A stretch of 64,000 bases of DNA from Pseudomonadota bacterium. Lineage in GTDB: Bacteria; Pseudomonadota; Alphaproteobacteria; UBA8366. The translations under genes and the position numbers were made by a program. This document shows positions 1 through 64,000 of the stretch, in pieces; positions within the stretch are counted from its first letter, which is position 1; each line of letters opens with the position of its first letter. Under the pieces are notes generated by a model that did not search any database, was not told where the DNA came from, and saw nothing but the letters and a program-made list of their open reading frames with translations. The stretch lies in assembly GCA_036337155.1 (NCBI GenBank), contig JAYZET010000010.1, positions 85,630 to 149,629 of the forward strand, in the 5' to 3' direction.

Positions 1-397
1 TCGCAGCCGAAAAAGAGTGGCCGGCAAAATATAGAGGATTGTTCGGAGCCCGTCGGCGGATGGCGCTAACGACCCGTTCCATATCGCGGGCAAAGCGGTC
101 GAAGGCGATGGTCTCTGCATAAGGTTCTGGCGGTGTCGTAGAGCCGCCTTGGCCACGTGCGTCGTAGGCGAAGACCCGAAAGCCGCCCCGGGCGAGGCGC
201 TGGAGCAGCGGTAAATAGCTTCCCCCACTGAACCCGTTGGCGTGGCCCCAGAGTAAGGCCGGGGCATTGGCGCATACGCCTGCTAACTCGTAGGCGGCAA
301 TCGTCACGTCGTCTTCGACGGCGACGTCAAAATGTTCTGCAGCGTCGGCCGGTATCGACGGATATTCCTGCGCTTCTGACAGTTTGGAAGTCTTCAC
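1..397 (-). CDS. alpha/beta-fold hydrolase, partial (C-terminus lies beyond window start)
   Basis: Edge-truncated, so absent from the ORF track. My minus-strand translation from GTG at 397 reads VKTSKLSEAQEYP..VTIAAYELAG..PALLWGHANGFSGGSYLPLLQRLARGGFRVFAYDARGQG..LYFAGHSFSAA. It shows an HG oxyanion-type motif and a G-H-S-x-S nucleophile-elbow-like motif. Confidence 0.55.
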   Translation of the reverse strand, partial: MKTSKLSEAQEYPSIPADAAEHFDVAVEDDVTIAAYELAGVCANAPALLWGHANGFSGGSYLPLLQRLARGGFRVFAYDARGQGGSTTPPEPYAETIAFDRFARDMERVVSAIRRRAPNNPLYFAGHSFSAA

Positions 398-452
398 TAA
401 CTGCTCATTAAGTTTCTCCTCTTGTGGAGGAGGTCGTGGCGGTGTTCGCGCC

Positions 453-1724
453 TCACTTGCAAACGTGGTCCATCAGTTTGTCGAAGAAGACGTGACATTT
501 GTCGATCTGCTCTAGGGCTATAAATTCGTTGGGCTTGTGCGCCTGATCGATGCCGCCGGGGCCGCAGACGACGGTTGGAATTCCAGCGTCTTGCTGAAAC
601 AGGCCGGCCTCGGTGCCGAAGGCTACCTTGGCGTGATCATTGCGGCCGGCAAGGGTCTTCGCCAAGGTAACTACCTCCGCACCCGGGTCGATGTCTAAGC
701 CTTCGATCACGCTCAACTCTTCAAAAGAGAAACCCGTTGATGGGTCGATCGCTTTCATCTCCGGTTCCAGTACCTTACGAGCATGGTTGATTGCTTCTTC
801 GTAGAGCGTCCGGCCATCATGTCCGGTGATGCAGCGAAATTCGAACTCGAACTGGCAATCCTTTGGCACTATGTTGAGCGCCGTCCCGCCTTTAACAACA
901 CCTGTGTGCACCGTAGTATGGTTGACATCATAAAGATCGTCGAACGGACCCTCAGCGCGTATGCGCCGCGCCATTCCCTTCAGGTAGGCGATCAATTCTG
1001 CCGCGTACTCGACCGCGTTCACGCCGTGGGGCGCCAGGCTGGAATGTGCTTCCAGGCCGCGGACGTGGCACCCGTAGCTGTGCTTGCCCTTGTGGCCGAT
1101 TATCACCTGCATCGAAGTAGGCTCACCGACAATACACATCATGGGTTTCGGCTGAATTTCATTAGCGAGTTTGGTGACTAGGCTGCGCACGCCGACGCAG
1201 CCGACTTCTTCATCGTGACTGAAAGCCAGGTGGATTGGCGTCTCAAGCCCGCGTTTCAGAAACTTGGGCGCATAGGCGAGGCAGATGGCTATGAAGCTTT
1301 TCATATCACATGTACCTCGGCCGAAAAGCTTTCCATCCTTTTCCTGCACGTTGAAAGGATCGGTATTCCATTCCTGTCCGTCAATTGGGACGACGTCCGT
1401 ATGTCCCGAGAGCATAATGCCTGGTCGGTCGGTTGGGCCGAGCGTCGTATAAAGGTTGGCCTTGGTACCTGTTTCGTCCGGGACCAGCAGGGATTCGACG
1501 CCTAGGTCCTGCAGGTAATCGCGGATGTAATGGATAAGTTCAAGATTAGAATATCGGCTCGTTGTGTCGAAGCTGATTAATTTCTTGATAAAGTCGATGC
1601 TGCTACTTTCCGCCGTGACCAAGAAGCTGCCCTCGCGTATTGTTCCAAATCCTGGAAGGATAAGGGAGCCGAACGGGGTTGGCCAGTGTGCAGACGATGG
1701 CCCTAGCTTTGCGTAATTTGTCAT
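453..1724 (-). CDS. argE: acetylornithine deacetylase-like M20 metallopeptidase (ArgE family)
   Basis: 423-aa ORF with HTDVVP and GRGTCDMK metal/catalytic motifs and DEEVG, typical of ArgE/DapE M20 enzymes. The true start may be the internal TTG near 1622, preceded by GAGGG, giving about 389 aa. Confidence 0.75.
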   Translation of the reverse strand: MTNYAKLGPSSAHWPTPFGSLILPGFGTIREGSFLVTAESSSIDFIKKLISFDTTSRYSNLELIHYIRDYLQDLGVESLLVPDETGTKANLYTTLGPTDRPGIMLSGHTDVVPIDGQEWNTDPFNVQEKDGKLFGRGTCDMKSFIAICLAYAPKFLKRGLETPIHLAFSHDEEVGCVGVRSLVTKLANEIQPKPMMCIVGEPTSMQVIIGHKGKHSYGCHVRGLEAHSSLAPHGVNAVEYAAELIAYLKGMARRIRAEGPFDDLYDVNHTTVHTGVVKGGTALNIVPKDCQFEFEFRCITGHDGRTLYEEAINHARKVLEPEMKAIDPSTGFSFEELSVIEGLDIDPGAEVVTLAKTLAGRNDHAKVAFGTEAGLFQQDAGIPTVVCGPGGIDQAHKPNEFIALEQIDKCHVFFDKLMDHVCK

Positions 1725-2007
1725 TCCAGCAGCTTGCGGACGGCTGCAAGCAAGTTCCTGGAATATCCAACAGTGCTCGAATTTGGTGGTAACGAGCAGG
1801 TTAGGATAGATGAGTGGCCAGAGCTCGTGCTATAATCCCGGGTCGAGAATTTGTTAGGAGAATGGGCAACATGCCGATGCTGATTCGGATAGAGCCGTCT
1901 GGCCATAATATCGGCCCGCGGCTCGATCTGCTTCGCCCCATAGGCTAGGCCAATCGGAGCGGACGCGCTAGAAAGACTTTCGTTGAATTTCGGTGAGGGT
2001 CTTTTAC

Positions 2008-3144
2008 ATGTCGCGTGGCAGCGTTTCCTACATCAACCCACGAACTGGTGCCAAATGGTCGGTCGACTGTCCAATTTGGTGCGCGCCGGATGACAAGGGC
2101 TATGTCAATCTGACGTCGGGTGGCGGTCTGTCGCGGAGTGACATTATGTCTAACGCTCCGGGGCTCTGGCGATATCGCGCCGCTCTCCGACTGAAGGGTG
2201 ACCCATATCAATCGCTTGGTGAGGGATGGACACCGTTGGTGTCTTCGGATTGGGAAGGCGTGCCAGTTATTATGAAATGTGAATATTTGATGCCATCTGG
2301 TTCATTTAAGGATCGTGGAACCGTGGTGTTGTTCAATTACCTCCGGCAACACGGCGTGAAAGAAATCCTGGAAGATAGTTCTGGAAACGCGGGCTCTTCT
2401 TATGCGACCTATGCAGCTGCATTCGGTCTGGATTGCCGTATTCTGGTGCCGACAGTCGCTCCCGCTGGAAAGAAGGCGCAGATTGCGACGATGGGCGCTC
2501 GACTGGAGCCGGTCGAGGGCACGCGGGAGGATGTCGCAGCTGCTGCCCGCAAGGCGGCTGAGACCGTATTCTACGCCAGCCATAATTGGCAACCCTACTT
2601 TATAGAGGGTACGAAAACCCTTGCGTTTGAGGTATGGGAACAATCCGGTTTTAAGGCACCGGACAATATTGTTGTGCCACTCGGTTACGGTAGCAACGTA
2701 ATTGGCCTTTATATTGGATTTTGCGAATTGTTGGTGGCCGGAGAGCTAGATAGATTGCCTAGGATATTCGCCGCTCAAGCGGCGAATTGCGCTGCTTTTT
2801 ACGCGGCTTGGGAAGGAGACGGTGCCAGAGTAGAAATCGATCCCAAGCCGACCATCGCTGATGGTATTGCGAGTGAACGGCCGGTGCGGATGTCCGAGGT
2901 AATGGCATCAGTAAAATTGACCGGAGGCGCAATTGTTGCGGTTGAGGAAGAAGAAATCATGGCGGCATTTTGTGCACTCGCTCGGCGCGGCTTTTTCGTC
3001 GAGCCTACGAGTGCCACCGCTGCAGCGGTGTTAACCCGCCTAATCAGCGATGGCATGGTTTCCACTGGCGATACGACCGTAATGGTGCTGACAGGGCACG
3101 GGCTGAAAGCCGTGGATAAGATCGCGGCCCGACTTGGCCGATAG
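2008..3144 (+). CDS. threonine synthase-like PLP-dependent enzyme (tryptophan synthase beta superfamily)
   Basis: SGSFKDRG PLP-lysine motif and a GNAG glycine-rich loop. I prefer the ATG at 2008 (GAGGG 9 nt upstream) over the track GTG at 1993. Confidence 0.7.
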   Translation: MSRGSVSYINPRTGAKWSVDCPIWCAPDDKGYVNLTSGGGLSRSDIMSNAPGLWRYRAALRLKGDPYQSLGEGWTPLVSSDWEGVPVIMKCEYLMPSGSFKDRGTVVLFNYLRQHGVKEILEDSSGNAGSSYATYAAAFGLDCRILVPTVAPAGKKAQIATMGARLEPVEGTREDVAAAARKAAETVFYASHNWQPYFIEGTKTLAFEVWEQSGFKAPDNIVVPLGYGSNVIGLYIGFCELLVAGELDRLPRIFAAQAANCAAFYAAWEGDGARVEIDPKPTIADGIASERPVRMSEVMASVKLTGGAIVAVEEEEIMAAFCALARRGFFVEPTSATAAAVLTRLISDGMVSTGDTTVMVLTGHGLKAVDKIAARLGR

Positions 3145-3264
3145 GCCGCAGTTGAAAACTTATCAAGTCAGGGACATCTTCATACCAAATTCGTTCTATC
3201 CTAGAATTTGGAGGCATGTAATTGAAATATTTTTTGGTGATCCGTTAGGGGCGAGGGCCGGCAG

Positions 3265-4140
3265 ATGAACGAGACCATTCCAGGCGTTTACAGACTGGAA
3301 ACGGGAGGGAAAATGGGAATTCCTCTCGTTTTGGATTCGCCCCACAGCGGGTCAATCTATCCCAAGGACTTCAATACATCGGTCCCAATGGAGGCGTTGC
3401 GCCGAGGTGAAGACATGTATGTAGATGACCTTTTCGGCGAAGGGCCAGAGTTTGGCGCGAGCTTACTCTCTGCTTTGTATCCGCGAAGTTTTATCGACCC
3501 CAATCGTGGCATTTACGATCTTGATCGTGATTTGTTGTCAGAACCGTGGCCGGAAACTGTTCAACCAACGGAGAAGGCACGTCTCGGTCATGGTTTGATC
3601 TGGCGCGTGTGTCCGCCCGATTTACCTATGTATGGACGTCGATTGGCGATTGCGGAAGTGCGGCGGCGGATAGATGACTATTGGCAGCCTTATCACAGCG
3701 CTTTGCAACGCTGCATAGATTATGTGCACTCGCGCTATGGCATGTCCTGGCACATCAATTGCCATTCCATGCCGTCTTTGAGCCTTCCCAAGGATACGGA
3801 GTTGACTGGATTCCGTTTTGCTGATTTTGTTCTTGGCGATCGTGACGGAACGACCTGTAGCCGTGAATTTCTTATGATAGTTGGCAATACATTGGAGGGC
3901 TTCGGGTACCGAGTGAGGATCAATGATCCATACAAAGGGGTTGAAATTGTGCGTAGACACGGGCGTCCGGAAATTGGTCGTCATAGTTTGCAAATCGAAA
4001 TAAACCGTGCCCTCTATATGAATGAGGACACGTTGGAGAAATTACCTGACTACGTTACGTTGAAAGAGCATATAAGCCAACTAATTGAAGTTGTTGGTAG
4101 TTATGCTTTAGGGCGAGTTGGCGCTAAGGCTGCGGAATAG
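3265..4140 (+). CDS. N-formylglutamate amidohydrolase family protein
   Basis: 291-aa ORF. The N-terminal LVLDSPHSG..P motif and overall pattern (HG..LQIEINR) fit the FGase/HutG-like family. GAGGG Shine-Dalgarno (SD) sequence upstream. Confidence 0.65.
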   Translation: MNETIPGVYRLETGGKMGIPLVLDSPHSGSIYPKDFNTSVPMEALRRGEDMYVDDLFGEGPEFGASLLSALYPRSFIDPNRGIYDLDRDLLSEPWPETVQPTEKARLGHGLIWRVCPPDLPMYGRRLAIAEVRRRIDDYWQPYHSALQRCIDYVHSRYGMSWHINCHSMPSLSLPKDTELTGFRFADFVLGDRDGTTCSREFLMIVGNTLEGFGYRVRINDPYKGVEIVRRHGRPEIGRHSLQIEINRALYMNEDTLEKLPDYVTLKEHISQLIEVVGSYALGRVGAKAAE

Positions 4141-4159
4141 CTACTAAGGGTTTTCGACC

Positions 4160-4262
4160 CCTAGAGTGCTTTGGTTGCCTCAGGTTCTATTGGATGAACG
4201 AGAGTTCATGCCATTCAAGGTTTTCGAACCTTATCAGGCTTGAATTTCAGAGTGCGAAGTTC
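4160..4262. repeat. structured intergenic repeat, copy A (partner at 10100..10225)
   Basis: Shares with copy B: AATTTCAGAGTGC (4242..4254 vs 10112..10124), AACCTTAT (4226..4233 vs 10128..10135), CAGGCTTGAAT (4234..4244) as reverse complement at 10152..10162, and GCGAAGTT (4253..4260 vs 10216..10223). Both copies also contain a hairpin with TGGCAT/ATGCCA-like arms. Confidence 0.45.
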
Positions 4263-4507
4263 GCGATACTAGCCTCGATTACAGTATTCTTGCACATCTG
4301 TCGGACAATATTAGGGGTAAACGGCGTTGGCAGGCCTCGATCGAGCTAAGCAAGCTAGATTAAATAGATTCCGCCATTTGTGGCATTTCGTTGTTGCGAC
4401 TTAGAGAGATACCGGTGAGTAGAAGGTGAATTAAAATTGCGAAAGTCGCCGATTGTTTGCTTAAGATTGTTGGTATTGAGTAATTTAAACCGTCTTTAAA
4501 TTTTGCT

Positions 4508-5275
4508 TCAGGGTGCGAATTGCTCCGAGAGGATCCGCTCCTCCAGATCATGTTCAGGATCAAATAACATGGTAAGTTGCAGGCTTTCATCTAGCGATAC
4601 ATCGACCTTGACCACATCCCGAACCTCGAAGGCGTCAGCACAGGCACTGACTGGTCGTTTATCTGCTTCAAGTACTTCAAATCCGACCTGCGCGCCATTT
4701 GGTAAAATTGCGCCGCGCCATCGGCGGGGGCGAAAGGCGCTGATAGGTGTGAGACACAACACGTCTGAGCCGATTGGGACAATTGGGCCGTAGGCGGAAA
4801 GATTATAGGCGGTGCTGCCGGCAGGTGTGCAAAGTAGAACGCCGTCACAGACTAACTCCTTAAGGCGTTCAACTTTGTCTACGGTAATGCGCACTTTAGC
4901 TGCTTGCTGCGTTTCGCGGAAAAGCGAAACATCGTTGATTGCTATAGCACTGATTTCTAGTCCGTTTTCCGTCGTAGCTATCATACGTAATGGCCGGATC
5001 GAAACTGGTTCCGCACGTGCTAGACGTGCCGGTAATTCTTCGGTCTTGTATTCGTTCATTAGAAATCCGACGCTGCCGCGGTTCATGCCGAAAATCGGCT
5101 TATTGTGGGCGTTATCGTCGTGCAACATGCGTAACATGAAACCGTCACCGCCAAGTGCGACGACGATGTCAGCTTCTTTCGGAGACACAACCCCATACTT
5201 CGACTTAAGGTCCCGCAACGCCTGCTGCGCATCGGTAGAATTTGATGCCACGAACGCAATTTTCTTGTCATTCAT
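4508..5275 (-). CDS. nadK: NAD kinase
   Basis: 255 aa with the GGDGFML signature and a length typical of NadK/PpnK. Confidence 0.85.
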
Positions 5276-5348
5276 GCGCTAACACCGTGAGAAAGGGCTG
5301 CCATACGCGGGTGCTAGTATAGCGTGAAGGCCAACTTGTGCCAGCGGT

Positions 5349-5699
5349 GTGGAGAAACTTGGAGGGGAAAGCATTAAATTTCTTCTGATAATCTCTTTTA
5401 TGCTTGTATTTATTGTCGTCTGGTCCACTGGAGCAGTCGACAGGCATGTCGGATATTACTATCCGAGGCCTGTCACGCAGGAGCAATATCGTCCGAGAGC
5501 ACGGAAAATGCGGGGCTTAAACAAGCAAGGAAGACTTGCATTCGTCTCGAATATCACTACCGACATAATGAACAAGAACTCCTACCCACAGCAATTCGCA
5601 ATGTTCTCAGCGGGTGCCCAGCGACAGAAGCTAATTATCGTAGCTCTGCGAGACGACGTATATAACACGATCTTTCGCACGGGTGCGTTGATGGCATAA
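5349..5699 (+). CDS. hypothetical exported/membrane-anchored small protein
   Basis: 116-aa ORF with a hydrophobic N-terminal segment (FLLIISFMLVFIVVW). No family recognised and the start is uncertain. Confidence 0.3.
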   Translation: MEKLGGESIKFLLIISFMLVFIVVWSTGAVDRHVGYYYPRPVTQEQYRPRARKMRGLNKQGRLAFVSNITTDIMNKNSYPQQFAMFSAGAQRQKLIIVALRDDVYNTIFRTGALMA

Positions 5700-5865
5700 C
5701 TTACAACCGTCGCACGGACGGCACCAATAATTTGAGAACAGATGAAACCAGTCGATCTGACATTTCTCAACTTACTCAATCTTATAGGACTCAAACAATT
5801 GACGATAAGTGACGTAAAGTCGTATTCCCACTAAATCCACCTACGCTGATCTATGGAGCCCACCG

Positions 5866-6270
5866 ATGTCGGACACGGAAGCCGTCTTATTCGTAAATGA
5901 GGCATTTTACGTTAATTTTTCTGGTGGGGACGCCGAGGCGATTGGCACGTTGTGGTCGTCTGTGGCACCTGTCAGTTGTATACATCCTGGTTGGGAGTTA
6001 TTGAGTGGTCGTGAGGCTGTCTTGGAAAGTTGGCGAAGCATTCTACGCGGCGGAGCGCCTTCGATCCGCTGCCGCGATCCCAAGGTATTATTCTATGGCA
6101 ATGCAGCGATCGTGTTGTGCTATGAAGAAATTGACGGCACCTTCCTTGTCGCCACTAACATATTCGTCCGCGAGTCCGGCACCTGGAAAATGGCTCATCA
6201 CCAGGCTGCTCCAACCCGTGGCAAGCCCGCCGACGACTTGAATGGGTCGGAAAAACCGAAGGTAAACTAG
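5866..6270 (+). CDS. NTF2/SnoaL-like (DUF4440-type) protein
   Basis: 134 aa. The N-terminal pattern A..FVNEAFY.....GD.EAI..LW and a C-terminal W.M.HHQ motif are typical of SnoaL-like fold proteins. Confidence 0.55.
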   Translation: MSDTEAVLFVNEAFYVNFSGGDAEAIGTLWSSVAPVSCIHPGWELLSGREAVLESWRSILRGGAPSIRCRDPKVLFYGNAAIVLCYEEIDGTFLVATNIFVRESGTWKMAHHQAAPTRGKPADDLNGSEKPKVN

Positions 6271-6279
6271 ATTTTACGA

Positions 6280-7314
6280 TTAGCCGCCGGTAACACTCAT
6301 ATGGCGTTCGACACCAGGACGTTGGTGTCGACGATCAATGACGAAATCATGACCTTTCGGCTTACGTAAGATGGCCGCGTTAATGGCTTCCGATATGGAA
6401 GCGTCGTCGGAATTGGTACGCAGCGGTCCGCGCAGGTCAGCTGCGTCTTCCTGCCCTAGACACATGTAGAGCGTTCCTGTGCATGTCAGTCGGACGCGAT
6501 TGCAGGATTCGCAAAAGTTATGGGTCATTGGCGTAATGAATCCAATCCGCCCCCCGGTTTCTCTGCAAACAAAATACCGGGCCGGGCCGCCCGTCGTATG
6601 GTCGCTTTCGTCCAGAGTCCAGCGTTTCTGCAACTCGCCACGAACCATCGAGAGCGGCCAATATTGGTCTAACCTGATTTCGTTGCCGATATCGCCCATT
6701 GGCATTACTTCGATGAAAGTGAGATCATGGCCATTTTCGCCGCACCAATAAACCATGTCATGAATTTCATCATCGTTGACACCTTTCAGGGCAACGCAAT
6801 TGATTTTTACAGACAATCCCGCTTTCGAGGCAGCGGAGACACCGTCCATTACTTTTTCAAAATTTCCCCAGCGCGTGATCGCTTTAAATTTTTCCGCACT
6901 CAGTGTGTCTAACGAGACGTTAATTCGGCGGACGCCGCAATTGACTAAATCCTGTGCATACTTTTTAAGCTGGCTACCATTCGTGGTCAAAGTTAGCTCG
7001 TCAAGAGCGCCATTGGCGAGATGCCGTCCAAGGCGCTCGAACAGCCAAATGATATTTCGCCGCACCAAAGGCTCTCCACCTGTCATTCTTAACTTTCGAA
7101 CGCCATGTTGAACGAAAATCGAGCAGAGGCGGTCCAACTCTTCCAGGGTCAACAAGTCGGCTTTTGGCAAAAAGCTCATGTTTTCTGACATGCAGTAAAC
7201 ACAGCGAAAGTCGCACCGGTCGGTAACCGATACGCGTAGATAGTCAATGCGGCGATCGAAGGGATCGATCAGGGAGCCATTTTTTGCTGGCAAGTGTTGA
7301 TTATTTTTTCGCAT
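6280..7314 (-). CDS. moaA: GTP 3',8-cyclase (molybdenum cofactor biosynthesis protein A)
   Basis: 344 aa with a radical-SAM CDFRCVYC cluster motif, a C-terminal CxxCxxxRLTxxG motif ([13 protein letters not shown]) and a GG tail. Confidence 0.9.
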
Positions 7315-7682
7315 CGTAAAATTTCAGTTTCTGACTACATCAAGAACTTTTTTTCCACATTTGTCGATCGTTACATGGTAATTGCAATCTACCTTGTACC
7401 AAGTGATCGATATATAATTAACGCAACAGTGCAAACTGCCAAGCTTACTCGTCAAATATGTGCCTAATATCCACGAAGGACTAGCCGTGACGAGATTTTT
7501 TGATGGTATTTAAATTTTGTTTATTTTTGTTTGATTAAATAAGACTAAGCTATTTAACAATGTTTTACTTTGATTTTGGTCTTGGAGGAGGCGGAGAATG
7601 TACATAATTCCAAAATCATCACGCTATGCATGGGTGAAGCCCTTCGCATTAATGCAGAACAAACCATGGACTTAGTGTCGGC

Positions 7683-8552
7683 ATGAAGGAATTCGCGCTA
7701 CGTCCACAACCCAACGATCCCAAATTGACAGAGCGTGTTGCTGGTATCGACCAAAATGGTGATACTTTAGAGGCCCATGTTGTTGTCGAGCGGCCGCTGA
7801 CGATTTTCCTGAATCGACAAGAAATTGTGACGGTAATGACGATCGGCGACTATCCTGACTATCTAGCTGTTGGCTATCTGATCAACCAAAACATGCTTGA
7901 TCCGAGTGAACGAGTTGTTGCGATAGACTTCGAAAAAGAAATAGACACCGTGGTAGTGCGCACCGAAGGGGAAACGGATTTTGAGGACAAGCTGCGGCAG
8001 AAAACCTTGACGTCGGGCTGCGCGCAAGGAACGGTTTTTGGCGACATGATGGAAAATTTCGAGGAAATACAGTTGCCGTCTAACGCTAAAATTCGAACGT
8101 CGTGGCTCTACACTTTGACAAAGAAGATTAATACTGCACCAAGTTTGTACTTACATGCGGGTGCAATTCATGGTTGTGTATTATGTGAGCAGAACCGACC
8201 TCTGATTTATATGGAAGATGTAGGAAGACATAACGCGATTGATAAGATCGCCGGCTATATGGCGCTGCATGGCGTTAGACCCGAAGGAAAGATATTTTAC
8301 ACGACTGGTCGATTGACGTCGGAAATGGTCATCAAGGCAGTGCAGATGCGCATTCCTATCCTCATTTCACGCTCAGGGTTCACTGCCTGGGGCGTTGATC
8401 TCGCTCGTCAGGCAGATTTGACACTGATCGGTCGGGCGCGCGGCAAGAGATTTCTTGCACTCGCGGGACAGCATCGTATCGTCTACGACGCGGACCCGGG
8501 CGCTATTGCCGAGGAAACGGTCTTAGTGAGACGAAAGGGTGCACGAAACTAA
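7683..8552 (+). CDS. fdhD: formate dehydrogenase accessory sulfurtransferase FdhD
   Basis: 289 aa. LTSGCAQG active-site Cys loop and a GRHNAIDK motif, both characteristic of FdhD. Confidence 0.85.
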   Translation: MKEFALRPQPNDPKLTERVAGIDQNGDTLEAHVVVERPLTIFLNRQEIVTVMTIGDYPDYLAVGYLINQNMLDPSERVVAIDFEKEIDTVVVRTEGETDFEDKLRQKTLTSGCAQGTVFGDMMENFEEIQLPSNAKIRTSWLYTLTKKINTAPSLYLHAGAIHGCVLCEQNRPLIYMEDVGRHNAIDKIAGYMALHGVRPEGKIFYTTGRLTSEMVIKAVQMRIPILISRSGFTAWGVDLARQADLTLIGRARGKRFLALAGQHRIVYDADPGAIAEETVLVRRKGARN

Positions 8553-8580
8553 CTGATACAGAAAAGGGGTTTTATGGGAG

Positions 8581-9192
8581 ATGAGACGTAAAATTTCCGC
8601 TGTTCTGCTTGCCGGTGGAAAGGCCCAACGAATGGGAGGGGGCGACAAGTGTCTTCGTTTACTTGGTGGACGCACACTACTTGAGCACGTGGTTGAGAGG
8701 GTTCGCCCGCAGGTCGGCCCGATTGTGCTGAATGCTAATGGCGATGCGGACCGATTTCGTTCGTTTGATTTACCCGTGGCACAAGATATAGTCGCTGGTT
8801 TTGCAGGTCCTCTCGCGGGAATACTGACTGGTATGCGTTGGACATCAAATAACGCATCCGAGTGTGACTGGATGCTAAGCGTCCCGACAGATTCTCCGTT
8901 CATTCCGTACGATCTTGTATCGTCGCTACTTTCAGAGATAGAGCAAAATGATGGAGACATCGCTTGTGCAGTCTCTTGCGGCCGAAAACATCCAGTGGTG
9001 GGTCTATGGCCGGTTCGATTGGCAAATGCCTTAGAGCGTGCGTTAATCGATGAGGACATGCGGAAAATTGAACTTTGGACCGGTCGATATCGCGTCACTG
9101 AGGTTAGCTTTCCATCGGAAAAATTAGATCCGTTTTTCAACGCAAACCAACCGGAAGACTTGCTGGAAGCGGAACAATTATTGTTGCTCTAA
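8581..9192 (+). CDS. mobA: molybdenum cofactor guanylyltransferase
   Basis: 203 aa. N-terminal LLAGGKAQRMGGGDK nucleotide-binding motif. Adjacent to fdhD and moaA. Confidence 0.85.
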   Translation: MRRKISAVLLAGGKAQRMGGGDKCLRLLGGRTLLEHVVERVRPQVGPIVLNANGDADRFRSFDLPVAQDIVAGFAGPLAGILTGMRWTSNNASECDWMLSVPTDSPFIPYDLVSSLLSEIEQNDGDIACAVSCGRKHPVVGLWPVRLANALERALIDEDMRKIELWTGRYRVTEVSFPSEKLDPFFNANQPEDLLEAEQLLLL

Positions 9193-9915
9193 CGTTAAGA
9201 AGCGACCATGGGGTCGCATTGCGCTGACAGTACCACCCTCCATGACGATCCTTAACAGCGCTTCGGAGTTGTGGGCAATGAAGCCACTTATTGCATCTAT
9301 ACCGTGCTCAAACATCAACAGGCTGAGAGTTGCACTGGGACCGACCAGCATGACATAAGCGCCAGTCGTGAATTCGAGTAGATTCGTTAAAGTCCCATTA
9401 ATAAGCGCGGAGGCCGTAATCAGTACATATTTTGCATTCGGTAGGTGGTAACTGGCGGCGCTTTCTGGCAAGCAACCGGGCCGAGGCTCACGCTCGATGA
9501 CTATGGCTTTTGGTACCCGCCGTCTCAGGCCGGGAAACTGTCCAATAACGACCGTTTGTTCTCCTTCGTTTTTTATTAGATCTAGACCATTTGTGTTGTT
9601 TCCCTTGAGATCAAAGCGGTTGTGGTGGGCGTTGATTGCAGCAAATCCTATGGCCTGTTCGAATACGTTTTCCGAAGCAGTAAGAGTGGACAGTTCTGCA
9701 AGGTTTCGTCCGGTATAGCTGCCTGATAAAGGCAAGCTACTGCAGCCACTATTGTCGCGCGCTGGCGTCTGTGCAAGGCCGACGCCCAGCGGCCCAACGA
9801 CGGCGGTCCAGTTGAGGCCTACAACGACCTCATCCGCAGTTCCGATGATATTGGCGGATAAATTTTTTACGATCTTGCTTTGTACGCAACGTAACTGCAA
9901 ACCACTACTGTACAT
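9178..9915 (-). CDS. DUF364/DUF4213-like Rossmann-type protein (putative metal-chelation domain)
   Basis: 245-aa ORF. The family assignment is from remembered sequence pattern only. It converges on and overlaps mobA by 15 nt. Confidence 0.45.
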   Translation of the reverse strand: MYSSGLQLRCVQSKIVKNLSANIIGTADEVVVGLNWTAVVGPLGVGLAQTPARDNSGCSSLPLSGSYTGRNLAELSTLTASENVFEQAIGFAAINAHHNRFDLKGNNTNGLDLIKNEGEQTVVIGQFPGLRRRVPKAIVIEREPRPGCLPESAASYHLPNAKYVLITASALINGTLTNLLEFTTGAYVMLVGPSATLSLLMFEHGIDAISGFIAHNSEALLRIVMEGGTVSAMRPHGRFLTLEQQ

Positions 9916-10099
9916 GGCGAATCCTAAAATTTAAGTATAAATGCGTGTCTAAATTTTAATTTAATTGAATTAATTGAAACTTATAATCAAATGCTGAATT
10001 CAATTTCATCAATTTATTTGATGGTCAAAAATAGCTAGTTTAATTTGTTCTAGAAAGAGAGATTAGAGCGATTAACGGGTGTATTATTTTGGTGAAAGC

Positions 10100-10225
10100 C
10101 AGAGTGTGTTTAATTTCAGAGTGCTGAAACCTTATTTGGTGATAACAGTGGATTCAAGCCTGAATCCGACCGGCTTGGCATGGATGGGTTCTCGAACGGT
10201 ATGCCATGAATTTAAGCGAAGTTGA
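10100..10225. repeat. structured intergenic repeat, copy B (partner at 4160..4262)
   Basis: See copy A. This copy contains the inverted repeat TGGCAT (10176..10181) / ATGCCA (10201..10206) and the hairpin GGATTCA-AGCC-TGAATCC. Confidence 0.45.
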
Positions 10226-10307
10226 ACGGAAAGTAGGAAATATTTATTGTCTTCACACTCAGAGTACAAATAATGCTATAATCCTCCAATTTTCAAAGGG
10301 TTAACGT

Positions 10308-11639
10308 GTGTTAGATCATTATACATACCTTAAATCAGACATATCCCGTCTATCTGGATCACGGATATCTGGGAAAGTTAAGGCGATACAGGGTATGCTG
10401 GTAGAAATCGGCGGTATCCAGTCATTCTTGTCTGTTGGAGATCGCTGTACCTTGGTTGGCAGACGTGGCGAAACGGTAGCTTGCGAGGTGGTAGGTTTTC
10501 GCGACGACCGCGCTCTTGCCATGCCATTCGGTGCTTTGGATGGAATCGGCATAGGGTCTTCTGCTGAAGTTGGTGAAAGTAATTCTGTTGCTTATCCGAG
10601 TTATTCTTGGTTGGGACGCGTGGTGGATGCGTTTGGTAAACCGCTCGATGGTAAAGGTACTCTCGCATTGGGCAAGCAGTCATACCCCGTAAAACGAATA
10701 GCGCCGCCGGCGCACGCGCGCGGTCGCGTCGCGGGGAAAATCGATCTCGGCATCAAATCTTTAAATGCCTTTGCCACATGCTGTCGTGGCCAAAGATTGG
10801 GAATTTTTTCCGCTTCGGGTGTAGGTAAATCGATCTTGTTGTCTATGCTTGCACGTTACTCCAAGGCTGACGTTGTCGTTATTGGACTCGTTGGAGAACG
10901 TGGCCGGGAAGTAAAAGAGTTTCTCGATCAAGAGCTTGGCGAAGAAGGTTTGATGAGATCGGTTTTGGTTGTGGCGACATCGGACGAATCACCACTAATG
11001 CGTCGACAAGCGGCTTATTTGACAATGACCGTTGCCGAATTTTTTCGTGACCAGGGCTTGGATGTTTTATGTTTAATGGATAGCGTCACCCGTTTTGCTA
11101 TGGCACAAAGAGAGATTGGTTTGTCGGCTGGAGAACCGCCTGCTAGCAAAGGCTATACGCCGACGGTTTTTTCTGAATTACCTAAATTACTGGAGAGGGC
11201 AGGCCCTGGAACAGGTGAGGGAACAATAACAGCGATGTTTGCTGTGCTCGTCGAAGGCGATGACCATAATGAGCCGATTTCGGATGCCGTACGAGGGATT
11301 GTGGACGGCCATATCGTTCTGGACCGAGCCATCGCGCAACGAAATAGATATCCTGCGATTAATGTCTTGCGTAGCGTTTCGCGCACCATGCCCGATTGCA
11401 ATACCGCGGCACAAAATTCAATTATCGATAAGGCACGTGCACTCATGGTGACTTACGAAGATATGGCCGAATTGATACGCCTTGGTGCTTATCGGAGCGG
11501 CAGTGACGTTGCCGTCGACGAAGCAATTCAATATCATGAAGCTCTAGAGGGGTTCCTTTCGCAAGCTAAGACGGAGGCGTTTACGCTTGATGAAAGCTAC
11601 GACCAACTTGGCGCGATCCTTGGGCTTTCTGCAACATGA
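10308..11639 (+). CDS. fliI: flagellum-specific type III secretion ATPase FliI
   Basis: 443 aa with Walker A SGVGKS, Walker B VLCLMDS and overall F1-beta-like pattern. GTG start. Confidence 0.9.
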   Translation: MLDHYTYLKSDISRLSGSRISGKVKAIQGMLVEIGGIQSFLSVGDRCTLVGRRGETVACEVVGFRDDRALAMPFGALDGIGIGSSAEVGESNSVAYPSYSWLGRVVDAFGKPLDGKGTLALGKQSYPVKRIAPPAHARGRVAGKIDLGIKSLNAFATCCRGQRLGIFSASGVGKSILLSMLARYSKADVVVIGLVGERGREVKEFLDQELGEEGLMRSVLVVATSDESPLMRRQAAYLTMTVAEFFRDQGLDVLCLMDSVTRFAMAQREIGLSAGEPPASKGYTPTVFSELPKLLERAGPGTGEGTITAMFAVLVEGDDHNEPISDAVRGIVDGHIVLDRAIAQRNRYPAINVLRSVSRTMPDCNTAAQNSIIDKARALMVTYEDMAELIRLGAYRSGSDVAVDEAIQYHEALEGFLSQAKTEAFTLDESYDQLGAILGLSAT

Positions 11640-12052
11640 GTGTTATCAAAAAGCTGATCCGGTTTTATAAGTTTGATCTCGATGAAAAACGGAGATCTCT
11701 CCATAAACTTGAGGAACAAGAAGCGCAGATACAAGCTGCGATTGACGCGACCGACCGCGCAGTTGAAGAAGAACAGGCATTCTCGCGAGGTGAAAATGAT
11801 TATGCTCCATACTATGGTGGGTATGCATCCAGGGTTCAGTTAGAGAGAGAGAAACTCGAAGACGCACTGGCCAAGGCAAATGAAGTTGTTGAGACGACCC
11901 GGGAAAGTGTCGTCCAAGCATTTGAGGAATTAAAGAAATATGAAATTACAAAAGATCGGCAAGAGCATCGCAGCTATCTTGAAAGCGAACGTCAAAATCA
12001 AATTGCCCTTGATGAAATTGCTCTGACCATGCATCAGCGAAAGGACAAATAG
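11636..12052 (+). CDS. fliJ: flagellar export protein FliJ
   Basis: 138-aa charged coiled-coil protein. It overlaps the fliI stop by 4 nt, the canonical fliI-fliJ arrangement. Confidence 0.65.
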   Translation: MSVIKKLIRFYKFDLDEKRRSLHKLEEQEAQIQAAIDATDRAVEEEQAFSRGENDYAPYYGGYASRVQLEREKLEDALAKANEVVETTRESVVQAFEELKKYEITKDRQEHRSYLESERQNQIALDEIALTMHQRKDK

Positions 12053-12062
12053 GCTTTGTTTT

Positions 12063-12473
12063 TTAAAAAGAGCTGTCGATAAAGGTGAATATTCCCGGGT
12101 TGCTCCATCTCGGTTGATTGTCAGTCAGCACAATCCGTCGCTTAGATGAATTTTCCGATTTGATTTCGATACGCGACCAGCGAGGTACCACCTCGTTGTT
12201 GATATCTCCTAAAAATTTATGGGCATAACCTTCGTAAGGTTCTTCGATTAGCGGATAGGACGCTTCTAGGTAAGTTTCGAACGCCCTCGAAAGAAGCAGC
12301 CACTTATCGGGTACATAGGTAAGGCTGACAAACAAGTCCGTTCCAATGGTTTTGCTCAAGCTAGTAATATAGTCAAGTTTAGAATTTGGGTTTGGTGCTG
12401 TTTCCAGCAAGGCGCGCAACGTTATGTCGTTGGGATTAATCGGAACGTTCATACGGTCAGTCCGGCTTTCCAT
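12063..12473 (-). CDS. QueF-like T-fold protein lacking the catalytic cysteine (function unknown)
   Basis: 136 aa. YITSLSKTIGTDLFVSLTYVPDKWLLLSRAFETYL aligns by eye with the QueF core [37 protein letters not shown], with Ser at the Cys position. The start overlaps the upstream gene by 25 nt. Confidence 0.45.
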   Translation of the reverse strand: MESRTDRMNVPINPNDITLRALLETAPNPNSKLDYITSLSKTIGTDLFVSLTYVPDKWLLLSRAFETYLEASYPLIEEPYEGYAHKFLGDINNEVVPRWSRIEIKSENSSKRRIVLTDNQPRWSNPGIFTFIDSSF

Positions 12474-13999
12474 TCGTGAACTTCTATTGTTGGGTTTAGT
12501 TCAAACGATGATGTTTGATGGAAATTTAGTGTCCCGGTCAACCCTAGAGCGGAAACAGTATTGGAGAAGATTGCACGAATATCATCGCGAATGGTATCCG
12601 CAAGCAGTTCACGTGTCCGGATCATGAGGTCGATGTTTTTGTCGGTGGCCAAACCGTCGAATTGGAACGGGCCAAGATTGCTAAATTCGACTTCAATCAC
12701 GAAGCGAGTATCTAGGTTCTTGTCGCCTTGATTATTTTCATCTTGCTCTTTCTCGCCGCGCACGAACAGCTTCAATTGCTGTAGGTCGGCTCCAACCAGA
12801 ATCGGTATGAGGTAGGACCGCCATTCCTGGCCCGACGGTTCACCTGCCAAGCGTTGCATCTCTCCGATATCGCGACTGAGACGTTCTACTAGGTTGTTTC
12901 CGGTGCGTTGCAGCGCTCGTAAAGTGTCTTCACCCATCCAGCGCCGCAAATCGCCAGTCATCATCGCCGAGAGAAAAAATAATATACCTGTCGTAAGCGA
13001 ACCGCGGGCTTGCGGTAATACTTGTTGGGTAAGATTATGGGCGGCAGTGGGTTCGACTGCTTGAAGCGCAATAATAGCGTTTCGCAAGGCTTCCCATTGA
13101 TGGGTCAGTAGAAGTGAAGTTTCTTCCACACTCTCTATGGGCCCAAGCGGTGTGCTTACTAACTCCATAACAAGTTTTGCACCGAGAGGTAATGCCGTGC
13201 GAGAATCGAGTTTAATTTCTCCTCGATTGGTCTGTACCACTGTTTGTCCGTTTTCCTTTGTTCCGGTCACTAAGCCCGTCAATGTTTCGATTCCAGGGGT
13301 TTGAGAGACTTGCCTGCCCGCGGAACCCTGCGGTGTAACTGTTAAAATTCGAACATTAAAAGTCATGCCGGCTAATAATTTGGGAGGTGAACTTGATGGC
13401 CTTGTGGACGACTTCGGTGATACAGAAGTCAAAGCAGTTGAGGAATTATCTCTGGCCAGGGTCGATCCGGCGTTCGTGCCCGCAACACCATTGGATGCCG
13501 TGGAATTGTTATTCGTTGGTCCATTAGTGGTGTCGATGCTTGTAACCGGCCCTGAGGTCGGGTCTAGGATCTTGGAGCCCGTTTTCGTATTGGTTGACGG
13601 CTGCCGTGTCGCCGTAGCAGAGATAATACTTCCCTGGGTTAGTGTCGATGTAACAGTGGGTTGGCTTTTGCTAGCAGGTAAACCGGTATTTCGATCGTGC
13701 GCTGATAGCGGAAATACCAAGACTTGTGGCCGTGTACCTCCATTCTGTATCTGAAGAGAGACTGTGGCACCATTAAGGAGATTAGCCGCTGTTTGTAGGA
13801 TCAATTCGCCAGAGTCGGTTTGCATTAGGAATTGTCCGGCCGCTGGCTTATTAATAATCGTACCGAGTAATGTCTGTCCTAGTTGGACGGCATTCTGTGG
13901 CAATGCAGACTGGATGATGGTTCCCGTTGCGCCACTTGAGGCAGAAAGGGTCTGTATGGAAAGAGTAGAGGGCGGTGTCGGCGTGACCGGCGTATTCAT
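12449..13999 (-). CDS. flagellar-operon protein with duplicated beta-rich module, S/T/N/P-rich linker and FliK-C-like (Flg_hook-like) C-terminus
   Basis: 516 aa. The internal repeat LLGTIINKPAAGQFLMQTDSGELILQTAANLLNGATVSLQI matches LTGLVTGTKENGQTVVQTNRGEIKLDSRTALPLGAKLVMELV. The C-terminal FVIEVEFSNLGPFQFDG..IDLMIRT..L.....GLTGTLNF mirrors the FliK block IRIQLKPAELGRVEVKLEV.. of 26027..27622. Confidence 0.55.
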   Translation of the reverse strand: MNTPVTPTPPSTLSIQTLSASSGATGTIIQSALPQNAVQLGQTLLGTIINKPAAGQFLMQTDSGELILQTAANLLNGATVSLQIQNGGTRPQVLVFPLSAHDRNTGLPASKSQPTVTSTLTQGSIISATATRQPSTNTKTGSKILDPTSGPVTSIDTTNGPTNNNSTASNGVAGTNAGSTLARDNSSTALTSVSPKSSTRPSSSPPKLLAGMTFNVRILTVTPQGSAGRQVSQTPGIETLTGLVTGTKENGQTVVQTNRGEIKLDSRTALPLGAKLVMELVSTPLGPIESVEETSLLLTHQWEALRNAIIALQAVEPTAAHNLTQQVLPQARGSLTTGILFFLSAMMTGDLRRWMGEDTLRALQRTGNNLVERLSRDIGEMQRLAGEPSGQEWRSYLIPILVGADLQQLKLFVRGEKEQDENNQGDKNLDTRFVIEVEFSNLGPFQFDGLATDKNIDLMIRTRELLADTIRDDIRAIFSNTVSALGLTGTLNFHQTSSFELNPTIEVHEWKAGLTV

Positions 14000-14033
14000 T
14001 TTTCACCGTCTTTTTGACGTTAATCTATGCGAG

Positions 14034-15110
14034 TTAGTTAGATTCTGTTGGCGTAAGCTTCTCTATTAAAGCGTGTTCTTCATTGTGTGATTGATCGATT
14101 ACTCCATGCTGATCCTTGGGGCGGTTTTCTTCGGTGGCCCGGTTTGTAATTTTTTGCCCAGATTCCGAAGATTTAGAAGGTAATAGCAAGCGCGCTAGTG
14201 AAACTGCGTTTATAGGTCGAAGGCCGTTGACGATATTAGGCGTTGGGCTTACATCACAAAACGCTAGTGCGGAGGTATCTGCGGCTGCTAATACGCTACC
14301 AAGTCGGCGCACCATGTCGAGACAGCTTACTAACATTCGGGTAGGTGCAATGTCGATAAAAGCTGTCGCGATTTCGGACGCCTCGATGGGATCACGACCC
14401 GCCGAAAGCACCAAAATCGTCTCAACTGAAGCCGCTCTAGTAAATTCTATGAGTCGTCCCATGTCATCATGGTTGTAAGGATTAACCCCCGCTGTATCAA
14501 TTAGTACAAGGCCATCAGGATCGGTACCGTCTATAGCTTCTATTAGAGCCAATGGGTCGGGAGCTACCATCACTTCGAGGTTGAGGCGCGTTGCATATGA
14601 TTGCAGTTGCTCGATGCCTTGTACACGCACCGTATCTGTACTGATCAGGCGCACGGTGGCGCTGCCTGAAATTATCGCACGGGCTGCTAATTTGGCTATC
14701 GCAGAGGTTTTGCCGCCTCCGGGCGGACCGATCAGCATGATCGGTTGAGGTTGGCCACCGTTTTCCGGCAATGGCTGGAAATTGTAGTGGGTCTCGAGGG
14801 CACCTGCCAATGACATATTGGGGTCTGCGGAGGCTTGCGTTGCGGCCGAATTGAGTAATCGATCTGAAAGCTCAGGCGGTGTGCCGTGATCGTCTAGTGC
14901 ATTGCTGACCTTTTGGAGCATTTGAAAGGTGAGTGTGCGATCTTTTTCGGGTATATGGCGGTCCTCGGCATCCGACGCTACGGTTACGCGGACGCCTCGG
15001 GTTCCTTCATCTTCATGAGTTGCGACGATGATAGCTTCTGCGCCCATCTGCTCCCGGATAAGTTCCATCGCCTCTTGCATCGTTCGCGCCTGGATCGTCT
15101 TAAGCCTCAT
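14034..15110 (-). CDS. flhF: flagellar biosynthesis SRP-type GTPase FlhF
   Basis: 358 aa. N-terminal MRLKTIQARTMQEAMELIREQMG, G1 GPPGGGKTS, and G3 DTAG. Confidence 0.85.
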   Translation of the reverse strand: MRLKTIQARTMQEAMELIREQMGAEAIIVATHEDEGTRGVRVTVASDAEDRHIPEKDRTLTFQMLQKVSNALDDHGTPPELSDRLLNSAATQASADPNMSLAGALETHYNFQPLPENGGQPQPIMLIGPPGGGKTSAIAKLAARAIISGSATVRLISTDTVRVQGIEQLQSYATRLNLEVMVAPDPLALIEAIDGTDPDGLVLIDTAGVNPYNHDDMGRLIEFTRAASVETILVLSAGRDPIEASEIATAFIDIAPTRMLVSCLDMVRRLGSVLAAADTSALAFCDVSPTPNIVNGLRPINAVSLARLLLPSKSSESGQKITNRATEENRPKDQHGVIDQSHNEEHALIEKLTPTESN

Positions 15111-15142
15111 TTCGATTCATTCCTGTGCGAAACCAACAATAT

Positions 15143-17278
15143 TTAAATTTGACCCAAGGTCTTTATTTTGGCTTTAGGATGTACCTCATTTTGCGACATC
15201 ACGACAGTTATTGGCCGGAAACGCTCGATTACGGAACGTACGAAGGGTCTAATTCCAGGGCTAACGAGAAGAATCGGTGTTTCACCCTGCATCGCATGAC
15301 GCTCGAGTATGGTCCGCACCGCGGTAATGAATTGCTGTAATTTGCTCGGTGCCATCGAGAGCTGCCGCTCATCCCCCTGACCAATAATTGCCTCTGCGAA
15401 AGATTGCTCCCATTCCGGTGAAAGAGTAACAAGAGGGATAAAGCCTTGCTCGTTAACGACGTCGTCTGAAAGTTGGCGCGCTAGTCTGGCGCGAACATGT
15501 TCTGTTATTTGTCCGATGTTCCGTGTGTAGCCGCACGCTTCAGATATCCCTTCAAGGATGGTTGAGAGATCTCGAATTGAGACACGTTCGTTAAGTAAAT
15601 TTTGCAACACCCTTTGGATTCCGCCCACGCTGATTTGGTTTGGGACCAAATCAGCGATCAGCTTTTGATGTCCGCTATCCAACTCGTCGAGCAGTTTTTG
15701 CGTCTCCGCAAATGATAGTAATTCTGACATGTTGTCGCGAACGATTTCGGTGAGATGAGTGGTGATAACCGTTGGTGCATCAACGACAGTAAATCCGCGG
15801 AACATTGCCTCTTCACGATGTTGCTCTCCAACCCACATTGCGGGAAGGCCGAATGTGGGTTCTACCGTCTCTTCGCCAGGCAGAGATATTTGCTCACCAC
15901 GAGGGTCCATGACGAGGAGGTTGTTAGGGCGCAATTCGCCTGCCCCCGCTTCGATTTCCTTCACACGTAGGATGTAGTTGTTTGGTGGCAGTTGCAGATT
16001 GTCTTGGATCCGCACGGCCGGCATAATGAAACCCATTTCCGTTGCAAGTTGCCGGCGCAGCGCCTTTATCTGTTCGGTAAGCCGGCGTTCGCTAGGATTA
16101 TTTATTAGTGATAAAAGGCCGTAACCAAGTTCGAGGCGTATATTGTCGATCTGCAACGCGGCACCAATTGGCTCTTCTGGTGCCGGCAGGTCTTGTTTGG
16201 CTTCTTCCGCCTGCGCTTCCTTTTCTTCTAATTGCCGTTGTTGAGTATGTAACGAATAAGCTGTTATCCCTGTAATGCCTCCAAGTACAAGAAACGGCAG
16301 GGCCGGTATCCCAGGCAGTATAGAGATGATGAGCAGCAAACCGGTGGCTAGAGTTAGTGCCATCGGGTAGTTCGTGAGTTGACCTAGTACCGCCTCGTCA
16401 GCAGCCCCTTGTACACCGGACCGCGTAACCAGCATGCCGGCGGCGGTTGAGACTATCAAGGCTGGAATCTGCGTTACCAAGCCATCACCGATTGTCAGAA
16501 GGGTGTAATTTTCAGCGGCGCTGCCGAGGCTCATATTTTGCTGCGCAGTGCCAATAATGATGCCACCTACTATATTGATAAAGGTGATTAGAAGCCCCGC
16601 GATAGCGTCGCCGCGGACGAACTTCGATGCACCGTCCATAGCGCCAAAGAAAGAATTTTCTTCCTCTAGTGAGCTGCGTCGTTTGCGGGCTTCATCTTCG
16701 CCGATCAGACCTGAGGAGAGGTCAGCATCAATCGCCATTTGCTTGCCTGGCATGGCGTCTAAGCTGAACCGTGCGGCTACTTCAGCGATGCGTCCAGCGC
16801 CCTTTGTAATGACAACGAAATTGACGATGACCAGGATCCCGAAGACAATGATGCCGATCACGTAGTTCCCGCCGACTACGAAATTTCCGAAGGCTTCGAT
16901 GACCCGTCCGGCGGCATTAGTTCCGGTATGGCCATCTGCTAAGATTAGACGCGTTGAAGCGAGATTCAGTGCTAATCGCAGCATCGTCGCGATGAGCAGA
17001 ATCGTGGGGAAGGTGTTCAGCTCAAGCGGGTTTCTAATAAACAAAACGGTCATCAGAATGATGACCGAAAAGGTAATTGAAATGGCGAGTGAAAAATCGA
17101 GCAGCCATGTAGGCATTGGTAAGAGCAGCACGACCAGGATTGCAATGACACCTAGCGCAAGCGCTATGTCGCCCCGCTTCATAAACTCGGGTATTTGGAA
17201 TCCAGGTCCGCCCCCATGACCTTCCACGGCTTTGGCGCTGACGGCCTCCGTACCCTGTTCGGGCGCCGCTTCGCTCAT
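15143..17278 (-). CDS. flhA: flagellar export apparatus protein FlhA
   Basis: 711 aa with an N-terminal polytopic membrane domain plus a cytoplasmic domain. Has the FHIPEP-type motifs VAARFSLDAMPGKQMAIDADL and GASKFVRGDA. Confidence 0.95.
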   Translation of the reverse strand: MSEAAPEQGTEAVSAKAVEGHGGGPGFQIPEFMKRGDIALALGVIAILVVLLLPMPTWLLDFSLAISITFSVIILMTVLFIRNPLELNTFPTILLIATMLRLALNLASTRLILADGHTGTNAAGRVIEAFGNFVVGGNYVIGIIVFGILVIVNFVVITKGAGRIAEVAARFSLDAMPGKQMAIDADLSSGLIGEDEARKRRSSLEEENSFFGAMDGASKFVRGDAIAGLLITFINIVGGIIIGTAQQNMSLGSAAENYTLLTIGDGLVTQIPALIVSTAAGMLVTRSGVQGAADEAVLGQLTNYPMALTLATGLLLIISILPGIPALPFLVLGGITGITAYSLHTQQRQLEEKEAQAEEAKQDLPAPEEPIGAALQIDNIRLELGYGLLSLINNPSERRLTEQIKALRRQLATEMGFIMPAVRIQDNLQLPPNNYILRVKEIEAGAGELRPNNLLVMDPRGEQISLPGEETVEPTFGLPAMWVGEQHREEAMFRGFTVVDAPTVITTHLTEIVRDNMSELLSFAETQKLLDELDSGHQKLIADLVPNQISVGGIQRVLQNLLNERVSIRDLSTILEGISEACGYTRNIGQITEHVRARLARQLSDDVVNEQGFIPLVTLSPEWEQSFAEAIIGQGDERQLSMAPSKLQQFITAVRTILERHAMQGETPILLVSPGIRPFVRSVIERFRPITVVMSQNEVHPKAKIKTLGQI

Positions 17279-17326
17279 TTTGCATCCCCAGAATTTTCGG
17301 CTGTCACTGCAGGTTGTTCCTAATCG

Positions 17327-18700
17327 TTAACCTTCACCCGGCATTGGAACTGCCATGCCTTCTTCGTTGTATTGTTTTAACTTGTTGCGCAGCGTTCGGA
17401 TCGATATGCCAAGAATGTTTGCAGCATGGGTTCTATTGCCAAGGCAATGCTGAAGTGTATCGATGATTAGGTCGCGTTCGACCTCGGCTACGGTTCGGCC
17501 GACTAATCCTCTGGTATTGGCGTCATTTTCTTCAACGGCTGTTGGATTTTCGTTATCCAAGACAGCTGCCGCTGCGGTCGCCGCAACTGAGGCGACTTCC
17601 TCGTTGCGGCTAAGAACAATTGCATCGGGTCCAATGGTGTCGCCCTGAGCCAAAAGTACTGCGCGATGCATTGTATTCTCGAGTTCTCGCACATTTCCCC
17701 GCCAACCATGGCTTTCTAGCGATGACATTGCTTTATCGCTGATTGGTAGGCGGTCAACCCCATTTGCATCTGCGTATTTTTCAACGAAGAAATTTGACAG
17801 CATGGGAATGTCTAAAGGACGCTCACGTAAGGAAGGCAGCTTTATCTCTATGACATTCAAACGGAAGAAGAGATCTTCGCGGAAATCGCCGTTTCTAACC
17901 GACTGCTCAAGGTTGCGGTTTGAGGTTGCGACAAGCCGCACGTCAATTTTAATGGGGTGTGTACCGCCGACCCTGTCAATTTCGCGTTCCTGGATTGCGC
18001 GCAGCAGTTTGGCTTGCAAACGAATATGCATTTCGCTTATCTCGTCTAGCAGCAAAGTTCCGCCATTTGCTTCTTCAAATTTACCTATACGTCGAGCGAT
18101 GGCACCAGTAAATGCCCCCTTTTCATGACCGAAAAGTTCCGATTCAAGAAGATTCTCAGGGATCGCCGCACAGTTAACGGCAACGAAATTGTTGGTCGAC
18201 CGCTTGCTCTTCGCGTGAATATAACGTGCCATTAACTCTTTGCCGGTACCCGAATTTCCAGTTACCAGAGCGGATGCGTCCGAAGGAGCAATTTTGTCTG
18301 CAAATTCTAATACTTTTTTCATCGCAGGATCAGCATGGATAATAGAATTGCTTTCCTGACTTACAGCTTCGAGAACTGCGGCAATGAGTTCCGGGTCGGG
18401 CGGCAATGGCACATATTCTTTGGCGCCCCCTTTTATAGCTTCGACGGCAGCATCGGCATCGTTTCCGATTCCGCACGCGACGATTGGGAGAATAATTCGT
18501 TCAGTCGAGAGTTGTTTAACCATGTCGCTAACATCTAAGCTGACGTCGACCATAGCGACTTCCGCGCCTTGACCCGAGCGCAATGCATTCATTGCATCTG
18601 ATATAGAGTTGACGTGCGCCACCTTTGCGCCTCGTGTTATAGCGATCTTACTGGCTTCAGTTATGTGGCCTTCCAGTCTGCCAACGATCAAAACTTTCAT
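17327..18700 (-). CDS. flbD: sigma-54-dependent flagellar transcriptional activator (FlbD-like) with degenerate receiver domain
   Basis: 457 aa. AAA+ Walker A GNSGTGKE, GAFTGA loop (EKGAFTGA), ESELFGHE, and a C-terminal Fis-type HTH. The receiver-like N-terminus has GR in place of the DD acidic pair and L in place of the conserved K-P lysine. Confidence 0.85.
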   Translation of the reverse strand: MKVLIVGRLEGHITEASKIAITRGAKVAHVNSISDAMNALRSGQGAEVAMVDVSLDVSDMVKQLSTERIILPIVACGIGNDADAAVEAIKGGAKEYVPLPPDPELIAAVLEAVSQESNSIIHADPAMKKVLEFADKIAPSDASALVTGNSGTGKELMARYIHAKSKRSTNNFVAVNCAAIPENLLESELFGHEKGAFTGAIARRIGKFEEANGGTLLLDEISEMHIRLQAKLLRAIQEREIDRVGGTHPIKIDVRLVATSNRNLEQSVRNGDFREDLFFRLNVIEIKLPSLRERPLDIPMLSNFFVEKYADANGVDRLPISDKAMSSLESHGWRGNVRELENTMHRAVLLAQGDTIGPDAIVLSRNEEVASVAATAAAAVLDNENPTAVEENDANTRGLVGRTVAEVERDLIIDTLQHCLGNRTHAANILGISIRTLRNKLKQYNEEGMAVPMPGEG

Positions 18701-18731
18701 GGTCTTTCCGTTCTCTTACCTTTACCCGGCG

Positions 18732-19571
18732 TCAGCCGAAATATTCTATACGATGATCCGGTGGAAGGATCGTATTGAGCAGCATCTCGAGACGCCGCGG
18801 GTTTTCGTGGCGGCTAATCGAAGCAGCCGCCATGACGTGAATCTGATTAATAAGTGCTTCGTCGCTAGAGTTTCGCTCTAGTTTAGCGGCCAAGGGCGTG
18901 AAGACCATATTAGCCAATATCGCGCCGTAGAACGTAGTCAACAGGGCGACGGCCATACTTGGCCCGATCATACTCGGGTCGCTCAGATTTCCAAGCATTT
19001 GAACCAGGCCGACAAGTGTTCCAATCAAGCCCATAGCTGGCGAGATCTCTGCCGCCTTGCGAAGCACCCCAACCGTGCGGGCATGTCGACGCGCGGCGGC
19101 TTGCATTTCTCCGCGCATAATACGTTCGATCTCATCGCCTGTTGTGCCCTCAAGGAGCATCTTAAGACCTTTGTGGAGCATTGCTTCGTTTGTCAATCGA
19201 GGAATATAAGCTTCCATCGTGAGTAAACCTTTTCGGCGAGCGAGTTGTGCGAGTTGTAGCACATGCAATGCCGTACAAGACGGACTTCTCGCGTGGTAAA
19301 AAACCGCCGAAACGACAACGGAGAATGCAGTTCCGATATCGCGGAATGAATAGCAAGCTGTAGTAATGCCAAATGTGCCTCCGATCACGATGCAGATTGA
19401 AGGTAAGTCGATAAATGCGTAGGGGCTTCCGCCAAGGACAATCGCAGTAACTATGAGAGCGAAGGCACCGATTATACCAATGAGGGTAGCTAAATCGACG
19501 ATTGACCGCACGGAAGGTGCGCGAACCAATTCGGTCTCTTGGGGTAATTCGGGCTCGGCTTCGGTCGGCAT
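18732..19571 (-). CDS. motA: flagellar stator protein MotA (MotA/TolQ/ExbB family)
   Basis: 279 aa with four predicted TM segments and a C-terminal MGLIGTLVGLV..M proton-channel motif. It lies between fliN and flbD. Confidence 0.8.
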   Translation of the reverse strand: MPTEAEPELPQETELVRAPSVRSIVDLATLIGIIGAFALIVTAIVLGGSPYAFIDLPSICIVIGGTFGITTACYSFRDIGTAFSVVVSAVFYHARSPSCTALHVLQLAQLARRKGLLTMEAYIPRLTNEAMLHKGLKMLLEGTTGDEIERIMRGEMQAAARRHARTVGVLRKAAEISPAMGLIGTLVGLVQMLGNLSDPSMIGPSMAVALLTTFYGAILANMVFTPLAAKLERNSSDEALINQIHVMAAASISRHENPRRLEMLLNTILPPDHRIEYFG

Positions 19572-19599
19572 CTATGTATAATCTCCGATGGCACTCTGC

Positions 19600-19965
19600 C
19601 TAATTTTGTTCTGATTTAATGATTTCTGTCATCGTTATGCCGAGCTTATTATCTACAACAACAACTTCACCGCGGGCCACCAGCCGATTGTTGACGTAAA
19701 TATCAATTGCTTCTCCGACCTTGCGATCGAGTTCTACGACTGCACCGCGGCCAAGCTTCAACAATTGACTGACCTGCATTGAGGCCTTTCCTAAGACGGC
19801 GGAAACCTGAACGGGGATATCATACACGGCTTCCAAATCTTGAGCGCCTTGCGGCAATCCCGCTTCGAGAACGTCCGACATGTCTAGATCGTTGTCCTCA
19901 TTTGTTTGAGACTCCGGCGTTTCGGTTTCGAGTTCGTTCAGTTCCAAATTATCATCATCGGCCAT
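19600..19965 (-). CDS. fliN: flagellar motor switch protein FliN
   Basis: 121 aa. SpoA domain IPVQVSAVLGKASMQVSQLLKLGRGAVVELD..VARGEVVVVDNKLGITMTEI, with an acidic N-terminus. Confidence 0.9.
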   Translation of the reverse strand: MADDDNLELNELETETPESQTNEDNDLDMSDVLEAGLPQGAQDLEAVYDIPVQVSAVLGKASMQVSQLLKLGRGAVVELDRKVGEAIDIYVNNRLVARGEVVVVDNKLGITMTEIIKSEQN

Positions 19966-19992
19966 TTGGGCCTCCTATTAGGTATTTGCGGG

Positions 19993-20922
19993 TCATGTCG
20001 GTTCGGGCGACATCCCTGCTGCTGTCTCTTCTTGTAAGGATGAGGTATCGGCGTCGGTCTGCTTCACATCAGCGCTGGACCCATCAACTTTGTTGTTCTC
20101 CCCCTGGGGGTCCGTCGCTATATGGGGATCATTCAGTTTTGCAGTGTTCTCTTTCAGATCGGATCCGATCGATGTCTCGGGTTCTAGAGAATTTGTATTG
20201 ACCTCTTCAATTGAGGTGGGTTCGACGTTCTCTGGCCTTAGCGGTTCGGCCGAAATTTCTAGTTTGGGTGCTTCGCGGCGTGGGGTCATTTGGGCAATGG
20301 CATTGATTTCACGCCGTGTCGGTTCCAAAAGTCTATCCGCTTCGCCTTCACTCCATCTGATGCGGCAGTCTACGGGACCCAGAGATGTGTCTTCAGTAAC
20401 GTGCACTGCACCGCTAAACCCGATTTTACTTATTAAGTTGACCAGATTTCGCTCGACATCGAGTACCAAATCTTTGGCGACGAATACAGTGACCCTGGGT
20501 TCTTCCAAGATCCTAGAGAGGATATCGCCAACAAATGTTTCTATTTCCTTTGTTCCGACCGTTTGTATAAATTGCGGCAATAATTTTTCTGCGGCGGTGA
20601 TGGCAAGATCAATTGTCTCTCGCGCAATCAGTTCATTTGCCGAATGCTGTTGCTCATCCAGCCGGTTGAGCGTTGTGCCAACAACCTCCAGTGTCTTAGA
20701 CACCTTTTGTTCGATACTGTTCATCGTTTCCTGCCGGCCCGCTTGTAATCCGTCTTTATAAGCAACTTCGCGCGCTTCCTGCAGTTCCTCTTCGGAAAAT
20801 GTCGGTGATAAGTCTTCCTCTTCCTCTTGTCGGACGACTTCGACGTCTTCAGTGGTGCCGATCATGTCGAATGATTGTTCGAAGACGAAGGGGCGAATTT
20901 CTTTTTTGTGTCCTTGATTCAT
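19993..20922 (-). CDS. fliH: flagellar assembly protein FliH (FlbE-like) with about 100-aa acidic C-terminal extension
   Basis: 309 aa. The charged coiled-coil N-half and central FliH/YscL-like pattern, plus the position between fliF and fliN, support the call. The tail after about residue 205 is low-complexity and rich in E/P/S/T. Confidence 0.65.
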   Translation of the reverse strand: MNQGHKKEIRPFVFEQSFDMIGTTEDVEVVRQEEEEDLSPTFSEEELQEAREVAYKDGLQAGRQETMNSIEQKVSKTLEVVGTTLNRLDEQQHSANELIARETIDLAITAAEKLLPQFIQTVGTKEIETFVGDILSRILEEPRVTVFVAKDLVLDVERNLVNLISKIGFSGAVHVTEDTSLGPVDCRIRWSEGEADRLLEPTRREINAIAQMTPRREAPKLEISAEPLRPENVEPTSIEEVNTNSLEPETSIGSDLKENTAKLNDPHIATDPQGENNKVDGSSADVKQTDADTSSLQEETAAGMSPEPT

Positions 20923-21269
20923 TTATTTACCCCCCCTTTGACAGCGGTTTTGCCACCTCAACTGATTAGCTCTTTGCCAGGACTATCATTGAAGGCGATC
21001 TCGGCCTTTATGGACAGAACGTCCTTTATGTCGACGATCTCCGAATATTTAGGCACGTTCTTCTCCCGTGATATTCTTGAGGATGAGTTAGGTCGCTTCC
21101 GAGGTAGCGCTTAGGCCACCCGGCGCGGGTATTGTCCAATTAAATTCGGTGAACAGTTTTGTTGCATATCTGCCCCTCCTGACATGATCAAGTTGGCCAT
21201 ATTTTCGCGTCGGTTTAGGATGTGATAGTCACCATTAACGCGCATTAGTTAGGCTACTCCAACTTCCAG

Positions 21270-22970
21270 TTATTGCTCTTGATACATCCAGTTTCGAATA
21301 ATGGATACCGCTTCGTCCGGGTGTTTCTCGATGATTTCTCCGACCTTCCGTAAAGAAGAAGCTCGCACACGACCCTCAACTTGACCCATGTCGATAAGAG
21401 ATTCTTCTGGTTGCCCACCTGACATTGTGGGTATCATTGCACCTTCTGCTCCCATCATCGCATCGGGACCGCTGAGTTGTGCCATGTCTCCCGTCATGGT
21501 TTGCGGTGCCGTATCGGAAGGCAGCATCGGCGGCATACCTTCCATCCCGGGGGGCGGGGTCATTGCCTGCGGTGTAACCTCGAATACTTTTGCGATCAAC
21601 GGTCGAACTACAAGCAAGATGATCAGAACGCTCACGACCGCTAAGACAATGATCTCGACCATTCGCTGCAATTGGTCTGGGTCAAAACCACTAAGCAGCG
21701 TAGAACTAAAGTCATCGGCCCCGATGCCGATCGAAGCGCCGGCAAATCGCACGCTCACGATTTCGAGCTTGTCACCGCGAGAATCATCAATACCAAGGGC
21801 GGAGCGGATAATTCTTTCGTATTGCTGAAGTTGTTCGGGTGTTCGCGGAGTGAAAGTCTGCTTGCCATCCTCTCCAATGGCTTCGATGCCGTTTATGGCC
21901 ACCGCGACGGAAAGGCCAAGAATTGTTCCTGCTTCCTTTACTCTATTGATTATGCTCTTTGACACTTCAAAATTATTAGCTTCTTCTGTGCGTTGCGATT
22001 TGCTGGCGGTAGAACTTCCGCCACCCGCGCCGTCCGGAAGATTTGTCGCCACGGAAACATTGTCAGGGGATCCTTCGGCTGATTGACTGGATTCAGTCAC
22101 TGACTGCGAAGAGCGTAATACTTGCCCTTCTGGATCATAACGTTCTTCGCTGATAACTTCGCGTTGCGGGTCGACATCAGCGTAAACCTCCGCTCGAACA
22201 TTGCCGATGCCGACCATCGCCTCAAGCATTTGTTCAATTTTGCGTGCCAATCGGTTTTCGACCGAGAGCCGAAGTTCATCTGCCGTTAGACCCGAAATCC
22301 CAGCAGATTCGTCTTCCTCTCCGCCACGGGCGAGTAACGTGCCTCGATCGTCGACAATTGAAATACGAGTTATTTTTAGATTCGGAACCGCGGCGGCAAC
22401 AAGGTGTTGCACTGCCGCGACCTTTTTTCTATCGAGGCGTGCAGCGCCGCGCATTTTTAAAATAACAGAGGCGCTTGGCTCTTGCTGTTGGCGGCTAAAC
22501 AATTCTCGGCGGGGCAGCACGAGATGAACCCGTGCGCTTTTGACTGTGGCGATGCTGCTAATTGACCGACCTAGTTCCCCTTCCATCGCGCGTAAATTGT
22601 TGACGTTCTGTACAAAATTTGATGTACCTAGCCCTTGATCTTTGTCGAACAACTCATACCCAATGTTACCGCCAGCTGGCAGACCGCGCTCCGCCATTGC
22701 CATTCGGGCATTACCAACTTCGGTGGCCGGAACTAAAACTTGGGTTCCACCCGATGCCAACTCGCCCGTTATATTCAGGGATTGCAGTTCGTTAACGATT
22801 TGTGTCGCCTCAGCGGGGTCGAGGTCGCCATACAGAAGTGAAAGGCTAGGGGTCCATAGTCGGGTCGTAATGAAGATAAAAAACATCACAAGCCCACTTG
22901 AAACCGCACCCATCATGGCAAGTCGCGCACCGCCAAGATTTTTGATTGCATCGACCAGTGGGTTCATCAC
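21270..22970 (-). CDS. fliF: flagellar MS-ring protein FliF
   Basis: 566 aa with two TM segments flanking a YscJ/FliF periplasmic domain. C-terminal FliG-binding-type helix (GEIIEKHPDEAVSIIRNWM). Confidence 0.9.
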   Translation of the reverse strand: MMNPLVDAIKNLGGARLAMMGAVSSGLVMFFIFITTRLWTPSLSLLYGDLDPAEATQIVNELQSLNITGELASGGTQVLVPATEVGNARMAMAERGLPAGGNIGYELFDKDQGLGTSNFVQNVNNLRAMEGELGRSISSIATVKSARVHLVLPRRELFSRQQQEPSASVILKMRGAARLDRKKVAAVQHLVAAAVPNLKITRISIVDDRGTLLARGGEEDESAGISGLTADELRLSVENRLARKIEQMLEAMVGIGNVRAEVYADVDPQREVISEERYDPEGQVLRSSQSVTESSQSAEGSPDNVSVATNLPDGAGGGSSTASKSQRTEEANNFEVSKSIINRVKEAGTILGLSVAVAINGIEAIGEDGKQTFTPRTPEQLQQYERIIRSALGIDDSRGDKLEIVSVRFAGASIGIGADDFSSTLLSGFDPDQLQRMVEIIVLAVVSVLIILLVVRPLIAKVFEVTPQAMTPPPGMEGMPPMLPSDTAPQTMTGDMAQLSGPDAMMGAEGAMIPTMSGGQPEESLIDMGQVEGRVRASSLRKVGEIIEKHPDEAVSIIRNWMYQEQ

Positions 22971-23142
22971 GGTCGTCCTTGTGTCATGACACTATACCGT
23001 TCCTTGTTAGTGTACCTTTTAAATTCAGGCTGCAATAGTCCGACTAGTGCGCCCTTTCAATATACGCAGGTGAACCAAAAGCATGCAGATTCGATTCATC
23101 AATTATAATATTAGCGGGTTTTATAATAAAAATGAAGTGAAA

Positions 23143-23163
23143 ACTCGGCAAATTTTGCCGAGT
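23143..23163. promoter_or_regulatory. perfect 21-bp palindrome ACTCGGCAAA-T-TTTGCCGAGT containing the GGCA-N5-TGCC dyad (candidate FlbD-type operator upstream of fliF)
   Basis: Read directly from the sequence: 10+1+10 perfect dyad about 175-190 bp upstream of the fliF ATG. I found no sigma-54 promoter within about 150 bp on either strand. On the minus strand it could alternatively act as a hairpin followed by TTTTC. Confidence 0.4.
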
Positions 23164-23792
23164 ATTAAAAAAAAAACTAACAGAAGGTGGTATAATAGAT
23201 CGTATTTGGAGTTTAGATGAAATACTGAATCGAGATAAAGAGCTACCGACACATTCAAATAGACCCAGTTATTACTTAGATTTGTTATAGCTAATCAGAG
23301 AAATATAATACTTTATAATATTTGGATACGTATTTTAGACTGTTAATAGCCGTCTTCGCACGGCGGGTGTGATACTCCCTTAGACCCATTAGTCGCAATA
23401 CACTGGCCCCATGGTCGCTTGATAAATCATGACCAATAACCGGATATAGCAAGGGTGGCGATATAAATACGCAATAGGTTCTTTAAAGTATTAAGAACTT
23501 CGCTTCAACTGGTTAGGTTATTTTTGCTTTACGCCTAATCATCCAGCGATTGGCGATATTTAGAAGAACAACCCCTGTTTTTTTTGGAGTTGAATTATTT
23601 GTGCGGAAATTGGAATTTTTTTCTTATCGCTTTGCACCTTTTTTGTTTTTAGGCCAAGCTACGTAATTCAATCGTGTGAAATCAATCAATTTCAAGAAGT
23701 ATCGCTGCCGCCATTATGCTTCAGGGATAATTTTTTTCTCTAACTATATTTAAAGCCGGGATACGGCTTAAAGTTGGGATGATTTATGAGGA

Positions 23793-23835
23793 TGAAAAAA
23801 AATAATGCCCGGATTGGATGTATTCCAATCCGGGC
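23793..23835 (-). terminator. rho-independent terminator downstream of flgE
   Basis: Stem GCCCGGATTGGA / TCCAATCCGGGC (23807..23835, 12 bp, 5-nt loop), followed on the minus strand by ATTATTTTTTTTC. It lies 39 nt after the flgE stop. Confidence 0.75.
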
Positions 23836-23873
23836 TGAGCGAAAACTCGTGCGATTATAAAAAAGGGAACACT

Positions 23874-25256
23874 TTATCGGATAATACGCGTCAGTTCTTC
23901 CAGCATTTCATCGGCGGTTGTTATTATCCGTGTGCTCGCTGAGAAGGCTCGCTGCGTTACAATCATTCTAGTGAACTCGTCAGCAAGATCAACAGTCGAG
24001 GCCTCTAACGCAGCGGGTGCTATCTGGCCACCGCCACCGCGGCCTGGTTCAAGGGCTACGGCAGGACCTGAATCCGTGGTCTCAACATATACGTTGCCTG
24101 TTCTCTCCGTTAATCCGTTGGGATTGTTAAATGTGATTACCGGTACTTGGAAGATATCCCTCGTTTCACCGTTATCGAATAGCGCTGTTGTGATACCAGC
24201 TTCATCGATATTTACCGATGATAAAGAACCAAATTGTTTACCATTCTGCTCAATGAAGTTTGGGGTAAAATTACCCTGAAATTGAGTGAAACCATCAGCT
24301 TGAGCCGGCGTACCGAAATCGAGGGCAATGGTCACGCGATCCGCAGTAGAGGCCAGTGACTGATCGAAATCAAAGCTTACGTCAAACTGAGTATTTGTGG
24401 AATCTACAACACCTACTCCACCAGATCCAAACGCTGCTGCGATGGACGATAGTGTACCGTCAGTATTGAACGTAATCGTTCCAATGGATGTACTCGTTGT
24501 CCCATTAATTAGCGCGATGTCGTCGCTAGTTGCGGTACCGGTTAATGAATTAGTTGAGTCCGCACCGCTATTATTTTGGTCCGGATCAACAAAGGAGGCG
24601 CCAGTGATTGTTGCTGTTATGTCCCACTGATTGGTCGTGCTTGTTTTTGTAAAGGTCAATGCAAGAGCGTGCTGACCGCCTTGTCTATCGAAAACCTGTG
24701 CCGTAAGACTATTAGCGTCACCAGATGTTGCTGATGCCGGCAAATTAGCTCCCATTTCAATAGTCGATGTAAACACAGGCGCCGACGTCAGGTTGGCGAC
24801 GTTTAGAACAGAAAACGCGGTTAAAACGTTTGTCTGTTGAACTGTACCATTACTATCTATCGGCCAACCCGTAAGAGTAAATCCGCCGGAATTGACGAGA
24901 TTGCCGTCTTTATCAGGCCGAAACTCACCAGCTCGAGTGAAAAAGATATTTCCGCTGCCATCGGTTTGATCATTTACTGCAAAAAAACCAGAACCAGAGA
25001 TTGCGATATCGGTCGAGACTGAAGATGCGGTCAACAACCCTTGAGCATCGATTTCTCGCTCTACTTTAGACTGGACGCCACCTGGCGAATGCAGATTTTG
25101 CGCAGCTTGTGCGGTTACGAGAGTAGAGAAACGTGGCCTAACTGCTTTGAATCCGACTGTGTTAACGTTTGCGATATTATCCGCTATCATGCCAAGTGCT
25201 TGGCTCTGTGAAAACAGGCCTGTCACGCCGGATCGCATTGCACCGAAAATACTCAT
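23874..25256 (-). CDS. flgE: flagellar hook protein FlgE
   Basis: 460 aa. N-terminal MSIFGAMRSGVTGL..ANNIANVNTVGFK rod/hook motif and a C-terminal flagellar basal-body rod domain (VDLADEFTRMIVTQRAFSA). Confidence 0.9.
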   Translation of the reverse strand: MSIFGAMRSGVTGLFSQSQALGMIADNIANVNTVGFKAVRPRFSTLVTAQAAQNLHSPGGVQSKVEREIDAQGLLTASSVSTDIAISGSGFFAVNDQTDGSGNIFFTRAGEFRPDKDGNLVNSGGFTLTGWPIDSNGTVQQTNVLTAFSVLNVANLTSAPVFTSTIEMGANLPASATSGDANSLTAQVFDRQGGQHALALTFTKTSTTNQWDITATITGASFVDPDQNNSGADSTNSLTGTATSDDIALINGTTSTSIGTITFNTDGTLSSIAAAFGSGGVGVVDSTNTQFDVSFDFDQSLASTADRVTIALDFGTPAQADGFTQFQGNFTPNFIEQNGKQFGSLSSVNIDEAGITTALFDNGETRDIFQVPVITFNNPNGLTERTGNVYVETTDSGPAVALEPGRGGGGQIAPAALEASTVDLADEFTRMIVTQRAFSASTRIITTADEMLEELTRIIR

Positions 25257-25335
25257 CTTAAACTACCTCTTTTGCGCTCTTTTAGAGTATGTCATTGTTG
25301 TCGATGTTCTCGTAAGTCATCTCGTCTTTTTTTAG

Positions 25336-26007
25336 TTATAGACCGCTCAATTCTTGTTCGACGCCGTTGATATCAGAGAGCGGTACCGGAACTTGCCCCA
25401 TTAACAGGATCGCATTGCCGTTCTCGAATTGAACTCCAGTAACTGTCCCGAACACAGTCTGATCGTGCGGAATAATTTCGTCTGCGGTGTCCTTCGCGGT
25501 AATCGTAAAAGTATAGGCGCCGTCGGGCTGTTTGATGCCCTGATTATTGTTGCCATCCCATTGGAAGGTATGGATACCGGCAGACGTTGGTAGGTCGCGT
25601 GTGAAGACGACATCACCAGAGCTGTTGCTGATGTTGAGTCGCGTCGTCAACGCGTTTTTCGGCAGGAAGTAAGTGGTCTTGGCAACGCTGTTTTCGAGCT
25701 GCGTTTGGTTGCCGTTGGCTTCTATGATCTGCCCGATATATTCGACCGAACCAAGTGCCACAGAGTTCTGCTGCAGCGTCACCAGACTTTCGAGATTCTT
25801 ATTCTGCTGCACCTGCTGCTCGACGCTTGAGAACAAGACTAACTGATTGGTGAATTCGTGGGTATCGAGTGGCGATAACGGGTCCTGGAATTGGAGTTGC
25901 GTCGTCAGGATCGTCAAGAAATTATCCAAATTGTTGGACAAATCCGCCAGTGCTTGGCTCGATGCGCCTGAGACGGCGCTACTATTATTTGAAGCAGCTG
26001 CAACCAC
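25336..26007 (-). CDS. flgD: flagellar hook capping/assembly protein FlgD
   Basis: 223 aa. FLTILTTQLQFQDPLSPLD FlgD N-terminal motif plus an Ig-like C-terminal domain. Confidence 0.85.
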   Translation of the reverse strand: MVAAASNNSSAVSGASSQALADLSNNLDNFLTILTTQLQFQDPLSPLDTHEFTNQLVLFSSVEQQVQQNKNLESLVTLQQNSVALGSVEYIGQIIEANGNQTQLENSVAKTTYFLPKNALTTRLNISNSSGDVVFTRDLPTSAGIHTFQWDGNNNQGIKQPDGAYTFTITAKDTADEIIPHDQTVFGTVTGVQFENGNAILLMGQVPVPLSDINGVEQELSGL

Positions 26008-26026
26008 TTGTCTTACTCCTCAAGCG

Positions 26027-27622
26027 TTAGACTTGTACGTTGATACGACCGTCTGAAGCCGCTGCTTCAGCGGCGAGCAATGCGGATTCTTCCGCACTTA
26101 GTTCATCCCCGTCCCCAGTATCCGAGGCTTTCTCCTTGTTGTCTCTTGGGGCCTGCCCCCGGTCGGCCATCTCTTGCTCGAATTTGCTACCTTCGCCGCG
26201 AAGGTTGAAGCTCAGGCTGTTCGAATCCGTATTAAGGCCAGCGTCCTGCAGAGCCTGGCGAAGTCCGGCTGCGTCACGCTGCAGCAAATCCAGCGTGTCG
26301 GACCGTTCGGCGCTTACCACCGCCATCGCCCGACCATCCTCGGTCACTTCGAGTTTCACTTCGACTCGCCCCAGCTCCGCTGGCTTCAATTGAATACGGA
26401 TGTGATCCGAACCCTGGCCGACAGCCTTCTTAATTTGTACGGCGACTTGACTGGTCACCTCTTGAGGCGGTACCGGCGGACGAGCAGGGCGGGGGGCCTG
26501 AGACTGCTGACTGCGCTGTGAAGATTGTCCGTTGTTGTTGGCGCCAGGTCCGCCAGCGATTGGATCCGCAATTGTTTGTCCTGTCTGGAGGCCCATATCA
26601 GCTCGTGGCGTCGTAACAGCGGTCATTTGCGTTTGTTGGATCGCTTGCGCCGGTAACAGTGGCGGCGCCATTTGTGGCTGAGGGGGCGGTCCCGCAGGAG
26701 GGTTTTGTGTTTGTCCGGCTTGAGGCTGTGTCGGTTGCGAACGCTCCTGCCTTCCGATGTTGCCATGGTTTGCCAAGGAAGGGCGAACCTCACCATCCAA
26801 ATCTTCTGCGGGAGTAGTAACGATCTCGGCGGACGGTTTCGCCGGTTTATCAGTTTGGGCCGCTAAGGCAACCCCGGCGGCGAGGCTACTGGTCGGCTGA
26901 GACATCATGTCTTCCTGTACCTTCGTCACTTGCACACCGGCCTTTTGATGGTTCGCTGTGCTGGAGACATTGCTTGATTGCGGCTGGCTAGTCGCGTAGC
27001 GGGATCTCGGCAGCTCCTCGAGTGTGACGGTTTCGTTAGGCTTAGCTCGTAATTGCGCAGTAGCGGTTCCTGCGTCTTGTGGGGTTTGGCGCATCAGTTG
27101 CGTATCCGAGGCACGTCGTGCTTCTGCGGCGTTGGCAGAACGGGTTTCGTCAACGCCATTTACTAGGTTTTGTGGGCCCAAGGCTAGCGATTCAGCGGGA
27201 TCGACAACGGTGACTTCTCCACTGTGACCTTTGTTATTTCGATTTCCCTTTGCGTTTTGTTGATACAGAAGTTCTTCTTCGTGGCCGTCCGTGGAGCCCT
27301 TAAATTGATTCTTGAGTTCGCGCGGCGTGCGAGTCGACTCAATCATAGCGGCGTCACCTTGCATTAGACCAAGGCCTTCGTATTTAAGATTATCTTCGCC
27401 CATCCTTGCTTCGTGGGCGACGGTTTGATCCTGCATGTTTAGGGTTTCGTCGAATTCGTCGTTGGAACCCATGTAAGCGACTTGTTTAACGCCTGTTGTC
27501 GAGAGTAGCTGGGAGAACAAATTGCTATTTGTGCTGAACGCAGAGTTCTTCGCGCCTTTATCAGCATCCATACTGTCTGCACCGATGAGACCGAATGGAT
27601 TGTCGATTGCTGAAAGCGTCAT
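26027..27622 (-). CDS. fliK: flagellar hook-length control protein FliK
   Basis: Pro/Gln-rich centre and a C-terminal Flg_hook block IRIQLKPAELGRVEVKLEVTEDGRAMAVVSAERSDTLDLLQRD. The track start at 27658 lies only 4 nt from the -12 element of the promoter at 27662..27677, so I use the next ATG (27622, MTLSAID..). Confidence 0.85.
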   Translation of the reverse strand: MTLSAIDNPFGLIGADSMDADKGAKNSAFSTNSNLFSQLLSTTGVKQVAYMGSNDEFDETLNMQDQTVAHEARMGEDNLKYEGLGLMQGDAAMIESTRTPRELKNQFKGSTDGHEEELLYQQNAKGNRNNKGHSGEVTVVDPAESLALGPQNLVNGVDETRSANAAEARRASDTQLMRQTPQDAGTATAQLRAKPNETVTLEELPRSRYATSQPQSSNVSSTANHQKAGVQVTKVQEDMMSQPTSSLAAGVALAAQTDKPAKPSAEIVTTPAEDLDGEVRPSLANHGNIGRQERSQPTQPQAGQTQNPPAGPPPQPQMAPPLLPAQAIQQTQMTAVTTPRADMGLQTGQTIADPIAGGPGANNNGQSSQRSQQSQAPRPARPPVPPQEVTSQVAVQIKKAVGQGSDHIRIQLKPAELGRVEVKLEVTEDGRAMAVVSAERSDTLDLLQRDAAGLRQALQDAGLNTDSNSLSFNLRGEGSKFEQEMADRGQAPRDNKEKASDTGDGDELSAEESALLAAEAAASDGRINVQV

Positions 27623-27661
27623 AGTCTGGTTTCCGGATACTATTGTTTGCACTGCCATAGC

Positions 27662-27677
27662 TGCATCCGGCGTGCCA
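27662..27677 (-). promoter_or_regulatory. sigma-54 promoter of the fliK-flgD-flgE hook operon
   Basis: The minus strand reads TGGCAC-GCCGG-ATGCA, against the consensus TGGCAC-N5-TTGCA. Confidence 0.65.
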
Positions 27678-27774
27678 ATGCCTACAGAATTGATTTTACT
27701 AATTTAATTGGTGTAATTATCGTGGGCTGTCGGCAAACTTCACCATGCCTAAGGCAATTACTTCACGTCTCGAT

Positions 27775-27787
27775 GGCAGAATCTGCC
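27775..27787. promoter_or_regulatory. GGCA-N5-TGCC dyad (candidate enhancer/UAS for the hook-operon promoter)
   Basis: GGCAGAATCTGCC, exact dyad. Its centre is 104 bp upstream of the promoter 5-prime end. Confidence 0.45.
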
Positions 27788-27977
27788 CAATGCTGGGAAG
27801 ATCACAGCCCACAAGGAAACGATTTTAAGTCATTTGGGAATAATACATCTCTCTTGACGTTTTCGGCCATAAAAATTTGAACCGTTCCGTTAAAAGATGA
27901 GGACGGTGGGCACGATGTAATATTTTCCGACTAATCGTTTAGTCGGTTGAGTAGTTCCTCGTCGGAACCATGCAAGT

Positions 27978-28412
27978 TTAAACGGCTTCGTCGATCACTG
28001 CGCCGTTTAAATCGTTATCGGTGCGTTGCGCAGGAGGCTCTAGTTGTTCGCTCACGAACCGGACGAATTCCTCTGAGGGGATCTGTTCAATCACCTGGTC
28101 GGTGCGCGTATCTACAACCTCAAGGAAGACCTTGTTTAGTTCATTATTGAAACCAACTTGCGTCCGGCGGCTGGAGAACTTGAGGCTGTCGAGAGCTTGT
28201 TGAGCGCTTTTCAGCTCGGGTAAATCCTGCCGTGTCAAACTCTTGCCATTGTCGTTTTCGGGCCCGTTTGACTGACTAGATTGGCTGACGACAGCATCAG
28301 GATTGCTTTGTAATGTTTTTACGGCCGAACCGCCGCCAGGTATAGGATTACTGCCGCTTTGAGAACCGGATTGCGATTGCAGAGATGGTAATGATGAAAA
28401 ATTGACGTCCAT
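27978..28412 (-). CDS. flaG: FlaG-family flagellar protein
   Basis: The C-terminal block VGFNNELNKVFLEVVDTRTDQVIEQIPSEEFVRF matches the FlaG signature. I chose ATG 28412 (GGGAGG 6 nt upstream). The longer track ORF would begin inside the sigma-54 promoter. Confidence 0.65.
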   Translation of the reverse strand: MDVNFSSLPSLQSQSGSQSGSNPIPGGGSAVKTLQSNPDAVVSQSSQSNGPENDNGKSLTRQDLPELKSAQQALDSLKFSSRRTQVGFNNELNKVFLEVVDTRTDQVIEQIPSEEFVRFVSEQLEPPAQRTDNDLNGAVIDEAV

Positions 28413-28593
28413 TTGAACCTCCCGTGATGGCATTCTGCTACACGTGATGGCCACGGCGCTGAGCAATTTATCGTTGGGCCCAAGTGCCGCTTGTGTCCCA
28501 GTTATAGCGGAGCAATTCTGGCCCGCTAGGACCGGTTCACTGTCGCCCAAGCCCGACGGCATCATTGCCAGCCGGCAGGCGCACCTGAATACA

Positions 28594-28609
28594 TGCAATG
28601 TGTATGCCA
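28594..28609 (-). promoter_or_regulatory. sigma-54 promoter upstream of flaG
   Basis: The minus strand reads TGGCAT-ACACA-TTGCA. This implies a leader of roughly 170 nt to the ATG at 28412. Confidence 0.65.
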
Positions 28610-28705
28610 ATTCAGCCTGTTTGAAGTTGTTTAAAATATTATTTTAACCCATTGAAAATAAATGAAATTCTAATTTCATAGATGAATGTGTTTCCGTAAT
28701 GATAC

Positions 28706-28718
28706 GGCATAAATTGCC
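28706..28718. promoter_or_regulatory. GGCA-N5-TGCC dyad (candidate UAS for the flaG promoter)
   Basis: GGCATAAATTGCC, exact. Its centre is 103 bp upstream of the promoter 5-prime end. Confidence 0.45.
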
Positions 28719-28827
28719 TCCAGTGAACCCATTAGAAACGTCAAATCTGCACTATGGAGTGATTTGTTGCTATTCTCATTTTTGATTGTTGATAATAATA
28801 ACGACATTTCAATAAGTTATGCTGATC

Positions 28828-28870
28828 GGTAAAATTTGCCTAGAAATGAGCTGGGCAGGCAAATATTGCC
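28828..28870. promoter_or_regulatory. pair of dyads GGTAAAATTTGCC (28828..28840) and GGCAAATATTGCC (28858..28870)
   Basis: One near-exact and one exact copy of the same dyad, 30 bp centre to centre, in the flaG / PhyH-gene divergent spacer. Confidence 0.35.
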
Positions 28871-28977
28871 CATTACTTCCGTGCTACCGGTTTGCGGCGT
28901 GTTAATTCGGTGGGTAACGGAGGAATGGACCGAATTTTGCTCACATGCGGTTATGCAGTCAATGCCGGAGAATTGCC

Positions 28978-29808
28978 GTGTTCTATAAGACGCAAGTCGA
29001 GCGTTATCGCGAAATGGGCTTCGCTGTTTTGAAGAACGCATTTGAGCCAACTTTAGTTGAGAGTGTTTTCAACGAAGTTTGTGATGTGTTTCGTCCAATC
29101 TTAAAGTATCATGGCATCGTCTCGCCTGAAATTATCGGGGATGAATTTGAAGACGCTTTAGCAAAACTTTTCTGCCAAGACATGTCGGCATATTTGTCAA
29201 CGGCAAAGGCAGTTCAATTGACGCCTGGCCTCCATGCTCTTGGTGCTCATCCCACAATGATAAATCTGGTAAGATCCTTTGGGATTGCGCAACCGCTGAT
29301 TGCTGTTCGGCCCGTTGTTCATATTTTGTCGGATAAACTTCGTGTTAATCAAGGATATCACCGCACCCCTCCACATCAGGACTGGCGCAGCGTTCAGGGC
29401 AGCCTGGATTCTTTGGTCGTTTGGTTGCCATTAGTTTCAATCAATCGCGGCTTCGGTGCAATGGAGGTCATTCCGGGTAGCCATCTCGAAGGTTTGCTCG
29501 AGACTAGGCGTGATCCTTTTGGTAACGTAATTGATGCCTCATTAATCGATGGCAAACGTTTCGTGCCAGTTGAAGTGGACCCGGGCGATGCGATAGTATT
29601 TTCGATGTTTACTGTTCATCGCACGGGTACCGAACAACGTTCGGGTATTCGCTGGGCAGCAAGTTTTCGATATAACAATGCTGCCGCTCCAGATTATGTC
29701 TCTCACGGCTATCCCGATCCCTTTATCTATAAGTCGCAGGACGAATTATTAATTGACGGGTTTCCTACTTTAGAAGAGGTACGCGCCACTTTTTTAAAGC
29801 TGGACTAG
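28978..29808 (+). CDS. PhyH-family Fe(II)/2-oxoglutarate dioxygenase
   Basis: HQDW (H-x-D) and a distal TVHRT His, with the overall phytanoyl-CoA dioxygenase pattern. I prefer the GTG at 28978 (GGAG 8 nt upstream) over the track ATG at 28945. Confidence 0.65.
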   Translation: MFYKTQVERYREMGFAVLKNAFEPTLVESVFNEVCDVFRPILKYHGIVSPEIIGDEFEDALAKLFCQDMSAYLSTAKAVQLTPGLHALGAHPTMINLVRSFGIAQPLIAVRPVVHILSDKLRVNQGYHRTPPHQDWRSVQGSLDSLVVWLPLVSINRGFGAMEVIPGSHLEGLLETRRDPFGNVIDASLIDGKRFVPVEVDPGDAIVFSMFTVHRTGTEQRSGIRWAASFRYNNAAAPDYVSHGYPDPFIYKSQDELLIDGFPTLEEVRATFLKLD

Positions 29809-30539
29809 CAACCCATCTTGCGTGCAAGGTCGACGAAATCCAAAGCGATAATATCCCAGTCTTCTGTCGGTTCCAGGTCCGTTGTTTGCTCGGAGCCGTA
29901 TTCTTCGGGTCGCGCCACAAATGCAGTTTTAAGTCCACGAGCCCTAGCCGCAGCCAGATCGTCATTGTGTGCAGCGGTCATCATGACTTCAGATGGGATT
30001 AAGCCGAGCGCATCGCAACACCGGTCGTAGGTCTCCGGCATGGGTTTGTATTGGCGGACGACTTCTGCGCCAAGAATCACATCCCAAGGCAAGCCGCCGT
30101 GCTTTGCCATGTTAACTATAAGCGCGATATTTCCATTAGAATGGGTGCCTATGACATATCGGGATTTCAGCAGCGTCAACCCTTCTACTGAATCGGGCCA
30201 CGGGTCGAGGCGGTGCCAAAAGAGATTTAGATCGTCGAGTGCTTCTTTAGGAAGTTCGCCGAAACCATAGCGCGGTGCAATTTCTGCGAGATTCCTACGA
30301 TGTAGTACGTCAAGCTTAGTGAATGACATTTCACCGGTCCGGACCCGCTCCATTGAAGGTTGATAGAGGTTTCGCCAATCACGCGCGAAGCGGTCCCAAT
30401 CCGTGTCTGGCACGTTGTGTTGATGCGCAAATTCTCGTGTGAGACGGGCGATGCTGCCGCGCCAGTCGACGACAGTTCCGAAGACATCGAAAATTAAGGC
30501 TTTTATCTCCGTCGTCACACCATTCACTCCAAAGTACAA
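29805..30539 (-). CDS. HAD-superfamily hydrolase, haloacid dehalogenase type II-like
   Basis: 244 aa. N-terminal LIFDVFGTVVDW (DxxGT nucleophile motif) and a length typical of type II dehalogenase-like HADs. Confidence 0.7.
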   Translation of the reverse strand: MYFGVNGVTTEIKALIFDVFGTVVDWRGSIARLTREFAHQHNVPDTDWDRFARDWRNLYQPSMERVRTGEMSFTKLDVLHRRNLAEIAPRYGFGELPKEALDDLNLFWHRLDPWPDSVEGLTLLKSRYVIGTHSNGNIALIVNMAKHGGLPWDVILGAEVVRQYKPMPETYDRCCDALGLIPSEVMMTAAHNDDLAAARARGLKTAFVARPEEYGSEQTTDLEPTEDWDIIALDFVDLARKMGC

Positions 30540-30956
30540 GATTTTCGGAACCTATAGCGCAGTGGGTAAGCGCACACCAGAGCGCGGTACTTTGGGTTTG
30601 ATTAGGTGAATTTTTAAGCTTTTCGATCTGATATGCATTACGCAATCCCCGTTACATACGAAAGTTACCGTATGATCCGTCGTCATTTTGCCTGTCGAAA
30701 TGGTCGACAACTCGTCCAGAGTGATTAAAGAGAACTTAGATGCTGGTGGCTGGCTAAATCCGCAAAGATTTATTGCATGTAGCGTAGGACAGAGGATTTG
30801 GCAGTTTCAAGACCTGGTTCCAGATAGACCCTTCCTACGTAAGGCATACGAAAACCAGGCACGAGTGAACTCAATGAAAACTGATAATACCGCATCGTAA
30901 AATCGAAAATTTCCAAATTTCTGAAACGCTATAAATACAGATTGTTAGCTTTTAAT

Positions 30957-31865
30957 TTACTCAAGAATAGCGAGTCCGATACCACTGGCCCCGTATCCGT
31001 TACCATTGTAGAGCATGTAACGTCGTCCGCTATGATTGAAGACATGCGGATAGCAGATCATCTCGCTATCCCAGCCGTCTTCAGATGAGGCAATTCCTAC
31101 TCTAGCGTCTTGCCGGATCCATTGGATAGCATTTTCTGACTCTGCATAACCAATGCGATAGGGGAAGTCGCTGCCCCGATAGCAGAACCACATCCGCCAT
31201 AGGTCTCCGTCACGGACCACTGTTGGGCGGGCGATTGCAATTTCGTTGGGATGTACAAACCCTATAGCAACCAGTCCGTGCCGCTGCCAGATAATCCCGT
31301 CCTCGCTCAAAGCATAACGTAAATTGTAAGTTGAGTTGGGAGGGTTGCCCTCCAACCAATCGAGGCCGGATAGATACCAAATGTGCCAGCTCGCGCCGTC
31401 AATCGCGACGTCATGGCTCGCCATAAAATAAGGATCGGTGGGCCCGCGATCCAGCACGGGGCCGTCAAAGAGGCGCTCGAATGGCCCGTCGGGCGTGTGG
31501 CGGATTGCTACCCCGATGGCGTTGCGGAACGGTACACCAACCGCGCGATTCCAGCCAATGTAGTAAAGCCGGCTTTCGTTCCCTAGGTGGACCAGGGCAC
31601 TCGCCATGACGCCATCCACATCGAAAGCGCCAAGCTTCCCGGGTGCAAGGATAGGCTCCTCTGATTCGTCGAGTAGCTGAGCAGGGTCATTCAGGTCAAT
31701 CTCACACCAGCCGACATGAGAGCGGTTGTCTGAGTCTCGGGTAGTAAAATAGATGCGAAATCGGTCTTCCTTGACGTGCTCGGCGATCGGTACTGACGCG
31801 TGACTTCGGGCCCACGACCGTTTGCCGTTTGGCGCAAATATTCGACCGAGTTTTCGCCAATTCAT
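30957..31865 (-). CDS. beta-propeller glycoside-hydrolase-like protein (GH43/32/130-type fold, family uncertain)
   Basis: 302 aa. Repeated W/Y-rich blade patterns (RIYFTTRDSDNRSHVGWCEIDL, LYYIGWN, WHIWYLSG, WRMWFCY, RYMLYNGNGYG). The start overlaps the upstream NeuD-like gene by 1 nt. Confidence 0.45.
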   Translation of the reverse strand: MNWRKLGRIFAPNGKRSWARSHASVPIAEHVKEDRFRIYFTTRDSDNRSHVGWCEIDLNDPAQLLDESEEPILAPGKLGAFDVDGVMASALVHLGNESRLYYIGWNRAVGVPFRNAIGVAIRHTPDGPFERLFDGPVLDRGPTDPYFMASHDVAIDGASWHIWYLSGLDWLEGNPPNSTYNLRYALSEDGIIWQRHGLVAIGFVHPNEIAIARPTVVRDGDLWRMWFCYRGSDFPYRIGYAESENAIQWIRQDARVGIASSEDGWDSEMICYPHVFNHSGRRYMLYNGNGYGASGIGLAILE

Positions 31866-32527
31866 CAGATATTCCTCAACCGATCACTTGATATTTTGGA
31901 GGGTTTGGTAGCTGCTCCGGGAAAGACGGACTTGTCGGCCGCATCCCGCACCAGTAGTGCCCCGGCGCCGACGACACAGCCTGCACCAAGCGTAATGTTG
32001 TCCCTCAGCGTCGCATTGACCCCAATGAAGCAGTTGTCTCCAATGTTGACTGAACCCGAAATCACAGCATGGCTGGCGATAAAAACGTTGTTGCCGATTT
32101 GGGTGTGGTGGCCAACGTGATTGCCACTCCATAGAGTACAGTTCTCACCGATCGTCACATAAGGCTGGATCGTATTTTGCTCCATTACCATTGTGTTCGC
32201 TCTTGCTTCGTATCCTCGCCAAACCCAAGCCCGAGAAGATGTGTAACTCGCTAGATCAAACCCTTTAGCGCGGGCTTGCGCGACTTTGTTGGTTCGAAGT
32301 TTATTTACCCTTGTATAACCAATAGCCACAAACAGGCTAAAGTCATCTGGGGAATAGCTCTCCTCCAACTCTTCGAATGGTACGACAGGAAGCCCGAGAT
32401 GGGTTTCCCTATCCCGATGTTCATCGTCGACGGTGAAGGCGGATACGTCATAGTCACTGTCTTCGCAGAAGAGATAGTGAGCGACTTCAGCTATCTCGCC
32501 GATGCCAAATATGGCCAAACGTTTCAT
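31865..32527 (-). CDS. NeuD/PglD-family sugar N/O-acetyltransferase (left-handed beta-helix)
   Basis: 220 aa. N-terminal Rossmann-like LAIFGIGEIAEVAHYLF plus C-terminal hexapeptide repeats (IGDNCFIGVNATLRDNITLGAGCVVGAGALL). Confidence 0.75.
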   Translation of the reverse strand: MKRLAIFGIGEIAEVAHYLFCEDSDYDVSAFTVDDEHRDRETHLGLPVVPFEELEESYSPDDFSLFVAIGYTRVNKLRTNKVAQARAKGFDLASYTSSRAWVWRGYEARANTMVMEQNTIQPYVTIGENCTLWSGNHVGHHTQIGNNVFIASHAVISGSVNIGDNCFIGVNATLRDNITLGAGCVVGAGALLVRDAADKSVFPGAATKPSKISSDRLRNI

Positions 32528-33194
32528 GCCTAAAATTTAGCTCCGCAGTCTGATGAGGCAAAGCGCTGACCAAAAAATACATGCAACGAGAATGCCGCCC
32601 GAACGCTTTTTATATGAGTTAACCAGTCACGACAGATCATCGCCATAACAATTATTTTAATTGTCGACAACCTGGCTCAACTCATGGTTTTCCCATGTTT
32701 GTGTGTTGGACCCTTTTGGCCTCTCATCCAAAGACCGACACTATTGTCTTTCTTTGGTTGACTGGGTGAAAATTACGCAATTAACGGTTATAGCCTCCAC
32801 ACCAATATTTCAGACCGTAAGTAAAAGGGTTAATTTTTATTAAAATACATCACAAATTATAAGCAACACAGAAATACGTTTAATGATGTTGTGCAACCAC
32901 AAGTTTGTTCTCAAAAGGCGCAGTCTTGCTCTACGATTAACGTATGCGACGTAGTAGTCATTATGCAGTAGAAAGACGAAATTGCGTTTGTTTTCAAAGG
33001 TGAAAAGCAGGCCATGCCAGGTTGAGCAAAATTTTGTCTTATTGCCTCCGAGTTTGAGTTGTGGTTGTCCTTTCAACCTGCCGCCTGAGGCTCGTATGTA
33101 TGTTGAATCGAGAATGTTATATCCTTTTGCCCTGAGTGGATTGCGCATAGGATGAATTTTTAGTCGGATAAAAAACAAATGATTAAAAGACGTC

Positions 33195-35339
33195 GTGCCG
33201 ATGCAACTTCGGCTGTATTTTCACCGATTGACGACCTGTGACGCAATTGGGCCTATCCATATGATGGACGATATTGGCGCGTTAGAAAAAGCGTTGGGGC
33301 TACACCAAGCAGGTGACTACGCAGCAGCTGAAACTTTACTTCGCGATTTATTGAAGGTATCCCCTGAAAATAAAGACGGTATGCATCTTCTTGGATTATG
33401 CTGCCATGCGCTTTCACGTAACGAAGAGGCGCTGTCCTGGATCGAGAAAGCTATAGCGCAGGCGCCATCTGAGGCCATTTTTCTCGGCAATGCTGGAATT
33501 GTTGCGCTGGCCCTTGGTAAAACAGAGATAGCTGAGGGTCATCTTGAGCTGGCGATTTCCATAAATCCCCTTCAATCGGAACCATACAATAACCTTGCTT
33601 TGGTTCGTCAACGACAGGGTCGTTTGCAGGAAGCGGAATTTATATTAGACAAGGCAATCGCGCTCGACCCCGGATCTGAGAAAGCCTATTCAAATCGTGG
33701 TAATATCCGAAGAGCCGCTGGCGATGTCGATGGAGCGGTAGCAGACTACCACACAGCAATTAAAATCGCTCCGGAATTGGCGGCCGCCTACAATGGCCTC
33801 GGCAATGCCTTGCGCGATAGAGAACAGCGAGATGATGCAATTGCTGCATTTGATAAGGCGCTCGCACTCGATCCGTCTTATGCGGAAGCCTATTTTAACC
33901 GGGGTCTCACGCGTGCCGTGCAAGGAGAGATTCTTGGCGCAGATGAAGATCTTTGCACGGCGTTGGGCCTCCGCGATGATCCGAGATTTCGAATCGCACG
34001 AGCTGGATTGCTACCAGTTATTCCAGCGTCAATTGAGCAAATTGAGGATTGGCGTCGTCGCTTCGCCGAGAGATTTGCCGCCTTAGACGATATTGGAATA
34101 TTTGTCGATGGCGACCCATCACAGGTCTCGCCGATGAGTTTCTACCTTGCCTATCATGGCAAAAATGACCGGAAGCTTATGGAGAGTGTGGCTGAATTTT
34201 TTCGATCGCGGTTTCCCAATTTGGATTACGTCGCAGATTATTGCGGCAGTCCGGAAGGATCGAAGGGCCGCCCAATTCGGCTCGGTGTCGCCTCTCGTTA
34301 CCTCGGCGAGCACGCGGTGGCCCTGATGATTCACGGCTTACTTTCTGAATTGCCGCGCGACCGTTTCCACGTTACAGCCGTTACTTTTGGCGGCTCTGTA
34401 ACTGAGACTTCTTTCCGCATCCGAGAGGCGGTGGATGCCATAATCGTTTCACCGGCCGATATTCGACAGGCTCGCGAGATCATCGGCGCTCAAAAGTTTG
34501 ATATTTTATTGTACTCAGATATCGGAATGGAGCCTCTCAGCTATTTTCTTGCGTTTTCGCGGCTGGCCCCGGTGCAATGTGCGACCTGGGGTCATCCGGA
34601 TACGACGGGATTACAAACCATTGATTACTACATCAGCAACGATCTTGCAGAGCCGGAGAACGGCCAGGAAAGCTATACAGAAAAACTGGTTCGCCTTGAT
34701 GGCGTGCAGAGCCGCTATTTACGAATGACGAAACCCGATCCATTGCCGAGCCGCCATTCATTGGGACTTCCGAAAGAGGGGACTATCTATCTTTGTCCTC
34801 AAAATATCATCAAAATACATCCCGAAATGGACGCATCTCTCGCCGAAATCCTGCGAAGGGACCCATCCGGTCAGCTTATCGTATTCGATGGCGTTGATCA
34901 AAATTGGACGAGGCTCTTAATAGATCGTTGGCAATCGATCCTTGACGAAGATGCGATGTCGCGGGTGACGGTCCTTTCGCGAGGGACGCTGGAAGTGTTT
35001 CTTGGCGTAATCGCCTCGGCTGATGTTGTACTTGACACTTGGCCGTTTGGCGCTGGGAACACGAACTATCAGACCTTTTCGATGGGCGTACCAGTCGTAA
35101 CATTTCCCGGTAGTTGGATCAGAGGGCGAGGAACACTTGCGCATTATCGGCACATGGATATCGAAGGCTGCATTGCCACTACGCCGGATGAGTATGTCGA
35201 AATCGCCGTTCGCCTCGGTAACGACACCGCGTTTCGATCCCGAATAGCTGATTTGATAGAAGCGCGATCGGGCGCTGTTCTGGAAGACGACATCTGCGTT
35301 AAATCCCTGACCGAGTTTTTGGAACGGGTTGCGCCGTGA
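33195..35339 (+). CDS. TPR-repeat protein fused to SPY/OGT-like (GT41-type) glycosyltransferase, copy 1
   Basis: 714 aa. About 7 TPR units in the N-half. The C-half has LLYSDIGMEPLSYFLAFSRLAPVQCATWGHPDTTG, LGLPKEGTIYLCPQ and LDTWPFGAGNTNYQTFSMGVPVVT, as in COG3914-type O-GlcNAc-transferase homologues. The start is uncertain (alternative ATG at 33261). Confidence 0.8.
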   Translation: MPMQLRLYFHRLTTCDAIGPIHMMDDIGALEKALGLHQAGDYAAAETLLRDLLKVSPENKDGMHLLGLCCHALSRNEEALSWIEKAIAQAPSEAIFLGNAGIVALALGKTEIAEGHLELAISINPLQSEPYNNLALVRQRQGRLQEAEFILDKAIALDPGSEKAYSNRGNIRRAAGDVDGAVADYHTAIKIAPELAAAYNGLGNALRDREQRDDAIAAFDKALALDPSYAEAYFNRGLTRAVQGEILGADEDLCTALGLRDDPRFRIARAGLLPVIPASIEQIEDWRRRFAERFAALDDIGIFVDGDPSQVSPMSFYLAYHGKNDRKLMESVAEFFRSRFPNLDYVADYCGSPEGSKGRPIRLGVASRYLGEHAVALMIHGLLSELPRDRFHVTAVTFGGSVTETSFRIREAVDAIIVSPADIRQAREIIGAQKFDILLYSDIGMEPLSYFLAFSRLAPVQCATWGHPDTTGLQTIDYYISNDLAEPENGQESYTEKLVRLDGVQSRYLRMTKPDPLPSRHSLGLPKEGTIYLCPQNIIKIHPEMDASLAEILRRDPSGQLIVFDGVDQNWTRLLIDRWQSILDEDAMSRVTVLSRGTLEVFLGVIASADVVLDTWPFGAGNTNYQTFSMGVPVVTFPGSWIRGRGTLAHYRHMDIEGCIATTPDEYVEIAVRLGNDTAFRSRIADLIEARSGAVLEDDICVKSLTEFLERVAP

Positions 35340-37513
35340 CGAGCAGTGGTGATCCATTGGATGATGCGCGGAGCCTCATTGAGCAGGGTGAGTTAACTGA
35401 GGTGGACGCTGTGCTGGGCGATCTTATCGAATACAGCTATGAGGCGGCCATGTTGGCAGGTGTTGCCGCAAATAGGGCTGGAGATTTATCGACTGCAATT
35501 AAACGTTTTCGCCGTGCGGCGGAAATTGAACCAGGCCGTTTTGAGGCAACCTTGAATCTTGGGCTTACCTATAGAGCCATGGAAAACGATACAGCGGCTG
35601 AGACGGCTCTTCGGCGGGCTCTTGATCTTTCTCCCGGTTTGGTGGCGGCCAATTTCGCCTTGGGTAATTTACTGATGCAGGGCGGGTTATTAGAGGATGC
35701 TGTTCACAGGTTCACTGCAGTTGAGGTGTCCCAGCCGCACCACATAGGAGCGTTAAACAATCTTGGTATCTGTTACGGCCGGCTCGGTAAATTGGACGAT
35801 GCGGCCACAAATTTCGAGAGCGTTTTGGAATTTGAGCCTGAGCATGTCGGTGCGCTCGCAAATCTTGGTGCTATTCGATCTGAACAGGGTCGTAGTGAAG
35901 AGGCAATCAATCTTCTTAAGCGTGTTCTCACATTGGAACCCGAACAAGTCGAGGCTACTAATAACCTTGGTGTAGCCTTGATGGATAAAGGTCGTTACGG
36001 TGAAGCGGCGGAGCTGTTACGTTTGCTGACTGAAAACAATAGAGCGGGTGCCGAAGCTTTTAGTAATCTAGGTAATGCCTTGGCGAAGCTTGGTGAGACT
36101 GCACGCGCCGACGAAGCCTATCAGCAGGCATTTTTGCTAAAACCTGATCCAGGAATTCGTGTCAAACGAGCGATGCTTCTGCCGATTGTTAGCGCATCAA
36201 CGGAAGTAATGGACGCCGCGCGATCAGAATTCGAACGACGGGTCGATGCTTTGATTGCCGATCCGCCCCAGCTCGACGATCCGTTTTCTGAAGTCGGTGT
36301 AACGACCTTCGCGCTTTCCTATCAAAATTATTTGAATCGGACTTTAATGGAGAAAGTAGCGAGGATGTATCGGGGGATCTGTCCCGCCTTAACCTATACT
36401 GCTGCGCATTGCGGCAAGATTGGACAGGGAAATGATCTTCCCGTGCGAATTGGTTTCGTGTCTCGCTTTTTTCAAAACCATTCGGTGGGGCGCTGTTTCC
36501 ACGGCATTCCCCGCTTCCATGGGCGTGATGACATAGAGATAACGGTCTTTACCTTTACGACGGAACCCGACCCTTTATGGCGGCAGATCGAAAAAGATGT
36601 CGACAAGACGGTTGTGCTGCCCGCGCATTTCGGATCAGCTCGAAATCAAATTGCGTCTGAAGAAATTGATATCCTTGTATATACAGACATCGGAATGGAC
36701 CCGCTGACGTATTTTCTCACGTTCTGCAGACTAGCTCCGTTGCAATGTGTGCTCAGCGGTCATCCAGATTCAGTCGGGGTCGATACAATCGACGCATATA
36801 TTAGCTGCGATATGCAGGAACCACCTGATGCGGAGGAGCACTATTTGGCTCCACTGGTTCGACTGCCAGGATCACCGACGTATTATGAGCGGCCAAAATT
36901 ACCGGAGCCGATGAAACCGCGAGGAGCATTTGGCCTACCAAATGATGCACCAATTTATTTTTGTGGTCAGACATTGATAAAAATACATCCAGATATGGAC
37001 GCACTCTTTCGCGGCATTCTAGAGCTAGACCCCGATGGTGAGCTTGTTTTCCCTGAAGGTTATACTCCGGAACTCGCAGATTTGCTATCCAACCGGTTCC
37101 GCGAGACCCTTGGCTCGCTTGCTGCGCGTGTCAAGTTTCTACCAGCGATGAGCCATACAGACTATATGAACGTTTTGGCTTTTTCTAATGTAGCACTGGA
37201 TACTCGGCCATTCGGTGGTGGTAACACAAGTTGGCAAGCTATTGCTGTTGGGACGCCAATGGTGACCTGGCCCGGCCATTACTTGCGAGGTAGATATACT
37301 CAGGCGCTTTATCGGCTGATCGGCGTGGAGGATGCTATTGCAAACTCAGCAGAGGACTACATTGCCCGTGCCGTTAAATTTGCCACCGACCGGGCCTTTA
37401 CGGTCGAATTCAATGACCGTGTTCGCGATCGTGCAGACCGAATTTTTTGCGATCGCAGACATGTGGATGCCCTCTATAGCTATTTGCTTGATCGCTTCAG
37501 CTCTGTGCTCTGA
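35336..37513 (+). CDS. TPR-repeat protein fused to SPY/OGT-like (GT41-type) glycosyltransferase, copy 2
   Basis: 725 aa. Its GTG overlaps the upstream stop (GTGA). It has the same C-terminal motifs: LVYTDIGMDPLTYFLTFCRLAPLQCVLSGHPDSVG, FGLPNDAPIYFCGQ and LDTRPFGGGNTSWQAIAVGTPMVT. Confidence 0.8.
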   Translation: MTSSGDPLDDARSLIEQGELTEVDAVLGDLIEYSYEAAMLAGVAANRAGDLSTAIKRFRRAAEIEPGRFEATLNLGLTYRAMENDTAAETALRRALDLSPGLVAANFALGNLLMQGGLLEDAVHRFTAVEVSQPHHIGALNNLGICYGRLGKLDDAATNFESVLEFEPEHVGALANLGAIRSEQGRSEEAINLLKRVLTLEPEQVEATNNLGVALMDKGRYGEAAELLRLLTENNRAGAEAFSNLGNALAKLGETARADEAYQQAFLLKPDPGIRVKRAMLLPIVSASTEVMDAARSEFERRVDALIADPPQLDDPFSEVGVTTFALSYQNYLNRTLMEKVARMYRGICPALTYTAAHCGKIGQGNDLPVRIGFVSRFFQNHSVGRCFHGIPRFHGRDDIEITVFTFTTEPDPLWRQIEKDVDKTVVLPAHFGSARNQIASEEIDILVYTDIGMDPLTYFLTFCRLAPLQCVLSGHPDSVGVDTIDAYISCDMQEPPDAEEHYLAPLVRLPGSPTYYERPKLPEPMKPRGAFGLPNDAPIYFCGQTLIKIHPDMDALFRGILELDPDGELVFPEGYTPELADLLSNRFRETLGSLAARVKFLPAMSHTDYMNVLAFSNVALDTRPFGGGNTSWQAIAVGTPMVTWPGHYLRGRYTQALYRLIGVEDAIANSAEDYIARAVKFATDRAFTVEFNDRVRDRADRIFCDRRHVDALYSYLLDRFSSVL

Positions 37514-38147
37514 GCTGGGCCGCTACATCGGTGGCGGGTTCCGTCAATAGCCGGTAAAGGATGCTCCAATTCGAGCCTCTCCACGGCTCAAAAAGTTTTA
37601 ATTCCACACCTTGTCGCGCAAAATACTGGCTATCGTAAAGTCGCCGACCACCAGCTAAATTGATATAACGGTCAGCACTGAGCTTTCGACAGATTTCCAG
37701 CACGCGGTCTTGGCCACGGAAGGCATTTGGAATTTGTAGCGTCGTCGAGCGTATGACCTTGAAGGGTAAACGCAGCTCCCGACAGGCAATTGATAAGAGG
37801 TTTTCTAAATACCCGACGACATCGCCGGAGGGCACAAGCATTGCGTCGAGTAGAGGATGTCTGGCACCTCGCAATATGGGAAAGTTACGGCAGCGGGTTT
37901 CCATCGACCCAATAGCATTTTCCGTAAACCCTAATTCCGAGATTCGTATATTGGTGGGTTCCTTCTTAAGCGGTAAGGTTAACCAGCGTGGTTGTCTGGC
38001 GACCCCGGGAAGCTGGTTGCGATGAACCCATCCGCGTCTTGGAAACTGCACGCAATCGAAGATGCATACTAAATCAGCTTCCGCAAACAATCGAAAATAC
38101 CCAGCATAGGGAATAAAATAGGGTTGCATAACCGCGATTGTGGTCAT
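37497..38147 (-). CDS. WbqC-family protein
   Basis: 216 aa. The N-terminal IAVMQPYFIPYAGYFRLF motif is characteristic of WbqC-like proteins from sugar-modification loci. Confidence 0.75.
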   Translation of the reverse strand: MTTIAVMQPYFIPYAGYFRLFAEADLVCIFDCVQFPRRGWVHRNQLPGVARQPRWLTLPLKKEPTNIRISELGFTENAIGSMETRCRNFPILRGARHPLLDAMLVPSGDVVGYLENLLSIACRELRLPFKVIRSTTLQIPNAFRGQDRVLEICRKLSADRYINLAGGRRLYDSQYFARQGVELKLFEPWRGSNWSILYRLLTEPATDVAAQLRAQS

Positions 38148-38262
38148 TCGGACCTCGGCTGGAAGGCGATCATGGTATTAGTCTAGTATCGAAATTAGAA
38201 TCGTCCCAGCTATAGTATTCTGCAGTTGACGATATGACGTGGTCAATGAAATCTAATGAACG

Positions 38263-40032
38263 ATGGCAGATTCAATAGAAGCGACCTTGCAAGAAGCGCT
38301 GGAATGTTTTTATGCGGGCGACCATGCACTCGCTGCTATACTTTTTCGCCAAATATTGGATAGAGATCCTGACCACGCCGAAGCGCTTCATCTCCTTGGC
38401 CTCGCAGAACAGGGTATGGGAGAGACTGGAGCTGCTCTGCTGCATATTGCGAAAGCCGTAGGCAGTTCACCCCGTGACGTTTTATATCGTATGAATTTAG
38501 GAACCATGCTTTTTGAAGCTGGACGGCCAAGCGATGCTGTATCGATACTGCGAGGCGCGGTTGAATGCGATCCTAACCTATGGGAAGCGCATTATGTTTT
38601 GGGAAATGCATTGGTGGCATCGGGTGACGACCACGCGGCGTTGAAATCCTTTTTTCGATCCGTGACTTTAAACCCGGGGCACGCAGAAACTTTCAATAAC
38701 ATAGGGTTGATCCTCCGGGAACAGGACAAATTGGAGGAAGCCGTTGTCTATCTCGAGAAAGCGGTTCGGATACCCACGCCGTTTCCCCCAGCATTTTCCA
38801 ATCTTTGCGCAGCTTATGTGGAGCTAGGCCGTCTTGAGGAAGCACTGTCAGCAGGTCACGAGGCGGTCTCGTTGGCGCCGAACGATGCGAGCGCTCACTA
38901 CAATTTAGCAAATGCCATGGTGGCTGCGGATAATCCCGAAGGCTCGTTGTCTGGCTACCAAGAAGCGGTTTCCCTTGACCCTTGTTATGCGGACGCTTGG
39001 ATCAATCTCGGCGCAGCGCTATTGGCATGCGACGAGCCAGGGGAGGCGATAGTAGCTTTCGATCGGGCGGTGTGCCTCGATAAATACTCAGCCGACGCTA
39101 ATTGGAACCGCGCCTTGGCTCTTCTTAAGCATGGTCGTTTGACTGAAGGATGGCCGGGCTATGAATGGCGATGGGAGGCGGTCCCTTGGCTCAATAGGTG
39201 GCAATTAGAAGTTCCTCAGTGGCGGGGTGAAGAGGTGGACGGCAAAGTCATCCTAGTTCACGCCGAGCAAGGGTATGGCGATACCATCCAATTCGTTCGC
39301 TATCTTCCGGATATTCTGCGTCGGGGAGGCAAGGTCCGTCTCGTCTGCCAACCGGCGCTCAAACGATTGCTATCATTCCTGCCAGATTTGGAAAGCGTTA
39401 CCGCTCACGGTGAAATTCCCGGTCCTTTCGACTTGCATCTGCCGATTATGAGCCTGCCGGAAGCAGTTGGCCTTGCAAATCCAGCGAGCGGTTCAGATAA
39501 AATTCCATATATTTCAGCAGAAATTGGTGCACCACCTGAACTGGCGTCGGTACAGCTACCAAAGGTTGGTCTCGTATGGCGAGGCAGCCAAATTAACACG
39601 GAGGGTAAGTTCCGATCATGTCGGTTCTGCGATCTTGAACCAATTCTGTTGGTGCCACACGCAAGGTATTTCGCATTGCAGCCCGATATCGAAGAAGAAG
39701 AACGTAGCCTGCTAATTCACCTCGGGGGAGTCGATTTATCGTCGCGCATTCAGGATTTCGGTGATAGCGCGGCTATCACTGATGCGATGGATTTGGTAAT
39801 TTCTGTCGACACCGCACAAGCTCATTTAACGGGTGCGCTCGGCAAGCCAATATGGACCTTACTTGCTCGTGGCGCCGACTGGCGATGGTTTCTTGATCGA
39901 GATGATAGTCCTTGGTATCCCACGATGCGGTTATTTCGCCAACTGGAGCGAGGCAACTGGCAGCAACCAATTGCACAAGCTGCTCTGGCATTACCGAAAT
40001 TCCTTCTCGGAATCGCAAATCAAGCGAAATGA
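38263..40032 (+). CDS. TPR-repeat protein fused to GT9-like (heptosyltransferase-fold) glycosyltransferase, copy 1
   Basis: 589 aa. TPR N-half; the C-half has ILVHAEQGYGDTIQFVRYLP, DTAQAHLTGALGKPIWTLL and DSPWYPTMRLFRQ. Confidence 0.75.
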   Translation: MADSIEATLQEALECFYAGDHALAAILFRQILDRDPDHAEALHLLGLAEQGMGETGAALLHIAKAVGSSPRDVLYRMNLGTMLFEAGRPSDAVSILRGAVECDPNLWEAHYVLGNALVASGDDHAALKSFFRSVTLNPGHAETFNNIGLILREQDKLEEAVVYLEKAVRIPTPFPPAFSNLCAAYVELGRLEEALSAGHEAVSLAPNDASAHYNLANAMVAADNPEGSLSGYQEAVSLDPCYADAWINLGAALLACDEPGEAIVAFDRAVCLDKYSADANWNRALALLKHGRLTEGWPGYEWRWEAVPWLNRWQLEVPQWRGEEVDGKVILVHAEQGYGDTIQFVRYLPDILRRGGKVRLVCQPALKRLLSFLPDLESVTAHGEIPGPFDLHLPIMSLPEAVGLANPASGSDKIPYISAEIGAPPELASVQLPKVGLVWRGSQINTEGKFRSCRFCDLEPILLVPHARYFALQPDIEEEERSLLIHLGGVDLSSRIQDFGDSAAITDAMDLVISVDTAQAHLTGALGKPIWTLLARGADWRWFLDRDDSPWYPTMRLFRQLERGNWQQPIAQAALALPKFLLGIANQAK

Positions 40033-40082
40033 CAAGAAAAAGGCGGTCGGTTAGGCTGATCGTCTTGGGAAATAAAGACCAA

Positions 40083-41189
40083 ATGATCAAGAATACAACC
40101 GCAATCCCTTTGATGAAGCCTCGCCTACCTGATCGAAAGGCGCTGGAACCTTATCTCGCTGAAATTGACCAAAACCGTTGGTACAGTAATTTCGGCCCTT
40201 TGGAACGTCGGTTCGAGGCACGCCTGGCTGATTATTTTGGTGTCAGGGATCAGCAAATAATTTGCGTTTCCAGCGGCACGCAGGCGCTCAGCATTTCTCT
40301 GAAGTCAGTTGCCCGATCGACTGTTGGATATTGTTTGATGCCGTCCTTTACTTTTGTTGCTACTCCGCACGCGGCTGTTGCGGCTGGTCTCGAGCCTTAC
40401 TTTCTTGATGTGGATCTAAATACTTGGGCGCTCGATCCTAATGCGGTTAAATCTATTTTGCCGGCATTTGAAGGGCCGATTGCTGCGATCCTACCCGTTG
40501 CACCGTTCGGTGCATCTTTCGATATTGAAGCATGGGATGATTTCCACCGTGAGACAGGTATTCCAGTAGTTGTGGATGCAGCTGCCGGCTTTGACTCTGC
40601 ACGGCCAGGAATGTCACCAGTTATGGTTAGTTTGCATGCTACGAAAGCCCTAGGTATAGGAGAAGGTGGATTGGTTTTATGTCGGGATAATCGGATCGCT
40701 GCTAAAATTAGAGGTGGGCGAAATTTCGGTTTCATGGGAGGCCGGATTGCTACAATTCCAGGAAGTAATGCAAAGCTAAGTGAATATGGAGCTGCGGTGG
40801 GCCTTGCTTCTCTCGATGCATGGCCTGAAACCAGAGCTCAGTTACTTAGAATTGCGGCAAGCTTTCTAGATGTATTTGAAGGAATTGATAGCCTTACATT
40901 TTCGCCGGGATTTACGGTCGACCACGCGGTGACAACTTGCAATGTGGCATTTAAGGAGCCGATAGCGTCAATTGTCATTGATGAGCTTGCTCAAGCGGGT
41001 ATAGATGCTCGCCGATGGTGGAACCACGGCTGTCATAAAGAACCCATATTTAGCGGATGCGGTAAAAGTAATTTAGATGTAACAGAATATCTCTCCGAGC
41101 GTGTGGTTGGTTTGCCTTATTTTATTGATCTCGATTTGCCACAAATGCAAAAAATTCGGGACTGTGTAATCCGAGCGGTGGCTCGGTAA
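40083..41189 (+). CDS. DegT/DnrJ/EryC1/StrS-family PLP-dependent sugar aminotransferase
   Basis: IPLMKPRLP near the N-terminus and the PLP-lysine block SLHATKALGIGEGG. An alternative coupled start is the ATG at 40029 (ATGA with the upstream stop). Confidence 0.85.
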   Translation: MIKNTTAIPLMKPRLPDRKALEPYLAEIDQNRWYSNFGPLERRFEARLADYFGVRDQQIICVSSGTQALSISLKSVARSTVGYCLMPSFTFVATPHAAVAAGLEPYFLDVDLNTWALDPNAVKSILPAFEGPIAAILPVAPFGASFDIEAWDDFHRETGIPVVVDAAAGFDSARPGMSPVMVSLHATKALGIGEGGLVLCRDNRIAAKIRGGRNFGFMGGRIATIPGSNAKLSEYGAAVGLASLDAWPETRAQLLRIAASFLDVFEGIDSLTFSPGFTVDHAVTTCNVAFKEPIASIVIDELAQAGIDARRWWNHGCHKEPIFSGCGKSNLDVTEYLSERVVGLPYFIDLDLPQMQKIRDCVIRAVAR

Positions 41190-41203
41190 GAGTTGCCCGA
41201 TTT

Positions 41204-41216
41204 GGTAAATGTTACC
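41204..41216. promoter_or_regulatory. variant dyad GGTAAATGTTACC nested in inverted repeat TTGCCCG(41193..41199)/CGGGCAA(41216..41222)
   Basis: A perfect palindrome with a symmetric C-to-T / G-to-A change relative to GGCA-N5-TGCC. Its centre is 93 bp upstream of the flagellin-1 promoter. Confidence 0.3.
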
Positions 41217-41302
41217 GGGCAATTAATGTATCTATGGCGCAGTTCCGAATTCACCGATTAAAAATATTAAATAAAATCAATATGTTAAAATAATTAATGC
41301 GC

Positions 41303-41318
41303 TGGCATCGCGGTTGCC
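41303..41318 (+). promoter_or_regulatory. sigma-54 promoter of flagellin gene 1
   Basis: TGGCAT-CGCGG-TTGCC. This implies a leader of about 95 nt. Confidence 0.65.
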
Positions 41319-41425
41319 ATTCTAATTACTGACTTTTCGTTTCCGCTTAAGAATACGCTTAAAAGACGTTTTCGAGGAACGGAGCGAAGCCAAGGAGCCA
41401 AGGGAGCCAGAAAGGAGTTGGCAAA

Positions 41426-42265
41426 ATGGCAGGATTTGGATCTGATAAGATCGCTTTGTCGGCAGCAGTACGAGGAAATCTGCTTTCTCTTCAAAGAACG
41501 TCGACCTCAATCGAAACGACGCAGCAGCGTTTGGCCACCGGCCTCAAGGTAAATTCGGCAATTGACGACGCGGCTGCATTCTTTACAGCCCGAGCACTTG
41601 ATAACCGAGCTTCAGATCTTGAGAGCCTCAAAAGCAATATCGATATCTCGATAAGCACGCTCCAAGCGGCGCTCGATGGCATCGACGCTATTACTGACCT
41701 CGTGCAGCAAGCAAAAGGCCTTGCGAGTAATGCTAAGGCTACAGGTGATACGAATGAACGTTCGACCCTGGCAGTTCAGTTCAATGAGTTACTGGGTCAA
41801 ATCAATTCAATTGCCAACGATTCAACCTTCAATGGTATGAACTTGTTAAAAGCGACACCGGATAACCTCCAGGTTGCATTTAATGAGGACAATACTTCCA
41901 ATATTACAATTACTGGTCTCGATACCACGACTGCTACGTCGGGCATCAATCTTGGAGTTGCTGCCAATAATTTTGGCCTTACCGCCAATATTGACACAGC
42001 GTTGACCGCAATTAGTAGCGCTCTGGTTACACTGCGTGGTAATGCATCGACCCTAGGTTCGAACAGCACGGTTCTTAAGACCCGTCTTAACTTCACTGAA
42101 AACTTGGTTAACACTCTCGAAGGTGGATCAGGCAAGCTCACTTTAGCCGATTTAAATGAGGAAAGCGCTAACCTACTTGCTTTACAGACACGTCAGCAAC
42201 TTGGCTTAAACTCACTTGCATTAGCCTCGCAGAGCGAGAGAGCGATCTTGAGCCTCTTTGGATAA
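41426..42265 (+). CDS. flagellin (short, about 28 kDa alphaproteobacterial type), copy 1
   Basis: 279 aa. Conserved N-terminus LQRTS..TQQRLATGLKVNSAIDDAAAFF and C-terminus LLALQTRQQLGLNSLALASQSE. The central region is Thr/Ser/Asn-rich. Confidence 0.9.
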   Translation: MAGFGSDKIALSAAVRGNLLSLQRTSTSIETTQQRLATGLKVNSAIDDAAAFFTARALDNRASDLESLKSNIDISISTLQAALDGIDAITDLVQQAKGLASNAKATGDTNERSTLAVQFNELLGQINSIANDSTFNGMNLLKATPDNLQVAFNEDNTSNITITGLDTTTATSGINLGVAANNFGLTANIDTALTAISSALVTLRGNASTLGSNSTVLKTRLNFTENLVNTLEGGSGKLTLADLNEESANLLALQTRQQLGLNSLALASQSERAILSLFG

Positions 42266-42306
42266 GCCAATCAACTTAGTATTGTAAAAATTTTTGACGC
42301 CGGTCC

Positions 42307-42319
42307 GGCAATAGTTGCC
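42307..42319. promoter_or_regulatory. GGCA-N5-TGCC dyad (candidate UAS for flagellin gene 2), embedded in a longer imperfect hairpin 42291..42335
   Basis: GGCAATAGTTGCC, exact. Its centre is 106 bp upstream of the promoter at 42419. The enclosing hairpin (TTTTTGACGCCG...CGGCGGCAAAAA) could also act as the flagellin-1 terminator. Confidence 0.45.
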
Positions 42320-42418
42320 TGGACGGGCGGCAAAAATTTCCTCTACGGGCAATTTTTTCCTACTTCTTCGTTACATTAGTAGCTACTAAGTATCTCAAAA
42401 ATATAGCGTTTAGGTTGA

Positions 42419-42434
42419 TGGCATGGTCGTTGCT
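42419..42434 (+). promoter_or_regulatory. sigma-54 promoter of flagellin gene 2
   Basis: TGGCAT-GGTCG-TTGCT. This implies a leader of about 100 nt. Confidence 0.65.
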
Positions 42435-42544
42435 GCTTTGGTTAATGGCTCGGCCAAATCAATAGAAATTGATAAGGCCGTAGTTATTAAATAGCGATCG
42501 CAGAAGGCGGTCGTATCCATGTGTCCTAGAAGAGGAGATATCAC

Positions 42545-43372
42545 ATGTCCGACTCTATTAATCTTTCAACATCGGTTCGGACGAACCTACTTACCCTACA
42601 GCGTACCTCTGGTCTTATTGCTGCAACCCAAACCCGTCTTTCGACGGGCTTGAAGGTCAATTCAGCCCTCGACGATGCGGCGGCGTTTTTCACTGCCAAG
42701 GCGTTGAGCAATGCTGCGAGCGACCTTGAAGGGTTGAAGGGAAATATTGATTTAGCGGTTAGTACTATCCAGTCGGCAATCGACGGCATTGACGCGATTA
42801 CTGAATTGGTGAACCAAGCAAAAGGTCTCGCTAGTAATGCGAAGGCAACTGGTGATACAAGCGAGCGTTCGACCCTAGCAGTTCAATTTAATGAGCTGCT
42901 TAAACAGGTCAATGCAATTGCCAACGATTCAACCTTCAATGGTTTGAACTTATTGAAGGCGACACCTGACAACTTGGCAGTTGAATTCAACACCGATAAT
43001 ACCAGTAACCTGACCATTACGGGTCTAGACTCTACAACTGCTACGTCAGGCATTAATATTGCCGTTGCAGCCAATAATTTTGGCCTTACGGCGAATATTG
43101 ACACTGCGTTGACCCAAATTGGCAGCGCATTGACTGAACTTAGGTCAAACGCTTCGACCTTGGGTTCAAATAACACCATCCTCTCCACAAGGTTGGATTT
43201 CACGGAAAGTCTCGTTGCAACGCAGGAAGGCGGAGAAGCGAAACTAACTCTGGCTGATCTTAATGAGGAAAGTGCAAATCTGCTGGCTCTTCAGACCCGG
43301 CAACAGTTAGGTATTAACTCTTTGGCCCTTGCCGCGCAGAGTGAGCGGTCAATTTTGGCGCTTTTTGGTTAA
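42545..43372 (+). CDS. flagellin, copy 2 (paralog of 41426..42265)
   Basis: 275 aa, roughly three-quarters identical to copy 1 by eye, with many synonymous differences at the DNA level. Confidence 0.9.
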   Translation: MSDSINLSTSVRTNLLTLQRTSGLIAATQTRLSTGLKVNSALDDAAAFFTAKALSNAASDLEGLKGNIDLAVSTIQSAIDGIDAITELVNQAKGLASNAKATGDTSERSTLAVQFNELLKQVNAIANDSTFNGLNLLKATPDNLAVEFNTDNTSNLTITGLDSTTATSGINIAVAANNFGLTANIDTALTQIGSALTELRSNASTLGSNNTILSTRLDFTESLVATQEGGEAKLTLADLNEESANLLALQTRQQLGINSLALAAQSERSILALFG

Positions 43373-43398
43373 TATCCCTTGTGGTTCACTGGAACCCA

Positions 43399-43429
43399 AG
43401 CGGGGGCTACGGCCCCCGCTTTTTTTTTA
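43399..43429 (+). terminator. rho-independent terminator after flagellin 2
   Basis: Stem AGCGGGGGC / GCCCCCGCT (loop TACG) followed by a T9 run. Confidence 0.85.
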
Positions 43430-43538
43430 AAAAAATTGTTAAAGATATGCACGATTTTTTAAACACCGTGTAAAAATTATATTAGCTTATCGTCAAGGCT
43501 CGGCGATAGTTTGTATACATTTTATCTAGTGGTATGAA

Positions 43539-43931
43539 ATGCCCTTAAAATTAATTTTGAAACCAGGCGAAAAAGTAATAATCAATCAGGCAGTGGTGTT
43601 GAACGGTGGAGATAAGAGCGAGCTTGTTCTGCAGAATAAAGCGAGTGTCTTACGTGAGCGAGATATAATGACCGAAGATAAAGCAGACACTCCTGCGAAA
43701 AGAATTTATTTCGCTATTCAAATGATGTACATGTTCACAGATAAAGAACGCCACCGCCAAGATAAATTTAATGAGTTAGTGAGCTCTTTCGTAGAAGCCG
43801 TACCAAGTTCAACACCAATTTTACTTGATATTGGTAGGAAAGTTATTGAAGGTAATCTTTACGGCGCAATGAAAGACTGCAAGAAACTAATGCGCTACGA
43901 AGAAGAGGTGTTAAAACATGTCGCCCAGTAG
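43539..43931 (+). CDS. flbT: flagellin translational regulator FlbT
   Basis: 130 aa. The N-terminal MPLKLILKPGEKVIINQAVV..N and ..TPAKRIYFAIQMMY match the FlbT family signature. Confidence 0.85.
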   Translation: MPLKLILKPGEKVIINQAVVLNGGDKSELVLQNKASVLRERDIMTEDKADTPAKRIYFAIQMMYMFTDKERHRQDKFNELVSSFVEAVPSSTPILLDIGRKVIEGNLYGAMKDCKKLMRYEEEVLKHVAQ

Positions 43932-44349
43932 CGATCCCTACCGTACTTCACAGAAGCTCGGTGCTGGCGCTCGCCAAACTGAAGCGCGAGCATTGATGGA
44001 AACAGCGCGGACCCTGGCAGATGCTCAAAATAACATGGATGACATTTCTGCATACCGTGCGGCGCTGCGTCTAAACTGGCGACTTTGGACTATTTTTCAG
44101 TCGGATGTTTCGTCGGCAGAGAATCCATTACCAGATGAAATTAAACAGAATATTCTCAACCTCAGTGTATTCATCGATAAACACACTGTTGATGCTCTTG
44201 CCAATCCAGAAGTGCGTAAACTCAAAGTGCTCATAGATATAAATCGTAACATCGCGAGCGGTCTTATCACGAGTCCGGAAGGCGGAGACGACGCGCCCAC
44301 AGCACCGGCGCAAAGCCCGAGCAGTAGCGAAGGTGGTGTGATAGCCTAG
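43918..44349 (+). CDS. flaF: flagellar biosynthesis regulator FlaF
   Basis: 143 aa. R.TEARALMETAR.L..A, NWRLWTIF and the LPDEIK.NILNLS.FIDKHT pattern fit FlaF. It overlaps flbT by 14 nt. Confidence 0.8.
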   Translation: MSPSSDPYRTSQKLGAGARQTEARALMETARTLADAQNNMDDISAYRAALRLNWRLWTIFQSDVSSAENPLPDEIKQNILNLSVFIDKHTVDALANPEVRKLKVLIDINRNIASGLITSPEGGDDAPTAPAQSPSSSEGGVIA

Positions 44350-44366
44350 TCCAAAAACTAGTTTTC

Positions 44367-46196
44367 TCAAAGATTAGTCACATCAATCTCTACTGCAGGA
44401 TCGTTTTGGACGAAACGACGCCACATTTCTCTATAAGCCTTTTCAAGACTTCTTGTAGTTAATTTTGTGTCGAAAAGTGCACAGGTTGTGCGGTTTTTGA
44501 TGATCTTACGGCGAATTGCGGCTAATTCGTCAGCATTAGTTGCCAAGCGATAAGCCAATGCGCCATATTGATCGACAGACTCTGTAACCAATTCCGAAAG
44601 CCCTGCTGCAGTAAGCAAACTTGCCGACACGCGGGAAGCAAAGTGATTTCCTTTTATAGTGACGACAGGAAGCCCGGCCCATAATGCATCGCTAGTCGTT
44701 GTGTGGCCGTTATAGAAATGTGTGTCTAGAGCAAGATCGGCTACTGTCATCCGCTGAAGATGCTGGGGGCGTGGTAGCATCTCTGCGAAGATTAATCTAT
44801 CTCGTTCAATACCCGCATTTACCGCGATACGTGACAAGTTTTCTACGGCTTTTTGATTGTTTTGAAGTATCCAAAGGCCGCTATCTGGAATAGATTTAAG
44901 TAAATCAATCCAAATATAAAATATTTTTTCATCTAGTTTTATGGGGTTATTAAAAGAGCAGAATAAAAAATTAATTTTTTCTTTCAATGAATCGTGTTCT
45001 TTCTTAAATAAATTTTCTTGAGTATTATCATTCGCTTGATATGTCCCGGGTAAATAAACTAAAGATTCGCTAAAGTAGCGAGCTGTGTCAGGCGGCGCCA
45101 CGATAGGATCGGCGACAATGTAATCGAAGAAATCTGCACCGGTTGTCCCAGGGAAGCCAAGATAAGTGATTTGTATGGGCGCCGGACGTTTTGCAAAAAT
45201 ACCAAGTCGATTGTTTCGCGTATATCCCATTAAATCAACTAGGATATTGATGTTATCATTACTTATAATTTCTGCTGCCTCAGCATCGTTTTTATCTCTT
45301 ATGTCGACGAAGGCATGGCAGTTGCTTCGGATGTCTTCACGATAGGCGCTTGGTTTGTCAGGGCCATGCGAGTAAGCGCATATTTCGAACGTTTCGCGTT
45401 CATGAGTTCGGAACACACCGCGCATGAGATGGCTCATAGCGTGGTTGTGGAGGTCCCCGCTGAGATAACCTATACGAATTTTGTGCTTCATGTTGGTGCT
45501 GTATTTGCCGGTTCTTGGGTGACGACTGAGATCGACCCCTCTCTCCAGTCGAGAACTCCAAGATCTGGCTACTAAGAAATTCATTTTCGGATTATCTACG
45601 CGATGCACGTTGTCGAAAGGCGGTTCGGGTGCAGCTTGATCTTGAGCAAATGCCGCCTCGTTTAATTGATCTATATCCTGAGAAAGTTTGGTTAGCTCTT
45701 TACCCCATTCGCATGTCACGCGCAGCAGAGGATATAGTCCTGCACTTGCCACGTTACATTTTGGTTGCAGGTCGAGAGATTGGCGAAAGAATGAGATAGC
45801 TTCTCCGGTGCGCCCAGCTTCCGCATGAATAGCTCCCAAGCGATTTAGAACATGGGGCGTTGGCTTGACATTAGCCCACAGTTTCAAATAGGGGAGTGCT
45901 TCGTCGTTTTTGCCGGCTTGGAGCAGCAAGTCGCAAAGCATGGAAAGTTTATTTGTGTCTGTCTCTTCTATTTTGATTGATGAGCGCAGATACGAAATGG
46001 CATCGTCCTGTGCATCTAGTTGGATGCTAGAAATTCCGGCAAGGTAATTCGCGAAGCTATTGTTTTTGTCTTGCTCTAGTAGTTGACGGCATAACCGCAA
46101 GCAGAAAGCCCATTCGCCCCGCTCGGCATAGTGGGAAGCGTTCTGGAGAGCGTCAATTAAATCTTGGTCTGTCATGATACTGCAATTTTGCATCAT
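44367..46196 (-). CDS. TPR-repeat protein fused to SPY/OGT-like (GT41-type) glycosyltransferase, copy 3
   Basis: 609 aa. C-terminal LDTHFYNGHTTTSDALWAGLPVVTIKGNHFASRVSASLLTAAGLSELV is the classic SPY/OGT catalytic-domain motif. The middle of the gene is visibly more AT-rich. Confidence 0.8.
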   Translation of the reverse strand: MMQNCSIMTDQDLIDALQNASHYAERGEWAFCLRLCRQLLEQDKNNSFANYLAGISSIQLDAQDDAISYLRSSIKIEETDTNKLSMLCDLLLQAGKNDEALPYLKLWANVKPTPHVLNRLGAIHAEAGRTGEAISFFRQSLDLQPKCNVASAGLYPLLRVTCEWGKELTKLSQDIDQLNEAAFAQDQAAPEPPFDNVHRVDNPKMNFLVARSWSSRLERGVDLSRHPRTGKYSTNMKHKIRIGYLSGDLHNHAMSHLMRGVFRTHERETFEICAYSHGPDKPSAYREDIRSNCHAFVDIRDKNDAEAAEIISNDNINILVDLMGYTRNNRLGIFAKRPAPIQITYLGFPGTTGADFFDYIVADPIVAPPDTARYFSESLVYLPGTYQANDNTQENLFKKEHDSLKEKINFLFCSFNNPIKLDEKIFYIWIDLLKSIPDSGLWILQNNQKAVENLSRIAVNAGIERDRLIFAEMLPRPQHLQRMTVADLALDTHFYNGHTTTSDALWAGLPVVTIKGNHFASRVSASLLTAAGLSELVTESVDQYGALAYRLATNADELAAIRRKIIKNRTTCALFDTKLTTRSLEKAYREMWRRFVQNDPAVEIDVTNL

Positions 46197-48112
46197 GAAC
46201 TTTGAGAATTAATATCGTCAATCCATTCACGTAAACTGACAGCTACGGATCGTGTCAATCGAGCCCAGTCGCCACGTTTAGACTGCCTAAACAGGCGCAT
46301 TGTTGGATACCATGGCGAATCAGTTCGCTGCACTAGATAGCGCCAGTCTGCATGGTGAGCGAGCATAACCCAAACAGGTTTTCCGATTGCTCCGGCGAGA
46401 TGTGCGGTTGCAGTGTCGACCGTGATGACGAGGTCGAGTGATGCGATGGCGGCGGCGGTGTCAGAGAAATCCTTAAAATGCGATCCTAAATTTGTCACTC
46501 GGCTAGGAATGTCAAATGGGTCCAAGCCGACTTGCAGACTCACGAATGTTACGCCGGGCACAGCCAAGATGGGGTCCAATTCCGGCCGGGGGCAACTTCT
46601 CATTGCATCGTCTTGCCGTCTTGGGTTGCCAAGCCAAACCAATCCGACTTGCCGTTTCTCATTTCCGAGGAAGCCGGCGAATTTTTGAATTTTATCAGCT
46701 TTAGCACCGAGATAGGGAACCTTGGCAGGTACGCTATCCAAATCTGTGGAGAGAATACGCGGTAGGCTCATTAATGGAATTGAGAAATTGGTTTCTGGGA
46801 TTTCGTCCTTTCGGGCTAAAACCTGCTCGACACCTTCTATTGAGCGACACAGACTAACCATAGGACGCTGGCACTCAAAATGAACCTCACCACCCATTGC
46901 GGTAAGTATAGGGATGTATCGACAGAATTGTAATGTATCTCCAAATCCTTGTTCGGCATGCACGAGTATACGTCGGCCCGAGAGAGGTTCCCCATTCCAC
47001 CTTGGTGCAGAAAAGGAACGGCGGTTAGATGTGAATCTGGCAGCTTCCCATCTCGATTCGTAATTTTCCCAACCTTTTTTATACTTACCCTGCGCCAGTT
47101 GGCAGATGCCAAGGCTCATAAGCAAATCAGCGTTACCGGGGGCTTGATTTAGTGCCGATTTATAAGCTCGCTCGGATTCTTTGAATTCATTGAGATTGAA
47201 TAGTGCGAGGGCAAGGTTCGCCAGGGCGGTTACTTTCCCCGGGTTTAATTCTATTGCCTTTCTATAGGCTTCTGCCGCCTTTAAAAAGTTGCCTTGCTCG
47301 CGGTGTATGTTACCCAGATTAATATGTGCTTCAGCCCATTTAGGGCGTAATTTTATAGCAGCATTGAGGGTATATAGTGCCTCGCCGAAACAATTTTCAG
47401 CCTGTAATGCAACACTTAGGTTGTTCATTATTTCAGTGTCACACGGGACTAATTTGAGGGCCCTTCGAAAGGCCCTGATAGCAGCCTGATGCTTATTCGC
47501 ATCGCATAATGCAAGACCGAGATTGTTCAATGCTACTGGAGATTTTGGGCAAATAGATAAAGCCCTTCCGGATGCTTTTATGGCCTCAGATGTCCGTCCA
47601 GCGTGTAGGTATGCAGCCGCTAAATTACCGTGTGCGTCATATGCAGTTGCGTTGTGCTGGATGCAAAATTCGTAGTTATCAATTGCCGCCAATAATTCTT
47701 GTTGTCGTGCTTGCACATTGGCTAAATGAAACCGAATGGCTGTATCCTCAGGCGCAATTTTTTTCGCTTTTTCAAGTACTTGCCTAGCTTCTTTGATTTG
47801 ATCAATGGCAAATAAAGCCGCACCAAAGTCCCGGAGGTAATTAGGATTCTCAGGCGACAAGTTATGGGCTTTATCGAAATAGTTTGCAGCAAGAAGGAGA
47901 TTGCCCATTTTCTGGGCAGTGAGCGCGCGTAAGTGCCATGCTGTTGCGTTATCTGGCTTGGCATCAAGTACTTGTCGAAGTATTTCCTCACTTCGTACCG
48001 GATCTCCTTGTTCAAGACAACTAAGCACCTTTGATAATATCTTGCTGAGGTTTCCAACAAGGGGGGCCGTCGCGTTTTCTTCCATATCCATTGTGGAAAC
48101 CCTCATCGTCAA
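46193..48112 (-). CDS. TPR-repeat protein fused to GT9-like glycosyltransferase, copy 2
   Basis: 639 aa. ILVHAEQGFGDTLQFCRYIP, DTATAHLAGAIGKPVWVML and DSPWYPTMRLFRQ. It starts 13 nt after the flgL stop (alternative ATG at 48091, with GAGGG upstream), and its stop overlaps the next gene start by 4 nt. Confidence 0.75.
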   Translation of the reverse strand: MTMRVSTMDMEENATAPLVGNLSKILSKVLSCLEQGDPVRSEEILRQVLDAKPDNATAWHLRALTAQKMGNLLLAANYFDKAHNLSPENPNYLRDFGAALFAIDQIKEARQVLEKAKKIAPEDTAIRFHLANVQARQQELLAAIDNYEFCIQHNATAYDAHGNLAAAYLHAGRTSEAIKASGRALSICPKSPVALNNLGLALCDANKHQAAIRAFRRALKLVPCDTEIMNNLSVALQAENCFGEALYTLNAAIKLRPKWAEAHINLGNIHREQGNFLKAAEAYRKAIELNPGKVTALANLALALFNLNEFKESERAYKSALNQAPGNADLLMSLGICQLAQGKYKKGWENYESRWEAARFTSNRRSFSAPRWNGEPLSGRRILVHAEQGFGDTLQFCRYIPILTAMGGEVHFECQRPMVSLCRSIEGVEQVLARKDEIPETNFSIPLMSLPRILSTDLDSVPAKVPYLGAKADKIQKFAGFLGNEKRQVGLVWLGNPRRQDDAMRSCPRPELDPILAVPGVTFVSLQVGLDPFDIPSRVTNLGSHFKDFSDTAAAIASLDLVITVDTATAHLAGAIGKPVWVMLAHHADWRYLVQRTDSPWYPTMRLFRQSKRGDWARLTRSVAVSLREWIDDINSQSS

Positions 48113-48125
48113 ACTGAGGGGTTAG

Positions 48126-49094
48126 TTAACGCAAGAAGTTCGAAAGTGAGAGTGTTTGAATTCTTGCGATTGTAGTAAAAGAAGCTTCCAATTGGATTTG
48201 TTCAAAATTAAGCAATGCCACTGCTTCTGCGGTGTCGACATTTTCGATCTCAGCAATTGAATCCTGAGCAAAATTTAAGAAATCACTATGCTTACCTTTA
48301 ATGCTGTCTAACATCACGCGGTCTAAACCGATATCCGAGCGAAAATCGGTGAGGGTCTTATCAGTGCCATTGTTCTCTATTACTTCGGTCAATTCTGCCA
48401 TGGCGGCTTTTATAAAAGTTTGCTCATTTGTATTTACAGGATCTGAAAAAGAATGAGCAGCAATATTATCAAGTGTCCTGATTAATTTTTCAAAAGCGGA
48501 TTCGTTAGCTAATATGCCATATGATACGGTAAAATTATCGTCGATCCGCGTTGATTGAACAGCGCTGTCACCTTCGTAATAGCCGGTGTCGACAGTCTGG
48601 TTGAAACTCGGATTAGGTGGTCCGGTGATAACTGGCGTTGTGTATGTTCCGTTGGATATGTCAACTGGTCGTGTCTCAATCTCACCACCGGCGAATAAAA
48701 ATCGGCTGTCGTCCTTCATATTAAGGAGTTCGATGACCTGGTCACGTGCCGCCTGCATTACAGATGGTACTTCTAGATCATCTGCAGTACTGCCATTTAG
48801 AGTTCCAGCAAGGTCCGTCCTTGCCTTACGGGCGATTTTCTCTATTTCTTCAATCGCAAATGCCATCAAGTCGAGGCGTTTTTCAGTTATCGTGATATTC
48901 TCAATGAATTGCTCAGCTTGTTTAAGTTCGCTTTTTAAATTTACTAGTTTGCTCGCGTTGTTGGCTATTCCCGAGAAACGTTGTGTTTCCTTGCCGGATG
49001 CGACTTGTGCCTGCAATTCGTTCACGTTCCGCTGCGTCCGGAGTGCAGCGGCTGTCACTAGGCGCTGTTGGGCGAGAGTTGCTACTCTTGTCAT
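48126..49094 (-). CDS. flgL: flagellar hook-filament junction protein FlgL
   Basis: 322 aa with flagellin-like N- and C-terminal helices (C-terminal LNFEQIQLEASFTTIARIQTLSLSNFL). It lies directly after flgK. Confidence 0.8.
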   Translation of the reverse strand: MTRVATLAQQRLVTAAALRTQRNVNELQAQVASGKETQRFSGIANNASKLVNLKSELKQAEQFIENITITEKRLDLMAFAIEEIEKIARKARTDLAGTLNGSTADDLEVPSVMQAARDQVIELLNMKDDSRFLFAGGEIETRPVDISNGTYTTPVITGPPNPSFNQTVDTGYYEGDSAVQSTRIDDNFTVSYGILANESAFEKLIRTLDNIAAHSFSDPVNTNEQTFIKAAMAELTEVIENNGTDKTLTDFRSDIGLDRVMLDSIKGKHSDFLNFAQDSIAEIENVDTAEAVALLNFEQIQLEASFTTIARIQTLSLSNFLR

Positions 49095-49107
49095 GGTTCA
49101 CTAACTC

Positions 49108-51219
49108 CTAACGAACGGCATCAATCAATTCCTGTAACATATCTGACGCCGTTGTAATGATCCTTGCTGAGGCATTAAAGGATTGTTCCAAAACAACTAA
49201 GTTAGCGAGTTCTTCATCTAGATTTACGCCAGATACTGAAGCTGCGCGGAATTGCAATGTGTCCGTGAATTGCTTCGTGAACTCTAATTCTACCCGAGCG
49301 TCGTTTGTTTGCGACACCTGCAGACCCAACATTTGAGAGGCATACTCGCCTAGGGTGGTAGCGACACCTGAAATTCCACCGGATGTTCCAAAAGTAATAG
49401 TCTGGGCAAAAACCCCAGCAATCGTCGTTGCAGCGGTTGCATCGCCGGGCGATATGCCAGTTGATGTGCTAACGGTGCCGTGGCCAAGGCGGGTTGGATC
49501 GCTGATGATCTCAGAGTTAACTTGAAAACGCCCCGAAAGAGCGCGGTTGTCGGATGTCAGTTGGACCTGTGTCGCGAGACTACCACTGTCTGCGATACGA
49601 AAATTATTGCCATCAGAATCCGAAATTATTAAGCGACGGCCAGATCCGTCATTTACTACTTTCGCAGAGATATTAGCATTTGTCAGGTCAGAGTTTGCTG
49701 TAATATTTGATGCAATTGTATCTAGCGATTGGCCTGTTGAATAAGCAATGGTGACTGGTGAATTAGTGAAATTTCCCGTAAAAGTAAGGTTACCGGCAAG
49801 GCCGAGAGCTGTTGTGCTGTTTGTCTGCTGAGATGAGGCAAATGAGTTGTAATCACTAGAGTTATCTTCCTGTACTATCAGGTCATTCATCCCAAAAAAA
49901 TGTGAAAAATCGCGCGTTTCACCTTGAATGACGGTGTATGTGCTGTTGCTATTCGCAATAGCTATCCCATTGGCCGTGCTGTTTGCTGAAATTTGCAACT
50001 TGCCGTTGCTATCCAGTGACGCGCTTGCATTTGTCATGGCGTTAATGGTGGAAACGATTTCTCCAACGGTATCGACGGAAGTTGCACCTAAATTAGAGAT
50101 ATTTAACGTTTCTACTACGTCGCCAGTCGACCTGTTAATCACGATTATACTTGCCGCGCCTGTCGCCGAGAGGGGATCGCCTGAAGCAAATGTTTGAGAC
50201 CCGGTAAGGCTATTTGGTGGCGGTGCAGCAGTTGCGTCGTTGTGTGCCGCATTCAGTTGCACGGTCAGCTTTTGTACCAAGGTATCGAGTTCCGCCTGAA
50301 TGTTGGGTAGTACTGTATCACGAAGATCGATCAGACCTTTGAGGCGTCCTGTAGTAATTTCGGTGGTTATATCGTTGGTACCGTTAGACGTATCAGGTGT
50401 GCCCAAAAAAATCCCTGTTACCCCGCCCGGATATCCGGAATCCGTTGGTTCCAGATAGCTTAGCGATGCGCTCATTTGCACAGCAGAAACGTGTGAGACC
50501 GTCTCGACGACAGCACCGCTGATTAAATTTCGGCCGGTGTTAGTGAGTATGGTAAGCAGACTGTTTGAGTCCTCTATTATTCGGAGGTCCATTTGCTCGG
50601 CTAACTTATTTACCGCACGGTCACGTTCGTCGCGCTCTTCGCCGCTGGGTGTATTTAGGTTCGCTGCCCGAGCAACTCGTGTATTCAAATCGTGAATGCT
50701 ATTGAGCTGGGTCTGAATATCAGTGGCCCCCCGACTAATTTCCTGGTCTGCTCGGAGACGCAAGTTTTGCACGGAATCCGCCAAATCCTGTATTTGAAGT
50801 GCGGCCTTGCGTAATTCGTTGACAACGTTAAATGCCGACGCGCTTGACTCGGGTGTTGTAGCAAATGCTTCGAGCGTATCGCGTACGGTAGAGAGTGCAT
50901 TAGTAATAGACCGATCGTTTTCAGGTGAGCTGAATAACGCCTCTAGTTGGCTGAGAATTTCCTCGCGGACTTCCAGATTCCCAATGGTGGCCTGTTGGTC
51001 TCGGATTTCTTTAATCAGAAATTCGTCGACAACTCGGTCTACCGTGGCCACGTTGACGCCAGCCCCAGTCGTGTTGATGGTCCGAGTTGAGAATGTGACG
51101 TCTTTGCGCGAATACCCTTCGGTATTAACGTTGGTGATGTTGTTTGAGGAGACTTGAAGTGCGGTCTGCGTTGCGGCTAGTCCGCTTAGCGCCGTTCTAA
51201 GCGCGAGGGTCAGTGTCAC
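49108..51219 (-). CDS. flgK: flagellar hook-associated protein FlgK
   Basis: 703 aa. N-terminal ALSGLAATQTALQVSSNNITNVNTEGYSRK and a C-terminal rod-type domain (VNLDEELANLVVLEQSFNASARI). Confidence 0.9.
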   Translation of the reverse strand: MTLTLALRTALSGLAATQTALQVSSNNITNVNTEGYSRKDVTFSTRTINTTGAGVNVATVDRVVDEFLIKEIRDQQATIGNLEVREEILSQLEALFSSPENDRSITNALSTVRDTLEAFATTPESSASAFNVVNELRKAALQIQDLADSVQNLRLRADQEISRGATDIQTQLNSIHDLNTRVARAANLNTPSGEERDERDRAVNKLAEQMDLRIIEDSNSLLTILTNTGRNLISGAVVETVSHVSAVQMSASLSYLEPTDSGYPGGVTGIFLGTPDTSNGTNDITTEITTGRLKGLIDLRDTVLPNIQAELDTLVQKLTVQLNAAHNDATAAPPPNSLTGSQTFASGDPLSATGAASIIVINRSTGDVVETLNISNLGATSVDTVGEIVSTINAMTNASASLDSNGKLQISANSTANGIAIANSNSTYTVIQGETRDFSHFFGMNDLIVQEDNSSDYNSFASSQQTNSTTALGLAGNLTFTGNFTNSPVTIAYSTGQSLDTIASNITANSDLTNANISAKVVNDGSGRRLIISDSDGNNFRIADSGSLATQVQLTSDNRALSGRFQVNSEIISDPTRLGHGTVSTSTGISPGDATAATTIAGVFAQTITFGTSGGISGVATTLGEYASQMLGLQVSQTNDARVELEFTKQFTDTLQFRAASVSGVNLDEELANLVVLEQSFNASARIITTASDMLQELIDAVR

Positions 51220-51229
51220 TTATTATCCC

Positions 51230-51673
51230 TCATAATTCTCGGTTTAAAGTCATTGCTGCGACTGGCATTTTAGAGCGGCGCGTTGGATAAGGCGCAGTTC
51301 CAGATGCTCCGTAGCCGTTTGGTCGGGTCTCTTGTCTGCTCGCTAATTGTGCAATCTTGTTAACCATGCGCGTATTCATCTCGAGTGCTGCCTTGAGCGC
51401 GCGCGTATTTCGTTGTGCAGAACGGTCGAACGCTGCGCTGGCATTACGAAGCCTGTCGCGGAGTTCAGCCGTCACTGTTTCGAAAGTGCCAACATCTTGA
51501 ATGGCTTCACGCATCCGCAATTCGTAAAGACCGGAAAGTGACGTCTTTTCTTGCTGGAGAGCGCCAATTTCCTTTACGCGTAACTCTTGTAGAAGCTCAT
51601 TTTCTTGATCAATCACCGCAGTCAGAGATTCGGTGACGTCGATAAGTTCGTGAGCTCGTGTGGTCGGATTCAT
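51230..51673 (-). CDS. FlgN-like flagellar export chaperone (tentative)
   Basis: 147-aa helical protein between the rod-binding gene and flgK. It has an FlgN-like heptad pattern. The assignment rests on context and weak pattern only. Confidence 0.45.
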   Translation of the reverse strand: MNPTTRAHELIDVTESLTAVIDQENELLQELRVKEIGALQQEKTSLSGLYELRMREAIQDVGTFETVTAELRDRLRNASAAFDRSAQRNTRALKAALEMNTRMVNKIAQLASRQETRPNGYGASGTAPYPTRRSKMPVAAMTLNREL

Positions 51674-51676
51674 AGC

Positions 51677-52024
51677 TTAGCTCTCCAGCATTTCTTGCAT
51701 CTTAAGTAGCTGTTCGCGGACGGCACTTGCGATACCGAATTCACCTCGTCGGGCGGCTTCTTTGCCATATTCCTGAACCAAAACCGACCTGAAAACCTTT
51801 TCACCATGACCGCCACCGAAGGGTCCGTTGGTTTCAATCCCGGACATCATGGTTTCCATCATCATCGAGATGAAGAAGGCTTCGAAGTCCTCGGCGACAG
51901 TGTTGATTTGTTCATCGTTCATTTTGCGGACTGCCCTATTAGCATTGCCAGATTGCGAAGGCGTTTGCGACGACTGGTAACTCTGTAACGCTTGATCGAC
52001 GAATACACTGCTATCCATCATCAC
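51677..52024 (-). CDS. flgJ: rod-binding protein (FlgJ N-terminal domain only, no muramidase)
   Basis: 115 aa. AEDFEAFFISMMMETMMSG matches the Rod_binding motif (EFEAvFl..mlk.M). Confidence 0.75.
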   Translation of the reverse strand: MMMDSSVFVDQALQSYQSSQTPSQSGNANRAVRKMNDEQINTVAEDFEAFFISMMMETMMSGIETNGPFGGGHGEKVFRSVLVQEYGKEAARRGEFGIASAVREQLLKMQEMLES

Positions 52025-53172
52025 AGCACCTCGATGTCCGCTTGCATGGCCCCTGACGCCTTCACGGCTTGTAGAATTGTAATCATGTCGCGAGGGCCTA
52101 TGCCGAGCGCGTTCAATCCGTTCACCAATTCCTGTAGGGTGACGCCGTTCGGTAGTACGGCGAACTTACGATCTTCACCTTCCTCAACCTCTACCGCCGT
52201 ACGATTGACTGTTTGTGTCGTACCAGTATTAGAAAATGGGGTCGGCTGTGATACTTGCTGTGTCTCGGTAATCCGAATTGTCAGGTTGCCCTGGGCGATT
52301 GCCACCGTACTAATCCGAACATTTTCGCCCATTACTATTATACCTGATTGTTCGTCGATGATGACCTTCGCGATTTGGTCAGGCAGAACCTCTAGTTGCT
52401 CAATGTCGGTAAGTAATTCGACCAGTTCGCCATTATAGGTTTTGGGTACATCAAGCTTGACCGTCGCATTGTCAGTTGCTTTGGCAGTTGCGAGACCTAC
52501 AAAGGCGTTAATCGCGCGCGCGACGCGGCGGGCTGTGGTGAAGTCGGGATTGCGAAGCGACAGATGGACCCGCTTGAGGTCGGCTAGCGCAAACGGCAAC
52601 TCGCGCTCGACGATCGCACCGTTCGGGATACGGCCGCTGGTCGGAACGCCTTTTACTACGGTTTCCGCTGCACCTGCGGCAGCAAAACCTCCGACTGCAA
52701 GCGTACCCTGCGCCACTGCGTAAACCTCACCGTCGGCTCCCAGCATTGGCGTGACCAGAAGAGTTCCACCGAGCAAGCTGCTCGCATTGCCCAGTGCCGA
52801 GACTGAAACGTCGATCTTGACGCCTTGGCGCGCAAAGGCTGGAAGTTGGCCAGTAACCATAACGGCCGCCACGTTTTTAGAATCGAGAGCGTTATCATTG
52901 GCGTTTACGCCAAGCCGCTCGAGCATGCCGATTAGACTTTGCTTTGTGAAGACGTTGCTCGACAAGGAGTCGCCCGTGCCGTTCAGTCCGACGACCAGGC
53001 CGTAGCCAATCAGTATGTTCTCACGCACTCCTTCAATATCGACAATATCCTTAATTCGGGACTGAGCTACGGCTGCATTGGTCCATGTGAAGCAAGTCGT
53101 CACCATCACTAAAATCAATGCGACCTGACTGAGCGAGCTTTGTGCCTCTGGACGGATTTTTGACTTCTTCAT
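52021..53172 (-). CDS. flgI: flagellar P-ring protein FlgI
   Basis: RIKDIVDIEGVRENILIGYGLVVGLNGTGD signature. I use the ATG at 53172 (MKKSKI.., signal peptide, GGTGGA SD) because the track start at 53232 lies inside the sigma-54 promoter. Confidence 0.9.
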   Translation of the reverse strand: MKKSKIRPEAQSSLSQVALILVMVTTCFTWTNAAVAQSRIKDIVDIEGVRENILIGYGLVVGLNGTGDSLSSNVFTKQSLIGMLERLGVNANDNALDSKNVAAVMVTGQLPAFARQGVKIDVSVSALGNASSLLGGTLLVTPMLGADGEVYAVAQGTLAVGGFAAAGAAETVVKGVPTSGRIPNGAIVERELPFALADLKRVHLSLRNPDFTTARRVARAINAFVGLATAKATDNATVKLDVPKTYNGELVELLTDIEQLEVLPDQIAKVIIDEQSGIIVMGENVRISTVAIAQGNLTIRITETQQVSQPTPFSNTGTTQTVNRTAVEVEEGEDRKFAVLPNGVTLQELVNGLNALGIGPRDMITILQAVKASGAMQADIEVL

Positions 53173-53215
53173 TTCCACCGTATCTCCCGTTAAGAGATTT
53201 GTTCTCAGAGAGAGG

Positions 53216-53231
53216 TGCGAATGGCATGCCA
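53216..53231 (-). promoter_or_regulatory. sigma-54 promoter of the flgI-flgJ-flgN-flgK-flgL-(GT-GT) transcription unit
   Basis: The minus strand reads TGGCAT-GCCAT-TCGCA. It sits within the 12-nt palindrome ATGGCATGCCAT. Confidence 0.6.
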
Positions 53232-53256
53232 TGTTTCTATCTCGTTAAGGTATTGA

Positions 53257-53276
53257 TTAATATAAATTTAATTAAC
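53257..53276. promoter_or_regulatory. CtrA-box-like TTAA-N7-TTAA(TTAAC) in the flgI/fliX divergent spacer
   Basis: TTAATATAAATTTAATTAAC read directly from the sequence. The context is AT-rich, so a chance match is plausible. Confidence 0.25.
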
Positions 53277-53334
53277 CCAAGCTAAAAATTTATAAGTATT
53301 GGGCAGGGGTCAGGGAAAGCCGTGCCGGGTGTTT

Positions 53335-53347
53335 GGAAAAGATTGCC
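53335..53347. promoter_or_regulatory. near-dyad GGAAAAGATTGCC (one mismatch), candidate UAS for the flgI promoter
   Basis: Its centre is 110 bp upstream of the promoter 5-prime end. It is flanked by the direct repeat TGCCGGGT (53323..53330 and 53344..53351). Confidence 0.3.
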
Positions 53348-53416
53348 GGGTTACGCGTCACGGGCATTTGGCGCAAATTTGTTTCTTCAATCGCTGAAAG
53401 CGATTAAAATCCTTGG

Positions 53417-53845
53417 ATGAAGATCGAAAAAACGTCACCGATTGGCTCGTCGCCTGTTAAAAGAGGCGAGCGTTCGGGAAAGACTGCCGCCGGGAAGTTC
53501 TCGAAACAGGTAGGCGCAAAAGAAACATTATCGGTAGACCCGGTCAGTGGTGCGGCTCCGGTACAGGGGGTTGACGCGCTCCTCGCGATACAAGAGGTGG
53601 AGGATTTGACTGCCGATGGTCGAAATGCACGTGGCCGCTATTGGGGTGAAGAGTTACTAGACCGTTTAGAATCTATTCGTTTAGGCCTTCTTGCTGGGGG
53701 AATTCCGGCCAGTGAACTGCGCAATATTTCGAACTTACTTACGTCTCAACGTGAAGCCGCCAGTGACCCACGATTGCAGGAAATTCTGGAAGAAATCGAG
53801 CTTCGTGCAAGGGTAGAACTCGCGAAATACGAGGTTGGTCGCTAG
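53417..53845 (+). CDS. fliX: flagellar assembly regulator FliX
   Basis: 142 aa. It is divergent from flgI, as in Caulobacter. The C-terminal LLDRLESIRLGLLAGGIP...DPRLQEILEEIELRARVELAK fits my memory of FliX. Confidence 0.65.
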   Translation: MKIEKTSPIGSSPVKRGERSGKTAAGKFSKQVGAKETLSVDPVSGAAPVQGVDALLAIQEVEDLTADGRNARGRYWGEELLDRLESIRLGLLAGGIPASELRNISNLLTSQREAASDPRLQEILEEIELRARVELAKYEVGR

Positions 53846-53977
53846 CGTTGCTGTTTACTTGGTTGAAGAGATGAAAAATTTATTATATTGGTAAATTCAA
53901 GTGCTTGCCGGGGGAGCGGGTACTCCATATACTCCGCGCGCTTCGAAAAAAAGTTAATGCTCTGGCGAGGATAAAAC

Positions 53978-54406
53978 ATGGCGTCGAAGAAGCGGCCATC
54001 GCTTCCTAAGAACTATAAGCCTACAGAAAAAGAAAAGTTCATGAGCGCTCGCCAGCGCGAGTATTTTCGCAGGAAATTGCTAAATTGGCGTGAAGAACTT
54101 CTGAACGAATCAGGCGAAACGTTACGTAATTTGCAGGAAGAAAGTCTTGCTGAGCCGGATATGGCAGACCGTGCGTCCCTTGAAGCGGATCGTGCTCTGG
54201 AATTACGTACACGGGACCGGCAACGCAAGTTAATATCAAAAATTGATGAAGCGCTTGAGCGCATCGAGGACGGAAGCTACGGTTATTGCGAGGAAACGGA
54301 TGAGCCTATCGCGCTTCGGCGTCTCGAAGCTAGACCAATTGCGACTTTGAGCGTCGAGGCACAGGAACGCCACGAACGGATGGAGCGGACGCGACGCGAC
54401 AACTGA
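53978..54406 (+). CDS. dksA: RNA polymerase-binding regulator DksA (cysteine-poor zinc-finger region)
   Basis: 142 aa with the coiled-coil DxxDxA tip (DMADRASLEAD) and a C-terminal GSYGYCEETDEPIALRRLEARPIATLSVEAQ. Only one of the four usual Cys residues is present. Confidence 0.85.
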   Translation: MASKKRPSLPKNYKPTEKEKFMSARQREYFRRKLLNWREELLNESGETLRNLQEESLAEPDMADRASLEADRALELRTRDRQRKLISKIDEALERIEDGSYGYCEETDEPIALRRLEARPIATLSVEAQERHERMERTRRDN

Positions 54407-54432
54407 AAATGATTTGCGATAAAAATTATAAA

Positions 54433-54468
54433 GGGGGCCGATGTCTGTTGACATCGGCCCCTTATTTT
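54433..54468. terminator. bidirectional rho-independent terminator between convergent dksA and flgH
   Basis: Stem GGGGCCGATGT / ACATCGGCCCC (6-nt loop). It is followed by TTATTTT on the plus strand and by TTTATAATTTTT on the minus strand. Confidence 0.75.
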
Positions 54469-54522
54469 GCAGCAGACCTCTAGGAGGAGGATGAGGAGGA
54501 TGGAGAAAAGGACTGCTGCAAA
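54466..54522. other. 10-bp stem (TTTGCAGCAG/CTGCTGCAAA) enclosing a 37-nt GGA-rich (minus strand: CCU-rich) loop
   Basis: The loop is ACCTCTAGGAGGAGGATGAGGAGGATGGAGAAAAGGA and contains the tandem AGGAGGATG x2. It lies between the flgH stop and the terminator. Confidence 0.35.
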
Positions 54523-54555
54523 TATCCACTTTCTTACTTTAGCCTGTTTTTTTCA

Positions 54556-55317
54556 CTAGAATGGGAAAAGGATATCGTAGACTTGATGGCCGTAGCGTGG
54601 CGTCTGCACGTCGGTCAGGATGCCGCGTCCACCATAAGCTAGGCGGGCTTCTGCGATCTGTTCGAAGTTGATTGTATTGCTAGTCGTGATGTCCTGTGGC
54701 CGTACGATACCTGTAATGGAGAGTTCGCGGACCTCCGCGTTGACACGGGTTTCCTGACGGCCCTCGATCACGAGATTGCCGTTTCCTAGTACTTGAGTGA
54801 CGAGTGCCGCGACCTTGGTTGTAATTTTTTCTGTTCTGTCTATTTGGCCATCGCCCGCGACCGAAGAATTGCTAGTGGCACTGGTCAACGCAGATACATT
54901 AATTGATTCTGGGAAGATTGCGTCCAGGGCCGCTTCGTAGCCAAGGAAACTAGGTAGCGTCGCGCCTTCGCTATTTGTTCTAGTTCTTGAGATTTTGTTG
55001 TCAAAATCGACAGTATCGGCAACTGACACGGTAACTGTAACGATGTCTCCGACCTGGTTGGCTCGTAGGTCTTTGAAGAAGGCACGGGAGCCGGCCCGCC
55101 ACAGAGAGTTGGGTGAACGTTCGGCTCTTACTGGAGCCGGCATCGGCATCGTTATCGGACGATACCCAGCGCGATGCGTAGGATTTTGAACCCGTGTTAG
55201 TTTTGGTTCTTCGCCGACCTGGGAGAGACGTTCCAAAGTATTACATCCACTGACAATTACGAGCGTGAGACCGCACGCTGCCAGTTTTTTGATAAAATGA
55301 AAGTCTCGATTGATCAT
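54556..55317 (-). CDS. flgH: flagellar L-ring lipoprotein FlgH
   Basis: 253 aa with lipobox LVIVSGC and conserved motifs LFKDLRANQVGDIVTV and GNLVIEG. Confidence 0.9.
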   Translation of the reverse strand: MINRDFHFIKKLAACGLTLVIVSGCNTLERLSQVGEEPKLTRVQNPTHRAGYRPITMPMPAPVRAERSPNSLWRAGSRAFFKDLRANQVGDIVTVTVSVADTVDFDNKISRTRTNSEGATLPSFLGYEAALDAIFPESINVSALTSATSNSSVAGDGQIDRTEKITTKVAALVTQVLGNGNLVIEGRQETRVNAEVRELSITGIVRPQDITTSNTINFEQIAEARLAYGGRGILTDVQTPRYGHQVYDILFPF

Positions 55318-56307
55318 TTATTGCTCCTGCCTCAATGCTAGGCGGTTGAGGGGTTTGACAGTGACAGTGCTTGAATTCATTACCTTTCCGTCGATAATCT
55401 TGTGGGTCATTGCGTTGCGGATACGAATGACATCGCCTTGAGAGCCGGCTTGAAGTGCCCTGCCTTGAGCTGTCAAAACCATCTGTTCTGTCCTAAAAAC
55501 CATCGTGACGATAGACCCCTTTGGTACTAACACCGGGGCGCGAATATCGTCCCGCTTCACTGGCCGGTCGGCCGAAAGCGTGCGAAGCGGGCTCATGCCG
55601 ACAAGATCTTCTACATCCTGAAGCGCATTCCTATCGATCCGATCAGCGCGGAAGGTGACCAATCGAATGTCCGAGCGGTCGATCACATCATTGCTCCGCA
55701 TTCGTCGAACAAAAACAGGAATTTCAACGATTCGATGATAGCGTCCAGTAGCGGTTATCTGTGAACCGCGAGACTTGCCTTCTCCGCCCAATAGCAAGGC
55801 TGAAAATCGACGGCTTCTCTGATCAAGCATAAGACGCCGAATTTGGACTGAAGGCATCGCCTCGCCAGGCAAGTGCATCTGCAGGACTTGGTTGTCAAGT
55901 TCGATTTCGAAGTTTTTGTTTTTACCAATTTGGTGCCTAACAGCTTTACCAATAGCCTCTCGGATTTGTTCGGTGGAAATACGGATTATCGAACGTTCGA
56001 GGACGACTTGATCGAGTTTACTGAATGGCTTCCAGTCGACCCCATAAGCTCTAGCAGCTCGATAAAGCCATTGGGCGTTTAAGACTAACTTTTTGCCCGG
56101 CGCCGGTGGTTGTAATACGATACGATCCGAATGTTTTCCAGCATCGCTGAAAATGTCGCTGAGGCGAACAACGTGGTCTCGGATAACGACGTGGTGTCGA
56201 AGACTGGCAGACGAGGCGTCTGCGGCGGTGAAAGCTAAAGCTGTTGTGACAACGGCGTTCCTCAATATACTCGAAGCTTGGAAGTGGCAGGAAAAAGTCA
56301 TCGCCAA
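55318..56307 (-). CDS. flgA: P-ring assembly chaperone FlgA (long form)
   Basis: 329 aa with a signal peptide and a C-terminal SAF/FlgA pattern (KGSIVTMVFRTEQMVLTAQGRALQAGSQGDVIRIRN). It abuts flgG and flgH with no gaps. Confidence 0.75.
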   Translation of the reverse strand: MAMTFSCHFQASSILRNAVVTTALAFTAADASSASLRHHVVIRDHVVRLSDIFSDAGKHSDRIVLQPPAPGKKLVLNAQWLYRAARAYGVDWKPFSKLDQVVLERSIIRISTEQIREAIGKAVRHQIGKNKNFEIELDNQVLQMHLPGEAMPSVQIRRLMLDQRSRRFSALLLGGEGKSRGSQITATGRYHRIVEIPVFVRRMRSNDVIDRSDIRLVTFRADRIDRNALQDVEDLVGMSPLRTLSADRPVKRDDIRAPVLVPKGSIVTMVFRTEQMVLTAQGRALQAGSQGDVIRIRNAMTHKIIDGKVMNSSTVTVKPLNRLALRQEQ

Positions 56308-57093
56308 TTACCTAACGTTCGACATCGTGGCCATCATCTGATCGGATGTCTCGATGACCTTCGAGTTCATTTCGTAGGCTCGTTGCGCCGTGATAAGATT
56401 GGTTATCTCCTCAACCACATTGACATTGGAGGTTTCAAGGAAACCCTGTTGTGTCCGGCCAAAGCCGTCTGAATCTGGAGTACCCGTTGTGGCGGCACCC
56501 GAAGCTGGTGTTTCTAAGTAGAGATTATCTCCAACAGCAAGTAAGCCGGCTTCATTCGAAAAACTGGCCAATTCGAATTGGCCAATGTTCTGGGGGGCAA
56601 CCTGACCATCAAGTTGTACAAGAACCTCACCACTTGAGTTGACAGTGACGTCGATTGCTCCGTCAGGTACCGTTAAGCCTGGTAAAACTTTGAACCCATC
56701 GACAGTGACAATTTCGCCATTTTGGCTCAGTTGGAATGCACCGGATCGTGTGTAAGCCGTTTCACCGTCGGCAAGCTCGATCTGGAAATAACCCTCTCCG
56801 TTAATGGCAAGGTCCAAAGTATTCTCAGTGAGCGTCAAATTACCTTGTTGTGCAATCCGATACACTGCGGCGGTTTTTACACCGAGGCCGATTTGCACGC
56901 CGGCAGGGACGATAGTACCAGCGTCTGAAGAATCTGATCCGACCCTTCGTTGGTTTTGGTACAATAGGTCCTGAAACTCTACACGCCGCCGCTGAAAGGC
57001 TGTAGTATTCATATTAGCAATGTTGTGGGAGATAACTTCGACGTTTAGCTGCTGGGCCAGCATCCCAGTCGCACCGATGTTAAGCGCTCTCAT
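56308..57093 (-). CDS. flgG: flagellar distal rod protein FlgG
   Basis: 261 aa. MRALNIGATGMLAQQLNVEVISHNIANMNTTAFQ and C-terminal VNVVEEITNLITAQRAYE. Confidence 0.9.
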   Translation of the reverse strand: MRALNIGATGMLAQQLNVEVISHNIANMNTTAFQRRRVEFQDLLYQNQRRVGSDSSDAGTIVPAGVQIGLGVKTAAVYRIAQQGNLTLTENTLDLAINGEGYFQIELADGETAYTRSGAFQLSQNGEIVTVDGFKVLPGLTVPDGAIDVTVNSSGEVLVQLDGQVAPQNIGQFELASFSNEAGLLAVGDNLYLETPASGAATTGTPDSDGFGRTQQGFLETSNVNVVEEITNLITAQRAYEMNSKVIETSDQMMATMSNVR

Positions 57094-57104
57094 GATATTC
57101 TCCT

Positions 57105-57845
57105 TTACGACGCCGGCGAAGGACGGGCCAGACGATTGATCATTTTCATGACCCGCTCGTGTTCTTGTTTGAGGCTCCGATCAAGGGTGTTATTCGATCG
57201 GTGTACCCGGATCATTTCGGTGAATTGCTCGATTGCATTCACATTTGATTGTTCCAGCATGCCCTGCACGATTTTGGGTTTTTTAACTTCTTGCTGCTCT
57301 AAATCTTCTGCTGCGATGTAAAGATTATTTGCGGAACGTTTTAGTTCTTGCTCGTCATCAAATGCAACAAGGCCAATTTTGGCGATAATGCCGTTTTCCG
57401 TCGAAACAGTGCCGTCCGGGTTGATTTCAACCTTGCTGTTAATGGGAATTTTAATGGGGTTACCTCCAGCATCCAGGAGTAGGTCACCTTGATGTGTTGA
57501 AATTTGATTTTCAGCATCGAGTTGGAAACGTCCATGGCGCGTATAGCGTTCGCCAAGAGGCGTTTCGATTTTGAAATATCCATCGCCTGATATGCCTAAA
57601 TCTAGGGGGTTATCAGTTTTGAGTAATGGCCCTTCTGTAGTGTCCCGCTTTGTTCCAAGATCAAGTGAGAAAGAAATTTTTTCAGCGTTGTGATTTTTGC
57701 TTTCGTTTATAAGGTGCTTGATGAAAATTAATTTTTCAGATTTGAAAGCGGGCGTATCCACGTTTGCCATGTTGTTGGCAACAATTTCCATTTGTCTTCG
57801 TAATGCGAGTTGACGATTAAGCGCGACGTAGGTTGTGTTTTCCAT
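57105..57845 (-). CDS. flgF: flagellar proximal rod protein FlgF
   Basis: 246 aa. The rod N-terminal motif (MEIVANNMANVDTPAFK) and its position upstream of flgG support the call. Confidence 0.85.
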   Translation of the reverse strand: MENTTYVALNRQLALRRQMEIVANNMANVDTPAFKSEKLIFIKHLINESKNHNAEKISFSLDLGTKRDTTEGPLLKTDNPLDLGISGDGYFKIETPLGERYTRHGRFQLDAENQISTHQGDLLLDAGGNPIKIPINSKVEINPDGTVSTENGIIAKIGLVAFDDEQELKRSANNLYIAAEDLEQQEVKKPKIVQGMLEQSNVNAIEQFTEMIRVHRSNNTLDRSLKQEHERVMKMINRLARPSPAS

Positions 57846-57893
57846 ATTCCGGTCTCATCCTTCCAAATTGAAACTCCTCCAAATAATTAGGTC

Positions 57894-57909
57894 AGCAGGA
57901 TACGTGCCA
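57894..57909 (-). promoter_or_regulatory. sigma-54 promoter of flgF-flgG-flgA-flgH
   Basis: The minus strand reads TGGCAC-GTATC-CTGCT. It lies about 39 nt upstream of the flgF ATG, measured from the predicted start site. Confidence 0.6.
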
Positions 57910-57985
57910 AAAAATTTTTCTTTTATTATCAGATATTTAAATATTAATGAGCTCGGCTGATAAATTTATATATCCGGCTTTGCCG

Positions 57986-57998
57986 GGTAGATGATGCC
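57986..57998. promoter_or_regulatory. near-dyad GGTAGATGATGCC (one mismatch) within a CCGGC/GCCGG-rich patch (57974..58004)
   Basis: Its centre is 83 bp upstream of the flgF promoter. The neighbours CCGGCTTTGCCGG and TGCCGGCAA carry related half-sites. Confidence 0.3.
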
Positions 57999-58155
57999 GG
58001 CAATAGGGAAATTTCGTCGTATCTGTCGATATTTATAGAGACTTAATGTTTTGCATTTTTTGATCTTGTTAATTATTGTGTTGCAAGTATTTGTGATGTG
58101 TTTGTATTAAAGAAACAAAGTCATGGTCTAAATTTAGTATTATAGAGACATAGTA

Positions 58156-58668
58156 ATGGCTGACGATTTCGACGATGATGGATTAGATGACGGTGAAGAA
58201 GCCGAGGCGGGTGGAGGTTTAAAGAAACTTCTGCTTTTTGTTGGTGCTCCTGTAATTCTTCTTATTGTAGGTGTTGTGGTCGCGTATTTTTTGGGTGTTT
58301 TCGATTCTTTGTTTGGCTCCGCTCCGGAGGAATCGGTAGTTGAGGAACAACAGGTTGATTCACCTGGACATTTCTTTGAGTTAGAGGAGATGCTTGTGAG
58401 CATGGGGCAAGCAGGTCGGAGGTCGAGCTTTCTTAAGTTGCGTATCAGCCTTGAATTGGAAAAAAAGGAAGATGAACAACGCATCATAGCAGTGATGCCT
58501 CGTATTATCGATAATTTCCAGATGTTCCTTCGTGGGTTGCGGATTGAGGAGTTACAAGGCTCACACGGCTTGTATAGGATAAAAGAAGAACTTCTTGTTC
58601 GCGTCAACGCAGCTGCAAACCCTGTTAAGATCAAAGATGTCCTCTTTAAGGAAATGTTGGTACAGTAG
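58156..58668 (+). CDS. fliL: flagellar basal-body-associated protein FliL
   Basis: 170 aa with an acidic N-terminus and a single TM segment. FliL core motifs: FFELEEMLVSM, FLKLRISLEL and IKDVLFKEMLVQ. Confidence 0.85.
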   Translation: MADDFDDDGLDDGEEAEAGGGLKKLLLFVGAPVILLIVGVVVAYFLGVFDSLFGSAPEESVVEEQQVDSPGHFFELEEMLVSMGQAGRRSSFLKLRISLELEKKEDEQRIIAVMPRIIDNFQMFLRGLRIEELQGSHGLYRIKEELLVRVNAAANPVKIKDVLFKEMLVQ

Positions 58669-58709
58669 GTTTATGGTAAGGTTGGTGAAACTACTCATCG
58701 GGTATCGTC

Positions 58710-59834
58710 ATGATTATGGATGACGAAGATGAAAATATAGCGGACGATTGGGCGGCAGCGCTCGAGGATTCTGAGGATTCCGAAGGTGGCGACGGGGGAG
58801 AAATCGATGCCCTTGCCGACGAATGGGCGGCTATGTCATCGGACGGCAACGAAGATGATTTTTCCGACAGCTCCCGTGTCCTGAATCAATCCGAAATCGA
58901 CAATCTACTTGGTTTCCAGGAAGGAGATGAAGCCGAATCCGATAAATCTGGTATCGAGGCAATCATTGATAGCGGTATGGTGTCGTACGAACGCCTACCG
59001 ATGTTGGAGGTCGTTTTTGACCGCCTCGTTCGTATGATGTCGACATCACTGCGAAATTTTACCTCAGACAATGTCGAGGTGAGCCTTGATAACATTACGT
59101 CGATCCGATTTGGGGATTATCTGAATTCGATACCGCTGCCGGCGATGTTGACTGTGTTCAAGGTCGAGGAGTGGGATAATTTCGGACTTATTACGGTCGA
59201 TAGCTCATTGATTTACTCGATTGTGGACGTGCTTCTTGGAGGTCGGCGCGGCACTTCGGCGATGCGAATTGAAGGGCGTCCCTACACCACCATTGAACGG
59301 AACCTCGTAGAAAGAATGATTAATGTGGTTTTGACCGATATGTGTGGCGCTTTCGATCCCTTGGCGTCGGTGTCATTTCGGTTTGATCGCCTTGAAACAA
59401 ATCCACGATTTGCAACGATTGCTCGTCCGGCGAACGCCGCAATCGTTGCGCGTTTGCGTATTGATATGGAGGATCGCGGCGGCCGGCTGGAGTTACTTTT
59501 GCCGTATGCGACGCTTGAGCCTGTCCGTGAACTCTTACTGCAGATGTTTATGGGTGAAAAATTTGGGCGCGATTCTATTTGGGAGAATCACCTGGCTACC
59601 GAGCTCTGGTCCACAGATGTTGAACTTGATGCCGTGCTCGACGAAGTGACTGTTCCGCTTCATGATGTGTTAAATTGGAAAGTGGGAACTCGCCTCGATC
59701 TTCAGGTAACACCTGAGACAACCGTCGACCTCAGGTGCGGTGAAAGTTCGATGTTCCGAGGTAAGATGGGACAAAGAAGCGGAAATATAGCCGTTCGTAT
59801 AGATCAGAAATTGGACCGACCTCAAGTGACCTAG
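58710..59834 (+). CDS. fliM: flagellar motor switch protein FliM
   Basis: 374 aa. It has the CheY-P-binding peptide LNQSEIDNLLGF after an acidic 55-aa extension, followed by the FliM middle and SpoA-like C-terminal domains. Confidence 0.9.
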   Translation: MIMDDEDENIADDWAAALEDSEDSEGGDGGEIDALADEWAAMSSDGNEDDFSDSSRVLNQSEIDNLLGFQEGDEAESDKSGIEAIIDSGMVSYERLPMLEVVFDRLVRMMSTSLRNFTSDNVEVSLDNITSIRFGDYLNSIPLPAMLTVFKVEEWDNFGLITVDSSLIYSIVDVLLGGRRGTSAMRIEGRPYTTIERNLVERMINVVLTDMCGAFDPLASVSFRFDRLETNPRFATIARPANAAIVARLRIDMEDRGGRLELLLPYATLEPVRELLLQMFMGEKFGRDSIWENHLATELWSTDVELDAVLDEVTVPLHDVLNWKVGTRLDLQVTPETTVDLRCGESSMFRGKMGQRSGNIAVRIDQKLDRPQVT

Positions 59835-59847
59835 GCGAGGTGCCTTT

Positions 59848-60333
59848 ATGCTCTTTCCCCAGTTAACGTTTGTGCTAGAGATCATTGGAGCGACATTGTT
59901 GGCGGTGATGATCGTGTATGCGGTTCGATTGAACCGACGCCTTTCGACCTTACAGGATGACAAGGCTGAGTTCGAACGATTACTCTTGAATTTTACGGAA
60001 TCGACCTCGAGGGCTGAAACCAGTGTTGCTCGTTTGAAAGCCAGCGCCACTGATACGGCCCAATCCTTGCAGGACAGTGTTACGCGGGCACAAGCATTGC
60101 GCGATGAACTTGCTTTCATGGTCGACAGGGCGGACGAGCTCGCAAATCGGTTGGAAGGTGCAATCAGAGAGGCCCGCCCCGAAACAGCGCTGCGAGCTGG
60201 CGCCAATCAAGGCGCGGCGAGCGGTGAAAAAGTAACTGTAGAAGCGGCTCGAACCGAGCCGGCTACGAAGGAAGAGAAAGGGCAGCGAAAAACCAAGTCG
60301 GATTTGCTCAAAGCCCTTGAAGGAATGCGATAG
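59848..60333 (+). CDS. membrane-anchored coiled-coil protein of the fliLM operon (unknown function)
   Basis: 161 aa with one N-terminal TM segment (FVLEIIGATLLAVMIVYAV) followed by a helical region. It is tightly packed between fliM and the MotE-like gene. Confidence 0.5.
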   Translation: MLFPQLTFVLEIIGATLLAVMIVYAVRLNRRLSTLQDDKAEFERLLLNFTESTSRAETSVARLKASATDTAQSLQDSVTRAQALRDELAFMVDRADELANRLEGAIREARPETALRAGANQGAASGEKVTVEAARTEPATKEEKGQRKTKSDLLKALEGMR

Positions 60334-60336
60334 AAC

Positions 60337-61056
60337 ATGGCGGCGCGCGTTAGAATTTTACCTTTGATGATAATTGTGTTGGTTTTGCTATTTTCGGTGA
60401 AACTGGGAAATATTTGGCAAGGCGCTTCGACAATCAATTTCGGCTATGGAATCGATGTGCAGCCCGCGTTGGCTCAGCAGTCTGATGATGTAGAGAAGAC
60501 GACGGAAAAAAATAAAACGCCATCAGCTGAAGCACCATCGTCTAAAGCTGCTCCGCCGCCAGGGTCAGTCCCGCTACAGGAGACTGACGCAGAAACACCA
60601 ATGATCAAGGACCCAAACCGATTTAGCGAAAGAGAGGTTCAATTACTGCAGGAATTGGCCGAGCGCCGGAATGTTCTCGATGCGCGTGAGCGTCAATTGG
60701 ATGAACGCGAAGCGTTGCTTAGCGCCGCCGAGCAAAAATTAGAAGAAAAGCAAACGAAATTGAACTCGACTAAGGATGATTTAAAAGAATTACTTAAAGA
60801 AAAGAGCGAACAAGAAAAGGCAAAGATCAAACGGCTTGTTGCGATTTACGAAAACATGAAACCAAATGATGCAGCTAATATATTTAACGAATTAGAAATG
60901 CCAGTTCTCTTGCAGGTTATAAAAAATATGAAAGAACGAAAAGTAGCTCCTGTTATTGCATCGATGAGTGCGGAAAAAGCCCGTGAATTAACCAAAAAAA
61001 TTGCCAATCAACGCAAGATTACAGCAATCCACGTACCGTTAAATTTGCCAAAATGA
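60337..61056 (+). CDS. MotE/FlbB-like protein (MgtE-N-like C-terminal repeat)
   Basis: 239 aa with an N-terminal signal/anchor, a coiled coil, and YENMKPNDAANIFNELEMPVLLQVIKNMKERKVAPVIASMSAEKARELT. Family assignment is tentative. Confidence 0.5.
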   Translation: MAARVRILPLMIIVLVLLFSVKLGNIWQGASTINFGYGIDVQPALAQQSDDVEKTTEKNKTPSAEAPSSKAAPPPGSVPLQETDAETPMIKDPNRFSEREVQLLQELAERRNVLDARERQLDEREALLSAAEQKLEEKQTKLNSTKDDLKELLKEKSEQEKAKIKRLVAIYENMKPNDAANIFNELEMPVLLQVIKNMKERKVAPVIASMSAEKARELTKKIANQRKITAIHVPLNLPK

Positions 61057-62107
61057 ATCTGATATTATGGCATTAAATCGACGTCAAGCTATTTTCAAAT
61101 GAGTGTATTAGTTTACTCCTTTATTCTAAATGGCAATTCTCATTGTGGATGATTAATAGCACGATTAGATAACTATCAGGAATTCTCCCAAGCGTTGTGG
61201 GTTTGAAAATTGTGAAAAATTAGATTGATGGTGGCGAGGCCTCAACAATTCAAAGCAAATTTAGTCTGAGCTTGTATTATCTAGTTGAATTTGAAATTTG
61301 CCGGAAATCTAATTTTTATGAAGACCGTTCTTGTGGGTCGCAACTTTGAAAGTATGCATTTCATTAGGATGATCCAAAAAAAATGCTGAGATCATTGCAG
61401 TCTCTCAGTAAAAAAGAAATATTAAGAAATAATTCGAAATACATAAGTGCTCGTTAATATTTATATCCGGTATTTTTTTATGTACTACGAAGTGTTTATT
61501 TGATAAACTTAATTATTTTTTAAATAAAATAGATGTTTGGAGAGCAAGTAATTGGTCTTGATCAATCTGTTTCTCGCTGAAATCTCAGGTATTGCAGAAT
61601 ACGTTATGATCAGTCTGTAAGGTGGTATCTTTGGCGTCGATATACGTGTATTCAGAAAAATAGAAGTGCTGAACGAGGGTACGAGATCATCACGAATCAA
61701 ATACGGGCGCTAAAAACATAGTAGACGCGCAACGCACTTATTATAGTGCCGGCAGACGAACTACATATCGCTGTATTAGCCACGGAAATAGCGAGCAAAT
61801 CCACCTGGGGTTTGTAGAGGAAGAATACCCGTCATCTGTCAAATGTAGCAAATATAGCAAAGGTGCAGCGGAACAACGATGCCGTGGCTTTAGAGTTTTG
61901 AGACATCGATGGGTAGTGACATCAAAAGTGTCATGTTCAGGGTGTACGTAATTAACCCGATGGTGGTGGGAGAGTTGTCGAACTTGAGTAATGATATAGT
62001 GAGAGACTAGAAGATGGATCAGAATTTCGGGGTAGTAGATGTGGAAATATCTATAAAGAAAAATTCGCTGTAAGATCTGTGTGACTAGGAAGAGGTGGTT
62101 CCCCACA

Positions 62108-62833
62108 ATGTTAAATACAAAGTTCACATCAATTATAAATAAACAAAATGAAGATTCTGGATCGAAGGATATAATAGAAAAAAATAAATCTAGTGGTTAT
62201 TTTTTAGTATTAAGTGTATTTCTTTTATTACTTGCCTTCTTTATAATTCTGAATGTAATTTCTACACGAACTGAGGTAAAATCTCAGGCAGTTATGAATT
62301 CTATACTTTCCACGTTTCGTACAACTGAAAAGAACGACCATTTAGCAAAGGCGCTGGTGTCGCGCCTGAGTGTGTCCCCTCAACCCGAAGAGCTTGTAGG
62401 TGAGATGCGCCGGCTTTGGTTAACAGCAGTTCCCGTTACCAAGTTAGAGGTTTTCGCCAATGGCCGGGCAATGCATTTACGTCTGCCAGCAAGTTCAATT
62501 TTCCCGGGGGGTAGATCAATACTGCGTAAGGATCGCATGGGATTGCTCGACAATCTAGCCCAATTACTTGCGTTGGAAGCGCAGGGATTCAGCAATGAAT
62601 TGGAATTGCTTATCGGAACTGACTGGCGCCTCGGTGAAAAACTAGATTTGCGTGAGAATAATTTGGAAATTGCGAGAGCTCTCGAGTTCGTCGGTGTGCT
62701 TATCAAGAACGGGGCTCCTCGCGACACAATTTCGATCGGCATTCGCGAAGGTGATGAAAGTGAGTTAGCATTTCGCTTCTTCGTGCGCAGCAAGGCAGGC
62801 GGACGAGTTGAATTTCAACAGTTTCCGGAGTAG
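62108..62833 (+). CDS. degenerate MotB-like protein (no channel Asp, degenerate OmpA-like domain)
   Basis: I prefer the ATG at 62108 (GAGGTGG upstream). Its TM segment GYFLVLSVFLLLLAFFIILN parallels the MotB segment WLVTFADVIALLLAFFVMLF but lacks the Asp. In the C-terminal region IGTD replaces GHTD and NLEIARAL replaces N..LS..RA. Confidence 0.5.
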   Translation: MLNTKFTSIINKQNEDSGSKDIIEKNKSSGYFLVLSVFLLLLAFFIILNVISTRTEVKSQAVMNSILSTFRTTEKNDHLAKALVSRLSVSPQPEELVGEMRRLWLTAVPVTKLEVFANGRAMHLRLPASSIFPGGRSILRKDRMGLLDNLAQLLALEAQGFSNELELLIGTDWRLGEKLDLRENNLEIARALEFVGVLIKNGAPRDTISIGIREGDESELAFRFFVRSKAGGRVEFQQFPE

Positions 62834-62836
62834 CCG

Positions 62837-63544
62837 ATGCTTAGCCAAGAAGATCATCAGGAATCGGCGTTACCAAAAAACATTTGGTTGGTAACCTTTG
62901 CCGACGTGATCGCCTTGTTACTTGCATTTTTTGTGATGCTATTTTCGATGAACAGTATAAAGACAGAGCCTTGGAAGGCCATTACAAGTCAAAATTCATC
63001 CTCTGACTTGAGAAAGAAACAAGATAAACCTCCAGAGCAAGCGGCAAAGACGATCACAACTGTTAAACTCAACGAAGGATTATCTTTACAATATTTGGCT
63101 AATGTTTTGGAGGAGCATTTGTCTGAAGATAGGTTGTTAAAAGCCGCAGTTGTACATCGGCTCGATGGACTGGTCGTCGTATCGTTACCAAGCGACGCAA
63201 TGTTTGGTGTTGGCTCTGTCGAGTTGACAGATGGAGCGCAAGAGGCGGTATTTCGGATGGGCGGTATAATTGCGACTATCAAAAACCATATCGATGTACG
63301 TGGACATACAGACCCGTCATCGAATTCTGACGTTCAACTTAATTCGAAGTGGCTAGTTTCACTCGCCCGTGCGGCGGCAGTAGCTAACGAACTGAAGCGC
63401 ACCGGTTATGGGCGTCAAATCCCGATCTTTGGCCTCGCGGATACTCGTTATGTTCATTTAGACGGACGAATACCCAAAGCTGAGCGTCTCGCATTATCGA
63501 GGCGTGTCGACGTTTTTATTCATCCGCATTCCGGAGAAATCTGA
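62837..63544 (+). CDS. motB: flagellar stator protein MotB
   Basis: 235 aa. IWLVTFADVIALLLAFFVMLF carries the conserved Asp. The C-terminal OmpA-like domain has VRGHTD, LSLARAAAV and SRRVDVFI. Confidence 0.8.
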   Translation: MLSQEDHQESALPKNIWLVTFADVIALLLAFFVMLFSMNSIKTEPWKAITSQNSSSDLRKKQDKPPEQAAKTITTVKLNEGLSLQYLANVLEEHLSEDRLLKAAVVHRLDGLVVVSLPSDAMFGVGSVELTDGAQEAVFRMGGIIATIKNHIDVRGHTDPSSNSDVQLNSKWLVSLARAAAVANELKRTGYGRQIPIFGLADTRYVHLDGRIPKAERLALSRRVDVFIHPHSGEI

Positions 63545-64000
63545 TGAACGTTGCAGCTTTGCCAGTTGGTTTTGCGATAGCGGCTTTTCTGCTTACGACT
63601 ACCTTGGCTGCACAGGAAAGTGTTAATGTCCGTGGCGGCGGCCATTCTAAGTTCGGACGTCTTGTCTTCGATTGGCCGAAAAAAGTCGGGTACGATGCAA
63701 AAATTTCTGGCCGCAATCTGATTGTGCGTTTCGATCGGCCACTGCGAACTGATTTCGACCCTGCTATTGGGGCTCTATATGATTATGTGAGCGCCGCTAT
63801 GCTTTCTTCTGACAATCGTACCGCTTCGGTTCGCCTGAAAGGTGATTTTGCCTTACGTAGTTTTGTGGATGACAATTCGATCGTAATCGACATTTTTCGC
63901 AAGAAAGACGTGCTGACCCAAACGGCTGGTGACGCCATTGGTCAAACCCTTAGCGTGCGTAAGGGGCAGCACAAAAATTACGACCGATTGGTGTTCGATT
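63544..64000 (+). CDS. exported protein with internal repeat, partial (continues beyond window end)
   Basis: Not in the track because it is edge-truncated. Its ATG overlaps the motB stop (TGATG). My translation reads MNVAALPVGFAIAAFLLTTTLAAQESVNVRGGGHSKFGRLVFDW...LSVRKGQHKNYDRLVFD. It shows a signal peptide and a repeated VR.G.H..[FY].RLVFD module. Confidence 0.5.
   Translation, partial: MNVAALPVGFAIAAFLLTTTLAAQESVNVRGGGHSKFGRLVFDWPKKVGYDAKISGRNLIVRFDRPLRTDFDPAIGALYDYVSAAMLSSDNRTASVRLKGDFALRSFVDDNSIVIDIFRKKDVLTQTAGDAIGQTLSVRKGQHKNYDRLVFD

Follow-up and report, generated by a model that had tools for sequence, protein, structure and literature searches.

An unnamed protein family encoded after flhF and flhG in alphaproteobacterial flagellar clusters

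The gene that directly follows flhF in the 64-kb stretch of DNA analysed here (the window), referred to below as X, belongs to a large protein family that has no name and is confined to FlhF-encoding flagellar clusters of Alphaproteobacteria; at E ≤ 1e-3 the family counts 3,309 cluster representatives. The ancestral operon order of these clusters is fliF-fliG-fliH-fliN-motA-flbD-flhA-flhF-flhG-X-Y, converging on fliJ-fliI, and the marine clade to which the window belongs lost flhG from the slot after flhF; therefore X directly follows flhF in this clade. X is not a substitute for FlhG, and its resemblance to FliK is weakly supported. Our best guess, to which we give somewhat less than an even chance, is that the flagellar type III system exports X, which then serves as a spacer or ruler.

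Members of the family are annotated as hypothetical, and a Rhodocista homologue bears the name FliK in UniRef. None of 60 X homologues carries a Pfam domain (0/60), neither Pfam nor NCBIfam models matched X itself at E ≤ 1, and Pfam searches of 31 homologues (E ≤ 1) and 10 extra-long members (E ≤ 0.1) gave chance-level matches and no extra domains. A search of PDB sequences with a profile of full-length X returned nothing relevant and no FliK, YscP or PscP chain. No published description of a gene downstream of flhG in Rhodospirillales was found in our literature search. The arrangement, which an earlier note on this DNA had not been able to match to any described one, is not rare, being widespread in Rhodospirillales-type clusters including those of Azospirillum. 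X and the following gene Y form a two-gene module kept in thousands of alphaproteobacterial lineages, including the genetically tractable Azospirillum, for which we found neither a family model nor a name nor a publication. Flagellar gene sets are considered almost complete. The fixed place after flhF/flhG makes X-Y a leading candidate for a missing part in polar-flagellum assembly in Rhodospirillales-type systems.

Gene X and its Surroundings

Gene X (12449..13999, minus strand) is a 516-aa open reading frame with an ATG start that lies 34 nt past flhF, as originally read. The 34-nt flhF-X spacer (14000..14033, minus strand), which is the flhG slot in relatives, contains a Shine-Dalgarno-like GGTGA motif upstream of the ATG and no promoter or terminator signals above chance. 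In the NCBI annotation of a contig with an identical X C-terminal half and FliK, X is called as the 277-aa C-terminal half only. It is barely credible that this half alone is the gene, or that X is undergoing pseudogenisation like fliG, even with the shorter NCBI call and the frameshifted state of fliG in the same operon counted in favour of a miscalled or decaying frame. The N-terminal half of X is conserved across the aligned homologues, and because it is conserved as a whole the 516-aa reading is supported; all full-length homologues keep this half from the first ATG at the protein level, the repeat modules are confident AF2 barrels, the Shine-Dalgarno-like motif stands ahead of the first ATG, and the remaining flagellar genes of the operon match the lengths of those in relatives.

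Upstream, flhF (14034..15110, minus strand) encodes a 358-aa SRP-type GTPase, which matched PF00448 at 5e-20 (72 bits, above the cut-off) and TIGR03499 at 3e-40 (138.8 bits, below the equivalog cut-off of 174). It has the SRP54-type NG domain, G1 to G3 and the FlhF-specific N-terminal B domain, with G1 GPPGGGKT, G3 DTAG and G4 SCLD. Since the G4 motif is T/S-x-L/T-D in all relatives, FlhG present or not, and its lysine is missing in all of them, we rejected a tie between the G4 change (SCLD for TKLD) and the loss of FlhG. Farther upstream in the same operon is flhA (15143..17278, minus strand), with the FHIPEP domain at the orthologous position in relatives. The fliG of this operon is a frameshifted remnant. 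We considered whether X-Y stands in for FliX as the coupling factor of FlbD and rejected this, as fliX is present in the window (53417..53845).

As elsewhere in the family, window X is placed downstream of flhF(/flhG), upstream of Y and convergent with fliJ-fliI, and the genes before and after X overlap or abut it. X adjoins flhF or flhG in every locus with visible upstream sequence, and where flhG precedes it the two genes are often translationally coupled.

Loss of flhG from Its Slot in the Marine Clade

FlhG (also FleN, YlxH or MinD2) is a MinD-type ATPase that is normally encoded directly after flhF. The order flhA-flhF-flhG-X-Y was found in about 30 related loci, including those of cultured Azospirillum; L001, L003, L007, L012, L014 and some 24 other metagenome loci have flhG between flhF and X, and the order flhF-flhG-X-Y is also seen in Azospirillum lipoferum 4B, where X is AZOLI_RS19710 and Y is AZOLI_RS19705. 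In nine distinct loci (the window, L005, L006, L008, L011, L013, L018, L022, and L025) flhG is missing and X abuts flhF; these represent the marine clade of the window and one distant lineage. A search for flhG elsewhere, by tblastn with the FlhG of relatives, a motif scan and Pfam on the open reading frames from 21270 to 63544, revealed no ParA/MinD gene within the 64-kb window. An flhF without adjacent flhG has already been noted in Rhodospirillum rubrum (PMC7064773). A recent review describes the flhF-flhG pair as "consistently encoded together" (PMC12826062). The loci that keep FlhF with no flhG beside it are natural test cases for the control of FlhF without its usual partner.

The earlier note described X as standing instead of flhG. 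Indeed flhG is missing after flhF here, but X is no replacement, for it comes after flhG in about 30 loci; it is a conserved neighbour gene, and the anomaly is the loss of flhG from this slot in one clade. It is thus very unlikely that X took over from FlhG in the flhG-less clade, either as a brake on flagellar number or as a stimulator of FlhF. The slot without flhG in the window and eight other distinct loci, together with the lack of flhG in the whole 64-kb window, would suit such a takeover, but X has the same architecture in the about 30 loci that carry both genes, shows no P-loop or ParA/MinD similarity, and displays no clade-specific feature in the alignment; moreover, these genomes could carry flhG at another site.

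Architecture of X

The domain order is identical in 156 full-length members of the family, and window X has all of its parts: a proline-rich peptide, a first barrel, a variable spacer, a second barrel and a C-domain of ~230 aa. The N-terminal peptide (aa 1-22; 13934..13999, minus strand) is conserved, uncharged and proline-rich, with the family pattern M-[SNT]-T-x-V-P-P-P-P-P (position-wise counts, n = 156 full-length members) and, over the first 30 aa, 1.0 charged residue on average. The N-terminus is polar, predicted to be disordered and low in AF2 pLDDT, and does not resemble a Sec-type signal. No signal peptide and no transmembrane segment were detected in X or its family, the highest 19-residue Kyte-Doolittle hydropathy being 1.18.

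Repeat module 1 (aa 23-99; 13703..13933, minus strand) is a small beta-barrel with AF2 strands over aa 24-98 at a pLDDT of about 90 and with Foldseek matches to IF1-like OB-folds (TM about 0.6). Repeat module 2 (aa 205-287; 13139..13387, minus strand) is also a small beta-barrel in the AF2 model. The duplication previously proposed is borne out by comparison of the profiles of aa 22-100 and aa 205-288 (hhalign probability 97.3%, E 2.6e-11) and by single-sequence BLASTP (6e-6), although the pattern with which it was first expressed does not match X literally and does so only when slightly relaxed (aa 55-84 and aa 251-280). Between the modules lies a low-complexity spacer (aa 100-204; 13388..13702, minus strand), predicted to be disordered, in which a single short conserved strand (aa 125-132) bears an LTQGS motif; its AF2 pLDDT is 79 at aa 121-130 and 31-50 elsewhere. 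The linker had been described as 120 aa of S/T/N/P; its low complexity holds, and it measures 111 aa (aa 100-210) with 71% S/T/N/P/G/A. Across the family the spacer is at least 49 and at most 451 aa long, with a median of 126 (n = 156 full-length members). The claim of a flagellar-operon gene with a repeat, a low-complexity spacer and no P-loop holds.

The conserved C-terminal domain (aa 288-516; 12452..13138, minus strand) has a mean column identity of 47% (alignment A2), with W393, P399, R432-F433, G443, Q446 and D448 (window numbering) invariant in the family. AF2 places a helical bundle at aa 296-386, followed by a beta-sheet with one helix, and the model of this domain alone reached a pLDDT of 78 and a pTM of 0.73. 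Neither the full-length nor the C-domain AF2 model found a PDB fold match at E < 1e-3 with Foldseek.

Resemblance of X to FliK

The bona fide fliK of the window (26027..27658, minus strand) adjoins flgD and flgE and matches PF02120 at 3.7e-17; 277 homologues of the window FliK were found, and PF02120 was present in 120 of 120 among the matches listed. Because this genuine fliK is present, X is not the hook-length ruler. X had been called FliK-like from a C-terminal block aligned by eye with Flg_hook, which corresponds to a beta-beta-beta-alpha-beta unit at aa 430-495 (12515..12712, minus strand). No sequence test supports this likeness: BLASTP of the X C-terminus against the window FliK gave E 1.4; PF02120 matched neither X nor 31 homologues (E ≤ 1) nor 10 long members (E ≤ 0.1); searches of HMMs against sequences of the X and FliK families were empty in both directions; hhalign of the X C-domain (21 or 203 sequences) against 120 FliK C-termini gave probabilities of 0.35% or 0.65% (P 0.17 or 0.087); and a profile of the unit had 0 matches to PDB sequences. 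The best local hhalign alignment between X and the FliK C-terminus falls exactly on the claimed block, at a P of 0.087, which is not significant.

Modelling with AF2 and Foldseek gave one sub-threshold match, to 5cuk, the SS/T3S4 domain of PscP (probability 0.94-0.99, E 0.08-0.18 for the X models). This match, whose place within X is not given, covers 72 columns with a TM of 0.48 and an rmsd of 3.2 A, and is the only compact, low-rmsd Foldseek match for either model. It is possible but unproven that aa 430-495 of X are a T3S4-like unit.

X could in principle be a true, highly diverged paralogue of FliK/YscP, the C-terminal T3S4 of which engages FlhB and so switches the specificity of export at a second, earlier checkpoint, but we regard this as improbable. 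The Foldseek probability for the PscP SS domain, the hhalign alignment on corresponding structural elements, the variable length of the spacer, the FliK-like lack of Cys and the UniRef name of the Rhodocista homologue speak for such descent; it is opposed by the failure of PF02120 in X and in the 41 other members scanned, the hhalign probabilities of 0.35-0.65%, the empty HMM-sequence searches and the lack of any FliK, YscP or PscP chain in PDB sequence searches. A C-domain that measures about 230 aa and includes a helical bundle foreign to FliK, an N-terminus unlike that of FliK and a location away from flgD and flgE, the site of the real fliK, are further points against it.

Partner Gene Y

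Gene Y (12063..12473, minus strand) encodes a divergent QueF-like (T-fold) protein of 136 aa and shares 25 nt with the end of X. Y follows X in most loci, but is missing from L003, L014, L030, L044 and others. Its product is small and acidic (pI 5.2), and the gene is coupled to X. A Y profile, with relatives taken from X loci, aligned with Bacillus subtilis QueF (4F8B) at E 3e-4, with a gap at the Cys loop, and PF14489 was matched by 8 of 8 Y members (best 1.2e-5). Window Y scores below the cut-offs of both PF14489 (16.3 vs. 27.3 bits) and TIGR03139 (19.9 vs. 86.9), and a cut-off match, a catalytic Cys and the QueF motif were all lacking when QueF membership of Y was assessed. Judging from the sub-cut-off scores and the deleted Cys loop, Y is QueF-like in fold only.

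Export or Scaffold

No cysteine is present in 164 of 175 members of the X family (0.016% Cys). The Cys content is 0.021% in FliK and 0% in FlgE, FlgD, and FliF, in contrast with 0.45-1.5% in the cytoplasmic FlhF, FlhG, FlbD, FliI, and FliH of the same loci. Judged from composition, the earlier suggestion that X is possibly secreted would fit this near-total absence of Cys at the level of FliK.

In the mechanism that we propose, X would be exported via the flagellar type III system and work beyond the cytoplasm, as a spacer, a tether or an accessory of the ruler kind. It has an uncharged, proline-rich N-terminus and two OB-like barrels, which are held apart by a spacer whose length varies greatly; its conserved C-terminal alpha/beta domain may be T3S4-like, and the non-catalytic, QueF-like Y, translationally coupled to X, would serve X in the cytoplasm as a partner or chaperone. 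Export is favoured by a family that is Cys-free at the level of FliK, by the lack of a transmembrane segment, by an N-terminus that is not of the Sec type, by an architecture common to 156 members with spacers of 49 to 451 aa, and by the coupled small acidic gene Y (pI 5.2), although some loci have no Y. The 5cuk match, the hhalign best FliK-C alignment on the beta-beta-beta-alpha-beta unit and the FliK name of the Rhodocista homologue agree with it, but sequence methods give no link between X and FliK/T3S4, and the Foldseek match, with E about 0.1 and TM 0.48, stays below the threshold. In addition, Cys depletion is indirect, as low-complexity proteins can be Cys-free too; the other products of the early operon of X are cytoplasmic or inner-membrane proteins; the N-terminus of X is unlike that of same-lineage FliK; and FliK, FlgD and an FlgJ-type rod-binding protein are all present in the window, leaving no known exported role vacant.

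The main rival, which we consider rather unlikely, is that X stays in the cytoplasm and serves the FlhF(/FlhG) placement system as a scaffold or adaptor. The proline-rich peptide and the barrels would dock partners (FlhF, FlhG, the C-ring or the export gate), the flexible spacer would tether them, and the C-domain would oligomerise or bind the pole, a role analogous to that of gammaproteobacterial FipA or HubP, though not in sequence. A scaffold would account for the place of X beside flhF or flhG wherever upstream sequence is visible, often with translational coupling to flhG, and for an early operon in which it is joined by cytoplasmic components; the N-terminal peptide is strongly conserved and resembles a docking motif, there is no signal peptide or transmembrane segment, and polar organisers commonly have low-complexity linkers. 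However, the near-total absence of Cys in 175 members is atypical of cytoplasmic flagellar proteins of the same loci, X is unchanged in clades with and without FlhG and is thus not tied to FlhG, and it resembles none of the known landmarks or adaptors.

Returning to export, if X is exported and T3S4-like, it would be a second ruler/switch-type protein in a flagellar system. The boldest version, which we regard as a long shot, is that X is a second type III-exported ruler/switch protein, recognisable as FliK-like only by fold, which acts at an earlier checkpoint (the export gate, the rod or a periplasm-spanning stage) of FlhF-positioned alphaproteobacterial flagella, and that Y, a catalytically dead QueF-type T-fold protein, is its export chaperone, of a kind unseen before.

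Comparison with Known Systems

X shares with FlhG the place after flhF in the window. It differs in having no Walker A motif (KGGxGK[ST]) in a motif scan, in line with the lack of a P-loop noticed at the outset, and no match to ParA, CbiA or AAA_31, and most related loci hold both X and a real FlhG. Because of the missing Walker A/ParA match and this co-occurrence, X is neither a homologue of FlhG nor, in evolutionary terms, its positional replacement.

Y and QueF have profile similarity over about 83 positions of B. subtilis QueF, including a Y-[IV]-P-D motif. Unlike QueF, Y has no catalytic-cysteine loop, has lost the E-x-K-S-x-K motif and, in the window, contains no cysteine at all; it is encoded in a flagellar operon and not with queuosine genes.

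FipA/DUF2802 and HubP of Vibrio and Shewanella, and FlgV, are membrane proteins, and FlgV is small. Like X, they are products of lineage-specific genes tied to the flhF/flhG neighbourhood, and FlgV is encoded downstream of flhG in Helicobacter (PMC10655999); X differs from them in having no transmembrane segment and no similarity to any Pfam family.

With FliK, YscP and PscP, X has in common the lack of a signal peptide, an N-terminus that is polar and disordered, a long middle region that is low in complexity and differs greatly in length, a globular C-terminus that includes a beta-beta-beta-alpha-beta unit, an essentially cysteine-free composition, and one weak Foldseek match to the switch domain of PscP, whereas the sequence and profile similarity to these proteins is not significant. 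X differs from FliK in its two folded OB-like barrels and helical bundle of ~90 aa, which FliK does not have, and in its uncharged, proline-rich N-terminus, which is distinct from that of same-lineage FliK. X is encoded in the flhA-flhF operon, while FliK is encoded with flgD and flgE, and the window has a genuine FliK of its own.

The operon and the reading frame of X

ORF calling with Pfam and NCBIfam showed that the minus strand of the window carries a single long flagellar operon running from fliF to Y: fliF (21270..22970), fliH (19993..20922), fliN (19600..19965), motA (18732..19571), a sigma-54 activator of the FlbD type (17327..18700), flhA (15143..17278), flhF (14034..15110), X, a 516-aa ORF (12449..13999), and Y, a 136-aa ORF (12063..12473). 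Convergent with it, on the plus strand, lie fliJ (11636..12052) and fliI (10308..11639). X directly follows flhF, as the earlier note described, with a gap of 34 nt; a GGTGA motif is found upstream of its ATG, its end is overlapped by the start of Y by 25 nt, and promoter-like or terminator-like sites in the flhF-to-Y stretch did not exceed shuffled expectation.

In the NCBI annotation of a 189-kb MAG contig, whose FliK is identical to that of the window, X is reduced to its C-terminal 277 aa (MEE2688326.1; window 12449..13282, minus strand). The N-terminal half is kept from the first Met in every full-length homologue, which supports the 516-aa reading. In Rhodocista pekingensis, X is called as 351 aa and is preceded by ~1.5 kb of unannotated sequence after flhG, and the family seems to be cut short by gene callers at its low-complexity spacer.

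Anatomy of the X family

X had no match in Pfam or NCBIfam at E ≤ 1, and no Walker A motif was found, in agreement with the P-loop-less protein first described. Its duplicated module was confirmed by alignment of the aa 22-100 and aa 205-288 profiles (hhalign probability 97.3%, E 2.6e-11; BLASTP of the repeat segments alone, E 6e-6), and the repeat pattern proposed for it matches aa 55-84 and aa 251-280 in relaxed form, its literal form matching nowhere in X. The linker is likewise real (111 aa, 71% S/T/N/P/G/A). AlphaFold2 modeled the full-length protein with a mean pLDDT of 70 (32-sequence alignment), with two confident beta-barrels (aa 24-98 and aa 213-280) separated by a disordered spacer, then a helical bundle (aa 296-386) and a sheet-plus-helix unit (aa 393-495); the C-terminal 227 aa modeled alone reached pLDDT 78 and pTM 0.73.

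The order N-peptide, barrel, spacer, barrel, and C-domain is common to 156 full-length members, among which the spacer, with a median of 126 aa and extremes of 49 and 451 aa, accounts for the differences in protein length; the longest members hold no additional Pfam domains. The conserved N-terminus (M-[SNT]-T-x-V-P-P-P-P-P) is poor in charge, with a mean of 1.0 charged residues in the first 30 aa vs 5.3 in FliK of the same lineages, and the first charged residue of the window protein is at position 51. No transmembrane segment was detected in X (maximum KD19 1.18).

X is fixed in the operon and flhG is variable

Sixty indexed homologues of X carry no precomputed Pfam domain, and an exhaustive search with the C-domain profile retrieved 3,309 cluster representatives at E ≤ 1e-3, 2,336 of them at E ≤ 1e-30. 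We compared gene order in ~70 loci, including 55 metagenome loci classified by tblastn. Wherever the flanks are visible, X stands after flhA-flhF, and in most cases Y comes next, ahead of the convergent fliJ-fliI. A ParA/MinD-type flhG sits between flhF and X in ~30 loci (including L001, R. pekingensis L003, L007, L012, L014, many metagenome contigs, and Azospirillum lipoferum 4B); the annotated order in A. lipoferum is FlhA, "GTPase," "MinD/ParA family protein," AZOLI_RS19710 (X), and AZOLI_RS19705 (Y), the last two as hypothetical proteins. In this operon it is therefore flhG that varies and X that stays. The proposal that X stands instead of flhG is thus contradicted, its adjacency to flhF being a positional accident of deletion.

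X directly follows flhF in nine distinct loci (the window, L005, L006, L008, L011, L018, L022, L025, and L013). All except L013 are the window and its close relatives (C-domain identity at least 59%), labeled Alphaproteobacteria UBA6544 or "Rickettsiales" MAGs; L013 is distant from this clade, so its loss of flhG is independent. No flhG was found elsewhere within the 64-kb window.

FlhF and FlhG are called as one 601-aa product on a 2.08-Mb contig (L007:8199-10004), which could be a natural fusion or a sequencing frameshift, and FlhF of the FlhG-less clade ends in a 35-40-aa tail alignable with the linker of this product. In an alignment of FlhF from the window and its relatives, the G4 guanine-specificity motif is S/T-x-L/T-D (SCLD in the window), not TKLD, in all alphaproteobacterial relatives with or without FlhG, and the G3 motif varies (DTAG, DTMG, DSPG, DTTS).

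Relationship of X to FliK

The genuine fliK (26027..27658, minus strand) adjoins flgD and flgE and matches PF02120 at 3.7e-17. The C-terminus of X had been aligned by eye with the Flg_hook block of this FliK, which our searches do not bear out: BLASTP gave E 1.4, PF02120 was absent from X, 31 homologues, and 10 long members, and HMM-sequence searches between the two families found nothing in either direction. Sequence searches of the PDB with the full X profile or the beta-alpha-unit profile retrieved no FliK, YscP, or PscP. The hhalign probability of the X C-domain against FliK was 0.35% with 21 sequences and 0.65% with 203. The top local alignment of the deeper comparison did recover the same block (RFVIEVEFSNLGPFQF...ALGL..TGTLNF against HIRIQLKPAELGRVEV...DAGL..SNSLSF); an alignment at P = 0.087 does not count as evidence. 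No PDB entry matched either X model at E < 1e-3 in Foldseek; among the matches that we noticed, only that to the PscP substrate-switch (T3S4) domain, 5cuk, was compact and of low rmsd (probability 0.94-0.99, TM 0.48 on target, rmsd 3.2-3.3 Å over 72 columns, E 0.08-0.18). The earlier note was mostly right in what it observed, and its description of X as FliK-C-like and in place of flhG is half wrong and half unproven.

Y, a QueF-like protein

In most flagellar loci X is followed by a conserved Y (e.g., L001:11421-11867, L012:9677-10078, and L013:9723-10109), which has many invariant residues, including YVPD, NE..PRW, and QP.W.N, and a pI of 5.2. Its profile match to Bacillus subtilis QueF 4F8B (E 3e-4) and the PF14489 matches of 8/8 members mark Y as a QueF-like T-fold protein that has diverged; unlike QueF, it has neither the loop that carries the catalytic Cys nor the QueF motif. 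To our knowledge, no flagellar operon has been described that encodes a dead queuosine-pathway fold.

Other features of the window

fliG is a frameshifted remnant (20923..21269, minus strand) between fliF and fliH, in which ~212 nt share 75% identity with the opening ~100 codons of L008 fliG, with stops and frameshifts, the remaining ~700 nt being deleted. The same arrangement of fliF, a 44-aa ORF, and fliH occurs in four independent assemblies (L071, L072, L075, and L076) and is therefore real in this population. fliG is intact at this place in the close relatives L006 and L008 and called as two pieces in L005. No second fliG was found in the 64 kb; since fliG is essential, a copy is presumably present outside the window.

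A flagellin-modification island (28945..48112) lies between flagellar genes. Among its five large TPR proteins, three have clear Glyco_transf_41-type domains (33195..35339, 35336..37513, 44367..46196) and the other two show either TPR repeats alone or a marginal GT9 match (38263..40032, 46193..48112); it also encodes a PglD-like acetyltransferase (31865..32527), a DegT aminotransferase (39912..41189), WbqC (37497..38147), and PhyH and HAD enzymes. Its genes flank two flagellin genes (41426..42265, 42545..43372) and flbT/flaF. Within the flagellar gene region, four ORFs lack any Pfam match at E ≤ 0.001 (30957..31865, 302 aa; 32840..33178, 112 aa; 58140..58634, 164 aa; 61741..62127, 128 aa; all minus strand); the two short ones overlap opposite-strand ORFs and may not be genes.

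FliX (53417..53845, plus strand; PF10768 at 1e-35) adjoins a DksA-type zinc-finger protein (53978..54406, plus strand), and the system combines FlhF with Caulobacter-type FlbD/FliX and FlbT/FlaF regulators.

Possible functions of X and Y

The gene X is conserved in the flagellar operons of alphaproteobacteria with FlhF-type flagella, and its product is neither an ATPase nor the hook ruler and does not replace FlhG. Nor does X-Y stand in for FliX, FlbT, FlaF, FlgN, the FlgJ-type rod-binding protein, FliK, or FlgD, because all of these are encoded in the window.

The most telling feature of the X family is the near-absence of cysteine (0.016%; 164 of 175 members have none), as in FliK (0.021%; 113 of 120) and in FlgE, FlgD, and FliF of the window (0); the values are 0.47% for FlhF, 0.94% for FlhG, 0.66% for FlbD, 1.52% for FliI, 0.45% for FliH, and 0.56% for Y. 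We tentatively propose that X may leave the cytoplasm via the flagellar type III apparatus and have an accessory role outside the cytoplasm, whether as a spacer, as a tether, or in a ruler-like manner. The C-domain of X would possibly be a very diverged T3S4-type module, and Y the putative cytoplasmic partner of X. This proposal draws on the polar, disordered N-terminus with neither Sec signal nor transmembrane segment, the FliK-like cysteine avoidance and freely variable spacer, and the coupled small acidic Y together with the weak T3S4 signals. The main alternative, which we consider somewhat less likely, is that X stays in the cytoplasm and serves FlhF, FlhG, and the early basal body as a scaffold or adaptor; the fixed adjacency of the gene and the docking-peptide-like N-terminus speak for this role, and the cysteine pattern speaks against it.

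Comparison with known flagellar loci

Two points stand: X-Y is a widespread flagellar module of two unnamed genes, which is directly testable in Azospirillum, and one clade keeps FlhF without adjacent FlhG. Our literature search found no paper on a gene downstream of flhG in these bacteria. flhG is described as "consistently" directly downstream of flhF (2025 review, PMC12826062), and Rhodospirillum rubrum was the single exception among 21 polar flagellates surveyed (PMC7064773); flhF without an adjacent flhG is unusual, not unprecedented.

Follow-up and report, generated by a model that had tools for sequence, protein, structure and literature searches.

The window, by which we mean the whole 64-kb stretch of DNA that was analysed, is one large flagellar island. 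Its minus strand carries a unit in which fliF, a fliG remnant, fliH, fliN, motA, a sigma-54 activator gene, flhA and flhF are followed by two further genes, labelled here p516 (for an upstream 516-aa orphan protein) and QFL (for a QueF-like T-fold gene), while the plus-strand genes fliI and fliJ converge on the end of this unit:

21270-22970, minus strand: fliF (Pfam)
20923-21269, minus strand: fliG remnant
19993-20922, minus strand: fliH (Pfam)
19600-19965, minus strand: fliN (Pfam)
18732-19571, minus strand: motA (Pfam)
17327-18700, minus strand: sigma-54 activator, FlbD-like (Pfam)
15143-17278, minus strand: flhA (Pfam)
14034-15110, minus strand: flhF, an SRP-type GTPase (TIGR03499, E 3e-40; PF00448), directly upstream of p516
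12449-13999, minus strand: p516, 516 aa, an orphan and conserved partner directly upstream of QFL
12449-12452, minus strand: ATGA, in which the p516 stop TGA overlaps the QFL start ATG
12063-12452, minus strand: QFL, 129 aa plus stop, with its conserved start ATG at 12452
11636-12052, plus strand: fliJ (Pfam, NCBIfam), convergent, its stop 10 nt from the QFL stop
10308-11639, plus strand: fliI (Pfam, NCBIfam), convergent to QFL

The convergent layout of fliI-fliJ and QFL recurs in most of the relatives' loci, in which the operon gene order is conserved as well. Assignment of the unit to the class II (early) flagellar operons is supported, and so is co-transcription of QFL with the fliF-flhF genes. 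Since fliG is present as a remnant, which may reflect either a pseudogene or an assembly error, the flagellar locus of the window may be decaying. Searches of the window revealed neither a preQ1 or other riboswitch nor a tRNA, and no second QueF-like ORF.

The first-pass annotation of this DNA had described a 136-aa ORF at the end of the unit, and an ORF of this length with an ATG start is indeed present on the minus strand (12063-12473), as the last gene after fliF...flhF-p516. It contains two in-frame ATGs, however, of which the one at 12473 gives the 25-nt overlap with p516 that had been reported, whereas the one at 12452 gives a 4-nt ATGA overlap (minus strand ...GGA CTG ACC GTA TGA, with ATG AAC GTT in the other frame). 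A homologue that is 83% identical to the window protein, 129 aa long and found on three contigs begins with MNVPI and has the ATGA overlap, as do two further homologues with 60% and 54% identity. An NTGA start/stop register was found in 53 of the 99 loci with both genes, and the start at 12473 occurs only in the window and in one contig that is 100% identical to it. Because of these homologue starts, this register and the narrow distribution of the upstream ATG, we take 12063-12452 as the gene and the 4-nt overlap as the conserved one. Residue numbers below refer to the 129-aa form; adding 7 yields the 136-aa numbering used previously. The exact window protein is absent from the contig index in either length. 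No intrinsic terminator-like site was seen between p516 and QFL, and the overlap of start and stop codon suggests that the two genes are translationally coupled, so that both products are probably made together. The co-translation proposed by the first-pass annotation is thus probable, with a shorter overlap than was assumed.

QFL is a real gene under purifying selection. When 1.84 billion cluster representatives were searched exhaustively with a profile, 355 relatives scored E<=1e-3 and 109 of these reached E<=1e-10; almost every one is 110-155 aa long. Comparison with two orthologues gave dN/dS values of 0.25 and 0.11. The gene is therefore conserved in relatives, one of the points on which the first-pass annotation had made translation of the ORF depend. 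The product is a cytoplasmic, acidic protein with a pI of 5.1 (5.13) in the window and a family median of 5.08.

Taken alone, the window protein stays below the thresholds of both QueF models, with 16.3 bits (E 0.012) against PF14489, for which the cut-off is 27.3, and 19.9 bits (E 5e-4) against TIGR03139, for which it is 86.9. Some of its relatives exceed the Pfam domain threshold for PF14489, and this model is matched by 122 of 150 family members (best E 3.8e-8), while TIGR03139 is matched weakly by 138 of them (best E 3.8e-9). Likewise, a PDB search with the single sequence produced no match, and QueF was reached only with the family profile: a profile of 150 relatives found the Bacillus subtilis QueF structures 4f8b/4fgc with E 1e-5, QueF-L (5jyx) with E 8.5e-5 and, weakly, GTP cyclohydrolase I.

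The predicted structure points in the same direction. An AlphaFold2 model of QFL (121 sequences; mean pLDDT 89.4, pTM 0.83) comprises strands at residues 30-36 and 40-47, helices at 55-68 and 73-87, strands at 92-99 and 105-112, and terminal helices, and it reproduces the beta-beta-alpha-alpha-beta-beta order of the T-fold core. Its best Foldseek match is QueF 4fgc (E 4.7e-7, TM 0.70); the QueF structures 4fgc, 4f8b and 5udg together span E 5e-7 to 8e-6 and TM 0.65-0.70, followed by GTP cyclohydrolase I (E ~2e-4, TM ~0.66) and QueF-L 5jyx (E 7e-4). All 19 PDB matches at E<=0.001 are QueF, GTP cyclohydrolase I or QueF-L, and none of the 50 Foldseek matches listed is a secretion chaperone, an observation that would speak against a chaperone-like role. 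By profile and by predicted structure, QFL is a T-fold protein descended from unimodular QueF. The first-pass annotation had proposed a QueF-like T-fold protein by eye, and significant T-fold matches were thus found by profile search (4f8b, E 1e-5) as well as with the model (4fgc/4f8b, E 5e-7, TM 0.70).

QueF has well-defined hallmarks, namely Cys55, Asp62, Glu97 and the QueF motif, and a sequence without any one of them is treated as non-QueF (PMC5372742). Cys55 forms the thioimide, Asp62 is the general acid and Glu97 anchors preQ0, and the motif E(S/L)K(S/A)hK(L/Y)(Y/F/W), which includes Glu78, serves NADPH binding (PMC5372742). The following residues and motifs of QFL bear on this comparison:

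12354-12356, minus strand: Ser33 (Ser40 in the 136-aa numbering), opposite QueF Cys55 in the pairwise alignment
12306-12317, minus strand: Y46-V-P-D49 at the end of strand 2, the YIPD of QueF
12231-12233, minus strand: Glu74 (Glu81 in the 136-aa numbering), the equivalent of QueF Glu97, aligned with the E of FHE in 4f8b
12177-12200, minus strand: N85-N-E-V-V-P-R-W92, the stretch with the highest conservation in the family, of which P-R-[YW] alone is common with QueF
12099-12122, minus strand: D111-x-Q113-P114-x-W116-x-N118, a family-specific C-terminal motif; the QueF alignment stops before it

The catalytic residues are gone. As the first-pass annotation had recognized, the thioimide-forming cysteine is missing: the window protein contains no Cys at all, 79 of the 150 relatives contain none either, and no column of the family alignment has >=8 Cys. 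The accompanying claim that a serine has taken its place is borne out only in part. When TSLSKTIGTDLF is aligned pairwise with the QueF segment, Ser33 does lie opposite Cys55; in the family profile alignment, however, the Cys-bearing QueF loop slcpktg is an insertion relative to QFL, that is, a deletion in QFL, and the Ser33 column is variable among the 150 relatives (S33, E22, D19, R15, K13, C1). In either register, the aligned sequences contain no conserved nucleophile at the site equivalent to Cys55. The equivalent of Asp62 falls on a hydrophobic column (V/A/L/I) in the pairwise register and on a variable one (G/P/D/T) one residue earlier. The region of the QueF motif reads L54-S-R-A-F-E-T-Y61 in the window protein, with only the final Tyr conserved; the Glu78 column of the family is mixed (D28/E16/T15/A15), and the Lys83 column holds A/D/E.

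Other parts of the QueF heritage were retained. Glutamate fills the Glu74 column in 147 of the 150 relatives, and QFL thereby keeps the T-fold feature of a Glu/Gln that anchors a purine or pterin. The first-pass annotation had regarded the downstream His/Glu pattern as not conserved, which is correct for the His96 equivalent (Tyr in the window protein, Leu in most relatives) but not for this glutamate. Y46-V-P-D49 is likewise strongly conserved (Y 142/150, P 148/150, D 139/150), and an N-terminal L-E-T-x-P-N...D-Y, D83 and P90-R-W92 are further QueF features still present. Of the five features that define QueF membership, namely the four hallmarks and a score above the curated family cut-offs, QFL lacks four and has only Glu97. 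On this residue pattern QFL cannot be a nitrile reductase, and the loss of Cys55, Asp62 and Glu78 together with the retention of Glu97 would fit the earlier suggestion of a pseudo-enzyme or a repurposed binding fold.

A conserved element was also gained. The C-terminal motif is present in almost the entire family (D 136/150, Q 141/150, P 149/150, W 149/150, N 139/150), with the consensus E-D-R-Q-P-x-W-D-N and the window version T-D-N-Q-P-R-W-S-N, and belongs to a wider block, H105-x-V-x-x-E110-D-R-Q-P-x-W-x-N118, in which each position is 70-99% conserved. The window clade has replaced three family-conserved residues of this block (His105 by Arg, Glu110 by Thr, Arg112 by Asn), changes that would also count against a partner function of the protein. 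The roughly 15 conserved polar residues of QFL as a whole would suit an enzyme with new chemistry just as well as a binding partner.

The upstream neighbour p516 consists of two small beta modules, a Ser/Thr/Pro/Asn-rich linker, a helical region and a C-terminal alpha/beta domain. The first-pass annotation had called this gene the last of the flagellar operon; by sequence it is not a recognised flagellar gene. Neither the single sequence nor a 20-member profile of p516 matched anything in Pfam, NCBIfam or the PDB, and every one of its relatives is named 'hypothetical'. We considered p516 as a FliK and rejected this candidate, as it shows no relation to the window FliK by hhalign and no Flg_hook similarity; the canonical FliK with its Flg_hook domain is encoded elsewhere, at 26027-27658, adjoining flgD and flgE. 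An AlphaFold2 model of the last 287 residues of p516 reached a pLDDT of 53, with the C-terminal beta-beta-beta-alpha-beta unit alone at 70-80, and the Foldseek list obtained with it is not significant and, given this pLDDT, unreliable. It includes the PscP T3S4 domain (5cuk; probability 0.96, E 0.064). Because the fold is poorly predicted, this match is only a hint that p516 might be a type III substrate or ruler.

QFL and p516 form a conserved gene pair. A search with the pattern NNE[VI]VPRW identified 37 genome loci, all from Alphaproteobacteria, including Azospirillum halopraeferens, Curvivirga, Roseospira and Rhodospira as well as MAGs labelled Thalassospiraceae, Sneathiellales and Rhodospirillaceae. 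Culturable carriers of the gene include Azospirillum halopraeferens DSM 3675, Caenispirillum salinarum, Curvivirga aplysinae, Aestuariispira insulae and Roseospira visakhapatnamensis, and OZ245851.1 and OZ245815.1 are complete genomes that contain it. In 34 of these loci a p516 homologue lies directly upstream of QFL within the same flagellar gene order; one further locus is cut at QFL, with fliJ and fliI still downstream, and in the remaining two (L037 and L039) the surroundings are non-flagellar, QFL in L039 adjoining PhoH-like and DnaJ-domain genes. The position of QFL right after p516 holds down to ~30% protein identity, in roughly 95 loci. In more distant relatives, flhF and p516 are separated by a MinD/ParA-type gene (flhG-like), which is missing from the window clade. 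A single predicted protein of 816 aa (P0152) is a p516-QFL fusion and lends weak support to a physical association, since one indel could create it.

Viewed from the side of p516, the pairing is frequent and not universal. Eighty metagenome loci were chosen via p516, and among the 77 with enough downstream DNA to judge, QFL follows p516 immediately in 61 and is absent from 16. No divergent QFL was hidden in the downstream gap of these 16 loci (hmmsearch --max), and in some of them fliJ abuts p516. They are scattered over about seven separate groups in a neighbour-joining tree built from the p516 C-terminus, which indicates that QFL is a frequent but dispensable partner that was lost repeatedly. 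The co-occurrence with the 516-aa gene that the first-pass annotation had raised is thus largely borne out (34/37 and 61/77 loci), albeit with exceptions on both sides, 2/37 lying outside flagellar loci. The absence of QFL from 16 of 77 p516 loci, the two non-flagellar genomes and the possible decay of the window locus speak against a partnership of QFL and p516 in the flagellum.

With its catalytic residues lost and its product made together with p516 from the last two genes of an early flagellar operon in many marine alphaproteobacteria, QFL probably represents a new accessory factor of the flagellum rather than a metabolic enzyme. The reading we prefer, with a probability of roughly 50%, is that of a non-catalytic partner of p516 in early flagellar assembly or placement, whose pocket may still bind a ligand. 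QFL would be expressed as the 3'-terminal gene of the class II operon fliF...flhA-flhF-(flhG)-p516-QFL, could form a complex with p516 while the flagellum is being assembled or placed, and may serve as a chaperone-like or regulatory subunit of this protein. The T-fold pocket with Glu74 could still accommodate a guanine-, 7-deazaguanine- or pterin-type ligand. A literature search for a flagellar role of QueF, 7-cyano-7-deazaguanine reductase or any T-fold protein found nothing relevant, in agreement with the first-pass annotation, and neither a curated model nor a structure nor a paper was found for the QFL subfamily.

Alternatively, QFL could be a working T-fold enzyme that converts a purine-, pterin- or 7-deazaguanine-like molecule by a new chemistry independent of cysteine, in which Glu74 would act as the anchor and His105/Glu110/Asp111/Arg112/Gln113 as a catalytic cluster, and whose product would be used in flagellar assembly or regulation. 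The great diversity of reactions catalysed by T-fold enzymes (PMC5485725), the near-invariance of the anchoring Glu and the conservation of more than 12 polar residues at >=90% would all agree with such an activity. However, the window clade has other residues at three positions of the putative cluster (His105, Glu110 and Arg112), and neither a cofactor motif in QFL nor genes of a partner pathway in the 64-kb window were found. The tight coupling to p516, which is large and does not look like an enzyme, points away from catalysis as well, and we consider this explanation unlikely.

A ligand-sensing function would extend the partner reading. QFL may be a T-fold pseudo-enzyme whose Glu74 pocket binds a guanine-type metabolite and which, in a stoichiometric complex with p516, relays this signal to flagellar type III export or to the placement that depends on FlhF. 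Candidate ligands would be preQ0/preQ1, GTP/GDP, c-di-GMP, ppGpp or a pterin, and p516 would possibly be FliK/T3S4-like. We regard this specific version as quite improbable.

Two further explanations appear very doubtful. First, QFL could be a structural part of the flagellum or basal body, its T-fold ring or tunnel scaffolding the export gate or the cell pole. T-fold proteins usually oligomerise into a barrel or tunnel whose active sites lie between subunits, unimodular QueF does form homodecameric tunnels (PMC5372742), the fold has been retained and is modelled with high confidence, and the gene lies in a class II (early) operon. A structural part should hardly be dispensable in many lineages that retain the same operon, however, and by eye QFL has no membrane or secretion signal. 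Second, QFL could be a passenger whose function is unrelated to flagella and whose place as last gene of the operon reflects chance or only the timing of its expression, as its non-flagellar neighbourhood in 2 of 37 genomes and its repeated loss might suggest. Such a gene would hardly keep its place behind p516 down to ~30% protein identity in roughly 95 loci, overlap the p516 stop codon in more than half of the loci, or occur as a fusion with p516.

The last two explanations are refuted. That QFL is a genuine preQ0 reductase is implied by the public name '7-cyano-7-deazaguanine reductase', which domain transfer has given to some members in JGI and UniRef while others are called 'hypothetical protein', and by a precomputed PF14489 match on ~40% of family members, but it is contradicted by the sequence itself, which has no Cys in the window protein and none conserved in the family, lacks Asp62 and Glu78, and scores far below the thresholds of both models (19.9 vs 86.9 bits for TIGR03139, 16.3 vs 27.3 for Pfam). 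A chance, untranslated ORF, for which nothing speaks except the small size and the overlap with the upstream gene, is incompatible with a large conserved family, purifying selection, a confidently predicted fold and a conserved start codon that keeps its register with the p516 stop.

The label '7-cyano-7-deazaguanine reductase' on many members of this family is therefore wrong, and it is misleading: automatic annotation can make genomes appear to possess a de novo step of queuosine biosynthesis that they may lack, an error that a dedicated QFL family model would cure. Should QFL and p516 be a functional pair, they would represent an undescribed accessory module of the early (class II) flagellar programme, shared widely among Rhodospirillales-related Alphaproteobacteria from marine and soil habitats, and a macromolecular machine would have taken over the fold of a queuosine-biosynthesis enzyme stripped of its catalytic residues. 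If the ligand-sensing version were true, it would reveal a previously unknown class of flagellar regulators derived from a tRNA-modification enzyme. QFL is in any case a clean and widely conserved example of an enzyme fold in a flagellar operon, and one that is clearly dispensable in some lineages.

Several known systems resemble the QFL-p516 pair in part. Like the FliK/YscP/PscP rulers, p516 is long and combines a low-complexity linker with a C-terminal alpha/beta domain, for which 5cuk was the weak match, but neither sequence nor profile comparison relates it to Flg_hook or the window FliK, and its model is of low confidence. Type III secretion chaperones offer an analogy, and an analogy only, for QFL: both are small (~130 aa), acidic (pI ~5) and cytoplasmic, and both adjoin and are co-translated with a large, partly disordered protein in a type III locus. 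QFL differs from these chaperones in fold and ancestry, the Foldseek matches listed for it all being T-fold enzymes, and p516 is a putative secreted protein. GTP cyclohydrolase I (FolE) has the T-fold core and the anchoring Glu in common with QFL and is much larger. FolE requires a zinc site of Cys/His residues, which QFL, having no Cys, cannot match.

Unimodular QueF (YkvM of Bacillus subtilis; 4f8b, 4fgc, 5udg), the NADPH-dependent 7-cyano-7-deazaguanine reductase, is the best profile and structural match of QFL. Both are single T-fold domains of similar size, and they share the N-terminal L-E-x-x-P-N...D-Y, Y-[VI]-P-D, a Tyr in the QueF-motif helix (Tyr61/Tyr85), the anchoring Glu (Glu74/Glu97), and the D...P-R-[YW] before strand 3. 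Unlike QueF, QFL has neither Cys55 nor Asp62, its loop at this site is 7-10 residues shorter, its motif is without Glu78 and Lys83, and Phe95 and His96 are replaced; it has also acquired the C-terminal D-x-Q-P-x-W-x-N and resides in a flagellar operon instead of a queuosine context. QueF-L, the archaeosine synthase of Crenarchaeota (5jyx), still relies on a conserved Cys for its thioimide and on an Asp as general acid/base (PMC5485725), whereas QFL has neither residue. Since QueF and QueF-L both need the Cys thioimide and the Asp, QFL is least likely to work in the way that these two do. In evolutionary terms, however, QueF-L resembles QFL: each is a QueF-derived T-fold that no longer carries out NADPH-dependent reduction and has taken on a different role.

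The 516-aa gene directly upstream of the gene for the QueF-like T-fold protein (QFL) on the minus strand (window 12449-13999) belongs to a sizeable orphan family, which spans the compared loci L004-L120 and in which we found no known domain. Its product, p516, contains two repeated small beta modules of the pattern G-x-x-L-Q-T-x-x-G-x-L-x-L...L-P-x-G, which are separated by a low-complexity linker. Throughout these loci, the family genes that lie in flagellar operons always follow flhF or flhF-flhG: in more distant relatives, a MinD/ParA-type flhG is located between flhF and the p516 gene (e.g., locus L008, 7567-8511), and this flhG is absent from the flhF-p516 gap in the clade of the window (window 13999-14034). 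The p516 family merits a study of its own. A 2.6-kb public marine metagenome contig (MDTE01127248.1, 427-2357) matches the window at 100% identity across p516, and its QFL is also that of the window. The source of the window is accordingly an uncultured marine alphaproteobacterium or a very close relative of one.

P0152, a predicted metagenomic protein of 816 aa, unites a p516-like protein and a QFL-like domain in a single chain, with some 40 linker residues between them. This fusion could be genuine, or it could be the product of an indel or sequencing artefact. Members of the QFL family were furthermore found without a surrounding flagellar locus in two genomes (L039, 9818-10435; L037, 2929-3342). 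In the former, Roseospira navarrensis, the neighbours of the gene encode a PhoH-like ATPase on one side and a DnaJ-domain protein on the other, and in the sister species R. visakhapatnamensis (L038) QFL stands in the flagellar arrangement.

One close QFL orthologue, which shares 60% identity with the window protein (L004, 967-1353), reads TELC where the window has TSLS and QueF has TSLC, so that its cysteine falls exactly at the position of Ser33. Other orthologues carry R or K at this position. The cysteine may have been retained from the catalytic residue of the ancestor, or it may have arisen as a chance substitution.

Between fliF and fliH, the minus-strand operon contains the following feature:

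window 20923-21269, minus strand, fliG remnant

Compared with the intact 337-aa FliG of locus L005, only residues 1-24 and 60-94 match; these two segments lie in different frames, an in-frame stop is present, and the fliF-fliH interval measures 348 nt in the window versus approximately 1070 nt in relatives. No second fliG copy was found within the window. Either an essential rotor gene has truly become a pseudogene here, or the assembly is in error.

The flagellar island includes further uncharacterised genes between fliM and the motB region:

window 59848-61056, DUF6468 protein and protein with an MgtE_N-like domain

The island is flanked by molybdenum-cofactor genes encoding MoaA-like radical SAM, FdhD, MobA and DUF364/DUF4213 proteins (window 6280-9915). 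DUF364 and MobA remain close to fliI in several relatives (L024, 12677-13980; L040, 2554-3857), and this proximity is probably plain synteny; we mention these neighbours because T-fold proteins frequently bind pterins.

Three flagellin genes and FlbT/FlaF are surrounded by DegT aminotransferase, WbqC-like, hexapeptide acetyltransferase and HAD genes, in a region (window 33195-48112) that additionally encodes:

window 33195-35339, TPR and glycosyltransferase-family-41 protein
window 35336-37513, TPR and glycosyltransferase-family-41 protein
window 38263-40032, TPR-only protein
window 44367-46196, TPR and glycosyltransferase-family-41 protein
window 46193-48112, TPR-only protein

With this gene content, the region appears to be an island for the glycosylation of flagellin, of the FlmG type known from Caulobacter.

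Follow-up and report, generated by a model that had tools for sequence, protein, structure and literature searches.

The late flagellar promoters of an uncultured marine alphaproteobacterium are paired with GGCA-N5-TGCC dyads lying about 100 bp upstream, and these dyads are, with a probability of roughly 0.85, ftr-type enhancer sites for the activator FlbD that is encoded in the same gene cluster. Both members of the motif pair exist and are conserved. The proposal of the initial annotation, namely that sigma-54 promoters are served by FlbD-type ftr enhancers, is borne out as a sequence prediction by the presence of FlbD and FliX genes, by a match to the Caulobacter fljK promoter, by conservation in related loci and by a copy upstream of fliF. 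The “readable code” that it names is the known Caulobacter architecture: what we describe is a rediscovery of FlbD/sigma-54 control of late flagellar genes and not a new mechanism.

FlbD is an activator of class III/IV promoters and a repressor of class II promoters, and its activity is under the control of FliX (PMC4083442; PMC3096577; PMC7064773), which operates without a kinase (PMC3096577, PMC7064773). Here we outline the putative FlbD regulon in the window, i.e., the whole stretch of 64,000 nucleotides that was analysed, and compare it with related loci and with Caulobacter.

Regulator genes and genomic context

In contrast to Caulobacter, the host comes from the sea, has not been cultured and has a GC content of 49%; among named MAGs, “MarineAlpha4” and UBA6544 are nearest to this alphaproteobacterium. 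The gene previously described as FlbD-like (Table 1) encodes a product that passes the cut-off of the NCBIfam FlbD equivalog model (756.6 bits versus 750), aligns over its full length (residues 1-457) and stays far under the cut-offs of NtrC, FlgR and other activator models. Among the best 120 matches of a FlbD homologue search only marine relatives are found, without Caulobacter. The partner FliX is encoded as well, along with FlbT and FlaF, and by these matches the FlbD equivalog, FliX, FlbT and FlaF together are the signature of a Caulobacter-type hierarchy. The gene order fliF..fliN-(motA)-flbD-flhA is retained in relatives, as is the position of fliX opposite flgI in about 40 related loci. 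Profile searches of the window found no other activator gene in the flagellar cluster, rpoN is absent from the window, and an Rfam search of the window gave no match. The fliG gene looks truncated in the contig, in the region 20923-21269, which may mean either a flagellar system that does not function in this genome or an error in the assembly of the contig.

Table 1. Genes, predicted promoters and putative FlbD sites in the window. Negative numbers give the distance of the site to the predicted transcription start.
Feature	Position	Strand	Sequence	Details
flbD, sigma-54-dependent activator	17327..18700	-		NCBIfam NF050807 FlbD equivalog
ftr-type site upstream of fliF	23147..23159		GGCAAATTTTGCC	exact dyad within 21-bp palindrome ACTCGGCAAAATTTGCCGAGT; ~180 bp upstream of fliF
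fliK, hook-length control protein	26027..27622	-		Pfam PF02120 Flg_hook, 3.6e-17
predicted sigma-54 (-24/-12) promoter, hook operon fliK-flgD-flgE	27662..27677	-	TGGCACGCCGGATGCA	17.2 bits; predicted start ~27651
weaker fliK site	27732-27744		GGCAAACTTCACC	-87; 2 mismatches
fliK half-site	27753-27761		GGCAATTAC	-108
ftr-type putative FlbD site, fliK	27775..27787		GGCAGAATCTGCC	exact dyad; centre -130
flaG	27978..28412	-		weak NCBIfam FlaG matches; homologues carry Pfam PF03646 FlaG
predicted sigma-54 promoter, flaG	28594..28609	-	TGGCATACACATTGCA	16.7 bits; predicted start ~28583
ftr-type site, flaG	28706..28718		GGCATAAATTGCC	exact dyad; centre -129
ftr-type site pair, 30 bp apart	28828..28870		GGTAAAATTTGCC; GGCAAATATTGCC	28828 (1 mismatch); 28858 (exact)
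candidate sigma-54 promoter, PhyH-family gene	28926..28941	+	TGGACCGAATTTTGCT	atypical -24; 10.3 bits; predicted start ~28952
PhyH-family dioxygenase gene	28978..29808	+		Pfam PF05721, 1.8e-15
flagellin 1 control region	41185..41318	+		sites 41185 (1 mismatch, -138), 41204 (2 mismatches, -119)
IHF-consensus match, upstream of flagellin 1	41275-41287		AATCAATATGTTA	perfect match to WATCAANNNNTTR
predicted sigma-54 promoter, flagellin 1	41303-41318	+		12.6 bits
flagellin 2 control region	42307..42434	+		sites 42307 (exact, -132), 42329 (1 mismatch, -110), 42348 (1 mismatch, -91)
predicted sigma-54 promoter, flagellin 2	42419-42434	+	TGGCATGGTCGTTGCT	17.5 bits; predicted start ~42445
flgI control region	53216..53347	-	TGGCATGCCATTCGCA	promoter 53231-53216, 15.2 bits; sites 53314 (-115), 53335 (-136), 1 mismatch each
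fliX, trans-acting partner of FlbD	53417..53845	+		Pfam PF10768 FliX, 1.1e-35; divergent from flgI
flgF control region, divergent from fliLM	57894..57998	-	TGGCACGTATCCTGCT	promoter 57909-57894, 16.8 bits
flgF sites	57986-57998; 57972-57984			1 mismatch, -109; abutting half-site, -95

Predicted sigma-54 promoters and upstream dyads

Promoters were scored with a weight matrix that is our own approximation of a published compilation, and transcription starts were predicted by counting 12 nt on from the GC of the -12 element. The best matches belong to flagellin 2, fliK and flgF, followed by flaG, flgI and flagellin 1 (Table 1); these six top intergenic matches all lie in the correct orientation upstream of late flagellar genes. 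Seven matches in the window reach at least 14 bits, compared to a mean of 1.1 in shuffled sequences, and all seven regex matches of the initial annotation are found where it had placed them. The sigma-54-like matches at 3748 and 45311 were taken as background, being intragenic or antisense and without a true dyad partner. A further sigma-54-like site at 32597, upstream of a hexapeptide-transferase operon, was rejected as a regulon member, as no dyad within two mismatches accompanies it, and a 16-mer common to 37830 and 60086 is a mere 16-bp coincidence.

Exact dyads occur six times in the window, at 23147, 27775, 28706, 28858, 35455 and 42307, compared to a mean of 1.13 in whole-window dinucleotide shuffles, one out of 100 of which reaches six. 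Five of the six fall into intergenic DNA (8,644 bp in total), all of them in flagellar intergenic regions; in the intergenic DNA as a whole, 0.06 (analytic) to 0.12 (Markov-1 simulation) are expected; none of 300 simulation runs reaches five, and the Poisson probability is about 8e-9. A comparable dyad density in coding DNA, which was to count against the proposal, is not seen: the 55.4 kb of coding DNA contain a single exact copy (35455), which has a GC-rich spacer. The intergenic enrichment of dyads with one mismatch is weak (8 of 34, P=0.08). The earlier total of five exact intergenic copies is correct, but its composition is not, as the copy at 28828 has one mismatch and the copy at 23147 had been overlooked.

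The pairing of promoters and dyads recurs across the window as proposed, with exact dyads at fliK, flaG and flagellin 2 and weaker variants at flgI, flgF and flagellin 1. The distances from dyad centre to promoter 5' edge agree with those given before (104 bp for fliK, 103 bp for flaG and 106 bp for flagellin 2) and correspond to -130, -129 and -132 relative to the predicted starts; the weaker variants lie at -95 to -138.

Control regions of the late flagellar genes

The fliK open reading frame had been taken to begin at 27658. Homologues are 532-536 amino acids long, which places the start at ATG 27622 and leaves the promoter truly upstream of the gene; with a start at 27658, promoter and ATG would abut. 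An alignment of eight orthologous regions contains the fliK promoter as an invariant TTGGCA..N..TGCA block, conserved in L082-L088 and L029. The dyad forms another conserved block, which is exact at -128 to -130 in L082, L084, L086, L087 and L029 and has one mismatch in L083 and L088. Two weaker sites (27732..27761) are helically phased; at corresponding places relatives carry GGCT-N5-TGCC (-86 to -88; in L088 the dyad is exact) and, near -108, an invariant ATTGCC block.

The flaG promoter, which predicts a leader of about 171 nt, is likewise a conserved alignment block, scoring 16.7-18.1 bits in L082-L085, L087 and L088 and less in L086. The -129 site is poorly conserved beyond the closest relatives: L083 and L085 deviate from the dyad at one base, and L084 and L086 show a degenerate GGAA-N5-TTCC at the same position of the alignment. 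Further upstream, the 28828/28858 pair is found in all eight orthologous regions, mostly 30 bp apart, and is better conserved than any other block in the alignment of this intergenic region. The copy at 28828 is not the further exact dyad that it had been called, as GGTAAAATTTGCC deviates at one position. The pair is located at -251/-281 of the predicted flaG start and at -118/-88 of that of the divergent PhyH-family gene, whose candidate promoter lies in a block, GAGCAAtATTCaGTCC, kept in the window and in L082-L086. This gene, the start of which is likely GTG 28978 (homologues comprise 275-278 amino acids), heads a sugar/flagellin-modification (glycosylation) island. The pairing of promoter and dyad predicts both flaG and the PhyH-family gene as regulon members.

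The three flagellin 2 sites recur at -132, -109 and -91 in a close relative (L089). For flagellin 1, the dyad noted at 41204 is indeed a variant, with two symmetric mismatches (GGTA..TACC), and a better site, with one mismatch, lies at 41185. In around 40 metagenomic fliX-flgI intergenic regions the promoter is accompanied by a dyad or a pair of dyads (-137/-116, -119/-98 or -107/-88). At flgF, relatives have pairs 14 bp apart (-121/-107, -119/-105, -112/-98 or -110/-96) or else one exact dyad, centred at -106. The perfect IHF-consensus match upstream of flagellin 1 is accompanied by one-mismatch matches at fliK and flaG within conserved CAAT..TTA blocks, a consensus that AT-rich DNA matches easily.

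A candidate repression site upstream of fliF

The dyad at 23147 is the most conserved copy. In 19 of 25 related loci it is exact and precedes the fliF start codon by 90-280 bp, and four further loci (L010, L011, L023, L035) have a copy with one mismatch at the matching position. Caulobacter FlbD represses PfliF and class II promoters, and the fliF-upstream copy fits this published second role of FlbD as a class II repressor (PMC4083442). The site is a candidate FlbD repression site, probably the equivalent of ftr4. Sigma-70-like hexamers that overlap the dyad are no better than chance.

Conservation and site spacing across related loci

Dozens of related loci retain promoter and dyad in combination upstream of the orthologues of fliK, flaG, flgI, flgF and the flagellin genes, and the dyad co-occurs with flbD and fliX in all related loci. 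In 125 related loci (1.48 Mb) we counted 147 strong sigma-54 sites, of which 74 are accompanied by an exact dyad with its centre between -145 and -80, compared to 0.8% expected, although the loci are phylogenetically dependent and the counts overstate independent events. The dyad centres peak at -129, -119/-116, -106, -98 and -87. This distribution suggests that in FlbD/FliX-bearing Alphaproteobacteria the sites may fill a few helically phased slots (-87, -98, -106/-108, -116/-119, -129), and that lineages may jump between slots by whole helical turns, as for fliK, where one clade would use -87 and another -129. In the marine clade, the shared site pair would drive flaG and, via an unusual TGGAC -24 promoter, the PhyH-family gene at the head of the glycosylation island. 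Phased slots, a regulon that reaches past structural genes and flagellin modification under the same checkpoint would jointly go beyond a copy of the Caulobacter system; we propose this combination tentatively, at somewhat short of even odds.

Alternative explanations

The dyads might be operators of another protein, such as a different NtrC-family activator or a dedicated repressor, that merely coincide with FlbD-regulated genes. GGCA/TGCC half-sites resemble other NtrC-family sites, the FlbD of the window exceeds the NCBIfam cut-off by only 6.6 bits, and we infer binding by FlbD, like start sites, activation and repression, from the sequence. This explanation is nevertheless unlikely, as the same core occurs at Caulobacter fljK within the same range of -85 to -140, the dyad accompanies flbD and fliX wherever related loci were compared, the cluster has no second activator gene, and the dyads are position-locked to promoters of the sigma-54 type, which do not work without an enhancer-binding protein.

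It is still less probable that the palindromes act in RNA as hairpins or terminators. A terminator scan lists ACTCGGCAAAATTTGCCGAGT followed by TTTTCACTTCA (23163-23143, minus strand), which could terminate the hook operon. However, a stronger terminator with a 12-bp stem already follows flgE (23835-23807), and relatives keep GGCAAWTTTTGCC while the flanks vary and the stem shrinks to 4-5 bp, so that sequence is conserved and not pairing; on these two grounds the terminator reading of 23143-23163 was rejected. The other dyads, with 4-bp arms and a 5-nt spacer, lie upstream of promoters and would not be transcribed in the needed sense. Chance matches in AT-rich intergenic DNA are the least credible account. 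The one shuffle that reaches six dyads and the weak enrichment of one-mismatch sites speak for chance, but the five intergenic dyads far exceed expectation, their positions at three promoters agree within 3 bp, and sites are kept at orthologous positions in dozens of loci; the intergenic enrichment and the 147-site aggregate refute a chance origin.

Comparison with Caulobacter and other enhancer-binding proteins

The ftr elements were reportedly defined at the flbG (hook operon), flaN, fljK, fljL and fliF promoters of Caulobacter by Mullin and Newton (1989/1993), and Benson et al. (1994), Wingrove and Gober (1994) and Wu et al. (1995) are likewise credited with this work; PMC3096577 cites these studies. 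Using the Caulobacter FljL sequence (PDB 9cem) as a query, we retrieved the C. vibrioides flagellin locus (L081). Its fljK promoter (TGGCCC-N5-TTGCT) is preceded by CCCGGCAGAAATTGCCGGG, a perfect CCCGGCA-GAAAT-TGCCGGG palindrome at -108, and by a second site, CCCGGCAACAATTTCCC, at -137. Because fljK carries this GGCA-N5-TGCC palindrome, the window dyads appear to be the same motif, and the likeness to FlbD-bound ftr sites drawn in the initial annotation extends to an identical core. The assignment to the canonical ftr core is supported by this one Caulobacter promoter.

The systems share the regulator pair of a FlbD equivalog and FliX and the gene arrangement: a hook operon, the divergent pairs flgI/fliX and flgF operon/fliLM, and flbT-flaF behind the flagellin genes. 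They also have in common the sigma-54 promoter type, the core about 100-130 bp upstream and paired sites 20-30 bp apart. A copy lies upstream of fliF, the promoter of which is repressed by FlbD in Caulobacter, and the AT-rich DNA that separates site and promoter may hold an IHF-like element. The sites of the window differ from the Caulobacter 19-mer in that their spacers are A/T-rich and its outer CCC/GGG arms are mostly missing. Promoters begin with TGGCA(C/T) in the window and with TGGCCC in the Caulobacter examples compared. Moreover, flaG has its own sigma-54 promoter and a leader of about 170 nt, while in L081 it follows fljK, and a conserved site pair is shared with the PhyH-family gene at the glycosylation-island edge. 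NtrC (NRI) at glnAp2, FlrC, FleR and FlgR are also bacterial enhancer-binding proteins; they stimulate sigma-54 promoters from dyads at a distance of about 100 bp, with tandem sites for oligomer assembly and IHF or intrinsic bending in between (PMC7064773). In contrast to FlbD, these activators have a cognate kinase that phosphorylates them, and their target sequences are different.

Proposed mechanism and implications

FlbD would act as an NtrC-family sigma-54-dependent activator controlled by FliX and not by a kinase. Its dimers would bind one to three GGCA-N5-TGCC sites on one helix face at about -85 to -140, and an AT-rich, IHF-like bend would let bound FlbD touch the sigma-54 holoenzyme at TGGCA(C/T)-N5-(T/A/C)(T/C)GC(A/T/C), whereupon ATP hydrolysis would open the promoter. 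Late (class III/IV) genes, i.e., fliK-flgD-flgE, flaG, flgI-flgL, flgF-flgH and both flagellins, would thus be switched on after the early structure, while FlbD at the fliF-upstream dyad would most likely shut off the early (class II) operon.

The Caulobacter FlbD/ftr/sigma-54 logic is readable from sequence in uncultured marine Alphaproteobacteria, and many lineages keep it at the promoters of fliK, flgI, flgF, the flagellin genes and fliF. The motif pair can be used to annotate late flagellar operons and to correct gene starts in MAGs, here those of fliK and the PhyH-family gene, and the natural variants in site spacing provide material for studying how enhancer-binding proteins are positioned. 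If the regulon indeed includes the glycosylation island, the assembly checkpoint that times hook and filament would also time the modification of flagellin.

Gene content and corrected starts

The window holds a Caulobacter-type flagellar region of an uncultured alphaproteobacterium (GC 48.8%). It comprises the gene run fliF..fliN-motA-flbD-flhA-flhF, the hook operon fliK-flgD-flgE, a fliX gene divergent from flgI, genes for FlbT and FlaF after two flagellins (fla1, fla2) of ~275 aa, and a flgF-flgG-flgA-flgH operon divergent from fliL-fliM. The predicted FlbD, a sigma-54-dependent activator with FliX as its partner, scores as an NCBIfam equivalog (756.6 bits, cut-off 750); among the matches listed, its nearest (90-91% identical) come from the MAGs UBA6544 and MarineAlpha4_Bin2.

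Homologues of the “fliK” ORF, which carry Pfam Flg_hook, measure 532-536 aa, and thus fliK starts at ATG 27622 and its promoter truly lies upstream of the gene. The ORF at 28945 encodes a PhyH-family dioxygenase, whose homologue length of 275-278 aa implies a start near GTG 28978. The fliG gene is apparently truncated: only 347 bp (20923-21269) separate fliF from a fliH-like gene, where relatives have ~1.07 kb and a 337-aa FliG. A tblastn search with the FliG of L001, a related locus, recognized only residues 1-24 and 60-94 in this stretch. Either an essential motor protein has truly been lost, or the gap is an artefact of MAG assembly. Elsewhere, 1 kb (61057-62080), flanked by an MgtE_N-domain gene on one side and two MotB-like genes on the other, lacks any ORF of at least 80 aa.

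Sigma-54 promoters and paired dyads

The initial annotation proposed sigma-54 promoters paired with GGCA-N5-TGCC dyads upstream of fliK and flaG. The region 27500-29000 reads as described there, and both promoters are good -24/-12 elements on the minus strand. Six predicted flagellar promoters, among the best matches in the window and all correctly oriented, are located in intergenic DNA or at misannotated gene starts. Scores derive from our approximation of a published sigma-54 compilation, which served for ranking only; at 14 bits or more, the window contains 7 matches, compared to 1.1 in shuffles.

Predicted sigma-54 promoters, dyads and similar elements in the window
Feature	Position	Strand	Sequence	Score or remark
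fliK promoter	27677-27662	-	TGGCACGCCGGATGCA	17.2 bits
flaG promoter	28609-28594	-	TGGCATACACATTGCA	16.7 bits
fla2 promoter	42419	+		17.5 bits
flgF promoter	57909	-		16.8 bits
flgI promoter	53231	-		15.2 bits
fla1 promoter	41303	+		12.6 bits
Candidate PhyH-family promoter	28926-28941	+		conserved; -24 element atypical (TGGACC, not TGGCAC)
Exact dyad	27775		GGCAGAATCTGCC	
Exact dyad	28706		GGCATAAATTGCC	
Exact dyad	28858		GGCAAATATTGCC	
Perfect palindrome, 21 bp	23143-23163		ACTCGGCAAAATTTGCCGAGT	~180 bp upstream of fliF
Sigma-54-like match	3748-3763	+		15.2 bits; within formylglutamate amidohydrolase gene; no true dyad partner
Sigma-54-like match	45311-45326	+		14.6 bits; antisense inside GT41 glycosyltransferase gene; no true dyad partner
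Weaker sigma-54-like match	32582-32597	-	CGGCATTCTCGTTGCA	12.2 bits; in the glycosylation island, upstream of its hexapeptide-transferase operon; this intergenic region lacks a dyad even at two mismatches

A scan of the entire window identified six exact dyads (23147, 27775, 28706, 28858, 35455 and 42307), against a mean of 1.13 per window in dinucleotide shuffles. Four dyads had been proposed around fliK and flaG; three are exact, while that at 28828 (GGTAAAATTTGCC) carries one mismatch, and the site at 23147 had been overlooked. According to a gene map built with NCBIfam and Pfam, five of the six are intergenic. In this fraction of 8,644 bp, composition predicts 0.06 and a first-order Markov simulation 0.12, none of 300 runs reaching five; the Poisson P is ~8e-9. 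The 55 kb of coding DNA contain a single exact copy with a GC-rich spacer, and hence the comparable coding density that would have spoken against the proposal is not observed.

If transcription is predicted to start 12 nt past the -12 GC, the centres of the exact dyads fall at -130 (fliK), -129 (flaG) and -132 (fla2). Imperfect sites accompany fla1 (-138/-119), flgI (-136/-115) and flgF (-109/-95), and fla2 has additional ones at -110/-91. The flgF promoter region (57846-58155) faces away from fliL-fliM, which belongs to class II in Caulobacter, and the intervening sites at 57972-57998, which resemble the Caulobacter FlbD-binding element ftr, could act on both operons. Candidate elements resembling the IHF consensus (WATCAANNNNTTR) lie between ftr sites and promoters at 41275-41287, ~27692-27704 and ~28650-28662; these matches are perfect at fla1 and have one mismatch at fliK and flaG, within conserved CAAT..TTA blocks.

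Conservation across related loci

Gene order is kept in 37 FlbD-anchored loci. Among them, the hook-operon promoter is accompanied by a dyad at -129 (L029), -131 (L010, L011) or -87/-88 (L002, L003, L006, L007, with one-mismatch copies in L004 and L037). The most conserved motif copy is the 23147 dyad near fliF, within the 21-bp palindrome. Of 25 related loci, 19 have an exact dyad like its core GGCAAWTTTTGCC at 90-280 bp before fliF, and another four (L010, L011, L023, L035) have an equivalent site with one mismatch; the loci reach from the nearest relatives as far as Azospirillum soli and Kordiimonas.

In seven FlaG-anchored loci compared with the window, fliK keeps both its promoter and the dyad at -129, with weaker sites at ~-108 and ~-87; in the fliK upstream alignment (72% identical) promoter and sites stand out as sharp blocks. 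The flaG promoter is likewise conserved, whereas a strong -129 site is confined to the window and the loci most closely related to it. For flaG, the predicted transcript begins with a ~171-nt leader (28413-28583) that matches no Rfam family, and leaders of 170-215 nt occur in 7/7 relatives. All eight sequences contain the 28828/28858 pair, usually with a spacing of 30 bp; it corresponds to -118/-88 of the candidate PhyH-family promoter. That promoter, read toward its gene as the block TGGAC(C/T)(G/A)AA(T/A)(T/A)TTGCT, is kept in 6/7 aligned sequences (the exception being L087). The arrangement suggests that FlbD may control a flagellin-modification island.

Among 80 FlgI-anchored metagenome loci, ~40 fliX-flgI intergenic regions combine the flgI promoter with one or two dyads (-137/-116, -119/-98 or -107/-88). 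In this set, flgF promoters have either a single exact dyad or an abutting pair of sites spaced 14 bp, and flagellin promoters two or three sites spaced ~21 bp. The pooled set (window plus 125 loci, 1.48 Mb) contains 147 strong sigma-54 matches that are not identical to one another; 74 of these are paired with an exact dyad whose centre lies between -145 and -80 (0.8% expected from overall density). The counts are not independent, since the loci are related. Outside this interval almost no exact dyads occur from -325 to +55. The centres peak at -129, -119/-116, -106, -98 and -87, roughly a helical turn apart.

Comparison with Caulobacter and proposed mechanism

FlbD binding was established in Caulobacter, and the FlbD/ftr/sigma-54 architecture was described there from 1989 to 1995. 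Starting from the FljL sequence (PDB 9cem), a homologue search led to the flagellin locus of Caulobacter vibrioides (L081, CP023315.3). Upstream of fljK, this DNA contains the promoter, TGGCCCGGCAATTGCT, and two sites: CCCGGCAGAAATTGCCGGG, which is perfectly palindromic over 19 bp and centred at -108, and CCCGGCAACAATTTCCC at -137. Read directly for core and distance, it identifies the window dyad as the Caulobacter core motif, likewise situated between -85 and -140 upstream of the promoter. The 20.8-kb locus contains no more than two exact dyads; the other (GGCATTAAGTGCC, L081 7902-7914) overlaps the flbT start and may be a chance copy or a real site.

The best explanation is the known mechanism, FlbD acting via ftr sites on sigma-54 promoters; we infer FlbD binding, start sites and regulation here. 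FlbD dimers would occupy the phased sites, and DNA bending, possibly aided by IHF, would carry them to the sigma-54 holoenzyme at the promoter. Release of FlbD by FliX would then fire the late flagellar genes, and the fliF-proximal site may serve in repression. Caulobacter FlbD activates class III/IV promoters and represses PfliF under FliX control (PMC4083442, PMC3096577, PMC7064773).

Intergenic enrichment together with the pooled promoter-dyad association excludes a chance origin of the dyads. A different protein might occupy them, which is unlikely, as the motif is identical to that of Caulobacter and occurs together with flbD and fliX. The palindromes could also act as RNA hairpins, that at 23143-23163 as a terminator; yet relatives conserve letters rather than pairing, and a stronger terminator is already present after flgE, rendering this reading improbable as well.

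The proposed FlbD action via ftr sites belongs to a kind of architecture already known from Caulobacter and is rediscovered here in a new lineage. Modestly new are the breadth and positional quantization of its conservation, the separate flaG promoter with its predicted ~170-nt leader, and the site pair in common with the PhyH-family gene at the edge of the glycosylation island.
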